From contig CM120641.1 in assembly GCA_051362555.1 (NCBI GenBank), forward strand, positions 47,250,401 to 47,314,400: DNA of 64,000 nucleotides. Reading direction: 5' to 3'. The translations under genes were made by a program, and so were the position numbers. A model generated the notes under the pieces. That model was not told the origin of the DNA, searched no databases, and was given only the letters and a program-made list of their open reading frames with translations. The stretch comes from Lingula anatina (lineage: Eukaryota > Animalia > Brachiopoda). This document shows, in pieces, positions 1 through 64,000 of this stretch. Positions within the stretch are counted from its first letter, which is position 1. The number at the start of each line of letters is the position of its first letter.

Positions 1-896
1 TTAAACACCAACGTTAACAAAAGTACGCATTCTTCTCATTTTTTATGGTATGATGCAATGTTTAGTTAAATGGTTACCTAATGTGATAAGTAAGCAAAAC
101 CTTGCTATGATGGCGTTTTCCTTGTCGTATCCCGACCTCTCCCATCACCCCTACACTTCAACACGACTAATTTCACATACTAAAAATATTTATATTCTCC
201 TTGTGAACTATTATCAGCCAAGGTCGCGATTTTTTAAAACCTTGTTTGTGAAATGTTTAAATGACAATACCGCAGTAGGTAAGAGAGAAAGATAGGGAGT
301 GTGCGTGAGTACAGTGTATCTGCATGTTTTTGTTTTATAACCCTTCGTTTTGTTAAGTGCTTGTCTTTCCCTGCCTGGTTAATTTAATTTCTAGTCTTCT
401 TAACATGCAGTGGTTCTCATAATATTTAATAACATGTACATGTGCTTAAAATAATTAAGTGAAGTTCAGTGCCTGGAGGCACTGCTATACTTAAGGCCAA
501 CGTACACCCTCCCTCGTGCACACTTTTATTTACCATGGATTCGAATTATTTAGAATGCATGCCGCCTCCTTCACTGTAAACATTTCCTGGTTCAGTGACT
601 TCCAATGAACCCATGGATGTCTTTTAGTGATCAGCTCTATTATTATAATAATTATTATTATTGACCAATTTGTTGAAAAAGTATGATCGTATAACCCTTC
701 CATTTCTCTAAACTAGAGTAATTCTTCAACTGAGACCACGAGTGTACCAAATTAGCTGCTATGTTAACCACCAACGCCAGAAAAAGGGTACAGTATTTTA
801 AGGCAACAACCAGTTCTACTTTCAACTGTTTTGTATAGAAACTGCACATTTCTAGTTACTCAAATTTTAACAAATTTATCATTTTTTTACAGAGTG

Positions 897-2263
897 ATGC
901 AGAAATTTGAAATCATGGAAAGTAGCACTGCTCCTGCAGGTAACTTAAATATACCAAAGTATAAAAAAGAACACTACGTTAATCCGGTACATTTTTAACC
1001 ACATTATCATTATCATTATAATCATCATGTTCCCTGCTCTATAACGCTGCTCTATAAGTACGTCCCATGCACTGTGGGCGAATGTCCAGTATCTGTAATA
1101 GCTCTCAGGATGTCTGTGATAGACAGTACAGGGTGACCAAAAAAAGAAAGAAACCATAAAAAAATTTATGAAATCCTACAAAGGTCCATCAAAATTCAAG
1201 AAATTTGCTGGACTGTTACTTCAATATGAGTATGATCATTGCCCAAAGTTGCAATTATCTTGGTCACTTTGGATAAAAGTTCTTTTTAAGAATTTGCTCC
1301 AAATGGATGCACACTTGCATACGCCACAAAAAATTGTCGATTTCTCAAACACATTCCTCCTTCGAGATTTTCCTTATCTTTGCTGTGATTGCTCCCCACA
1401 GTTCACCGATAATTTGGGTGTTGTTCTGGTACAAATTGTCTGTGAGCAAGTTTTAATTTAATAATGTTTGTATACATGCTACAGACCAGAGCTAAACTGT
1501 TTCTTTACTGAGAATTATCTTTGTCTTTATACTATTCAGGCCCAGATCATTCTCTCTATACTCTCTGATATAACTATATGCAGTAGGAGTTACAGGTTGT
1601 TATCATTATCTGCTACATGTATTGACACCGTGTCACCAGTTTGTTCTTTTTATTATTGACCACATGGGAAAGAAGAGAAGAACCGTCATTTGGGTAGTAA
1701 AAATTGCCAACCATATAGTGAAGTATAACATTATTATCTATCCATCTACCTTATCTAACCGTAATATATTTTTGTTTGTTTATTTTATTTTTGAGTTTGA
1801 AATAATTATTAATGTCAACAAAGTGTCAATCAAAAATGTTGTTTTTTAAGTTGGTCCTTCAGGAAACCGCATTTTGACAGCACTGGTAGCAATGTGTGCA
1901 ATCGTCACTGTAGTAGCAATAGTTATAGCTGTAGTGGCAGTGTCGAGATCCTCGACCACTCCAAACATCACCATCCAAGGCGACCAAACGACAATAGGTG
2001 GCAGCACCTCTGGACAAGGTTCGTCTGCTGGGAGTTCTGTTGGGAGTTCAGGCTCAGCAGTCTCATCATCATCAGGAAGAAGGATATTCACGATTGCTCT
2101 AGGACATGATATTGGCCCTTTTGAATATATGTAGGTAGATTTCTGTGTGTTGTAGATATTACGTGTATTCAAATTCTAATTTCAAGAGGGGACCAGTGGT
2201 GTGATTTAGGCCTACTAAGAAATCGAAGGAGGGTCAGGACCCCCCTGACCCCCCCCCCCCGCC

Positions 2264-2296
<33 letters not shown>

Positions 2297-5200
2297 CGCC
2301 ACTGAGGAAATTGTAATAAACATAGTGTGGTTTCTCTAAAATCAGTAATAAGAGGCTACGAGGTTGTAAAACTTTATCGAATACTGTCACTTCTGCTGAC
2401 ATTCATATGTGTTGAGAAAAATTCTAATGTGTTTAATATACCCGTGATGTTTTCATTTTCAGGGACTCCTCCGGCTACTTGACAGGCTTTAATTTGGATT
2501 TAATTGACGCGGGTAAATAGACATTTCATTTTAACTTTTTTATTGCAGAATTTTATCACAGATTTATTCCCATTTCCTCTCTACCAGTCCATATGTTTGA
2601 AAGATGTACAAATAAGCATATGAATACATTTAATTTTCCAAGATGGAAAACAAATGTAATATACATGTATGATATTACTGCTAAATTTGATTTTGGATCA
2701 AAGTCTGAAAGGAAAACAAGGAAATAAAATCTGAAAGAATACACACACACATATCGACAAAAAGAAACAGAAAGGTTTGAATTTCAAATAACAATTTCTC
2801 TTTAGTGTGTAAAGAGGCCGGCATGGTCTGTCGCACCGTAAGGGACAAGTACAGCAATTGCTGGGACACCACCCCAGGACAACCCTCACACGGCGGGCAT
2901 GGTACGTCGGTTGTTTTAGTATTGTCTCATAGACTACACCATTTCAGAATTGTTTTATTATTAAGGTGATAAATATCTTAATCCCCTCCCTCGAGTATAA
3001 GCCTAAGGAAATGACCCGAGGGACTTCATCAAAGGTTGAACTAAACTGGAGGCTATGTTTTTCTTCGGTACAGTGTTAATGAATAAATGTGCACCAATTT
3101 AATCAAATTTAAAAACGATTGCATATACCCCCACCCCCCTCTTTCCTCCAGTAACAAAACACGGTGTTTAGTTGGGTATAAAAATGTGTCGGTTAAAGCT
3201 TATCCCAATGGCTATTCACATGGTGATCGCAAACATGCTATCTATTCATCAGAACCCCAAGTTCTTCTCAGGCAGTGCCCCAGGAATTTTGGAGGCAACA
3301 TACTTTTTTCTAATTTTACATTTACCAAGTATTTCACTCCCTGAAATGATCATAATTGATAGTGTTAATGAGCGCAAAGTGTTTTTTTTTTTCATTGTAT
3401 AAACACAGTTAATGCAAAAATGTCATCCAGATTGATGGTTTTGTCTTAGAATTGATTACGTTAAATAACAGTACACAAGGTTCAAACTTTAGCATCGTAA
3501 ATTTTAGAGCAGTATATTACCATTTGGAGCAAGTTATTTTTAAACAGCATTGTTCATTTAAACGCTGTATACAAACATGCCTAAAGCGTTGGAATTGTAC
3601 TGCATTTCAGGTTTGATAGGCCGTTGGTACGATGCCTGCACCGGCTGGTCTGGTACCGTACAGAGGCTTCAGGTCTTCAGTTTTTCTTCGTCATACGTTA
3701 AGCCCCTGACCATTTCTTTATTTGTCAAAACAGGGAACGCTGTTTTGTTTACGTCCAGAAGTTTAGCTAACAAGAAAACAGGTAAAGTGCAGTTACTGGT
3801 GAAAGTATATAAATTTGATAAGCGTTCGTGTATCAAAAAGAAAAAAGTAGGGGAAAACAATTTTAGGATCTTCGGTTGATGATGGTACTCGTTTTTCAAC
3901 TATAGAAAATTATCAGTACACTGTTACATGTACGTACTTAAGTTACAATAATGGTTACTTCAAACTGCAGACTAGGTAAATTAAGGTGAAGGTGGTGTAG
4001 CACATCTTGGTGTCTTACAAGTTAATAGAATTTTAGAGTGGTGGTTTGAAAAAAAATTATTATTAAATCTTGGTTGGTTTATTATTTGAGAAATTCTTTT
4101 TAACAATGAACATTATCAGTATACACTATAATGCACTCAAAGTTACAAGAATCGTTTCTTCAATCAATTATGAGATTTAATCAGTAAATTCAGGTAGAAG
4201 CTGCTGCAGCACCTGTACGTGTATATTCCCTGATGATGTCTTGTTCGTCTGTATTGGGAGATTTGACTAATAATACGAAGATACATATAAAATGATAAAT
4301 TAATGAGGATCGTGGAGAAGATAAAATTTACATTAACCGTCCTTTGACCGTCATAAAGTTTGATATGTAGATATATATTTGATAATAATAAAAATAATTA
4401 ATTAAAAATAATTTGAAAAATATCTGAATTATTCAAGGCTTCGTTGATGGCTGGGTTTGTGACGAGAACTGTCTGGCCAGATGGACCGGCGTCACGGGTC
4501 AGGACAATATGACCGTCGTCCACGCTCCGAATGCTGGAGATATCTTTGCCAAGTTGAAAAGTGGCGAGGTAAGATATTAATCCATTAATACAGTTTTTTA
4601 CCGTTGCATCATAAGTAGTAGTCATTTACTTTGAGACGTTCCATATTACGTTAATAAGTAAGATCTAGTAAGTTTTAGTAAGTATACTGCAAATAATATA
4701 TAACCCATTTTCACAAACAGATAGATGTAGCATTTTTACCTGTCCTGGCTATGGCAGGCCATACATCAGGAGCCAACCCCGAGTTTGAACAAGTCCCTGT
4801 CGGTGGTTTTTATTGCTCGGAGGCTGGACACGGGATGATGACACGGAAAGATAACGACTTCAACTCCCATTGGAACGTAGGGTTCAACAAACTGGTCTCC
4901 AGTGGGAAGTTTAAGAAATTATGCGACGCAGCGGCTACTAAACACGGTGAATCATGCGCATATATTTAATATTTACTCCCCTATCACAAAAGTGCCACCC
5001 TAAGGTAATGCAAAAATCGATATAAAAATCAAGTAATAAACCAATGTTTTATTCTGCTTCTAAGCGGATTTTTTTTCACACAAATTTACAGATTGTTCAA
5101 CCAATGAATAAGCTTTCGATAATAAAAAACAAAGTCACAATTTAATTTTGTACAGTGTCACATGGATTAGATGATGCACGTGACGCGTATGGAGTCAAAA

Positions 5201-5610
5201 AGTCAAATGCAATAGGGGTGGCACTATTTTCGTGAGGGAGTATTTATTAATATAAAAAATAGACCGAAGAGGGAATTTTTTTCAAACTTTGGGTATGTTA
5301 AATAAGAGGAAAGGACGGACGGTGACAGAAAGTGATGGCGGCAAAATAAGGTTTCAACAAAATTAAGTTTGGTCTTCTCTGATTAGAAATTGAAAAGCTA
5401 CTACTAGATTCACTAGAGAGAAAGTTTTCGTTAAATACAGACAGAGTGTAATGCAATAAATTATTAGCATCAATTATAAAAAATTCAAAATAAATTTTAG
5501 TGCTACATCAGGAGACACTTTATCTTGAACAACAATATTCACTTCATCTATTCTAAGATTCAAAACTTTTTGTAGGTTTTCGTGGTCCTGTGGACTGCGT
5601 AGACGGCTAA
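897..5610 (+). CDS. Type II membrane-anchored protein with bacterial-type solute-binding (SBP_bac_3/PBP2, HisJ/ArgT/ArtJ-like) ectodomain, copy A, 343 aa
   Basis: Eight GT-AG exons join in frame: 897-939, 1851-2130, 2463-2512, 2806-2901, 3611-3781, 4438-4568, 4721-4946, 5576-5610 (1032 nt). Product: MQKFEIMESSTAPA, hydrophobic helix ILTALVAMCAIVTVVAIVIAVVAV, Ser/Gly stalk, then IFTIALGHDIGPFEYMDSSGYLTGFNLDLIDAVCKEAGMVC...YDACTGWSGTVQRLQVFSFSSSY...LANKKTGFVDG...LKSGEIDVAF...GMMTRKDND...GFNKLVSSGKFKKLC, which follows the SBP_bac_3 motif order. Confidence 0.88.
1129..1456 (-). mobile_element. Degenerate Tc1/mariner transposon 3' fragment in intron 1 of copy A
   Basis: TA followed by CAGGGTGACCAAAA (mariner-type TIR end) at 1127-1142. 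The minus strand translates LTDNLYQNNTQIIGELWGAITAKIRKISKEECV*EIDNFLWRMQVCIHLEQIL, resembling the C-terminus of Tc1/mariner transposases, with a stop codon. Absent from the equivalent intron of copy B. Confidence 0.8.
2170..2304 (+). mobile_element. Truncated copy (3' half) of the hAT-like MITE family also at 6887-7128 and 7382-7661
   Basis: AAATTCTAATTTCAAGAGGG..TGGTGTGAT is shared with ~7577-7611. Ends in a C-run and AAATCCGCCACTG TIR. Confidence 0.7.
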
Positions 5611-6886
5611 CAATATCATTAAGACCGGAGATGAGAAACAACAGAGAAAGAAGCCTATATTGGAACCCAAGTATCAACTTCCCGTCGAAAACAAAACTCA
5701 GTTTCAAGTGTTAATTGGTTTCCAAACAAGAGGAATACCTTGTTCACATCTGACGCAATATCAACCCTCTCTGAAGGCTTAGGATGATCGACCCGTGAAC
5801 ATTTCTGTTCAAACATGAAAATGGACTCTTCCTCAAAGTGAACAATTCAGTTACATCAGTGACACATACATGTATATTGTGTTATAGGTCTATTTGCATT
5901 ATTTTGACTTCCCTCGATGTTTCACTGTTTTGTACCGTGGATTCCTCTGCTGTATTCCAGTAGTAGATGTTTTACATCCGTTTAGGTTGTTCTCAGCATA
6001 TCTGTCTAAACGCCTTAAGTCGAATGAAGAGATATTATAGTTTTTGGAAATCTATATAATTTAAAAAAGAATGCACACCACATCCAGCTTATTTTTATGG
6101 GAGGTCTACTCCAACAGATATTTTTATTGGTTAAACATTATAATTTATGCGCACTGTCTAGCACAAGTAAATTTAAATTAGTGCATAAAATTTTTTAATT
6201 TGGCCACCCATTTTTTACTTTTATGAAAATAATATTTATATTATTCAGCGGCAGTTTGCCAAATTCTATGCAATTTGAACAACCCTTTTATAAAAAATTT
6301 GGATTTTTTGTTTTGATGCCTCGAATGCCTGTATCTTGGACTTTTTATACAATAAGAAGTCATTTTTGAGTATGTTAGGGAAAGTTTTGACTTGAAAAAG
6401 TATCTGAATAACACAATTGATAACAGAAGTAACCACAAAGGGTATTAAAGGCGAGGTCGTGTAAATTACTGGTTTGACAAGAATGGTAGTCCTAGGAATG
6501 GGAATCCAGGGTCCAATATGATTAGTACAGGTTAGGTTTAACTGAAGTTAGTATATGGGACGAATAGACTGCAGTTCCTAGCGGACCTCCATTCCTGTCG
6601 CAATTATCAAAATTATCAAAAATTTTTACTTTCTAAATCACCATATTTCTCAAATTTGTGTTTCAAACTTAAGATAAACATAATAATAATAATAAATGGA
6701 ATTAAAAACTGAGAAAGAGTGACTATGCAAGCAACGGAGCCGAAAAGTTAAAACTGACAACATTTTACGGAAACTGATAACGTACCTATAATATCAAGAA
6801 TGTATTACCAAGAATATTCAACCAAAACGCCAAAAATCAGAAAAATGCACCCTAAAGTGAATTTATTCTCTGCAGATCACATGAGG

Positions 6887-7128
6887 AAGTGGCGGATTTA
6901 AGGAGGGGGCAGGGGGATCCGGACCCCCTTCGATTTCTGAAGAAAATCACACCAATGGTGCCCTCCTGAAAGTCTAATTTTGACTAGCTGAATCATAGTT
7001 TTAACCCATAGAAAATGGAACCGTTCGCCCTCTAAAATACAAAAAATTTTAAGATCCCAAACCCCACGTGAGGCTCGGCTTTGTATCCGCGCCCCCGCCC
7101 CCTTCAAATAATCCTGGATCTGCCTCTG
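6887..7128 (-). mobile_element. hAT-like MITE, reverse orientation
   Basis: Ends AGTGGCGGATTT ... GGATCTGCCTCTG. The interior is the reverse complement of the 7382-7661 copy. TGAGG is present on both flanks (partial TSD). Confidence 0.72.
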
Positions 7129-7381
7129 TGAGGTATATGGTTTGTTTACGTACATGATCCTCACATCAAGCTGACATAATACAACACGCCATCAGAATGT
7201 TAAAAAGCCTTGATACGGGTTGTCTCGTAAAGTATAGTCTATTTTTATGTCAAAAGCAGCCGGGCGTGCGATACCCAGCAGAGAAGGGTAGGTCATACTG
7301 CTTTAATGAATAGGGAATTATATTTAAAATAATATCTACAATGTATGTGTTACTTTTGCAAAGCAGAAAAAATTGTGAGAC

Positions 7382-7661
7382 CAGGGGCGGATCCAGCATT
7401 TTTTGAAGGGGGATCCGGAACGCCAGTCCTCGGACGCGAAGCCGACCATTGCCCCCTTGGCGTGGGGTTTGGGGCCTGCTCAAGCGCAGTGAAGGGCTCC
7501 AAAATATTTTGGTGTTTTGGAGGGCAAAGGGTGCCTCTGGTACGGTTTAGAACTACATGTATGATTCAGCTTGTCAAAATTCTAATTTCAAGAGGGAAAT
7601 ATTGGTGTGATATATTTTTAGAAAGCGAAGGGGGGGTCCTCTTAAAGTAAATCCGTCAGTG
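7382..7661 (+). mobile_element. hAT-like MITE with 8-bp target-site duplication
   Basis: Imperfect TIRs CAGGGGCGGATCC / AAATCCGTCAGTG, flanked by TGTGAGAC (7374-7381) and GGTGAGAC (7662-7669). CAG ends with an 8-bp TSD are typical of hAT. Confidence 0.75.
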
Positions 7662-8453
7662 GGTGAGACACGGGCAGTAAATAAGCGAAAGAAAACAAGT
7701 AACATTTACATCGCGAAGCACATTCCTATTTCTATTCATCCGGGTGAATCTGTGCGTGTCATCCTTTCTTGTATGGTCTATCGCCTGCTTAGGGCACTTG
7801 TATCGATATTTTGCCTCGCTTCTCCATCCTCTTCGCCATCTTTGCTTTGAGGCGCTTTTAGATACCGACAGGGACCCATGTATATCGGCACTGTTAATGT
7901 GTGCTAAATTAGTCTTTCTTCATGCGTTTGCATACCCGGTGTAAAAGGTGCCTGAGATACTAAAAAGTAACGCCAATATTTTTGTAGCAGTAAAGATGCT
8001 TAGTGATAGACCAGCGTTAGCAGAAGTATGCATGCTTCTTGTGTGCATGCTTTCATGGTACTTTAATGGTTACCTAAGGTGACAATTAAGCAAAACGTTC
8101 TTTTCCTTGTCTCATCCCGACCTTTCCATGACCCCTACGGTACATTACATTTTGTACAACACATTTTATATAACCCTTCGATTTGTTTTACCCTCTCTGG
8201 TTTCTTTAATCTCTTGTCTTTTTAGCGTTCACTGGTTCTCATAATGTTTCAGAACATGTATATGTACATATAAAGATTAAGTGAAACTCTTTCTACGTGG
8301 CCTGGAGGCATTGCCATAGTTAAGGTCAACGTGCACCCTCCCTCGTGCACATTTTCATTTAACATGGGTTTGAATTATTTAGAATGCATGCCGCCTCCTT
8401 CACTGTAAAACATTTTCTGACTTCAAATGAACCGATGTCTTCTGGCAATTAGC

Positions 8454-8455
<2 letters not shown>

Positions 8456-8502
<47 letters not shown>
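8456..8502. repeat. (TTA)n microsatellite; other microsatellites at 10704-10742 (CA), 17065-17115 (TAT), 23304-23347 (ATATA), 24682-24708 (TG), 37380-37429 (AAT), 50860-50935 (TTG/TTC)
   Basis: Directly visible simple repeats. Confidence 0.95.
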
Positions 8503-8751
8503 GTGATCAATTTGTTGAAAAAGTGTGATCGAATAACCCATCAGTATCTTTTATCTAGAGGTTTTCTTTAACTACAGAGTGTGTCAAATTCGACTAACTA
8601 GACACATGCAGTTTCTACATAAAATAAAGATAGAAGTAGGCCTACTGGTTGTTGTCTTACATTGCTTCACCATTTATCTTTCGTTGGCGGTTTACATACA
8701 ACCTAATTTGGTAACCTAATTTGATAAATTTATCTCATTTTCTTCTTCAGA

Positions 8752-10701
8752 ATGATGCAGAAATTTGAAATAACGGAAGGTGGCACTGCCCTTGCAGGTA
8801 ACTTAATATATCAAGGCATTTAAAAAACAACATTATTTCATAAATCCGGATAGATTTTTATATTCATACATTTAATCATCATTATCATTAGCATGTGCCC
8901 TGCTCTATAACGTTGTTGATCAGTCCCTTCCACACCCTTGGCTTTACCAGCTCTCATGATGTCTATCATCTTAGTATGTCCCATCCACTGTGGGCAGCTG
9001 TCCAGTATCTTTACTAGCTCTCAGGATGTCTATCATCTTAGTAGGCTATGTCCCATCCACTGTGGACATCTGTCTAGTAGCCTATCTTTACTAGCTCTCA
9101 TGATGTCTATCATCTTAGTATGTCCCATCCACTGTGGGCAGCTGTCCAGTATCTTTACTAGCTCTCATGATGTATAACGTCTTAGTATGTTCCATCCACT
9201 GTGGGCAGCTGTCCAGTATCTTTACTAGCTCTCAGGATGTCTATCATCTTAGTATGTCCCATCCACTGTGGAGAGCTGTCCAGTATCTTTACTAGCTCTC
9301 AGGATGTCTAACATCTTAGTATGTTCTATCCACTGTGGACAGCTGTGCAGTTTTTTTCTGTTTGCATTACATTACCTTGCTAATTTTCTTCACAAATGTT
9401 CCGTTACCAATTGCTCTACACTACCACTGTATCATAAGAAAATGTATGACATACATGTATGCAACTTCAATGTGGGAAGAATCAAGACTAAACATTTCTG
9501 TATCACTTAAAACCCTTTTTTAAGGAACTTTTAGAGATATATGCCTATGTGCTTATTTTTAACTATGTAGTTTGGTCTTACTTAGGCCTACTAACTTATC
9601 ATCTTCGAGCCATGTAATATAATCATTATTAATGACAACAAATGTTGGTTTGTTAGAAGGTCCTTCAGGTAACCGCATTTTGATAGCACTGGCAGCAGTG
9701 TGTGCAATCGTCACCGTAGTAGCCATAGTTGTAGCTGTAGTGGCAGTGTCGAGATCCTCGACCACACCAAACATCACCATCCGAGGCGACCAAACGACAA
9801 TAGGTGGCAGCACCTCTGGACAAGGATCGTCTGCTGGGAGTTCTGCTGGGATCTCAGGCTCTGCAGTCTCATCATCATCTGGAGGACGGATCTTCACGAT
9901 TGCTGTAGGGCATGATTTAGGCCCATTTGAATATGTGTAAGTAGATTTTTTTTTTTTTGTATTATAGTTCTTACATCTCTGCATATGAAAATAAGTTGGC
10001 GAAAAGATATTATGTGAACCTACAACTTTTGCGGCATGCCCAAAAACACACAAACTATTTTATTAGAAACCAGAAGAAACGGCCATAGTCACGACATAAA
10101 TGAATTTAGATAAGCATTGAGAATCAAGAGTTGGGACTTACTGCATAAGTACTTTAATTTGTGCAACAATTACATTTTTATAAGATGTTTCAGACTTGTA
10201 CTTTAGAATCTATAGGCTACTCTGCCTCTACATGTAGTCATTGTCATATCTAAATGTTTCATAGTCTACTTTGTCGTTTCATCTTGGGAGAAATTTTAAT
10301 AAATATGGTGTGGTTTCTCTAAAATCAGCAAAATGGGGCTACAGGGTGGTAAAACTATATCGAATACTGTCACTTCTGCTGACGTTCATATTTGTGAAGA
10401 TAAATTCTATCATGTTATACCTGTGGTGTTTTCACTTTCAGAGACACCTCTGGCTACTTGACAGGCTTCCATCATGATTTAATCGAAGCGGGTAAATAGA
10501 TATTTCATTTCACCTGTACGTTATTATTATGAAATTTCATCGCTGATTTTTCCCCAGTTCATATCACTGAAATATGTGGTTAGCATATCAATACATGTAA
10601 TTTTCCAAGATGAATAATAAATGTAATATATATTATTAATATATTTCTCATGAATTTGATTTTGGATGAAATTCTGAAAGGGAAACTAGAAAATCTAAAA
10701 G

Positions 10702-10744
<43 letters not shown>

Positions 10745-13101
10745 ATATATTGACAAAAAAAGTAGACACGTGTTTCAATTTCAAATAACAATTTCTCTAC
10801 AGTTTGCACCGAGGCCGGAATGGATTGTCGTACTATATGGGACAAGCATACCAACTGCTGGGATTCCACCCCAGGACAACCCTCACACGGTGGCCAGGGT
10901 ACGTGGTTTGTTTCAGTGTTGCCTCATAGACTACACCATTTCAGAATTAATACCCCTCCCTCAGGCTTAAGGTTTAAAATGACTTAAGGACCTTCATCCA
11001 AGGTTGATCTAAACTGAAAGCTATGTTTTTATTCGAGCTGGACTCGCCTGTTCATGCGAGTTTTGCAATTGCTGTACTGCGTTGTAAATATGAAACGCTA
11101 TATACAAACATGCCTATAGCGTTGGAATTATAGCCTACTGCATTTCAGGTTTGATGGGCCGTTGGTATGATGCCTGCACCGGCTGGTTTCGTACCTTAGA
11201 GAGGATTCAGGTGTTCAGTTTTTCTTCCCCTTTCCTGAAGCCCCCGAGCGTGCATTTATTTGTCAAAAAAGGGAACGCTGTTATGTTTCCTTCCAAAAAT
11301 CTAGCTAACAAGACAATAGGTAAAGTGCAATTACTGGTGAAATAATTATAAATTTGATAAGCATTTGTGTATCAAAAAATAAAAAAACAAGGGGACAACG
11401 TTAGTTACAATAATGATTACTTCAAATTGCAGACTAAGTAAATTAAGGTAAAGGTGTTATAGCACGTTTAGGGGCTTGTTAGAAACTAGAATTTTAGAGT
11501 GGCTGCTTTAAAAACCATTATTTAATCTTGGTTAGTTTATTAATTGAGAAATGCTTTTTCAACAAAAAAAACATTATCAGTATACACTGTAAGGCACTCA
11601 AAGTTACAATAATTGTTACTTCAATCAATTAACAGATTTATTCAGTAAATTCAGGTAGAAGCTGCTGCAGAAACTGTATATTCCCTGATGATGTTGTCTT
11701 GTTCGTCTTGTTTGGTTGGTCCGTGTATCAGTTCTGTACCATCTAGATTTCTAGATTTAATAATTTCAGTGTATATTTATGTGTTACAGCATTCAGGGAA
11801 ATTTGACTAATAATACGAAGATACAAATAAAATGATATATTAATGAGGACCACGGGGAAGATAAAATATGCATTAACCGACTTTTAGCCCTCATAAAGTT
11901 TGATAAATAAATTAATTTGAAGATATTCATAATTAAATAAATATATCATTTAAAAAGTATCTGGATTATTCAAGGTTTCGTTGATGGCTGGGCTTGTGAC
12001 GAGAGGTGTCTGGCCAGATGGACTGACGTAACAGGTCAGGACAATATGACCGTCGTTCACGCTCCGACTCCTGGAGATATCTTTGCCAAGTTGAAAAGTG
12101 GTGAAGTAAGATATAAATCCATTAATACAGTATTTTACCGTAGCATCATAAGCAGCAGTGAAAAGTTCCATATTACATTAATAATTATGTTGTATTGTTT
12201 TATTAAGTATGCTACAAATGGTATATTTTAACCCTTTCACTACTAATAGATGGATGCAGCATTTTTGCCTTTCCTCGCCATGGCGGGCCATGCATCAGGA
12301 GCCAACCCCGAGTTTGAGCAAGTCCCTTGGGGTGGTTTTTATTGCACGGAGGCTGGGAATGGTATGATGACACGGAAAGACAACGACTTCACCTCCCATT
12401 GGAACGTAGGATTCAGCAAACTGGTCTCCAGCGGGAAGTTTAAGAAATTATGCGACGCAGCGGCTGCCAAACATGGTAAATCATATGCATATGTTTAATA
12501 TTTACTCCCCTATCAAAAAAGTGCCACCCTAAGGTAATGCGAAAATTGATTTAAAAATCAAGTCATAATCCAATAAGCTTTCGATACAAAATCAAAGTCA
12601 CAAATTAGTTTATATTTTGTACAATATCCCCTGGATTAGAGGGTGCACCTGACGCGTCTGTGTATGGAGTCAGAAAATCAAATGCGGTACTTTTTCGTGA
12701 GGGAGTAAATATGAGTATAAAAATAGACCGAAAAGGCATTTTTCTTCAAACCCCGGATATCAACTCTGGTATATATGAGGAAAGGACGGACGGGGACAGG
12801 CTGGGAAGTGATGAAGGCAAAATAAGGTTTTAACAAATTTACGTTTGGTCTATTGCAATTAGAAATTGAAAAGCAACCACTAGATTTACTAGATATAAAT
12901 GTATCGTTACATTATTACAGGCATTATTACAGGCAGAGTGTAATGCAATAAATTATGATCGTCATTTATAAACAGTTGAAAATAAAATTAGTGCAATATT
13001 AGGAGACACTTTATCTTGAACAATAATAATCATTTTATCTTTTCTAAGTTTTAAAACTTTTTGTAGGTTTTCGTGGTCCCGTGGACTGCGTAGACGGCTA
13101 A
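8752..13101 (+). CDS. Type II membrane-anchored SBP_bac_3-like protein, copy B, 344 aa
   Basis: Exons 8752-8797, 9657-9936, 10442-10491, 10803-10898, 11149-11319, 11975-12105, 12250-12475, 13067-13101 (1035 nt). Phases and internal exon sizes are identical to copy A, and the ORF is intact, ending GFRGPVDCVDG*. Confidence 0.88.
8940..9350. repeat. 67-bp minisatellite, about 6 copies, intron 1 of copy B
   Basis: Unit TTTACTAGCTCTCAGGATGTCTATCATCTTAGTATGTCCCATCCACTGTGGGCAGCTGTCCAGTATC recurs at 9154, 9221 and 9288. Confidence 0.92.
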
Positions 13102-13349
13102 CACTATCATTAAGACCGGAGATGAAAAACAACAGAGAGAAAAGCCAATATTGGAACCCAAGTATCAACTTCAAAACTTAACCCGTCAAAAACAAAACTC
13201 TGTTTCAAGTGTTTATTGGTTTTCAAACAGATGTCCGCCATACCATATTTGGACAAAGTGTGATTGAGGGACCGCTCACAGTATTGCATTCAGCGAAAGT
13301 CCCCGCATTGGCTAGGTCGACATAACTCTACGTTATGAACGGCCCCTAA

Positions 13350-13574
13350 GGGTGCATTCCCAGAGATTTAGATCGATCCAGAGATTTAGATTAAGATCGA
13401 CCTAACTCCCTGGGGGTTCACGCTAAATTGCAGTCAGCCGAGCGCGCACCATAGTTAATTACCCCCTTACAGCTTTTAGTAGGCGGGACAGACGCTTAAG
13501 CCGGCTAAGCTGACAGTAATCTAGTGAGACTCCCCACAGGGATAGATCGATCTAAAATCTATGGGAATGGGGTC
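13350..13574. mobile_element. Foldback MITE, PIF/Harbinger-like (TAA target duplication)
   Basis: TAA|GGGTGCATTCCCAGAGATTTAGATCGATC ... GATCGATCTAAAATCTATGGGAATGGGGTC|TAA, with further internal inverted arms (..GCAGTCAGC / GCTGACAGT..). Absent from copy A. Confidence 0.72.
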
Positions 13575-15679
13575 TAAGAGGCATATTTAGTATGTATCGT
13601 CGCCATTATTGAGTTCATGTACAATTACCATTTGTAAAATAAAAAGATTATTGAAAAAAAATTATAAACAGCATATCTGTCTAATCACCTTAAATCGAAT
13701 GTACATATGTTATAGTTCTTGGAAATTTATAAAAAGAATATACACCATATCCAGCTTGTTTTTGTGAGAGGTCTACTCCAACACGTATTTTTATTAGTTT
13801 AACATTAGAATTTATGTGCACTGTCCAGCAATAGGGGCCTAGTAACTTTTTATGAGTGCATCAATAATTTTTAATTTGGTCACCCAGTTTTCCTTCTATG
13901 AAAATTATATTTTTACATTTCTGCTACAGCTAGCCAACTTCTGTGCAAATTGAACAACCCCATTATAAAAAATGGGAGTTCAAATATTGGATTTTTTGTT
14001 TAGATGCCTGGAATGCCTCTTTTTTTTTTTTGGACTTTTTATACAATAAGAAGTCCATTTTGAGTTTGTTAAGGAAAGTTTTTACTTTAAAATAACACAA
14101 TTGATAATAGAAGTAACCTTAATTGGGCATTAAAAAGTGAGGTCTTGTAAATCGCTGGTTTGACAGGAATGGCAGTTTCTTCTAGGAATGGTAGTCCAGG
14201 GTTCCATATTATGATTAGTAAAGGTAAGGGTTAGTTGGGGTTATTATGTGGGAAGAATGTCAACAGTATAAAGTAAAGACTTCGGTTGTTAGCCAACCTC
14301 CATTCCTGTCATATCGGTTCCATGCAGAAAAAAAGTTATCATAAAAATTGTCCTTTCTAAGTCACTATTTCTCTCAAATTTGTGTTTCAAACTTAAGATT
14401 ATTATTTTTGTGCCTCTTTTGAAAATAAATTAATTTTTAAAATAAAATTCTTTTTTCACTTATACATCTCTGTGACATATCGGTACTGGTACCTATTTTG
14501 GCAGGGCGCAATTCCGATATTTGGATAATTGACCCGGGAGTTGTAAATTGCAATGTTACTGCACTATTACAAACTCAAATCAATAAGAATTCAAGGTGAC
14601 TTCAGCGACACAACTAATAAGAATGTACTCAATTCTAAACAGAGTATGTCGTAACAATTTTAAATTCTGTATATGCCAGTGCTTTTTGTATAAGTCTTAA
14701 TATTTTTATCCATCCATATATCTGTGCTGGTACTTGTGAAAATCTTGCAGGTTACGTGAGCATAGTGTAGTTCTTTTTTTTTTTCAAAATGCAGCTGGCT
14801 GTCACCATTGATGGCCTATCATGCACAGCACACTGCAGCTATCAATGCGGTCCCAACCACCATCTTCACCAAACAAAATGAAATATATGGAAGTGGATTA
14901 AGATGCAAAAGTACAAAAAAAAAATGAATTGGATATATCTTTATTTAAAATATTTACATACTGTTACAGGTACATGTTGGTCCACTGATGAGTCATGAAT
15001 GCAGAAATGTGACTGTAATTTTCTAAAAGACCTGCTATAACATGTTGCATTCAATAAATTACAATGTATCATAAATCAGATAATGAGGTATTGCTTAGTG
15101 GCAGAATTTCTGTTTCGAGAAATTCAGCTGTCATGGTTTGTGACACTTCTCAAAAGTAAATGGTTGATTTTCAACATTTAAACTCCAAATTAAAACCCAA
15201 GTTTAAAATACCCATGTTTAAATCACAATCACAGTATTTGTATGTGTGCATGTGTCTGCGTGTAACATTATTTGAAATTATTAAACTTACAAAAAAGTCT
15301 GTGGAAGGAACTAAAATATAATCAGAGATTCTTCAACAAATAACTTACAAGTATAAACATCAGCACAGACATGGTAGATAAAAAAAGTGCTAATCCAGTG
15401 GTCCCTTGTTACAAGTAACATATAAAGTGAAAATCATATGCGCTGATTGATAAAATGTTGACGAGTGATAAGTATGATGATCATATAAAATATAGCCCCA
15501 AACAGAAAAATTACCCATTCTATCTTCCAGAATTGGAAAATTCTTATCTCACAATACTTCATTGTTCCTCTTGATAAAACCTCCTTTTATTTCACAATAA
15601 AAGATGCCGGCAAGTGTAGCAGTGTGGTTTTGACGTAGCAAGAAGTCTTTAAAATAAAATTATCTTATCAGTCTTTGTT

Positions 15680-17062
15680 TTACTCTGCCTGCTGTTCCCC
15701 CTCTTCTGCAGCACCTGTTCCTTCTTCCTCAGCCTGCTCCTCTGTCCCCTCTCCCTCACCTTCCTCTGCTGCCATCTCTGCTTCTTCCTCCTAAAATATC
15801 ACAATAATATATCTAATGTAGAATGACAGTATCTTGAATAATATCTTTAAAATATATTTTTGTCTGGAATAACAGTGTCTATCAGTAGCTGATTATTATG
15901 TCTATGATGCATTTGCGTCCTCCTCACAAGAGCCTTTGCAGGTCACTGGTGGTTCACCTGAGCCATTATGATATGATCAGGGACACAACACTGTCATGGT
16001 CATAGTTGCCTAATGTCTAATGACAGACACTGTACAGATCTATACAGATATACAACGGTGGGTTGTAAAAATATTTTTATGCATAAGCTTAAATATCTCT
16101 GTATCCAGGTAGGGATGTATCTAGAAAAGCCTGACTGTCTTATGTTTGAACAGTAGAAAGTGTGGTAGTGTGATAAGACTGCAGTCAGTGTCACACAAGA
16201 AATCTGGTTGTAAACTGGCCCTCTCTAAATAATTTAGTGCACTTTGATCCATGATAAACCACTGAGATGAGCTTATGGGACTTGTTTTACAATAAGTAAA
16301 AAATACCTATAGTATAGACCTGTGGCTTCTTTATTTGAGATTTATATTGGGTTAAGGTAAGCTGTAATGTGTTAAAGTTATCCCAACATTAAACATATGA
16401 TAATTACTAAATCTCATCAATGGGCAAAATTTATCAAACTTTCAGATTCATAATTTTATAATCACAAAGATTATATTTCTAAATACCATTTGATGTATTT
16501 TTACTGCACATGAACTATAGAGCGTCCTTTTTTTAAATTTTGTTGCTACCACTCAATAACTAATTTTAAGAAAAGATTACAGTATCTGTAAAATTCACAA
16601 TTTTCCCCATTGAAAAGACCGAGTAATTACAGTGAAATCCATTATAAAACAAGACCCTGGACTCCCTAATTGTTAAATCAATGTAATGTCTGATTACTTA
16701 CTTTCTTTTCTTCTGCCACTGGTTCTGCTGTGGCTGCACCCTCTGCTTCTGCAGCTGCTGCCTTCTGTTCCTCCGTGGGCTCGTCTCCCTCCATCACAGT
16801 GGGGAGATTGGGGGCCCCAGGGACAGCTGTTGCACTCTTAGATTTTTCTTCTGATGTATCACTAGCTGCTGCTGCCTGAAGAGTGAAGGGGACACAATTT
16901 AAAAACATTGATATTGAACACACATATAGTATAGTTACTAGTAGTAATCAATACTCTTTATCAACTATCTTATCACCTTCATGATTTACCTGAAGATACA
17001 TACAGTTAGAGCTCAAAATCTCTGGGTGACCATAATACCAAACAAGTATTGAAAGATGAACA

Positions 17063-17115
<53 letters not shown>

Positions 17116-17849
17116 GCCCTTACCTTTTGAGCTCGTTCCTGTGCAAATTTCTCTGCTTCTTCTTCTCTGATTGCTTGTCTTTCTAACTCTAGCTGATATT
17201 CAATTTCTTCCTTTTTTATTTGTTTTGCCTCTAGATCTTTCTGTTAAAAACATAAATGAATTGTAAATTCTCCAGAGTAATTTGTAGTACTTTTCTTTCA
17301 CATAACATTATGTACACAAAGTAATGCTTCTTAAAAATATAATAAAATAAAATAAAATGAAAACAAAACTCGATTAGGAGTCAATGTCCATTTTTGTTTC
17401 TCATTTTCTCTGCACTTATATCCAAAAAAATGTTTCACCATAAGAAAATAATGTAAATCAAAATTACACGTCAAAATCTGCATCTTAATGAAAAGTAAAA
17501 TATAAGAACATGTATGCAATTGGGAAAAAAGTGATCTTAAAAAACATACCGATCCACTGTTGTGATATTTATGAGGTTGGAATTAAATAAACTGACGGGT
17601 TCTCACATTTTAATTTTAAGTCAGATTATGAAAATTATATATTTTTGGTAACAGTAAAATTATTTTACATCACTTTATAAATATTTGTAAATCAAACCTT
17701 ACCTGCTGATAATATTTTAAGTTATCTACATGTTTATATAATCTTTGTGCGATGAATTCTATGGGATCATGTGGCCTCTTCTCACACACCTCTGCCAAGC
17801 AATCAGACAGGCAGGGGCCAAGCTGCTGTTTTAGATATTCTGTGTCCAT
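15680..17849 (-). CDS. DYDC1: DPY30 domain-containing protein (DYDC1/2-like), 182 aa
   Basis: Exons 17849-17703, 17240-17124, 16875-16702, 15790-15680, all phase 0. MDTEYLKQQLGPCLSDCLAEVCEKRPHDPIEFIAQRLYK is a Dpy-30 motif, followed by a coiled coil and GAPNLPTVMEGDEP (cf. vertebrate DYDC1 GAPNLSRVEELDEP). Candidate 5'UTR donors near 18042 and 18315. Confidence 0.88.
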
Positions 17850-18329
17850 TTTAAGACTTCTGGAAAAGGTGATAACCATTATTACAAAATAATAATACTA
17901 GTAATTTTAATTAATTTTAATTATTTAATTAATCTTAAAAGAATATTCAAGGTATAAATAACCTGTGCAAAATACAAAAAAAAAAAAAAAAAAATTATAA
18001 TAATAATACAGTAATAATAATAAAATAAATCAAAACAACCTACCTTGCGAGCGCTTTAAGATATCAAATGTTATCAAATAGCAAAATAAATTGGATAATT
18101 ATCACAGAAAATACGCTAGAAAACATTTTCATTGAGAATTAATCACTGAAAATTAAGAAAATACATTTTAAATCATTGGAAGTTGTACATATCTAATCCT
18201 TTGGCATAGGTTCGTGGAAACAAGTTAGCTTAATTCCATCAGTCCTTAGATACCTAGTTTGTGATAAAAGATAGGAATTAACGTTAATAATTTTTAAACT
18301 TGTTAGATTATCTTACCTTTGCCTCAGCG

Positions 18330-18736
18330 AATCTCCAGTCGGTGTTATGTTGCTAAGTGGGTCAATATTGAATCTCGTTGTGAAATCAAATAATTTGTTA
18401 TAGATGGCGCGCTAAACAATATTTCTTAGCAAATTTTGGCCTTACGCGAACATCTTGTAGATGAAAATATCAATGAATATGAAAACCCAAAGTCGTTGTG
18501 TTAAATATATTCAAACATTTTGAAATTAATATGTAGATCCATTTTCTTATTTGCATAGATTTCTTTCACCACATGCATATTGTGAGCTTATCTTGCCGTC
18601 ATGCATCTCTATCGTACAAACGAATCAAAAAGTAGGTCGGAATCCCCTTGGTTACGACGCGGCGCGTCACGTTACCATGCTGGTGTGAGTTGGAACAACA
18701 ACCATGTGCGTGTAGAGTTTCTGGAGTAAATCAATA
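18330..18736. promoter_or_regulatory. Putative bidirectional promoter between DYDC and SPMIP2 with RFX X-box half-sites
   Basis: Divergent genes with a CpG-richer interval. GTTGCTAAG (18349), CCTTGGTTAC (18646), GTTACCATG (18671), and an adjacent CGTCA half-CRE (18665). Confidence 0.55.
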
Positions 18737-21700
18737 ATGGCCTGCCCGGATTATCTACCGCAATTACCCCAGCGAAGTTACAGTTCCAACGACCTTCACG
18801 ACTATGGAGAGAATTATTGGAAATATTCTATCTATGGACACGGAAGGCTGGGGCCAGGCGGTCCCATGCTGTTTACAGGTGAGACGCACAGGTGCAACGT
18901 GACACCACGAGCATTTCCCGAAACATGAGACATGATCTACAAACAAAGTCCGTTCAATATTGAATAAAACTTTGTCACAGTTTATTTTTAAAGACTTTTA
19001 TAACCAAATGACACGTACGTGCATGGTCTTATATTTTGTCCGAAATGCAAATTACGCTATTTTAAATGTTATGTGTTGAGTGTAGTAGATTAGAATTTTT
19101 ATTTTTGAGTATGGCGCAATAAATGGGGTTGTGCTCAGGTTGTCATGCAACTGACTAATGCCACATGTGTTTGACAAGCTTTTCCAGACAGACATTATAT
19201 GTACATTATATACAGATACTTATATAGAATATTTCATATATTTAAAGAAATTACAATGGAAAATTAAATCGTTTAGACATCAAAAGATGAATGTCACTGA
19301 ATCAGTTCTTTTCAATCATAAAGCAATCGGCCTGGCAGAAAAAGAGAGGGACAATGGTTATAATATAAAATTTTGTAATAGACTACTCTTGCTAAGAAAT
19401 GCAGCTGTGGAAAATTCTGGTTTTTCTATTCTATCTTGAAAGATAACAATAAATTATATATTGAAAAGACTCTAAAGTGACCAAAGCTTGACCGAAAGAA
19501 CGGGGGATTTAACTGCTCTGTTTGAATGAAGAGAAAAGACGCACTAAGCGCTTTATATATTTTAAAAGGAAATGTGACGAAATATATTGCAATGAAGTAA
19601 ATCGTGTCACTAAATGCGTCACTTTTATCCACAGAGTTATGTTTTAATTTAAGATTTACGCATCTAAATTACGACATTTTAGGGGTTTTCTGTTTTATTA
19701 TAACAATGCTTTACCAAAAATAAAAAAAACTAAAAATTAAAACAATGCGTGCAGGTTTTTAAAAATTCCCCATAGTAGATCTATCATATCTAAAATAGAT
19801 TTGAAAATCTTATCTACCAATGGATATCAGTAGTGTACCTTGTGCCGCCAACGAATATTTTATGATGATACTAAGAGGTGTACTGCATGTGTTCCAAATT
19901 ATTTTTCATGTCTAACTATTCTGCAAAGCTACTGTTCATGTCCAACCTTGAGTTACGAACCATGAAACTCTCGAATAAAAGTGCCAGGTGTCAATATTGA
20001 TTTCTGATATGTCATAAAGAATAAATCGTGATTCATTTAAAACAAAGATATTCAATCAGAAATATTATAAAACATCAAATACAGGAGCTTGGACGGTCTA
20101 CAAATGATTCATGAGTAGATATTATTTTCGCGGAAAACTAGATTTGACTTGAAAATCCTGTAGATCTTTAATCTGTAGATATTTCATGAGAGTTTTTAGG
20201 CGTAAAATTTTTTCTGGTGACTGAATATCAATCTAAATCGCACCTACTTGACATTTTTATTCGATATACATTTCCTGGTATTATTTTCCCTTGGCAGCAC
20301 GAACCCTTTGATTGTAGAGTATAAAGGTTATTCGCATTTTATTTAAATCTCAATTACCTAGTCTCATTACGGCTGAACTACACAGCATTAAGAGTGACCC
20401 CTTCTCACCAGCACGCCCATTTCAGCGTAACTATATCCATGTGCAAACCACAGCGCGCCATTAGGCTGGGCTAACAAAATATTGAATCAACCGATCCGAC
20501 TTATTCCTTTTATTGCAGTCAGCTCTTTAAAATAAGGAAATGAACTCCGATATGAAAGAAAGCTAATCGATTCTCCAAATAAAAGTTGACATTTCTCGCC
20601 CTTACAAGTAGAAATGTACAATCAATGCTAAGCACAATAAATATTAGATAAGATCCGATTGGCAGATTAGAAGTGGTTCCTCCATCGAACAGTTATAGTG
20701 TTTTATTGCCTCACGACGGATTAGGACAAACAGAAACCAATTCATCGCACTGTTGAATTCAGTGTTACTTTTTCAACGTCGACAAACCTGAAACAAATTA
20801 GATATCTAATGAGGAATACTTCAACGTTTTCAACTTATGGGCTTATTTCATTGCGATTTACATGTTAAGTGACAAGAAATCACAGCGCCTGTCTAATAAA
20901 CGGCAAACAAACGAAGGATAATACACCAAGATAGTTGAATCCCGTCTAGTATCCAGTTCAGCGGATATCTGTATAGAAAATATTCCGGACTAATTGAGCT
21001 CATTAACAAGCAAATGTGAAAAGATACTGACTGATTTACTAACGGATCACCCGCATCACAGGAATATAAGAAAACTGTTTGCTTCACATTAGAGAAGACT
21101 TATACAATAAATTACTATTATGTCTAGTATGTCCTATCTCCCCTTCTCAGGTCCAGACGGCCTTTGGGATCACAGGGTCCGCGTGCAGGACGAGTACCGC
21201 TACGTGGGGGAGGGCACCATGTCCCCCCTAGGAACCAGCGAGGCAGCGTACCTGTGGCGGGCCCCCAGGGACTCCCCCCACCCCAAGCCTAAGTCTGCCC
21301 GTGTGGGAGAAGTTGGTTGGGGTGTGCCCATGTTTACGGACTGGGGGGTGCCCCAGTCAGGCAGGCAAATACAGGTAAATTTTATTTATTTATTTATTTA
21401 TTTTAGGGAGATAAGTCATATATATTTGTTATCGATTCGCCTAAATGCCTTTGACGCTGAAAAACTTTATCAATCTGATACCGTGTTACACTGTTTACGG
21501 ATAAAAATGTATAAGCATTGGGAAGCATCAGTTTTGATATAAGTAAAAAAGAAAATGAAGCCTAAACGATCGACTTTTAGATTCATCACAGCCTTTTATA
21601 TCTATTTACTTTATCGTCGAAACTGTTGACATCTCTTAATTTGTGGTGACTATGATATCAAGTACCTGCCTTTTTCTACCGATACGATTCCTTGTTAAAC

Positions 21701-24335
21701 CGCATGGTTCAATATACAGATCAAACATTCTATAGGATTCCCACGGTTGCCAAACACTCCAACTGTGCACATTTGAATGGCGATGATTACATTTCTAATT
21801 AAATCGTTGTAAAGAAAAAAGTCGGTTTTTTCTAAGGTAGGCCTTTTCTATCAAATTAAATAAAAAAAGACGAAATGTTATTTCAATAACGCGGCTAAGA
21901 ATGAAAATGGTTAGAAAGTTATCCTACAGCGTTTGGTAATGGCTCCCAGTCTTGATTCGATCGTAGGTGCGCAGTAGGTCGCAGGTGCATCGATTCTGTG
22001 AAATACTCTCAGCTGAAAGTGAAAATTAATTGCATGGATTATTTTTCTTTCTTTCAGTTGGGTGAATTCCGTCAGTGGTGCGAAGACAGGCATACACACT
22101 TATTCCAAAACCCATGGTGAGAGAAATACTTGATTGATCACTGTCGCTCAATCAATCTGACTTGTTAGATTAATATTTCATGTCACCAAATAAACGGGAT
22201 TGATTTGGGACCCAGAAGAGTTTATCACTCAGCGGGTTACCCCGAAGGAAAGATATTCAATGTAGAGTACCTGTACCGTCGAATGAAAAAAAAGCCAATA
22301 CAGGTCCATATCTTCTTGTAGTCATCAAATAAATACGCTCCACTCACTGACTATCAAGTTCGCCTTGGACAGAGCTATAAGTAACTTCTGTTAAACTGAA
22401 TACAATAATCATGGAAAAGATAACAAACTGTGACAAATGCCAGCAAGGTTAATGTGATGTGTAAATTACGCAAATTCTGCAAAATGACTCCATCAAGTAA
22501 AATCAATTTCACCAATTTTTATAAAGACAACAATGCGACAAGTTTCAAAAGTATTTATTTATTATCTATTGATTTAATGGTTTATTGATTAATTTATTTT
22601 TATTCCACAGGTACCCTGGCCCAAACGATCCCATAGATCAGGACCCGGATGATGTGATGGTTATGAACGTGTACAGATCACCTACCAGAACGCGGTCATC
22701 AGCCTCGATACGGAGGACGCGGAGGCCCATGGTGCCAGCAGCCACGCCTTTATATTCTAGTGGATATGGTAGTCAGGTAAGTCTTAATACGACAAGGTTT
22801 TATTTATTTGTGCCACAGATCAAGTTGGATGGATTAAGCCCCTGAAACTTTCTTCTTATTGATTTATTTATCTTTATCTTTATTTTTATTTATTTATTTA
22901 TTTATTTATTATTATTATTATTATTAGTTTTTTATCTTTTAATTTTTAATTTTTATTTATTTTTTTGCCTATCCGATCATGTCTCTCATATATATATATA
23001 TATATAATTTATTCTACAACTGAATGAAATAACTGTCGACAAAGGACATATGTACTCACTCAGGTTACTAGATTCCAGGTAACGATTTATAATTATTTAG
23101 TTATCTGTTCGTGCGTATTTTTTCTCCAGATGCATTCGGGTCGCTCTCGGCCTCTTAGACTGTCTCAGTCGTCGGAACGGTCCACTGAAAAGGATGGTTA
23201 TTCTGAACAGTCAGAGAGCAACTATGGTCGGACGGACTCGGGCAGACCAGAAACCAGTGCAGACAGGCCTATAGGGAGATCTCACAGTAGAGGTAACATC
23301 TCAATATAATATAATATAATATAATATAATATAATATAATATAATATTGAAGTAAATAAATTCTATAATATTTGTTAGCAACAGGTCTGAATTTTGTACT
23401 TCGTGATATAATTACCTGTTATGAAAATTTTTTTTCCAAGTCTTTACGTATCCACCTGTTGTGCATTAAAAATCGGACTGATACCACCGTGGTTTCAGAT
23501 ATGAGAAAAACAGTGACGTCGCTTTAAGAAAAGTAACATCAAATATTGATGACACTTGAGGCCGACGCTTTTGTGAAGTCTGCATCTCAAAACATCTTTG
23601 AATTCCTTGCAAAGTGCTTTTCAATTTGGTGTTTTTAAAGACTAGAAAGTGTTGAAACACTAATAAGCTTATTTTATGTGATACTTTTTATCCTTTTTCG
23701 TTTTGTCATTTTTTGCTTAATTAATCGATTTATTTTCAGGTGAATTAGAGCAGGAGGACTCGTCTTACTCCAGACCCTCTAGCAGCCAGCGCGGCAGCCA
23801 AAGTCGCACAAGTTCTGCAGGCAGAAAAGGCGCGAGGTAAGTCACACAGGAATGCGCTAGGTGTGACAAAAACAGAAGGCAATATTCTCATTGTCTGGGT
23901 TTCATTTTCTACGTCTGCTTGTTCTAGGCATTTGCTTTGTGGGACAATACCAGCTAAACTACCACAATTACATTCAACTTTTGATGTACTTTTGGCATCG
24001 TTCTTGAAAACGACCGTACACAGGTAAAGGGTATTGGTTCAATACACATAATGAATCAGCCGATGTATTTTCGGGCGTCCTAAAAATATTCCTAGTTTGT
24101 GTATTGGCCATCCCTCTCTCGGATTCAACAGGCACAAACAGACAGACAAAGATAAATGCATGTGCAGTGCAATTGCATAATTGTAAAAGTTTGTGACATG
24201 ACTTCGCGATCTTCTAACACACTGGAAATTTACCACAACAATAAGGACATGTATAACATGACATACCTGTATGTACTGTCTTCGAATGTTGTATCGATTA
24301 TTTCCTATTCCAGGTCTTCACTACCAGACTATTAG
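18737..24335 (+). CDS. SPMIP2: Sperm microtubule inner protein 2-like (C4orf45/DUF4562 family), about 290 aa
   Basis: Exons 18737-18878, 21151-21374, 22058-22116, 22611-22776, 23130-23292, 23740-23836, 24314-24335 join in frame. Motifs MLFTGPD, YVGE, YLWR, VGEVGW and THLFQNPW match recalled C4orf45 (MIFTGPD..YVGE..YLWR..EIGW..THRYQNPW). The 3' exons are supported only by splice sites and frame. Confidence 0.8.
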
Positions 24336-24679
24336 GAACTCTGTCTTCAAAAAAGTAATTTAAGAAGAACTGGTACAAAAGAAAAGCACAAAACGATTAT
24401 GCAGGGATCCTGAAAGAATAACAGATGTTGAGACAGGAAAAGAATTGACTTGCTCAATCCCACCGCTTCATGCCAGCTAAGGCATTTCTTTAAAATTGCT
24501 CAAAGCACAGTCTTTTGCATTGTTGAGCCTAATCAAAATTAGTTTGAGATATAAATGATTGTAATTAATAGCACATTCCCGATTTCAGATTGCACACTGT
24601 GATTTTAAAATATTTTTTTTATATAAATGCCAGTGTAGTGGATCATTTGGGTCTTTTTATTGAAAGAAACAATTCAGCA

Positions 24680-24712
<33 letters not shown>

Positions 24713-27700
24713 CGCATGGACCTGTAGGTTTATCTATGGGTGTGTTTGTCTGCATGAATGTGTGTGTGTGAAAGAGTATTAGGGGAAACCATATGATGAA
24801 AGTTCTAGCTTGGATATTTGATGCATGCTTAACATGTTAACGTAAATCTGAAGCTCAAAAATTTTCAAAGAAGTCAGTTTCATTTTGTCCAAAAAACTTT
24901 TTTGCTCAAGAATATATGGTCTTCTGAGAAACGACCAAAAAAGAAATTATCAAAACTAAACAGTTTTTCAAAGATCTCATTTTTAACAGCTGCACCTTCT
25001 AGCAATGGGAATAATTTCATGCCATAGCTTTATCATGTGGAATTTATGTTTGAATCTTATATTAGACAAGTCAAATGAAGAATTCTGGTCATTTCACTTA
25101 TTTAAATGTCACTTGTTAAATCTCACTCAATACAAAGTCTTCCATAAAGTGTTTTAGACCAAAATTTAAGACAAAGTAGCATGTTTTCAATATGGAAATA
25201 TGTAGATTGAGAATGTAATACTTAGAGGGTCAGAATAACAGAAAACGTAGTTTAAAAATAGAACTTTCAGCAATTCCTTGACCATTTGTCTCATGATATA
25301 TATTGGTAGCTTTGTTTTGCTCAATACTTTTTTATATTTAACTGCAGTATATCTCTTTGGTTTGACAATCTGTGTTATCATATATTCTCTGATATTGCTG
25401 TAATAAAACTGAATATATTTATCAATTTTGTCTTAATACTTGAAATTTAGAGTGGGATTAAAGAGAGAAGGTAGTACTAGTACAGCACAATATAATTGTA
25501 AGTCATGGAGGGGTATGTAGTATTAAAAATGAAGCAATTTCGTGACTAATTGGGCCACATCTAAACCAGTAATTATTTGTAGAAAAAACACTGTAATTTT
25601 AGGTTGTTTAGCCTATAGACTCATAATGACAGGAGATTATACTGAACTTTTAATCCAGATACTCTAAACAAACACAATATTTCAACATGCAGAAATGTAT
25701 ATCCATAGTGTATTGAATACGTGACATGGAGTGAAGTACACTGGGCATCAAGGGAAAAATAGCTAAAACATGATCAAAATCACTTTCTTGAAGCATTTTC
25801 TGCCGATTAATTTTCCCCTTTGCCAAACAAAGCCCAATCCAATGCTAAATGATAGCAAATTGCTGTTCAACCCAACATTCTAGTATTATGTTTGGCAGAA
25901 ATTGTCTAAAATAAGCTTTTCTTGTTATGAATTAAAGTGATTATAAAGACAAAAGATCTAAAATAAATATTACTAAATTTATTAATTCTCATATGGAACA
26001 GACTTCCAACCTCCAAAATTGACTAGCCATTTTTACAAGAGATGTAATTCTTAAGAAATTTTTTATACACATTTCAAAAACAAGACAAATCAGCAAAACA
26101 TCAAACTAACCACATCCAACATCATCTTGGGTACAATAATCAAGACATCATCATGTCAAATATAATTCAACACATTACATAAAAAATTAGCAAAAACCTG
26201 AAAACTAATCTATACACAAAAAGTTATTTAGGGGGTACAAAAATAACAAGCAGAAAGATGAAAGAATCATCCATATTCTACTGTACAAAGTGCAGCATAT
26301 TAATAGTGTGAGCTGAAGTTATGAAAAATATAAATATGTTAGAATAAAATTGCACTCTAAAGTTGTTTATTTTTTATCACTGCATAGCAATGTCATGATC
26401 ACAATGTTAGTGGTATTGATGGCATTCACTAATATGCTGGCATTTTCCCAGCATAAGCTGCATATACCGTAGATAACAGGCAAAGACCTTAGGTTGGTTG
26501 CTTATAACAATAACAATAACAGGGTCTACATCCCATTATTATGGGTATATCACATCACTGCTGCTGTCATTTAATTCAAAAATATATAAAAGCCAATGTA
26601 CATGCTAGACAGTCTCTAAAATATTCCAGATCCAACCATTGCCACCAATGTAGTCACTTTCTTCACTATGAAATCTCCATAGGTACACACTTTTCATGGG
26701 CATCAGAGGACATCTCAATTAAAGAAACTAGCACTGGGTTCCAAGCTCAGCCTTTGCTATGGAAGGCATGTATGGGTCTATAACTATACATGATAACAGT
26801 CTGGTTTAAATCATCTGAATTTTTTTCTAATCATAATGACATCAAAGTGTGATTATGTCTGTATTCAACCATCCACTTGTTCACTAAAGACTAAGAAAAG
26901 ACACAGAAAAGAATAGGTGAAGTCATCTGCCTGATCATATTGTTTCAATACCACTGCTGGACTATCTAATTTCATCCTCACATCATGCAGATTAATAAGA
27001 ATTCATGTAAAAAAGAAAATAGTAATGTTTTAAAATACACTGTCAGTTTCTTTGCAAATCAAATAATTTGTTACATGATAACACTACTACTGTCTGCCCC
27101 TAAACCCACCCAGAAATTCAAAAAGGTTAAAAGGTAAATGATACTTATATCAATTAAAAAATTAATCTACAACAAGAATTTGAACCATTCTTTCTCAAAC
27201 TTAATCCATAATAAATTTCACAGACACATGACAATTAAATTTCTAGACAATAGCATTTCACAAAAATTCACAGAAAACATGAAATTTACATGCAATATAT
27301 ATTAAACTATTCAACAGATCCATTAACAGAGAATTTGAAAAAATGACAGATATCATAAACACATATTGCAATATACCAATGGAAGATTCCGCTACATGTA
27401 TATTAGCAAAAATATCAATATAACTATAAAGGGGTGATGAGGATTCTGCTTTGCATCTGTCATAAATGTAGATCCATAACATACCTTTTACTTTGCATGA
27501 TAACTGTTTTGTCCCAATAAACTGATGCATTGCTCATATCTGAGGCAAAGTTGGAATGAAAGTCTTTAAAAACTCTCTTCCACTATTACTACATATAAGA
27601 TCCAATCAAATTATTTGGATCATATATATAAGACAAGCTACAGGGTTGGGCTGGATTGAAATGAGGAGGGGAGCAGGGCTTTGGGTAAGATCCTCTCTGG

Positions 27701-27889
27701 ATCTGAATCCAATTAAGTGTGCATGTGCTCAGTATGTACATGCTATTATCACATTTCAGCAGTCAGTTGCATGCTAGTCAAGAATCGCACCATCTTTGAA
27801 GGCAACTACTTTTATATAATATAAAGAGATATATAACAAACAAACTATTCCAATCCACAGACCTGACATATTACTGATACTAGAATAAG

Positions 27890-27962
27890 AGTGTCATATT
27901 CCTAGAAGTGTCATATTCCTAGGGGGTGTCACATTCCCAGGGGGTGTAATATTCCCAGAGGG
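27890..27962. repeat. Four ~17-18-bp tandem repeats just after the annexin stop codon
   Basis: GTGTCATATTCCTAG-like unit repeated four times. Confidence 0.8.
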
Positions 27963-27970
27963 TAAGGCAA

Positions 27971-30900
27971 TCAGTATCTCTCTCCACACAATGCCAGCAG
28001 AACTCGCTTGTAGTCTCCTGATGTATCATCCTGAAATAAAAATCAACACTGTGATGTAAAAAAATTCAATCATAACATCGCAGTTATCATTATGTTTACT
28101 TCTTTAAACCTTTTCAAACAACTGTGCAAGTACAAATAGGTTTAGGTCATGCATAAGGGTCATAAATGTTGATTTTGGTTGTTTTTCTTTAAGTAACATT
28201 GAAGAAAGTTAGATTTCCACCTTTTAAAATTTTTTCTGTGTGTGTGTGTGTGTGTGTGTGTTTTCACAGATGTGCATATATCTTGTATAAACAAAACTGT
28301 AGCAATACAACACATGCACTAACCCTAATAAAAGCTCCCAAACTCTGCTGATATTTCTTCTGAAATTCTTCTTTGATCTGGACCATATCCACTTCACACC
28401 TGGTGACTACCACACGGATCAGTGTCTTGTCATCTGTACCCAGGCCCTAGGAGTAGACAACAAGTAGATAATATAAATAATAAACATAATGACAGAAAAC
28501 AGGTGCTCTTGAGGACCTTGTCAATATTTTGGCATCCTACTCAAAAATTATTTGTCTGACATTTGAATTAATACAGTGGTTTCTTCATTCATTTTGCCAA
28601 AATACATGCAAAAAAAAAAAATCCAATATCGCTCACTAAAATAATCTGACTATGCCAATTTTAAAACTCTATCTGCCTTTTCGCTTAACGCAATCTCTGA
28701 ATTTAATTGAAATTCAAACAAAATTTATGGTTTGGCAGTCATGGTGAAAAAGTCCCAAAAATGACCGGATGCAGGTTATCAGAATATATACTGAAACCTT
28801 CAGTGTCTGCACATTAAACTTCATTCAGATACATTCTTCCAAACAAAGACAGTTTGTACATACCTTCATTGAAGTATACATTTTTTCAGCAAAATATGAG
28901 GCCTTGTTCTTCACCACTTTCACTGTAAAAACAAATATGTATTGCTCAAACTGAGAGTTAAATGGATTTAATGAAGTGGTCATCAAATACATTAAATCAA
29001 GATTAAAACAACAGCATTCTCTTTACCTATTGTCAGCATTCCCTTGGCCAGATCCCCAGACATCTCACTCTGTATGGCTCTCTCAATAGTGTTCTTAGAT
29101 AACTTCTGGTACTCGTCAAACACTGCCCTGAGCTGTGGGAAGCTCTGTGATGCCAAGATGGCATTAAACATGGACTCATCTGTGCCCCAGCGCTTCTCTC
29201 CAGCATCATACAGTTTCTGAAAACAGCATTTATTTGTAAAGTGTCTATACATAAGACAAATGTTTTAGATTTAATCTTATTACAGTATAATCAACCGTTT
29301 TGTCTGACCTTTTGCTCTCTGGTGGAGAAGCATGATGAAATATTATGTGTATAATCAAAAAAGAGGTGTGCGTGCGTGGACGTGTGTTTGCATACATTTT
29401 TAAATATCTACACGTGCCCCATCTTAGCGTTATTGGACTTCCCACATAAAAACAATAACAAGGATTTGCTAATTTGCATACTGGTGCATTAAAAAGTTAA
29501 ACAAAACAAATAGTATATAAATCATATTGTGATCTACCCTGGCATCTTGCTGTGCTTTTTGCATATTAGGAGCTTGGTTTTCATCTCGGTGGCCCTGAAA
29601 AATAAACATAAACACTTGTCCAGGTAAACACACAGTATGGTTTCATACAGCATTAAAAGGGGGCAGTGAAATCCCCTAAAACAAAAAGTTTCTAGCTGTT
29701 ATGCGCAATCTTTTCTTAACACTGTCACAAAATATTAAATCGACAATCACAAAACACTAGCTGCTACAGCTAAAACTCTGTCACAGCTGACACACTGTCA
29801 TATCCAACACACTGGCACAGCTGACACACAGTCACATCCAACACACTGGTACAGCTGCCACACTGTCACATCCAACACACTGGTACAGCTGCCACACTGT
29901 CACATCCAACACACTATCACAGCTGACACACTGTCACATCCAACACACTGTCACAGCTGACACACTGTCACATCCAACACACTATCACAGCTGACACACT
30001 GTCACATCCAACACACTGGTACAGCTGACACACTGTCACATCCAACACACTATCACAGCTGACACACTGTCACATCCAACACACTGGTACAGCTGACACA
30101 CTGTCACATCCAACACACTATCACAGCTGACACACAGTCACATCCAACACACTGGTACAGCTGCCACACTGTCACATCCAACACACTGGTACAGCTGACA
30201 CACTGTCACATCCAACACACTGGTACAGCTGCCACACTGCCACATCCAACACACTATCACAGCTGCCACACTGTCACATCCAACACACTGGTACAGCTGA
30301 CACACTGTCACATCCAACACACTATCACAGCTGACACACTGTCACATCCAACACACTGGTACAGCTGACACACTGTCACATCCAACACACTGGTACAGCT
30401 GACACACTGTCACATCCAACACACTGGTACAGCTGACACAATCACATTTGTACTTACATTTGCCATAGAAACCATGAGCCTCTTAAAATGACCAGATGTG
30501 TCTCCTGCGATGTCTTGTTCTAGTGAGGTCCGGTACACTAAAAGTACAGCATTTATGCTTAAATAATGATCATTTTAATGATTTAAAAATCTTATTACTT
30601 GAAAAAGTGAAGTATCAAAAAATGCATGTCCGCATTTCAATAGAAAGCACAATATCAAATTTGTTTTCAAACTTACTTTGTTTATAAGCTGCATTAATTG
30701 CCTGGATTTCACGATTGTTCCTTGTGCACAAAATTTCAATCAGTGCATCTTCATCAGTTCCTAAACCCTGCAATATGAAATCTAAAATATGAATCTACAC
30801 ATACATCTACATTAATGTATAATGACTGATAACTTTACTTCATCCAAAGCCATAAAAAATTAAGCATATGAGACTTACACTAAAAATGTATTGTAAAACA

Positions 30901-33900
30901 GTGCCATATTAAAAAATTCACCTGGCATACTCATTGATTTCATTCCCGTTTTTACTCTAAAATGCACTGTTGCTAAAACTGAATGAATGACCATACAAAT
31001 ATTTCTACCATATTTCTGCAATTCCAAATAAACCAACATAAATTTTGCTCAAATTCAATGCAGACTCATTGGTACAACTCCAAAAAATTTAAAAAATGAC
31101 AAAATCTTTTTTCAAATTTTCGGCCTATCAGTTAGACAATATTTTGCAAGTGAATGACAAATGGAATAGATAACCAATTTTAGTTAGTTACATAAAATAT
31201 TAAGACTTTAGACCTTAAATAAATTAAGCTTCCTTCATATTGATGAGCCAGCCACTTACCGCCATTGCACGCCTGAGTTCCGAGGCATCATATTTCTCAG
31301 GAGGCAACATGAGGGCCAGGACACAATCTTCAAATTTACCACTCAGTTCACTCTTCAAGTCTTGTATTAAATCCTTAAATGATGCAAAAATAATTCTAAA
31401 TATATAAATAAAATACACTGTACGTTTTCATCAGAAATCAAATAATAATAATGTAAGAGCTGAAGGAAGTTGTAAGTTGAAGGTCATATATGGTGCCTAG
31501 ATGATTCAACTAATAACTGGACAAATTGCATGGAAACTGCTTAATACAATAAATTAATTATAGATTTAGATGCCACATAACCAAGCAGTTTTCAACAAGT
31601 GGAAGATACTGCTAGCAGCATCATATTCACTTATACAATCCATCCACTGTACACAACATACAAGAGTTTAATTACATCAAGGCTCTTTTGCATGGCATAC
31701 AGTGGATGACGAGTAGTTGTAACTGACTTATCCCACAACTGGCACTTTGAACAAAAGGTCGAACGCACGAAGCGATTTAAAATACAGGCAAGTGCGTAAG
31801 TAAAATACATGTGCAATTATCCTATTGTTGAAAGTGTCAGCTATGGGATAAGCTATGTAATTTAACTACACATATAAATAGTTTAAGAGGTATGCTCCCT
31901 TGACATCAATAAAAAGAAGATTATGTACACAGAAATACCCATACTGTCCAGACTGTTTAACCTAACAGTCTAATTAAAAAATCTAATGGCTAAATAAGAT
32001 ACTGAATGTCTCAATAAGAAACATCCTTAAGTCTCCCTAGTGGTACATGTAATTAAATAAAGAAAAATACTTGTATCACATTGCAATGAATTAAAATAAG
32101 AGAAGCAATAGATATGATGTTGCATGATATTCAAGGATGGAAATCTGCCTAATGTGGTAAGACAATTTTATAAAAGAACCTTTCTATCTTCCATTCAAGG
32201 ATCAAGCAGACCTTGGGGAAATTCATCATTGATTCATAATTTTATAAACATCATGCAATCTTTATCCAGAGGGGAAATAATGTACTAACAGTCATTAACC
32301 ATAAATTTCAAACTTCTCATTTTTTTCTCATTGATATTATTCAAATTTCATCGCTTTTTGTTTCTCACAAAGCATGCTACCTATACTTAACTCATTTTCT
32401 AAATTGTTTTTATTCATCTTTTTTAGGTATAATCCACAGAACACTGCTTTAGAAAATATCATCCATTCAGTCATTCATTTTGTTTTAATTCACTGAGTAA
32501 ATACAGTACACCTCAGAAGCACATCTGGGGCTCCATAGTTTAGTGCTGAGACATGAAGCACAGCTAGGTTAATATGCTGTGACTTGTGGTAATGGGTTCC
32601 ATGTGCGTAAAAAAAAAAAAAGACTCTCATGACAATTCCATCATGCAAAATCCAACAAGACAATACTTGTCTTTAAATGGAATATACTTACCCTTCCATA
32701 CATAGTTTTGTACTGCAGAAACAATTTTTGGCGTTGTGCGTTTGTCCTAAATCCAAGAATGTCAATGATGGCTCTCTCATCAGTACCTGTAAATTTTAAC
32801 AAATTTGATTCAGAATGAACATTTTTGAACTGATAATGAACATTTTTGAACCAATAATAACTGAAATAGAAGATTATATCTGGCATAAGTCAGGTAAATA
32901 AAAACTTTGGATTCAAACATACTGGGCATAAATGCTACATACCGTAAAAATGCAGCATACTGTAAAAAAAATACTAATCACCTAATTTGCATTTGGATTA
33001 CCTAGGTGCTATGAATGTTGCACATCTACATATGAAAACTTCTACACTGTACTGTCAGTCATTTCACCAGCCCAATTTCCTCTTTCCAATTAAACATGTA
33101 AAATTAACAGTGTTTACTTATTTATTTATTCATTTGTTGTAATAAGGTCATAGCTGTAGCAGTCAGTATGATGATGAATATAATTCCAGGCACTCACATA
33201 CTATGACTTTAACCTATTTCCTCAGTGACTCACTTTCTGGTTATCAAAAAATGGCTGGAAATATAACTACTAGTAATGATGATTTAAGTAAGTTCTAGTT
33301 CTTAATGTGTGAAACTCAGGGTGAGAGACTTGCCCTCGGCTTACCTAATCCTTTCATGGCTTTCCTCAACTTAGCACTGTCATCCTCAGGGTTGAAAGGG
33401 GTGTGGTCTCTTATAGTTCCCTGTTCCTGAAGAAGAAAACATTCTGTATAAAAACACTCTGTAATATCAGGATTACAGCTCACCCTCATATGTCTCCTAG
33501 TATTTTGCTTTCAACCAATTATCTTGAAGACTTAAGCTAAATGTTATGTTTTATGCATGGCTAAATCACACGCCGAGTCGGAGAAAAAAAAGATTTAAAA
33601 TAATTTAATTTGAACAATTTCTTTAGCTAAAATATTTTTTCTGGAAGCAATTACTCAACAACAGGATAATGTGGTACTGGTGCAATAGCTGTCAAGCAAT
33701 AATGAATAATTTTGTGGTTTAATGCATGTATAACTGCTTTCCAAAATCTATCAAGCTGCAGAGACATTTTTACATTTTAGTTTTTACCAAAATGAGAAAA
33801 GGAACAACAGAGCAAAAGTAAGGTGACTTAGAGTTATAAAATTTAATTTTATTACAAATACCATGTAATTTCATGAGATATGGGCCATTTCATAAAACTA

Positions 33901-35581
33901 ACAGGGCACTCTAAAACTACAAGCACCATAATTGCTCATATCCACTCTCATGACTAATATATCAACTTGATGACAGTGAGATGTAGCTAGCAATACAGCT
34001 AAAAGCCTTCCATATTCAATATTCATTAAATTTATGAACATTAAATCAAAATGACACAATGCATTTTTATACTCTAAAGAAAGTATAACAAATTTTATAT
34101 CATTTTACCACTGCCACTGCCTGGCTATAGACATACTTGAGCATATTTTCATTGCCAAGAGACATAGCAAACTAGTGTGATATCTATTAATATCTCTCTC
34201 ATGTCTTTGAATAATCATCATTACATGTTTAAAGTGATGATAAAAATAGATGATTCACATGAGCCTAATAAAATTCAACTCTCAACCTGCAGTAGGATAT
34301 AAAAACGAAGAGTGTCACACAGGTATTACACAAAAATTTTTAGTTGATAAAATGGCTGAACCATAAATATATATTCTATAAAGTAAGTTCCGATTCTGGA
34401 CATCTAAACCTCTCACATAAAAACTATATAAAAATGGCCATGTGTTGGTGGTACATAAACATGGTTTTCAATCTCTCAGATTTACTGAACAGATGTTTAC
34501 AAGCTGCTCCAAACTGCATCACTAGCCATATGTTTAATTAAAACTATCAGAAGTCCTGCTAAATCATGAATGAAATATGTAATGAAGGAGCAGACATAAT
34601 TTCTTAAACAAAACTGCCACCACCATTTATACTAATTTTTATAGAAGAAATGACCAGAGTTCAAAAATGCATAATACCCAAAAAAAATCATTATTTTAAC
34701 CCCAAATTGCTTTTCGCTGCCACTTGCAATTGTACTAAAATCAACCAAGTGTCTATAATATGTAGCATATATACTCAGCTGCCCTACTTTGACCTTTCCT
34801 ATAGCTACAGTGTATATGTACCGGTACCATGGTAGGTGTATGCAGGTCATGCTTGAACTTTTTAGAAAATGTTTTTTAAAGAAAGACAGAACATGGGACA
34901 AAACAATTTCATCACACATTTAATAGGGGATTGAGTTTTTTCCCAAGCCTGGCACAGTCTTTAACCAATTAACATGGGATCTAAGAACTATTCTGATAAA
35001 TATCAAAATATCTGTTCCATGGATGGTTGCAATACAGACAACCATTCCCTTCACTGTTCACACACAAAATGAGCACATCTGATAAAAAAAGTATGTCAAC
35101 AAAGTATTTGTAGGAGTATATATTCTGCAACATAACAACTACCAAGTTATAAATCATTCATAAAACCTGTTCATAACTACACCAGAAACAGAATGCTATC
35201 CAGTGCATCTCAATACATCAATTAGCAACACAACATCCCTTTTAGTTCATAATATCTTTTTTTTGAAAACTCACCTCCGTAGCACTAGCCATTGTGAAGA
35301 CGTCTGCTCTTCTTTTGGTCTACTTTATGAGCCAGTTGTGTTTATCTTTTACAGGCTACCAGTGCAGCCTTTATATACACACCCTTCCTCTGACCTAATT
35401 ATATTAATAGTGCAAGCCGGGCATTTATATTTATGTTGTGCAGTGCATCATCTGCAGCTCTAGCAGCATGCAGGTATATCCTGTACTCGCTGTATGCCCA
35501 TGGTGAAGTATAACTAACTTAACATGCAAGTACTAATAGGATGCAAAAAAAAAAATAAATAAATAAAAATAAATAAATAAC

Positions 35582-35615
<34 letters not shown>

Positions 35616-37378
35616 GGGGATCTGCATGTCAAAAATGATATCAGTGAATTTAAATTTATCTTGTTATATTAAATGTTGTCAACTGATATTGGTACTACTA
35701 AAATGATCATGCTGATTGTCCTTTTTATTAAATCTTTTTGACAAAATTCCCACAAGACATACCAAATCGATATTTCACATTAAAGCAAATTACAGCAACT
35801 CATCATAATCTAAAAGCAGATATTATTTACGTGTGCTAGCAAATAACACATTTCCTTTTAAAATGCCTTTTTATCCCTAAATCCCCCAGGAGGGAAATTA
35901 AACAAATGACTAAGTAACATCCAAATTGAATTTCAGGCCACAAACCATAAAAAAATCCCCTGTTACTGACACCTCTATCTATCATCATAATTTTATTCAC
36001 ACCAGCACAATTCATCACAATCAAAAACTATCAATGTCAATTTTTCTAGTGTTGTGTTTCCATTCACGTGTCAAGTTTATTATGACCTATGTATCTCAGC
36101 AGGGCCCTGCAGAGTTGGATCGATAAGCAGAACAACAGTTTATTGGAAATGAGCCCTGGGATCAATATTAAGACCTAAGATGTATAGTGAAATATGTCCC
36201 TGATGGCCTGGGCTAAGTCAGGTCAGTCCCGCTTGACTGGAAACACGACTTGGGTAAATTAGAAATCCAACAGCACTTGCAAGGATGTGCCAGTGTACAT
36301 GGTGAATGTAATATGCAGCTTTTATCTAAACACATACAATGTAGGTTAAAACTGACATATTATCTCGCTTCTTTATTTTCATGGCAATAAAAGATAGATC
36401 ACAAGTGCTGTACCTATAAGCCAGTTGCTGCATGTACTACATCACTCAATCAATCAGTTAACTGATGATGTCAATCAAGTAATCAATTAATCCATCACTC
36501 AGTATCGTCCATATGGCAGCTTACTAGTACACTCAGTATATCTAGGCTGTCAATAAATGAAACCATATGACATTGTGTAACTGCATTACAGTTTCCCTAT
36601 CTTTATCCTCCTCCTATTTCAACACATACATTGGGTCAATTAAGGAGAAACTAGCATGTATCACTTTACCTTGACACTATATGCATAGGCTCCAGTGGGC
36701 TGTGAATACCCTCCATAGCCAGCCTGGGGTTTGGGTGTGTGATAGGCTGGGGACTGGGTTGGAGCCGAAGGGGCTGATGGCGCTCCAAAACCCCCAGGTG
36801 CTGAGGCTGTGGGATACCCCTGTGCTGCAGGGGGTGCCCCATATCCCCCTGGGGCACCATAACCTCCCCCTGAGGCTGCAGTAGGGTATCCTCCTGCCCC
36901 TCCCATAGGGGCTGTAACAGTGGGGTATCCCCCAGGGGCAGCAGGGGCAGGGTAGGCCACAGGAGGAGGGTTGTATGTTGCTGGTCCTGGCGGGGGACCA
37001 CTGTTATAGCCTGTACCCATCCCATACTGAAAAGTAAGAAAACATAAGTAACACTTTACATATATAACAGGTGACATTGTGTTTGTGTCTCTGTTAAAAT
37101 AATATTTTTTGCATGGGCATTGCATTTTTATCTATAGTAGACTCAAGCTCTAGGACACCATTGTTTTCAACATTACAAAAGGGTGTGAAATTATATCTAC
37201 CGTACAGTGAATGTGAAATTGCATTTGTTGTGACAGTGTGTTAGGTGCACCAACATGTGATTGCGTTAGATGTTACCTGGGGCATCCCTGGTTGTGGCAT
37301 CCCTGGTTGTGGCATCCCCGGCTGTGGCATCCCTGGTCCACCAGGTCCACTTCTCACAGCTGACTCCACTCCCTAGAG

Positions 37379-37431
<53 letters not shown>

Positions 37432-38869
37432 GGGCCAAGAAGCTGAATTTAAAGAATAAGAAAGAGGAAGAAGAGAAAATTTTCATTTAAAACTTAAGTC
37501 CAACTTAAACTCACTAGTAAAGGTAAGCCTCATTTAACTAGTGGGTATCATTTCCCAGTACACACATGAAGTGGCTCTATATGGCAATACTTACACCAAA
37601 TCCCAGCTGTCCTGGCATGCCCCCTGGTGGCTGCACTCCATAGGGGAGATTTGGCCCCCCAGAGGGGTACGGGGCCCCGCCCCCACCTGGATATGGGGCA
37701 CCCCCAGGGTATGGGGGACCTCCTGGTGTAGGCATACCCTAGAATGGTATTGGTTTAATAGTAAGCAATATATATATACTTCAATAATGTAATCAATAAA
37801 TTTGGTGACTGACACGGCTTTCATATATCATATTTTTTCATAATTTTTGTATAATCTCACAACTGAAATGAAAATATGCTATTTCAAACTATCTACAATA
37901 AGATAATATTTTCTCCAAATAATCCATGATAACAATGTTATATGATTGGTACTAAGGTTTGGGATGATAAGTACTTGTATCTCCATACTACATGATAAAT
38001 ATCTCTATACTATACTGTACTCTATAAGTTCGAGTAACAAAAACATTCAGAATTTTAGTTTGGTAAGCAGCAAGAAAACAACCTCAGAAAAAACATGTTT
38101 GTTTGAGTGGGAGGTAAATCAAGATACCTGGGACTATTTTAGTGAAGTGAAAAAGTAAATACACTTTCATCTTCTTACTGCCAGTGATGTAAAGCATGAC
38201 CATATGGCTGAGATGATTAATGGTTGCAGATTTCTTCTCATCAAACATGTAAATTGTGTTGATGATTTACATGGTAGATCTACAGGATATGCTACTGTAT
38301 CTGTAGGCATTTATAAATATGTGCAATTGTTTATGCAGATCTGGCCACCATTAGTATCAGGTCATAAGGTAAATCATCCAAAAATAGTGTAGAACAAGTT
38401 ATTTAGTATACTACAGATAAACAGAGGGCTACACACCACAGATGTATCAATTAGTAAATGTAAAATACATCATACTACTGTACACACTGTTGCTACAGTA
38501 GTAGTACATGTACCTGCTGTAGCCGTTTCTCTCTCTCTCTCGCCCTCTCTCTCTCTCTCTCTCAATCAGTCAGAGTGGAGCGGCGTTAAAATGCCTCCAT
38601 AACTTCATAACCCCCTGACACTGAGTCACTTTGGGATTTAGTGTATTATTTATAGACCGATCAGGATTGCTCAATAACTGCTGAACAACAAGTTAACACT
38701 GATTTCAACTTCAAGATAATATAAACAAAATGCTCGTATTATTTGGTTTTTCCGGCCTGTCAGGTTGTCATTGATATCAAAATCCACTTACTGGCATTGG
38801 CTGTTGCTGAGGGTAACCCCCTGCCCCAGGGTAACCGCCTCCGTACCCTCCACCGTAAGGGTAACTCAT
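27971..38869 (-). CDS. ANXA7: Annexin A7/A11-like with long Gly/Tyr/Pro N-terminus, 541 aa
   Basis: 14 exons: 38869-38792, 37738-37595, 37372-37277, 37026-36670, 33426-33345, 32786-32692, 31373-31260, 30767-30677, 30537-30458, 29594-29538, 29216-29027, 28922-28864, 28446-28324, 28030-27971 (1626 nt). Starts MSYPYGGGY; four annexin repeats ([34 protein letters not shown]; DTSGDYKR). A7 versus A11 orthology cannot be resolved by eye. Confidence 0.93.
29786..30440. repeat. 34-bp minisatellite, about 19 copies, in an annexin intron
   Basis: Unit ACAGCTGACACACTGTCACATCCAACACACT(GGT/ATC). Confidence 0.95.
35275..35377 (-). other. Candidate alternative first exon of the annexin (TATA box, ATG, MASATE, GT donor)
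   Basis: Minus strand: TATATAAAG (35377-35369), CACAATGG Kozak context (ATG at 35292), then ATG GCT AGT GCT ACG GAG|gtgagt. Phase 0 matches the acceptor of exon 33426. Confidence 0.6.
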
Positions 38870-38934
38870 CTTGTTGAACTGTAAACTATCACAGAGGTAA
38901 ATGAAAGAATGAACTGGGACAGGAATTGCCCATT

Positions 38935-38946
38935 TGCGCATGCGCA
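38935..38946. promoter_or_regulatory. NRF1 palindrome upstream of the annexin start
   Basis: TGCGCATGCGCA, a perfect NRF1 consensus, about 65 bp upstream of the ATG. Confidence 0.65.
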
Positions 38947-41900
38947 GAGAATTATGCTTCCGTGTTTCTTTCTAGCGCTTCGTCTGCTTCGATCGCTCTG
39001 CGCCCCCTTCCTAGTTAAACTTCATACCGTTGACATTCGACATCTAGATCTCTGAGATCTTCCTATTCCATCTTGACAAATGTAGCACTTATTGACTCTG
39101 ACTCTTTTTATCCGAACATTCAGCAAATTTGAGGTAATTATGTTTAATAACCCCCTATTTAGAAAAATAAAATAAAATACACGTCGCCACACTGTCATCT
39201 CGACCGTTTAAAAAAAAATTAATAATAATAATAATAATAAATAAATAAACAAATAAATAAATTTAATTTAATAAAATGAAAAAATAACGATATTTAGGTG
39301 AAACTGAAGTATATATATTGTAACTAGATAGGCCTACTAGGCCTAATTAAATGATAAGCCTAACATTCAGAAGACGCAATGTTTCTATAACTATTAACCG
39401 CATATCTAATCTGGGTTCGTAAAGGAAACAGTTTTAAAGGGGCCCGGGGTTACCATTTAGCAGCACGGTACTAAAAAAACGGTGGAAGGGAGGGCTCCCA
39501 AACCTATTAACCAAGCCAGCTCCCAAAAAACTTTTAAAATAACGAAACCCAACTGCTGATGTTGAAAATTTTCAAATTGGGCCTATTGGACTTTAACTAT
39601 TAAAATTCCTCGCTGATAAATCTTTTGATGTCAGATTATGAACTTTAAGGGAGAGATCTAGAAGAAAATTCGGAGTAGGGCCTACCGGGGATTAATTTGA
39701 ACCGATGATAAATAAATGTTATAAAAATTGCGCAATTTCCCATAACTTTTGACCAATTCAGGAAAGAGTCAAAGACGTTGCAATACTTATATCTGGCTTA
39801 CATAGGCCTATAGACAGATACGTTCATGGACCCACATGCTAATACATGCCTCCTACATCCACAGAGAAAATTTACCCTCTTTCCTGAAATCACATTTATG
39901 TACTATATTGCTTGCTGCTCTGCGCTGAGGATTCAGTAAAATGAACTTGAATACCCCATCGCTCTTACAGGTAACCGCCAAATGAGAGTCCTCTTTCATG
40001 CAAAAAGGCGTTTGAATGAAAAGTCATCAATATAGGAACACCCAAAAATAAGATTTTCACTGATTCTGTTTTTAGATTGTTTTTCATTGTTTACTTTTTT
40101 TTATTATCTTTTCCTTTAAATGTTTTTGCTAAAATACGTACGTTGATATTTGAATAGCAAAGATATTTGAACTGCATTTTACGCCAGAAAAACTACTTAC
40201 TTTTACCAGTACACTAGGCCTACTGCTTTACGGCGCGTATTTCCATGGCCAGTCTTTAGGCTACTTGGCAGCAACGCGTAAATAAAATATTTCAATTTAA
40301 TCCAATGTGCAATTAATCAAATTAATCAAATGTGCAATTAATCAAATGTGCTTGACCTAGAGTTGAGGAATAACGTGACATTTTCAAATGTCATTGACTG
40401 GATTTGTTGATAGAATCTTTGTTTTTAACTGAAACCCTCGAAAGTTTGTTAAATAGACCCTGTCTTTCCGCTAAACTCTGCTTCAGTATTTACCTAAGGG
40501 AAGCGTTTTAAGCAAATATCTACAATTAACACAAGACAAAAATGGGGGGTGATTTTGAGATTTATGTACGTGATGATTTTGGATTTTATTTATTCTTTGT
40601 CACTAGTCACAGGTAGCCACAGTAGCACAGCATGACAACACTGCAAATTCCTGGCGTGAGATTTACACATTAAGAATACATTTAGTGCCGTTATGAAATT
40701 GGGGCCTGTATGTTGCGTTTCTCATAATTTGCTGTATTCATTTCTGATATGTACATGTATCAAAATCTTAATCTGTGTGACGTAAAAGATTTGTATACTA
40801 TAATTAAAGGGGTCTGGATCTCTATCACGTGAAGGAAAATGAAAGAAAAAATTAAAATAAAACTGCAATCTACGCGAGAAAATGTTACTATAACAAAAAC
40901 TGAACAGTTTTAGGTAGTTTTTTCTTATTGGAACAGTGTAAATATACAGTGTACTAATAGCGCTAGAAGGGGAGAAACAATTCAATCGCGTTATCTTCAA
41001 ACGGAGTCTAGGAGTAGGACACGTACATGTGCTATTTATACCCTAGAGAAACCATTGTCTTGGTACTTTCTCTGCTTTGAAAAAATGTTTTCAGTCACTG
41101 AATTTGAAGAACCGAAACGTCAATCTGAAATTGAAGAATTGGGTTCGCAGGTCGACCCGGACAGCGCCATAGTGCGCGTTGAAAAAACATGGAACCACTC
41201 CTTTCCCTGTTTATCGCCAAGAAGGATATCTTTTTTCCTTTCTCTGTCCCGCTTGCCTGTTAGTGAATGGACCTACGTGAATTTTTCAGAAAATGTTGGG
41301 AGGGGACTAAATATATGCGAGAATTCAATGTCTTACACAAAATTTCCATTTCCAAATGAAACAACTCTCGATTGTAAAATCAGTTTAAATCGTAAAGGGC
41401 ACCGAGGAAATTTCATTCTTCACTGTTAAAGAAAAATAAAAATAATTGACCTTTTTATTATTTATTTGTGCAATTAATGTATATTTATGTGAAAACAATT
41501 AATTTAGAGTACAAAAATACCATACCTTTTATATTTAACTTCATACCAATAAATGCGTAGACAATTTATTAGAACTGCTAAGGACTAATCCAGTTTACAT
41601 CCATTTGCATACACACACACACACAAATGCGCATGCATGCATGCATGCAGATGCACTATGATGCACAAACACATGCACACTCCCTCTCCTGTTATATCTA
41701 TTATTACAATATCTATTGCAACTTTTTACTTTTACATGTTTCAGGACATTTGATGGCACATAAATTATGAATGCAATGAACAAATACAACTCAGTGCATT
41801 AAGTCATGATACGCATTAACATCGCCCCCTATTTCCATAAATTATGACATATTTCTGTATATTTGTTGAACCAATTTCATTGGTAGTATCTTCTTTACCC

Positions 41901-42781
41901 TGTGAGTAAAGCAGCATATGTGCCTGATCACATGAACTTTGCCATATTTAGTGGAAATGCCCTCGTTTTTAACAAGTACTCCAGATCTTTTCAGTATGAA
42001 ATATCAGGTATAAAAATAGATGTCCCAATACTACTGTGAGCTTCTAAAACAGACTAGACACTAGACACCTATATGTCTTAAGATAAACATATAGATATAT
42101 GACTAAAAATACACAATACTATAATGACAGAGTGCCCTCTGAAGACTTTGTTGAAGACTGTTGCTGCATAAATCATTACAGCAATACAACTATTAAAAAA
42201 AAACATGTAGTGAAATATATATGAAATAATGGGTGTTATACACCTGCGATAAAAAATGATCTAAATAAATAACAAATAAATACATACATTATGTGCATTA
42301 TAATGTAGCTCATGGAAAAACAAGACAGTTAATTTGCCAAGAATTCACAACCTTGAAACCAAGTAGAACTTCACAGATTTTAAATAACAGAAGTATATTT
42401 ATTTCAGTCTGTCAAGAATTAAAATTCACAACCTCAAAAATAAAATGAGTAGATTGTCATCGCTTTAAATTCAGTGTGCATTACAATTCACTTTCTTCAC
42501 CATGTGGAAGCACACTTTTCACTTTTAGGATAGACAACATCACAGCAATCAACTTGTGTTAATCTATCATTCATTGTGTAATTAACAACATAGTTAACAC
42601 TTGCAGGCAACCTTTATCAATTGACAAAATGTCTGAAATGTGTGAAAAGAGTTAGCAACTCTGAAATTTCACAACTTTATTGCTTGGAAACAGATCTTCA
42701 TAGCATTTACTTTGCTTTATTATGGTATGGATAAATAATTCAGCTGCATTTTTCCTTCTCTACTAAAACACATTTCTCATT

Positions 42782-45305
42782 TCATAACCTTAACGCCTGG
42801 GAGTAGATCTTCATAGCCTTTAATTTACTATGCAGTGTCTCCATCCCCAACACCCGCACTATGTGTATCAGGAGGTCGCAACTCGCCTCGGCATTATGCT
42901 CTTTCCAATATTTCATCGATGCAAGAATGCGTTCCTTCAACTTATCCTTGCCCTTGTATTGCTGCTCCAGTTCTTGAATCACTTCAGCTTCAAAGCGGAA
43001 CTTTCTCCATAGTTGGCGTAGCTCTTGCTTGTCTATTGTGTTGACAATGTGGTCAATCATCTTCTGCAGCAGCAGTTCTGGAAAAAAAATTAACAATTAT
43101 TTTTTTTCCAGGTTAAACTTTGTATTTGCTCATTTATGTCTTAAAATACTTGAAATGGAGAAAGAAACATATTTGCTCCTTTATTTGGTTTCTGAAAATG
43201 TATGGTTTTGTCATTCTTTATTTAAAAAAAAATCAATGAAATACAATACAAATCCTGAGAACTCACAATTTTTATAGTATAATAATTGAAACTGCACTAA
43301 ACACTTAAATGCATGCAAAATGAGTACTTTAATACAAAATGACCCCCTAAATTAAAACCATAATTGTCATTAACCATACAGGTCACCTCTTACCCTCTCG
43401 TTCCAGGTGCTTTCTGAGGAACCTTCCAATAGGCTGTAGTACCCCACTAACACAGATGTCCATGGGGGGAGTCTTCAGGGGGTTGTTCTGTAGGCGTAGA
43501 TCATTGAGGCCAGTCATGTGATCAAAGTCTGCTGGCAGTGTCGAGAGTTGATTGTCGTCCAGTTGTAGCACTTGTAGTCTCATCTCACATATGGAGTCTG
43601 GGATGGAGATAATATTGTTGTGATGGGCCACCAAGGTTTGGAGGTTCTTCATGCTGGCAATGCTTTGAGGAAGGCCACCAATTTCGTTGTTTTGCACATT
43701 AAGATGGCAAATGCTGGACTGGCCAAGCTCTTCTGGAAGCCATCTGACTTTTGAGCCATTCTCCTGGTCAAAGTTCAAAAGCTCCAAATTGGGGATGGCA
43801 CAAACAGATGTAGGAAACATCTCAAACTTGTTGTTGGACAAATCCAGATCTCGCAACCCTGTCATGTTTGAAACTTCTTCTGGTGCATCAACGATCACAT
43901 TGTCAGCCATGTTGAGTACCTCCAGGTTGGTCAAGGCACACATCACTTCAGGAAAATTGTCTAGTTTATTCTTATTGATTTTGAACTCTTTTAAGTTTAC
44001 AAGCTGTCCAAACTCATCTGGCAAGCAAGAGATCTCATTCTCCTGCAAGTCTAGATATTCTAACTGTGACAACTTAGTCAGTGGCAATGGGAACTCTGCC
44101 ATTCCATTTCTACTCAAGTCCAAATGACGAATCTTCTCCAACTGGCTAAATTCTTCTGGGAGATCAACCAGCTTGTTTCCACTAAGACTTAGGACTTCTA
44201 ACCCTCTGACAGCACCAATAGCCCTGGGGATTCTTTCAAACTTGTTGTCATTCATGGACAAAGTATTGAGCTTTTTAAGGTTGGCTATCTCTAGCGGGAG
44301 CTCCGAGATCTTGTTGTGATCAACAGTGAGGGTATCCAGCTCTGAACACATGCACAATTCATCAGGAATCACTGAGATGTCATTGTGACTCAGATGAAGC
44401 TCTTTCAAATTGTACAATTCTGCTATGCTTGCAGGGAGGCATGAGATCTGATTGCCTTCAAGGGAAAGGGTGTCTAAATTTTCAAGAAAAAACATCTCCT
44501 GGGGGAGAGTTTTGATTTGGTTGTTGTTCAGCAAAAGAATCCTCAGCCGAGACAATTTTCCAATATCAGATTGAACTTCAGTAATTTTGTTGTCAGACAT
44601 GGTTAACTCGATCAAATTCTCAAAACTGTATACCTGAATGGGTATGAATTCAAAATCATTATCATCTAAATACAAACCCTGTAAACAAATCAAATTTTCA
44701 ATTTCTCTTGGGAAATTTGTCATGTGATTTCCACATAAACCCAATTTCAGAAGACCCTCAATTTCACAAACTTTGGGATTCAGGAACTCTATTCTGTTCT
44801 GTTCTAATCCAAGTATCTTTAAATTACTAAGTTTGGATATCTCATCAGGAATGTCTCTGATTCCATTTTCATTTAAGCCTAAAAATTCTAGCTTTTCAAG
44901 GCCCCCAATTTCTGGTGGAATATCACAAATTTGATTTCGATTTGCGTAAAACTGCCTCAGACACTTCAACCCAGCAATATCTCTTGGTATCTCAACTAAC
45001 TCATTTTCGCTCACATCTAAAACCTGCAATTTTGGCAAACCAAACAAGTATGGGCTTAAGGAACTCAGTGCATTCTGGTTCAGAGCCAGGATCTCCAAGT
45101 TAACCAGACTAGCTATAGCAGCCGGGATCTGTGTAAGAGCATTGTCACTGAGGAAAAGGCACTGGACATGTGATTCATTGAACACATCTATAGGGATTGC
45201 TGTGAGGCCCTTGGACTGTGCGTCTATACACTGTTTGCCATCATCAGAGGTAATCAGCTGGGTTGGACTAGAGGTCGCCATGGAGGACAAAATCTCTGCA
45301 GGCAT
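42782..45305 (-). CDS. LRRD1: Leucine-rich repeat and death domain-containing protein 1, 735 aa
   Basis: Coding exons 45305-43394 (about 25 LRRs of 23 aa ending NPLKTPPMDIC) and 43077-42782 (death-fold, ending KLKAMKIYSQALRL; cf. recalled human KITALNLFTRAIKF). In-frame stop upstream of the ATG; acceptor at 45403-45404; candidate 5'UTR donor near 46505. Confidence 0.9.
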
Positions 45306-46504
45306 ATCTATAACTGGTGCTGCTGTTGGCTCCTTAATTTTGTTTCTACATCAGGACTTCGTTGAGAATGGGGTCCTGGAATTAGATGACGAATCTTATT
45401 AGCTATGGGGGAATAGAAAAGCAAAAAAAAAAAAAAAAATGCAAAAAGAAAAAAAAAACTTTCAACAGAGTGTAAGAGCTGTACTAAAAATATAAAGAGA
45501 AAATACACTCAGTTTGAGAGTTTAAGTAGCTCAGATATGTATTCAGCTGCACTAGACCTTGAGGTTTATTACTGCATAAGCAAATGAGTTTATCTGATTT
45601 ATTAAATTATTGTACTTAAAGTGGTTATAAAAATATCCCACTTAATGAAATACAATTTCCATTCTCGAGACAAGTGCCATTTGAAATAAATTTCATTTCG
45701 ACAGCCAGCTCCTTTTAACAAGGTAAAAATGTCTGAGCACAGGTATTTACTTCCATACCTGAACCCTAAGATTAATGTTTATTAAGCAAATAATTAAACG
45801 GAATTTGATCGTTTGGCATTCAGTGAGAGCAAATATTAAGTGGGTCTGAATTTGAAATAACCACAATACTTCAGTTGGAACCAAAAAAGGTGCCTGTTTT
45901 GCATTATGCAAAATGAAAAGTCTGTAAATGTCAAGCACATATGTTACCCATACAGAAGTAAAGAAAATGTTTTAACAGTCAACTTGTAGCTAACTCAGGT
46001 TGATATGCCAGCACTGAAGATCAACAAGATTTCAAAATCTCTACATTTTGTTTATGAGTACAGTATATTGAAATACACCACTTAATAACATTATTCACTG
46101 AAAGCCATACGTATCTGCATATCTATTTATCTATTATCTTGCGTCCTTTACACCGGCAATAAGCGCATTTTGATAAAGTGGCTACACAAACTATTTACGG
46201 GCATTAAAATATGATACAAATTTCTGACCAAAAGGAAACGAAAGCCCCAATTATAACACAGTATTATCAACGTTTCTAACCTCGACAAACGCTTGAGTTC
46301 GCCTGATACTGTTCAGTAAAAACAATAACATGAAACTGAGCGTGAGATAAATCAGTGCGATAAAATTAGACACGGCGTCAAGTGAGGTGCATTAAAAATA
46401 AACTTAGAAGAAATGATTGCCAAAGTATTTGATAATGTCACATTCGATGTGTAGAGTTAAACTTTTTCGTTAAACTGCCATTGTCAACAATTTCTTAAAA
46501 TATT

Positions 46505-46760
46505 ACCTGTTGAATATATTGTCCTACGAGGCGAAGTGGCTCTCGTGTTCTCTTCATTAAGCGTGTTGTTGCTCTTGGTGACAAGTGCGCGAGACTTGGC
46601 GAGATATGGGAGGAAGTTGATAACGCATGCGTATGTAGTCCATCCAAGATGGAAGCGACCGTAGCGGCGAAACTCGTCGTTAAGAAGAAACTGTGACTTT
46701 TAACATAGAAAACAGAAAGGTTGTTGGATTCTTCTTGCGCTAGCAACTAGGTATGTGATT
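46505..46760. promoter_or_regulatory. Compact bidirectional promoter LRRD1/DNAJC13 with a full RFX X-box
   Basis: Outward-facing donors (TTAC ~46503; TAG|GTATGT ~46751). CpG-rich. GTCACC-AAG-AGCAAC on the minus strand at 46568-46582 fits GTNRCC(N0-3)RGYAAC. NRF1-like ACGCATGCGT (46623) and YY1-like CAAGATGG (46645). Confidence 0.65.
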
Positions 46761-47971
46761 ACCAGCTGGGGAAATGATCCTGTTTAATGGACGTCAATGC
46801 GTTAACGGATCACACCGGTTTAAGCAGCGACGCACGTAGATATCTATCATGTGACCCGGAAATATGGTTTAAGACCCCCCGGCCGTGTGTGTACATATCC
46901 TGCAGACCCTGCGGCTCTTTACAAAGAAAAAATATATCAGTGGCAGGAGAACCCATTGCTTCTCTACCTTGTTACTGCTGTGATGATAAAGATTTGCCAG
47001 GCAGAATGATGAATGAAGTTGAATGCACATCCGTTATTTAAATGAAAGTTTGTGTGAAACACTCCTCAATATTTATGTAATTTCATCGAAGTTTCAACCT
47101 TAGGAAATGGCTTGTTTTTAGTAATCTACATTAGACCTTATAAACACAACGCATGCCATATTTTGATGCACACCTAAGGCTACAATTCTTAGTGTTTCAC
47201 CTCATTGCTTCTTAAAATATATTTCAACAGGCACCAAACTTTTCATGTTACTCTGAATGGTTAGTCTGTTGCATTCCCCCTCTATATTATTTGAGTTTGC
47301 TTTTATGCTACAGCAAGGTTTGGAAGGGGAACATTCTGTTATAAGGACCTGCCATTGCTGTTCTGTAGGGGGACTGTTGACACCAACACATTTCTTTTCC
47401 CTTACCTCTTACCTTCAGCTGACCACACTTAAGAAAACTGAAAGTTTTTGTCACAGATAGGGCCTTAAGAGGCCACGACATATTTGATGATAGAAAAATA
47501 GACTGGAAGCAGAATATGCAAGTGTGCAAAAAAAAAAAAAAAAAAAAAAAGATTTAGATATTAGCTCACCTATCGATCAAGTTTTAAAAAAGATTTAGAT
47601 GCTTTAATTCCAAACATCTGATCTGCTCGCACATGGACACACACACACTAATCTATCCAAAAATTTAGTGAGGGTTTGAGCCTTCTGAATAACGAAAGGG
47701 AAAAACTGTTACAGTCATATTTATCTACCGGTATGTTCAATATCAATTTCTGATTGGATTGCCATGATAATTTTGATAAAAACATTAATGCATGTGGTTA
47801 ACTCTATTAATTAAAGTCAAACAATAATCTATTAAGTGATGTTGAATTGAATGAATGAATATGATTATTAGTGTCATGAAACCTAAATATCACCTTATCT
47901 GTACCATTTTCATCTGATAAACTTTGTACTCATTATCTACATGCTTGTCTGTTTTATTTCAGTATTAAAAA

Positions 47972-49245
47972 ATGGCTACAAAAACGAATGCAGCTATGAA
48001 AGAAAATGAGGATATTGCTTGTTACTTTGTAACAAAGCATTCCTGGAAAGGAAAGTAAGCACATTTTAAATTTAATAGTTCATACAACAAACTTCTTTGC
48101 AGTTTTTTTAGTTTTAAGGTGTTTAATGAAATGGGATATGTAGTACCCTTTCTAAAGCATTGCCTCTTATATTGTTCAAAAAAAGTATTTACAAGGTAGA
48201 GAACTCTTGTCATTGTAAGACAAGATTTAAAAAATTCACTTCATTTATGTACCGATACCTGCTTAAGAAATTTATCATTTTTTAAAATCAGATACAAGAG
48301 AGTCTTCTCAGTGGGTAACCTGGGTATTACAACATACAACCCTGCCACTCTAGAGGTCACCAACCAGGTAAGACGGGCAGATACTGAGGCTTGGAAATTG
48401 AAGGATTGAAGGAAGGGGTTGGGCATATAAAGAATATGAAAAGACATGTAAAAACCCTCTTTAAAAATGAAGTTTTCTCTTTAATGCCAAAGTATTTTTT
48501 AAAATGAACTTCATAGTTCAGTATTAGAATGAAGAGAGTGAAATTCTTTATTATTGAGACTAAATTTTCGTGAAATAAATTCTCATTATTAAAAGAAAAA
48601 TTCATCAGTTAAGTTACTACAAAATCTATCTGCAGACATTATTATAAATTATTATTTAATTATTTATTCCAGTGGCCATACAGTGAATTTATTAGTATCA
48701 CACCCAATATCAAAGCCCCCACCCTCAATGAATTCTTGATCACCATGAAAAAAGGGCCCAAGAAAACAGACACCATGAAGTTTTCCACTGATCACAGAGC
48801 AGATGTATTGACTGAGGCTTTGGTAAGAAGTCAGCTTGTTAATCAGTGCTGTCAGTAGAACAGGTCATTAAAAGTAATATAAGGGACCAATAAGGTATAC
48901 AAATGGTGTTATTGCTAGTTTAATCGATAAGGAGATGGGTTACTGTGTAATCAGTAGAAATAAAAGTGACATATGGATCATTTATATGATGTATTTATTA
49001 GATTTTTCTAATTATTATCAGTAGAATATGTTGAAAGTAAAAATAAAACCTATGTATGCAGGAAGTCATATGTATTAAAGGCATTTATCAGCCAAAATCA
49101 TTTTAAGGGAAATGTATCTGCCTCCGCTTTTGGATTTATGAGTTTATACAACTATGCTGTTAATACTCATGTTTATGTTACAATTATTTCAGAGATTTGC
49201 CAATCAGTTTGCTGGAAAAGATTTTCAATCCAAAGTAAGTGAGAT

Positions 49246-49276
<31 letters not shown>

Positions 49277-52221
49277 CGCATGTTACTCTTTCTGTAATAA
49301 CTGGTGCAACAGAAAAATACGTACATCATTTTTGTACATCTGCACCTGAAGTTGAGTGGCAATTGCAAATTACTAACATTCCATTAGATATACTATAAAT
49401 AGTTGCTAAAGATTCATCATTATGATACAAGATGAGACTTGTTTTTTTCCAGAGGTTCAATGCCTATAAATACCACTGGTCAGACAACAGAATACCCACA
49501 TTACTCCAAGTAAATCAGTCTTCACTAGATCAAGTGGACCCCAAGACAGGCACCAAGCTAGTCTCCTATGACTACAAGGACATGGAGGGGTTTGCTGTCA
49601 TCTCAGACTACCCAGGGGGGGTGGCTGTCATACATGGGGGATACAATAGACTGGTGAGTGGGATTGGCTGCATGTGTATAATTATCTTTTATGTGTGAGA
49701 TAATGCACTGTCAGCAGAGAGATATATGCCAGAATGCCTTTAGCGTCAGCAGAGAAGTTCAAGGCATATATTGCAAGAGGGTTGCAGTGTATTATATGAC
49801 ATACATACAGAGAAAAAGTAGTAATCAACTTTTACACTAGATAAGTAATTGTTGTGATTATCATAACTGTTTTGTTTTGTTTTGAGTGACAAGACTTTTT
49901 TATTTTTTGTTAATTATTTCAGCATATATTTGCCCTTGAACAAAGAGATGAACTGATCAAAAGTGTGATGGAGACAGCAGCAAACTATATTGGCATTGCC
50001 ATCAAACAGAGGAAGGAACCTATAACAATGGATCAGGCCACAGCACACAAGATGGGCAAATACAGGTAACAGTTACAATATGGTAATTTGCCCTAAAGAT
50101 AATAATAATAATAATAACATTTATTCATTATTTAAGGCTTACACCCAGATTACACTTCTAGTTCTGCCTTTCACTTTTAGTAGTGAGGGATGTTACTGTC
50201 TAGTTGTGTAGTTTGCTCTCTATTCCTTTTGTAACATCAGTAATTAAATATTGTAATGACTATAATATCAGTCTTAACTCCCTGCAGAGTTGGATCAGTT
50301 TATATAGAATGATAGTTTTATTAGGAATGAGCACTAAGATATTCCTATACCTCTAGCTATTTAATAATGTCTTTCAGTGTTATTATATACTGGTCATAAT
50401 GTTTCAATATTGTTACCTATTTTCAGTACCGACGAGGCCCTTACGTCATATGCAGAGTTCAGTGTGTATAAGCTAACACCAAGGAACCCGGACCCCATCA
50501 GGCGGACACTGTGCCTCACGGAAACGTGTCTGGTGGAGAGAGACCCAGCCACCTATAATGTTGTCACAGCAAAACCTCTGTGTGATGTAAGTGGAAATGA
50601 GATGGCTGTATTTTGCTCAGTATTGGATAGTAGCTTTTAGTTCAATTCTAAACAAATTGCAATTTGGCTGAAAATAAAAAAATGTGTGACTGTTTTTACA
50701 CTAATGTTCTTGATATGGTTTGAGATTCCATTTTACTCTATTTATTCAGTTACTCGTGTTCTTGAGTTTGGCTGAAAGAATAATAACTTTATTTAAGAGT
50801 TAACTCTTAAATAATGTCCAGACCCTTGAAAACTCTGTTTTGGGTTATTTTATAGTAAATGTTATTGCTGTTGTTGATGTTGTTGTTGTTGTTGTTCTTC
50901 TTCTTCTTCTTCTTCTTCTTTTTCTTCTTCTTCTTATTTGTATTATTATTATTCCAGGTGTTTGCCATAGTCAGAGATCAAGAAAACCCACAAAAATTTA
51001 GTGTTGAATATGTGAAGGGTGCAATACGAACATTCACATCCACTGACAGGTACTCCTTTTTCTTGACATGACGACAGCAGGTGCTGTAGGAGTAGATAAT
51101 TATAACTATGTTTGATTAAATGTGATACTACTAAGATGTTAGCTGTGAATTATGTTACTTTTGTAGACAGACTCTGTGCAAATGTGTTGAGAATTGTCTT
51201 GAAAAGTCCTTTGTTAAGTCATTTGAAAAGTCTTTTGTCGTAAATGAAAAGTAAATAGTCTGTTTATTTTATCTATCAATTTTTTTTTATTCTTAATCCT
51301 CAGAGATGCCTTGATAGCCTCTGTTCTGGATGGTGTAAGGGCCTCTGGCAACAGGGATGTCCATGTGAAAATGAAATTTACCAGCAGAGGATTACGATTA
51401 GGTGAGTGTCAGTGGATAAGGCCTCTGCTGGTGTGCTTGGGAAATACACTGTGAACATTTCATCATCATCATTATTATTATTATTATTATTATTGGTTAT
51501 TATGTTGGCATAAGAAGCAACCTAGAATTAGCAATAAGGGTAAGCAGGTGCACATTTGGGGTATGGTTTAGAGATTTTTTTTTTATTTTTTGATTGTAAC
51601 CCATAGAAAAACAAGCTGCTTTGAGAAAAAAGTTTTGGGCTAAATAGCTTTATATAAACAGTCAACTTTTTAAACAATGGTTCCTGCTTAAAGATACACA
51701 ATTCATATAGCAAAATATGAATTTTAATACCTTAATTACAAAGTATGCCAATCCATAATGAGTTTTTGTGTTCTGAGTTTTTAGTTGTTTAGCCACTACC
51801 ATAATGAAGAGAGCTGGTGCAATCATGACAGAAAAATTAAGAAATTTATAACACAAAAACAGGTTTAAAATGGTTTTCTTTTCAATGGTTGTGGACTGGA
51901 TACACATCACTGATTAATGAACTTGCTACAATTTCCAGGATTATTTTTAGATATTTATTTATATGCCATTAAACCTACTTTGTACTAGGTCCCTTCACAG
52001 TCCCTGTTGATGAGGAAGTGGAGAGTCAGCACATGAAGTTTATCCAGAGTCCTCCCCCCAATATTAACTTTGAGATGGCTGTGGAGAGGTTCAACTCTAA
52101 CATTTCTTACAGTGGTCTCCTGCATGCTGTCACACAAGACGTAAGTATAGAAGTGAACAGGTGCCTTCTTATTTGGTATTAATTGTGTAAGTGTATTTGA
52201 CTCATGTGAATATATATATAG

Positions 52222-52261
<40 letters not shown>

Positions 52262-55200
52262 TGATATGATCTAAACGATTTACCATTAAAAGTTCTTTGA
52301 TAACTATTTTAACAATTCCTCTACTATAAAGTTTTCATTTGAACCATTTGATAGGGTTTGTTTGCCGAGAACAAAGAAAAACTGATCAACGGCACCCTGT
52401 CAGCACTGCTGGATAAGGAGGGTGACCAAGCCATCATTTCCTCAGAGAATCTAGAAGCTCAGTTCCATGCTCTGAGGAGACTTGTGGCCTCCAAGGCTGG
52501 CTTTCAGGCTTTTACTAGACTGCCAAAGTAAGTGGAATAAGTTATTATTGCCTGAAGGCTTGAACTACGGTTTTATAATAAATCGACATAATATTTATGT
52601 ACAGTTTTCAGGCGATTACTAGGTTGCCCAAATAAGTAGAATAATTTATTACAGCTTCAGGGACTTTAATTAAAAATCAGTTGACTTAAAGATATTAGAC
52701 TTTTACTGGGATGTGAAAGTTAGATGACTTGGTGATGACAGTTTAGTTAAAAAACGTACATAGGAAAATTATGGACGTTCTTGTGCGAGTATTAACGTTC
52801 TGAGCAAGTTGCTTACTTTTTTGACAAAAGGCCAAAGTATTGATATTGCTTTATTTTTCTGTCTTAGGATGAGAGAAAGAGTGGGTATCAAAGTAGTCAA
52901 GGCACTAAAGAGAAACGATGATGGTGTGGCCCATGCTGCCATAGACATGCTCAATGCCCTGATGCAGCCCATGCATGATGACTACGACCTGCGACAGGAA
53001 CAGCTCAATAAAGCCTCTCTGATGTCATCAAAGTCCTTTATGCAGAACCTGCTCAATCTATTTAAAAATCACGTGGTAGGTATTGAGATGGCTGGAGATA
53101 TTTCAGTGTAATTTCTGATCCAAATCAGGGGAGGTGAACATTTTGAGAATTTTTTTTAAATAAATGCATTTCTTACACATTGTTTGGTAAGTACTGGTCT
53201 TTCCAGCACAGAGTTTGATACAGTCATATTGAACCTTCTCATTTTTGCCAGTAATAGGCATTTTTCTCTTTACTTTTATTACCACTACTTTTCAATATAG
53301 AGTAATCCTTTTAACTTTGTATTTTTAATTGTAAAGTCTATAAACATTTTTATGGATTTTAGACTCTGAAAAATAAATTATTATAATAATAATTATTATT
53401 ATTATTAATACTTGACTGAGATTATATTTTGCCATGGTATTTGTTGTAGTTGAGAGGCACAGGGGCCATGGTAATCGCAGCCATGTTGGATTTCCTGACT
53501 TTTGGTTTGTGTGCCCCCTACAGCGAAACAACAGATGGGACATACTTCGATACACTACTGGAAATGGTAGCGACAGAGGGAAGAACTATTTTTAAGCTTT
53601 TCCAGGTAAATTTGTTAGTTATATGAATACAAATGTGAATCATTAGGTCTGGTTTTATTGTTTCAACTTTTGCTACTGATGTGTACAATTTTTCTGCTAA
53701 TTCAAAATTTTATACTTTGAGAATTGAGGCAAGTTCTATTTTTGCAAGATGTCATGAAAAAATGGTGTAACTGATGTGTCGTCAGTATTTTACCAGTCTT
53801 ACCTATGAGGACAAAAGAGAGGATGGGCTGGTGGTGAAGAATATGATAGAGAAAAGAGATACCTGGTATCACAATCACATTGTCACAACTAACACAATAT
53901 CACATCTAACACACTGTCACATCTCACACAATGGCACATCCTTTTGTCTGTGTGTTCCAGCACCCGTCCATGGCCATAGTCAAAGGAGCAGGTCTGGTAA
54001 TGAAGGCTGTGATAGAGGAAGGTGAGCCAGAGGTAGCAGCCAAGATGCAGGATCTAGCTCTGGGTGAGGGGGCACTCCCCAGACATCTGCTTACTGCCAT
54101 GTTTACACAGAGTATGGACAGCAGGATGCTCACGAATAGGTAAACTGTAGTGTGAAAATGGCACTTGTGTACCTTTCAGGTAAAATTAAATGTTGCTTTG
54201 AGTTTTTTTTGTCTGTGTTTACATCTTTGGTAGGTAAAGAGCAAAAAATAGTAAGGTTTTACAGTCATGATTAAGCATTTTCTATGTAGTTTTTGAGGTG
54301 GGCAATTGATGTTTGTATGTGTAATAGTTTTTATTTTAACTTCACAAAGTTTTTTTTTTTAGAAATAATAAGTTGTTTAATCAATTTTTACTGGAAATTG
54401 ATCTCAGTAATGATATAACAGTAACTTCAGCAGCATGTTATATTGTAAGTTATCATCTTGTGTCTCTGTCAGGCAACTCAGTCGCCATCTGGTGGCTCTT
54501 TGGGTGACTGGGCATCCAACTGCAATGGGACTTCTCAAGAGAATAATGGTAAGTGTGTTACCTTATTACTTCACGTAATCTCTAAATAGATGAAATAATT
54601 ATTCGAAAAAAAACCCTAGTTATTGCTCCATATTTGCTGATGTAGATCCTTTTAACAAACATGTATTAGGCTTAAGTTGTGGGGAACTTAAGTTTTCTTT
54701 TTCTATTGTTATTTTTGTTTTCTAGCCCAGTGGTTTGTTAGTGTACCTTGACTCCACTGATGAGGTGCCGGAGCACGAAGAAGATAAACTCCATGTCAGA
54801 GATAACGTCAAACTTGCTCAGGTAGACTTTGTTGTGTATTCTTTGTAATATTAGGAACACTATTTTGTGTTGTTGGTTGGATTAAGACATAAATTAGCTT
54901 TGTTATGAAAAGTGCATTTTCTACAAGAGTGGTTCAGACATTTTGTTTTTGAATATTGTTTATTCAGGCCAGATCAGTAATGTAATATAACAGAAAGGTG
55001 GTGAAATATTTATATGCTAGGTATATAGCTTAACTGTAGACATGATGCAAGTAACATAATATCCCTAAATCAGTTATGATTATTGAAAATTAAAACAAAA
55101 CTTTCAGGAGCACCAGAGTCGTGGCAGGAAGTTCACCAACCCTCAGTGGAAACTGGTGGAGAAGAAAGTGGAGACCATCTTACTTCATTGGAGGGCCAAG

Positions 55201-58200
55201 ATTGGCATGCAGAAAAAAGATGTAAGTGAATGAGTTATACTAAAGTCATTTTTACATCAAGTCACCTCTTACTTTTCCCCAATCTCACTATCTGTATATA
55301 TTTCTTGATGTGAGACATGATGGAATGAACACACATTAATATCAAAAGCCTCATGTAGTTCTTAAATCTTTAAAAAAGAATATAGAAAAAAAAACAAACA
55401 AAAAAAAAAAAAAGATTTGGAAAAATACAGCCCATATGTACTTTTTCTCTATATTCAACCCAAGAAAGAGAAATACTGACCAGGATATTAAGGAAAACAA
55501 ATTACTGTATCTATATTGTATTATATTGTATCTATATTGTATTATATTCCCAGACTGGTGAGAAACCCATAGTGTTAAGGAAAAGAAGACAGAGGATCAA
55601 GAGTGAAGCCAACTGGGAGCTGTTCCATTACATGTTCAATCGTGACCACGCCAAGTCCAACCTTATCTGGAATTTTAAAGTAAGGGTTGATTAAAAGAGA
55701 CTAGATATTTTGTGGACATTGAGGAGCTTTAAGAATAAATAGATCTGATTTTAGCAGATGGTTCAAGACCTTCTAGTATTTTGTTAGTCAGCTCTACTAG
55801 ATGAATTATTCCCAGACATGGGAAGAGTTCAGTAAGCTGTAAAAGCTAGAACTTTCAATCTTGACAAAAACTTTTAAGTGTATTATTTCCATCCATCTGT
55901 TGAGTCGGGAACCCATAGAAAACTAAATCAGAGCCTTTTATATGAAGGAAAACTTTTATAATTGCAATATTCAATACTTTCCAGACATGGGAAGAATGGA
56001 AGAATTATTGTTTGCAATAATAATATTCAATGTTTTCCAGACCCGAGAAGAATTAAAAGAAGCCCTGGAAAATGAAATCCGAGCTTTCAATGTGGACAAA
56101 GACTTGAGCAGCAGTTTTATGATAGCGTGGAACCACCAGGAGTTTGAAGTGCCCTACCACTGTCTGGCGGAGGAGATCAAGATAGGAGACTACTATCTGA
56201 GGCTACTCCTAGAGGAGGATGAGAACGAAGACACTAGTGCAATTAAAAGATCGTAGGTTTCTTACTGTGAAATTTTTGATTTCTGGATTTCTTTGTAGAA
56301 ATTTAGCATGAGTATTAAAGACACTTCACCGTTCCAAGTTTTCTTTCTCTAATTTAAATTTGAAATTGCTTTTGTGTGCACAGAATTTCATATTGGTATC
56401 AGGCTTGAAGCGATCTTAGGCAGGTACTTATTAAATCATATTTTTTTGGAAATGATTCATATGTTTTTAACTATATGTAATGTAATAATGATACATAACA
56501 CATTCCATTTCTTTCAGCTATGAGTTTTTTAATGACCTGTACCACAGGTTTCTCCTTACACCAAAGATCCACATGAAGTGTATGTGTCTACAAGCCATGT
56601 CCATTGTCTACAGCAAGTGCCATGAAGAAATTGGAACTTTCAACGATACAAAATACATTGTAGGGATGTTAGAAAGGGTAAGAATGTAGCAGTGGTAGGA
56701 ATTATTGGCCAAAGTGCTTCTGTTTACAATTATGGTTATATTATTTCTCATTCATGTAGATATTCTAATAATGTTGATATCAATATAATATCAATGTATG
56801 TATGTATTATTATTGTTGTTGCGTGTTGTTCTGATATAAAACTAATCTGGGGTTTTATTACAGTGTACAGACAAACTAGAAAGAGACAGATTGGTGCAAT
56901 TTTTACAAAAGCTGATTTTAAACAAAGTGAGTAAACATTCCCAAAGAATTTTTCTTATTTTTCATTGCAATGTAATGTAATGTAATCCTCCTGAATTGCT
57001 GAAAGAACTGCTCTTTGGCTGGTTGATGACCATAGTTAAAACTTTGGGACATACTGTCTGCAGTTTTGGTTGTGAATACATTTTTGGTTTGATTGGTGTA
57101 TATAAGAAAGTAATTACAAGTAGTACTGCTATGCCATTTAATTAATTACCTTTCCTATAAGTATGCGTTCTTTACTGTAACAGAGAAATGTGAAGGAACT
57201 GATGGATGCTGGTGGAATCAAAGTGCTAGTTGACCTGCTCACCCTAGCCCACCTTCATACCACTAGGGCCACAGTACCCTTACAGGTAGGTCAACTCTTG
57301 CAAGGTCAACAATGTTATATCATTGGTTGACCTGCTCACCCTAGCCCACCTTCATACCACTAGGGCCACAGTACCCTTACAGGTAGGTCAACTCTTGCAA
57401 GGTCAACAATGTTATATCATTGGTTGACCTGCTCACCCTAGCCCACCTTCATACCACTAGGCCACAGTACCTTTACAGGTAGGTCAACTTTTGCAAGGTC
57501 AACAATGTTATATCATTGGTTGACCTGCTCACCCTAGCCCACCTCCATACTACTAGGGCCACAGTACCTTTACAGGTAGGTCAACTCTTGCAAGGTCAAC
57601 AATGTTATATCATTGGTTGACCTGCTCACCCTAGCCCACCTCCATACTACTAGGGCCACAGTACCCTTACAGGTAGGTTAACTCTTGCAAGGTCAAAAGT
57701 TTCATATCATTGGTTGACCTGCTCACCCTAGCCCACCTACTGTTGACGGATACTCCCCTTATTATTAATAAGCTCATGATTGGTTGCGATGTAATGTAAA
57801 GATTTACAATGGAAATTATGTTTGTCTTTTGACAAGATAAAGGATGAACTTATTTACTAAAATTGAAAATGTGTTATATATCACCTTGAATCATATTATT
57901 CTCTCTGTGTATTTAGATAAATATGTCAATTCCTTTTGTATATTTAATGGTTTTCTACTGATTTCAGAGCAATGTGTTAGAGGCTGCTCCTGACATGAAG
58001 AGGGACAGTGAGAAAGAGTGGTATTATGGCAACAAGGACAAAGAGAGGTTAGGACCTTTCAGCTTTGAAGAGGTAAGACAGGATTATTGCCATGTTTGGC
58101 CAAAATTAGATTTTGATTTACATTTTATCTATTGTACTATTCTATTTATCAATTGTACTTTCTTTTCACCAACTAAGATTATTAGTCTTATATAAAACAA

Positions 58201-61200
58201 ACCAAGTTTTCATGAGATGTATTGTAATGCAGTGGTGGAAGTTGTTACGACTTTATCAATTCAGATGAAAGATCTATACAAAGAAGGTGTTCTCCATGCC
58301 AAGACTCGTTGTTGGGCGCAGGGTATGGATGGGTGGCGCCCCCTGTCTTCTGTTCCACAACTCAAATGGTGTCTGCTGGCAACTGGCCAAGCTGTGATGA
58401 ATGAGAGTGACCTAGCCATTGCCATTCTCAATATGTTGATAAAGATATCTGAATTTTATCCAAGTAGGTAAGTAACTCAGTTTAGGAGGAAAAAAGATTT
58501 TTCCTCTGATGTTAGCCTTTCTAGGAATTTTTTTAATAAAGTGGATTTACCAGCATATAATAAAGAAGAGATATCCTATTTATATAGAAAATGGTTTTCA
58601 ATCATGTGAATGAATGATATCTGTTATTCATAATAATCCACTTACCTGCAATATGTCATATTCCAGAGACCCAGATGGTGCTATAATCAGACCTCTCCCA
58701 AGGTGCAAACGTCTGCTGTCTGATGCCACGTGTTTATCGCACTTAGTGCAGGTACAGGGCAGTGAGAGCGTCATGAGATATACATTATTTTTTCACAATG
58801 AATTAGGAATTTGTAATTTGATTTGAAACAGTTTTTCATCGTATTTATTTTTAAACTTCTTTACATGAATGTTTAATTCTATATTTTGCTTTCATATTAA
58901 GTTATGGAAATGAATATATTTTTCACAAAAATGCTGATCTTAATCTATGTTTTCCTTTAGCTCCTGTTGACCTTTGACCCCATCATAGTAGAAAAGGTGG
59001 CAGTATTGCTGTATTTGATCATGCAAGACAACCCCAACTTGAGCCGGCTGTATTTAACAGGCGCTTTCTATTTCATTATGATGTACACAGGATCCAATGT
59101 TCTTCCAGTTGTCAAATTTCTTAAGTATACTCACCTAAAGCAGGCCTTCAGGTCAGATGAGGTAAGGAATTCATCAAGTGTTCATGATAGATTTTGTCCT
59201 GATTTTTCTGTGATCTCTAGAACGTCATCACTTGTAATATTTCATATTTTCCAATCCCATCACCACATCACTATAAAAAAGATTTGCTTAATCTCACAGA
59301 CACCTGTTGAATACATTTGATGGAGATACGATGTATTTTATTTTGACATTATTCAAAAATGCATTTTATTTCATGAATAATTACTAAGATTAAAGTGAAG
59401 AAAGATATTTTGAGCAAACAAATATTGAAATTTTGACATGATTTCAGAACATTACATCAGACATAGTATCTCGCAGTGTGCTGGGTCACATTATGCCAGA
59501 AGCTATGATCTGCTATCTGGAGAACTACGAGTCTGAGAAGTTTGCTGAGATCTTCCTGGGAGAGTTTGATACTCCTGAGGCCATCTGGTGTAATGAAATG
59601 AGGTGAGGGAGTGAATTCTGTGAAACAAGAGGTCAATCAGTTCACGCTAAACAGATATTACATATTGCTCCAGTAAAAGAATAGTCTTTTTCTAAACTCT
59701 TTGCAACTGAAAAAATATCCTAGAATGGAACTGCCTAACAGGTTATGATAATACTGAGATATTTAACATTTGAATAAGTAGAATGTCAAAATGGTGTTTA
59801 TTTAAGCTTTAGGAAACAACATGGTATATTTTCATCTGGACCAAAAATCTTAAGCAGATGACTTACAAATGACTATGAAAGCAGAAAGCAGAATTATGAC
59901 TGTTCTGGTAAACTTAAAATGCATGAAAGGCACATTCTCTTCCAGACGTCTCATGATTGAGAAGATAGCGGCCCACCTCGCAGACTTCAGCCCGCGCCTG
60001 CAGAGTAACACGCGGGCTCTGTACCAGTATTGTCCTATCCCTATCATAGACTATCCACAGCTGGAGAATGAACTCTTCTGTAACATCTACTATCTCAAAC
60101 ATCTGTGTGATACTGTCAGGTTCCCAGACTGGCCAATCAAGGAGCCCGTAAGTGATTCTCAATTGGCCTATCAAAACTTCTGTAACATTTTTCATTCTGG
60201 CTTATCATCAAATGAGAAGGTGATGCCCAGTCATTATTTCAGAGTCCTCTTTTTTTTCTTTCCTTTTTTCTTTCTTTCAGCGTTATTTTTATCTCCAAAT
60301 CTTGAAAGTTTTTTGTTGAAACTAAAGTGAATTATTATGCAATGCTCGATGCAGCTGCGTCACTGTCATTTTGTAGATTGAATTCAGGCTCCAGATAAGT
60401 TGTTGTGCAACAATCTTTCTTCACAAGCTGCCTGTTTAGATTGCAATTGATCTTTTTCTATTTTTTTAATGACAAAAGAATCAGGAAGCAAATTATTTAA
60501 TTTGCAGGTGAAATTACTCAAGGACATTCTTGATGCCTGGAAGAGAGAAGTGGAGAAGAAACCTCCCAGCATGTCAATAGAAGAGGCCTTAGAAACTCTG
60601 AAACTACCCAAAGATCCTGAGGGGTAAGAGAGGTGCCAACTTAGTGTGAAGAGAAAAAAAGGATGTGATGACATTTTATTTAGTCAAAAATTGAAATACA
60701 TAACATAAAAAATATGAGGATCAATAATTTGACAATTTTGAGATTTTGTGAAAATGAGGATCAATAATTTGACAATTTTGAGATTTTGTGAAAAAAGACA
60801 CATTTTCAAGGTGCAATAAAAGCAGGCAAAAAAGAAGGAAATATAAAAGAAAAATGAATAAATGAATACGCAATATCATTTATGTAGATATTATTTTGTT
60901 TATTATAAGCATCATCTTGTATGTGTTCATTCCAGTACTGATGAAGGCAAGATACGAAAAGCTTACTTCAGATTGGCCCAGAAATACCATCCTGATAAGA
61001 ATCCTGAGGGCAGGGTAGGTATTGTGTTAGCTGTGACCAGTGGTATTGTCTTAGCTGTGACCAGTTTGTTAGGTGTGACGGACAATTATTGAATTCATAG
61101 TGGAAGAGAAAAAACTTGTCTTTTTCAAAGTACTGGACAGTAATTGGAATACAGGTAACAGAATTATCACTTTTTATGTGTAACCATTATAGTATCGGAT

Positions 61201-64000
61201 GAGGAAACTGCAAAATTGAAAAATGCTGTACTTTAACCTCTATTTCTGCCAAGTCTAGTTCACATATTGCTCATATGATGCATACTTTTTTCAGGACATG
61301 TTTGAGAAGGTGAACAAAGCTTACGAGTTCCTGTGCAGTAAGACTAAAATCACGGAGGGCCCCGACCCAGACAACATTGTCCTCATCCTCAGAGCACAGA
61401 GTATTTTATTCAGCAGACACAAGGATGGTAAGTGTATGGTTGATGAAAAAGTTCAAAAAAAATTTTTAATGATCACTTGTAGATTGTGAATTTTCATTCC
61501 AGTGGGGTTTCATCTTAAGTCAAAAAGTCTAGTCATGTGAAAGAGTCATGTTTTTCATTTTTTAAATGATTTCATATCAAGGGGTTTTAAAAAGTTGTTA
61601 TACCACTAGATTTCTCTTAATGTGAAAGGTTTGTATGTTTTTTTACTTTTAACTTATCATATTATATGGAAAAGTACTTATGCAGTTATTTCTCTCTCCC
61701 AGTCTTGGAGCCGTACAAGTATGCAGGATATCCCATGCTGATAAAGACAATCAAAATGGAGACCCAGGACGACACCCTGTTCTCCAAGTCTGTGCCCCTC
61801 CTTGAGGCCTCCAGTGAACTGGCCTTCCACACTGTAAACTGTTCTGCCCTCAATGCAGAGGAACTCAGGAGGGAGAGTGGAATTGAGGTAGATATACGGC
61901 AACTAGCTGCCTCAGCTAAGGAGATTTAGTGTTAAGAATTGAAAGCTTTGAAGTTTATGTTCCATTCAGTAAAAAATGGTGTTAAGTATGTTTTTAAAAA
62001 ATAAAAGTAATGGTCATATTCATGAATCTAACTGGGGAAATCCTTCTGTTAGATAATATCCACTGTAATTTCTGAGGTAAGAAGATAGTGAAGATAGTAG
62101 GGGAATAGAAAATTGAAGCAAGCGCTCTTTGATGTGAAAATAAGGTAGTTAAACTTAGTACTAGCATGTCCTATGAGAAGAAAAATACAAAGATTTCTAA
62201 ACTGCCGTTCTCATGCTTTATTTCATGCTTTATTTAATAAGTTAAACATTTATAGGCTCATTAGGATGAGAGTAAAGTGTTACTATGAATTCAAAAACAT
62301 TCAAATTATAGATTGAAATGAAAGCTAATTTTTCATGATGTTATAATTTTTTTCAAGACATTACAAGAGGCATTCTCGCGTTGTGTTGGTGTGCTGAGTT
62401 CTTCCACCAAACCTGAGGAGCTGGCAGTGAAGGTATCAGGCTTATATTAACACAGTATTTGAAAACAGGTTTAAAATAGGTGTATGGAGGTGTTAAATGG
62501 AAATAATAAAAAATTTGCTAAAAATAATTTTTAAAAATCAGTATCTTTCTAAAGTGAATTGTTTGCTTTAATAAGTGCTGTTTATTGTGAAGTACATTAT
62601 ATTCAACAAAACATGGGTGAAAGTTTTCGGGATTATGTCCGATTTCAGGATTTCCAGTCTTAATTTTGATCCTTTTTTCATATGGTTTAAAGGCGATGAA
62701 AAATTGCAAGCTACGTTTGCAGGATTTTCAGTTTTTACAACTTTCACCATAACAATAGATGATGGGGTAAAGGTTTCAACAAACAGATTAAAATCATCTA
62801 GATAAAATGAATTGAAAGTAAATTCTAACCCTAATTATTGTCACAAGACATGATGCTGTCTACCACCTAGTATTTTAAGAGAAATATTCTGTGTTTCAGG
62901 TGTGCATTCACATAGCCAGATGTTATGCAGTTGCCTCCCAGTTTGAAGGCTGCAGAGAGAAGATCCAGGAAAATCCAACTATTGTAAAAGATCTCTGCAG
63001 AATCCTCTACTTCAAGGTGATCTATACACTATCAGTTCATTAAGAATTAATGTAGAAATATAGACATCTCTGTAGTGCAGATAATTTTTTTCATCCTGCT
63101 ATTAACAAAAATTGAAATATTATAATTGTTGTTACAAAGCCGTAAATTCTTTACAGAATCTGCCATATCTGAACACAGTGGTTGTGAACTGTGTCAGTGC
63201 TTTCTGTGTGGACTTTTACCTCCAAAACCACCTGTTCAAGTCTGGATGTATGTGGCACTTGTTACTGTTCCTGTTCAATTATGACTACACTCTGGAGGAG
63301 GGCGGAGTTGAAAGGAGTGGAGAATCCAATCAACAGGTAAATATACCATCTTAGAGCTGGTTATATTTATAAACATAAAAATAAAAATGCCAATTGGTTT
63401 TTAAAATGTTGAAAAGTGATGTCACATGTATTGATAAATCATGAAGATTGAAATAGAAATTTTACAATTTTGATAATTTTTTGCTCTTTGAAAATAGTTA
63501 TGTGTATTTATGCCGTTTTGTCTCATTTAAACAATTAAGGTAACATCAAGTTGTAATAATTTACGATGATTATTTACCTATTGATAGCTGTTCAGAAACA
63601 AAACTTTTTTATTTTTATTTTTTTGTGAGTGCTGTGGAATCCCACTAAATAATCAGAACCTTTTGAAATAGTTTCAATTGATTTATTCATGCATGTTTTG
63701 TAATAAAAGTGCACAATGCTGTTTAAAGGTAACAAGAGAAAATAAGAGAAAGATTTTATGGCTAGAACTGACATGATGAATACATTTCTTACACAGAAAA
63801 CAGCTTTTTGCCCATTGGGCCTCCAGCATCACATTTACTGCTCATGATCATGTTCACAATAATCAGTTCACTCTCTATAGGAAGTGGCAAACAGCTTGGC
63901 TAAGATCAGCATTCGTGCTCTGTCTCGTCTTGGAGGCTACACCCTGGGCGACGAGAGTACACCAGAGAACCCCGTGGTCAAGAAATCCCTGGCTGCGCTA
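47972..64000 (+). CDS. DNAJC13: DnaJ homolog subfamily C member 13 (RME-8), 5' part; continues beyond the window
   Basis: About 36 GT-AG exons starting [28 protein letters not shown]|YKRVFSVG. Includes [10 protein letters not shown] (IWN-type repeat), GYF-like [14 protein letters not shown], and the J-domain [22 protein letters not shown] (~60950-61014), colinear with recalled human DNAJC13. Confidence 0.97.
57229..57738 (+). repeat. 97-bp tandem array (5 full copies plus 1 partial) made of a DNAJC13 exon 3' end, 5' splice site and intron start
   Basis: Unit starts at 57229, 57326, 57423, 57519, 57616 and 57713. Each full unit has ACAG|GTAGGT. Confidence 0.95.

Follow-up and report, generated by a model that had tools for sequence, protein, structure and literature searches.

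Tandem genes of Lingula anatina encode membrane-anchored members of a bacterial-type solute-binding protein family

A 64,000-nt stretch of Lingula anatina DNA (the window, meaning the whole stretch analysed) contains two tandem genes, gene 1 at 897-5610 and gene 2 at 8755-13101, each encoding a single membrane anchor followed by a stand-alone bacterial-type solute-binding domain. We give a probability of roughly 45% to the reading that these proteins are surface traps, in which an extracellular two-lobed domain would close on a small carboxylate solute, for uptake or buffering. They belong to what is apparently a large, undescribed family of stand-alone proteins that is under selection and present in at least four invertebrate phyla.

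Each gene has eight coding exons and seven introns, all of the GT..AG type, and the intron phases match between the two genes (1,2,1,1,1,0,1). The open reading frames of 1032 nt encode 343 residues each, with no stop codons or frameshifts, and the products differ by 5 and 1 residues, respectively, from XP_013390093 and XP_013390096, the RefSeq counterparts from Lingula anatina labelled 'uncharacterized'. The introns, the unbroken frames and the RefSeq models bear out the two intact 8-exon spliceosomal genes of the initial sequence-only reading. The features are:

Gene 1, coding exon 1: 897..939, + strand; ATG and short N-terminal tail; exon 1-exon 2 joints present in reads
Gene 1, exon 2: 1851..2130, + strand; membrane helix, NIT sequon, Ser/Gly stalk, onset of the binding domain; read depth 50-105 (runs X7/X9)
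Gene 1, exon 3: 2463..2512, + strand; gene model, no read depth
Gene 1, exon 4: 2806..2901, + strand; C-x6-C (equivalent to HisJ C38/C45), family-specific Cys insert; read depth ~15-29 (X7/X9)
Gene 1, exon 5: 3611..3781, + strand; WYDAC motif, conserved carboxylate Arg, lobe 1/lobe 2 crossover; no read depth
Gene 1, exon 6: 4438..4568, + strand; lobe 2, GFVDGW, NMT sequon
Gene 1, exon 7: 4721..4946, + strand; Pro at the HisJ D161 position, C-terminal helices
Gene 1, exon 8: 5576..5610, + strand; last Cys, stop
Gene 2, extra upstream exon: 7247..7287, + strand; RefSeq model only, adds 15 residues
Gene 2, coding exon 1: 8755..8797, + strand; gene model
Gene 2, exon 2: 9657..9936, + strand; membrane helix, stalk, onset of the domain
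Gene 2, exon 3: 10442..10491, + strand; gene model
Gene 2, exon 4: 10803..10898, + strand; gene model
Gene 2, exon 5: 11149..11319, + strand; Arg, lobe crossover; alone matches SBP_bac_3 (E 9e-4)
Gene 2, exon 6: 11975..12105, + strand; gene model
Gene 2, exon 7: 12250..12475, + strand; gene model
Gene 2, exon 8: 13067..13101, + strand; stop

The tandem duplication units span ~1-6700 and ~8000-14400, and a tblastn search across the window found no copies beyond these two. The gene pair is under purifying selection (dN/dS 0.32). A pseudogene reading was ruled out, as was bacterial contamination, the latter by the introns, the animal neighbours and the dN/dS value. No transporter was found among the neighbouring genes in the window (DUF4562, annexin, LRR, RME-8; 9 ORF pieces scanned).

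Four sequencing runs, chosen by species label (nine such runs), were mapped to positions 600-4300 of the window, comprising the 5' part of gene 1. Reads carried sequence spliced 5' of exon 1. Together with the additional upstream exon that RefSeq assigns to gene 2, this points to transcripts of probably nine exons or more. None of the reads from the four runs was at least 99% alike to these copies over 600-4300, and exons 3 and 5 of gene 1 had no depth. Thus, the reads speak for transcription and splicing of the family, not of these particular copies. Read depth varied ~50-fold or more between runs. Between one quarter and one third of a run was enough to give exon 2 a depth of 50-100, suggesting that family transcripts are abundant in some samples.

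Each protein consists of a short tail, one hydrophobic helix of 24 residues (~residues 23-46; 19-mer hydropathy up to 3.2), a Ser/Gly stalk and an uninterrupted 250-residue domain, with sequons at N53 and N237 in both proteins and at N210 additionally in gene 2. This is the layout expected from the letters alone. The motifs GPFEY, DSSGYLTGF, CKEAGMVC and SSGKFKKL were likewise found where they had been placed, and the proposed HisJ-like C-x6-C aligns with C38/C45 of HisJ. About nine Cys had been counted; there are 10 per protein, nine in the domain and one in the helix. The charges flanking the helix leave its orientation undecided. We infer a type II topology, with the domain on the outer side because some paralogs appear to be secreted. 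The family has an 11-residue insert of its own and up to eight conserved Cys, which would form the disulfides C141-C148, C158-C181, C240-C304 and C340-C355 (RefSeq gene-2 numbering). The pairs 158/181 and 240/304 are each lost jointly (phi 0.92 and 0.91), a signal that comes mostly from one clade and hence is not independent. Family-specific conserved residues include D/N237 and H347.

Both proteins matched Pfam SBP_bac_3 (PF00497) at 48.1 and 49.5 bits (E 1e-12 and 5e-13), above the gathering cut-off of 26.4, and the same match was present in 121/121 aligned relatives. The structure was predicted with high confidence (pLDDT 96.3, pTM 0.90), superseding an earlier model built on a 9-sequence alignment (pLDDT 73.6). 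The top structural match of the model was the liganded bacterial SBP 3i6v (Z 21.2, rmsd 3.0 over 216). Liganded LAO (5owf) aligned with Z 20.7 and rmsd 3.6 over 228, with a Foldseek E of 1e-16 to LAO. Pfam and model thus agree with the proposed SBP_bac_3 membership and two-lobed fold. SAR11_1210 had the highest TM-score (0.74) among the Foldseek matches listed, but was rejected as a sister because it lacks the family insert.

HisJ, ArgT (LAO), ArtJ and STM4351 (PF00497, TIGR01096) share with the Lingula proteins the Pfam family, the fold (Z 19-21), the C38-C45 pair, T-x-x-R with R77 and F-S/T-x-P-Y; F52 is aromatic in most members. In contrast to HisJ, ArgT and ArtJ, at ~20% identity, the Lingula proteins score beneath every NCBIfam cut-off (TIGR01096, HisJ, ArgT, ArtJ; 37-45 versus 256 bits, 18-25 versus 459), carry the 11-residue insert (C148..D179 median 32 residues versus 21) and add three Cys pairs, while D161, D11 and D30 are not kept. 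They further differ by the uncleaved anchor, stalk, sequons and spliceosomal introns, and no ABC permease or ATPase was found among the 9 adjacent ORF pieces scanned in the window. The second-best NCBIfam match of gene 2 was EhuB (E 7e-6). Cyclohexadienyl dehydratase (CDT) and the ectoine-binding EhuB are SBP_bac_3 offshoots that shifted to catalysis and to aromatic-held non-standard carboxylate ligands, respectively. Unlike the Lingula proteins, they are bacterial and periplasmic; the match scores far beneath the cut-off (25.5 versus 190.9), and their structural rank is lower (Z 16.3-16.9).

Ligand domains of ionotropic glutamate receptors (iGluRs; GluR0, AvGluR1, GluRIIB, GluK2, plant GLR) have the type II periplasmic-binding fold (Z 15.3-19.5) and the carboxylate Arg in common with the Lingula proteins, which however lack the acidic amino anchor. 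The absence of a pore, as first proposed, was confirmed: the single hydrophobic segment lies N-terminal to the unbroken domain, and the lobe crossover falls inside exon 5, in gene 1 with neither pore nor intron. PF00060 and PF10613 gave no match at E<=1 for seven Lingula proteins; PF10613 weakly matched 8/121 relatives (best 2e-4 among the matches listed). Animal iGluR domains reached Z <=17.8, below the bacterial amino-acid SBPs, while GluR0 from Nostoc came near the top (Z 19.5). None of the best 60 PDB sequence matches was a glutamate receptor. By profile, PDB and structural rankings, HisJ/ArgT/ArtJ are therefore closer than iGluR domains, as had been suggested. The accompanying statement that animals use this fold mainly within iGluR/IR channels needs qualification, since stand-alone transferrins also carry it. 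Transferrin, melanotransferrin and saxiphilin are animal, extracellular, disulfide-rich, stand-alone proteins of the same broad fold class, with secreted and tethered forms. The Lingula proteins differ in belonging to the SBP_bac_3 sequence family and have no Pfam transferrin match at E<=1. Transferrins were absent among the 50 structural matches listed; a link by fold may still exist.

We assigned cleft residues by sequence alignment; two alignments were off by one position at S69-S72 and agreed on the placement of R190, C141 and C148. The Arg at HisJ R77 (R190) is kept in 155/166 family domains. HisJ/LAO D161, the Asp holding the ligand alpha-amino group, is replaced by Pro in both proteins in the two alignments, and the position is D/E in 19/166 domains. 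Plain amino-acid binding, the function originally assigned, is therefore doubtful: its carboxylate Arg is in place but its alpha-amino Asp is not. When an acidic residue one column later is counted too, a D161 equivalent is found in 61/166 domains, so normal amino-acid binding may hold for part of the family. PDB titles among the structural matches include the LAO mutants D161A and R77A. An aromatic residue occupies W234, at the lobe-2 cleft, in 132/166 domains. Given this residue and the loss of the alpha-amino Asp, a modified amino acid, betaine-type osmolyte or organic acid would be a more likely ligand than a plain amino acid.

Family members likely capture acidic small molecules in the extracellular space. 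As surface traps, the Lingula proteins would grip the ligand carboxylate with the Arg, the two lobes likely closing around a small carboxylate-bearing solute held at the cell surface. The trap might then concentrate the solute for a separate carrier or buffer it, and paralogs with different residues in the cleft would serve different ligands. We favor a trap over a lone signaller because a tail this short (22 residues, 37 in RefSeq gene 2) would hardly signal by itself.

A signalling role, as a ligand-presenting co-receptor or a transmitter or odorant buffer beside chemosensory or synaptic receptors, appears unlikely to us. Molluscan acetylcholine-binding protein and insect odorant-binding proteins are analogues of such a role. 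It would fit the fold shared with iGluR ligand domains (Z 15-18), the lineage-specific expansions with variable cleft residues and the side-by-side occurrence of anchored and secreted forms. According to PMC8050422, bacterial SBP_bac_3 proteins feed signalling receptors as well. The short tail, the exon 2 depth and the absence of a fused signalling domain in 25 mostly long members scanned speak against it.

It is quite improbable that the proteins are ectoenzymes, binding proteins turned catalysts whose substrate would be a small carboxylate, met either at the surface or along the secretory pathway. CDT, a catalyst derived from the SBP_bac_3 family, provides the precedent, and its entries occur among the relatives (5jos, E 1e-14; 5wjp, Z 16.3) but well beneath plain binding proteins. 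Ectoenzymes and Golgi enzymes typically have this type II arrangement of tail, helix, stalk and domain, the family has lost the canonical amino anchor, and D/N237 and H347 are conserved. However, the cleft has no invariant polar residue other than the Arg, and cleft positions differ between close paralogs.

Even less can be said for a saxiphilin-like sponge that sequesters carboxylate-bearing toxins or metabolites from algae in the diet. The animal members identified by name comprise one predator and otherwise marine suspension feeders, deposit feeders or grazers, and the expansion with a variable cleft and the many secreted-looking forms would suit such a sponge. Against this, a sizeable fraction of the family retains the tether, and the family extends to algae, protists and bacterial-looking sequences.

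A profile search recovered 128 clusters at E<1e-30, with named members from brachiopod, annelid, hemichordate, echinoderm, diplonemid and prasinophyte and at least 12 members in Lingula, in keeping with the earlier expectation of similar proteins in other marine invertebrates. Membrane tethering holds for the two proteins but not as the general form: in a crude hydropathy census of 150 relatives, 57 looked secreted and 40 anchored. The long representatives consist of SBP domains repeated in tandem, and one of them also has TSP1 domains. A word-index search for longer fused forms, with 7997 candidates scored, yielded a single weak one, a bacterial kinase, and counts as weak evidence. Three members are bacterial-looking, and the family is probably present in a few bacteria as well. 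Searching GTDB genomes with the animal profile gave one pattern match, no loci and no named bacterial member. Viral contigs yielded 0/54 candidates, plasmids and phages only canonical SBPs (21-37%), a bacterial-looking query against plasmids nothing, and the ESM Atlas bacterial SBP_bac_3 clusters only. No description of the family was found in the literature searched at the level of titles and abstract openings, in line with the initial statement that no function had been described.

The domain descends from bacterial SBPs and was probably present before protostomes and deuterostomes split. In a tree of the family with 12 bacterial SBP outgroup rows and without iGluRs, the three bacterial-looking rows fell within the family; placing them outside was not rejected (AU p 0.197). 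Given the protist members and this unresolved tree without iGluRs, the horizontal acquisition first raised as a possibility is weakened, and direct bacterium-to-animal transfer remains unsupported. Searching 14 control genomes and one plasmid with PF00060 gave no match. Descent of the family from an iGluR/IR/GLR ligand domain by loss of the pore, or an artefact of gene prediction from such a channel, is very improbable: the clan is shared, GluR0 ranks high and a few relatives weakly match PF10613, but the crossover lies within one exon with neither intron nor hydrophobic segment, which rules out a mis-predicted iGluR, the HisJ/LAO-type C-x6-C is common to 12/12 bacterial outgroup rows, glutamate receptors are missing from the best PDB sequence matches and animal iGluR domains lie 3 or more Z units below.

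More broadly, and tentatively, marine bilaterians may hold an unrecognised repertoire, older than the protostome-deuterostome split, of tethered or secreted bacterial-type high-affinity traps, each paralog tuned to its own dissolved metabolite, that feed animal carriers or receptors standing in for the missing ABC importer; marine bacteria, algae, protists and animals would have come to share the family through transfer. To our knowledge, binding-protein-dependent solute capture is regarded as prokaryotic, and SBP_bac_3-type domains in animals are known mainly inside glutamate-type channels. The small size and high predicted fold confidence of the protein make direct ligand screening feasible, and disulfide-stabilised binders that already transit a eukaryotic secretory pathway could be scaffolds for fluorescent sensors. 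Identifying the ligand would inform both the entry of bacterial Venus-flytrap domains into eukaryotes and the ways in which marine invertebrates sense organic solutes at low concentration or take them up. If the broader scenario is true, animals would have binding-protein-dependent uptake or sensing of the dilute organic solutes of seawater.

The two tandem genes for membrane-tethered SBP_bac_3-domain proteins, gene 1 (897-5610) and gene 2 (8755-13101) as rebuilt from the window sequence, are halves of one tandem duplication; no third copy was found within the 64-kb window. Each has 8 coding exons with GT..AG introns in identical phases and encodes 343 residues, 280 of which are identical between the products. 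The genes are real and intact, as the sequence-only reading had held, and they are under selection (dS 0.30, dN 0.095, dN/dS 0.32; 0.27 for the domain alone). The layout it described also stands: a tail of 22 residues precedes a single hydrophobic helix, and after a Ser/Gly stalk comes an uninterrupted domain with nine Cys. RefSeq models of genes 1 and 2 differ from the rebuilt products at 5 and 1 residues, and exon 7 as query retrieved Lingula anatina RefSeq proteins labelled 'uncharacterized'. A ~67-base tandem repeat lies in gene 2 intron 1 (8942-9357) and is single-copy in gene 1 (~1057-1115). A ~125-base segment 5' of exon 1 (745-867 vs 8586-8713) has opposite orientations in the two duplicated units. 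The genes around them are ordinary animal genes:

21111-24030, + strand, spliced DUF4562 gene (E 4e-20)
28992-37131, - strand, annexin gene whose N-terminal exon is rich in Gly, Pro and Tyr
29766-30440, 68-base tandem array in an intron of the annexin gene
42782-45350, - strand, LRR gene: a 655-aa single-exon LRR stretch, then a helical exon
49426-62000, + strand, RME-8/DNAJC13 gene (RME-8_N and GYF_2 matches)

The helical exon of the LRR gene resembles a death domain by eye; it had no Pfam match at 0.01.

Four RNA sequencing runs (X1, X4, X7 and X9) were compared with window 600-4300. X7 and X9 contained reads over exons 1, 2 and 4 and exon 1-exon 2 joints (main joint 50 and 119 reads). Loose read ends beyond exon 4 ran into an exon-5 start (69 reads in X7, 31 in X9) that by eye matches gene 2 in 29 of 30 letters and gene 1 in 27 of 30. 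Exon 2-3-4 joints, linking anchor to domain, were not found among reads over this interval; exon 2 does encode both the helix and the domain's first strand. X1 and X4 had hardly any exon reads, their signal being an intronic repeat. A short GC-rich interspersed repeat in introns, at 2171-2207 (also 6900-7050 and 7500-7634), attracts RNA reads of other loci in all four runs. Because most X7 and X9 reads are 90-95% identical to the window (332/409 and 425/527), none is ≥99% alike and exons 3 and 5 of gene 1 have zero depth, the reads cannot be assigned to gene 1 or 2 specifically. Family transcripts are thus spliced, with expression uneven between runs, and junction support holds for the family rather than for either copy.

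The two proteins match Pfam SBP_bac_3 at 48.1 and 49.5 bits (cut-off 26.4), while neither a channel family nor transferrin reaches E≤1; this bears out the earlier domain assignment. They score far under the NCBIfam cut-offs for HisJ, ArgT and ArtJ and fall outside these groups, although they resemble bacterial binding proteins in fold and in an Arg. A structure model from a 121-sequence alignment (pLDDT 96.3, pTM 0.90) was compared with 48,161 PDB representatives. The predicted fold lies nearest those of amino-acid binding proteins from bacteria: 3i6v (Z 21.2, rmsd 3.0, 216 aligned) and LAO (Z 20.7, rmsd 3.6, 228 aligned). Bacterial GluR0 comes lower at Z 19.5, and among glutamate-receptor domains of animals the top score is Z 17.8 (rmsd 3.6, 230 aligned). 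A search of PDB sequences with the family profile gave 280 matches, and the best 60 likewise contained no glutamate receptor. The crossover position inside exon 5, the pore site in iGluRs, has neither intron nor hydrophobic stretch. A mis-predicted channel is therefore ruled out, and a pore-less iGluR derivative, for all its shared fold class, is the least probable reading. The proteins form a distinct Cys-rich SBP_bac_3 subfamily, stand-alone in marine invertebrates.

We compared 166 domains, comprising 165 of ≥190 residues from 147 of 168 proteins plus that of L001, the contig of a bacterial-looking member. C148 to D179 (RefSeq gene-2 numbering) spans a median of 32 residues, versus 21 in 12/12 canonical SBPs. 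Eight Cys are each retained in 86-99% of ungapped rows and occur together in 103 domains. C158 is lost together with C181, and C240 with C304, mostly within one clade, which suggests two disulfides. Of the features expected for the proposed HisJ-like amino-acid binder, C141/C148 align with HisJ C38/C45 and the R77 Arg is retained in 155/166 domains. The D161 position, in contrast, holds Pro in the two window proteins and an acidic residue (D/E) in 19/166 domains (61/166 counting the next column). D11 and D30 equivalents are not retained, and the T120 position is aromatic in 132/166. Given the roles of these residues in HisJ/LAO, the cleft probably still takes a carboxylate or similar oxyanion, without the usual alpha-amino geometry.

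With clusters set at 50% identity, a profile built from nine sequences matched 128 of them at E≤1e-30; relaxing the threshold to 1e-10 raised the count to 428, and to 1e-3, to 2655. Names were looked up for 20 of 150 listed clusters, so the range is a minimum: at least 12 Lingula proteins, and members in the echinoderms Acanthaster and Diadema (two species), in Owenia, in Saccoglossus and in Ptychodera, confirming the suspected occurrence in other marine invertebrates, and the diplonemid Namystynia and alga Prasinococcus. By a crude hydropathy census, 57 of the 150 members looked signal-peptide-like, 40 had long anchors, 22 had neither and 31 were truncated. Among 25 mostly long members scanned, multi-domain forms repeated the SBP domain in tandem, P0038 also carrying TSP1 domains, and no pore or signalling family matched convincingly. 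P0172 (3750 aa), P0038, P0123, P0135/P0174 and P0074 are very long, with 3 to 9 tandem SBP domains; one is diplonemid. The P0172 C-terminus weakly matches XopAI (31 vs cut-off 300). In P0063, P0066, P0087, P0088, P0089 and relatives (including Saccoglossus and Owenia), all secreted-looking, long low-complexity/acidic N-terminal extensions replace anchor and stalk.

In agreement with the claim of no described function, a full-text literature search returned no paper on the family as judged from titles and abstract openings; subscription papers, bioRxiv supplements or other tables might mention it. The family is not mentioned in the main text of the Lingula genome paper (PMC4595640), one supplement of which has Peripla_BP_6 as its sole related row, nor in the portions consulted of the hemichordate genome paper (PMC4729200; text and two supplements), which list other genes common to deuterostomes and marine microbes. 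PMC12697944 contains none of the family's terms, and PMC8050422, in the part seen, treats prokaryotic SBPs.

Three members look bacterial: L001:534-1436, P0142 and P0060. All are secreted-looking and carry the animal family's insert and all eight Cys. The L001 gene is intron-less (~66% GC) with a signal-like N-terminus; an oxidoreductase-like ORF lies tail-to-tail with it, and no ABC gene overlaps it in the 2.4-kb contig. P0142 and P0060 have N- or C-termini that resemble bacterial sorting signals; an NCBIfam scan of both gave no sorting-signal match. Separately, Burkholderia phage BCSR5 (H25, MW460245.1 43569-44237) encodes a canonical ABC substrate-binding protein.

In a phylogenetic tree, 69 of the 166 family domains, selected to represent the clades, separate at 100/100 from 12 canonical proteobacterial SBPs; the tree has eight long-branch rows, a narrow outgroup and no iGluR. 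Tandem-repeat, four-Cys, protist-like rows branch earliest. All named animals fall in one group of 54 rows (93/97), within which hemichordate rows join Owenia-containing rows (96/87), not echinoderms. This suggests either that the paralogs arose before the protostome-deuterostome split or that resolution is poor. The bacterial-looking rows form a clade (100/91) within a 63-row group (97/93); constraining them to the outgroup was not rejected (AU p 0.197), and their place could be that of donor, recipient or sister group. Bacterial SBP ancestry of the domain is well supported. The suggested horizontal acquisition, as one transfer from a bacterium to an animal, fits no better than a more ancient eukaryotic family that was lost many times, or than several transfers between marine organisms.

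The Cys pairs, sequons and secreted-looking paralogs make a type II topology with the domain outside the cytosol likely; flanking charges alone are indecisive. We favour, at a probability of about 45%, a putative trap, tethered to the membrane, that would catch a carboxylate solute. A role in signalling, as co-receptor or as transmitter buffer, ranks second and is rather improbable, an ectoenzyme third and unlikely, and a sequestering protein fourth and slightly more doubtful still. As the tail is short and a pore is absent, the window proteins would rely on a partner or serve as a buffer; the membrane-tethered trap would hold its solute for uptake or buffering.
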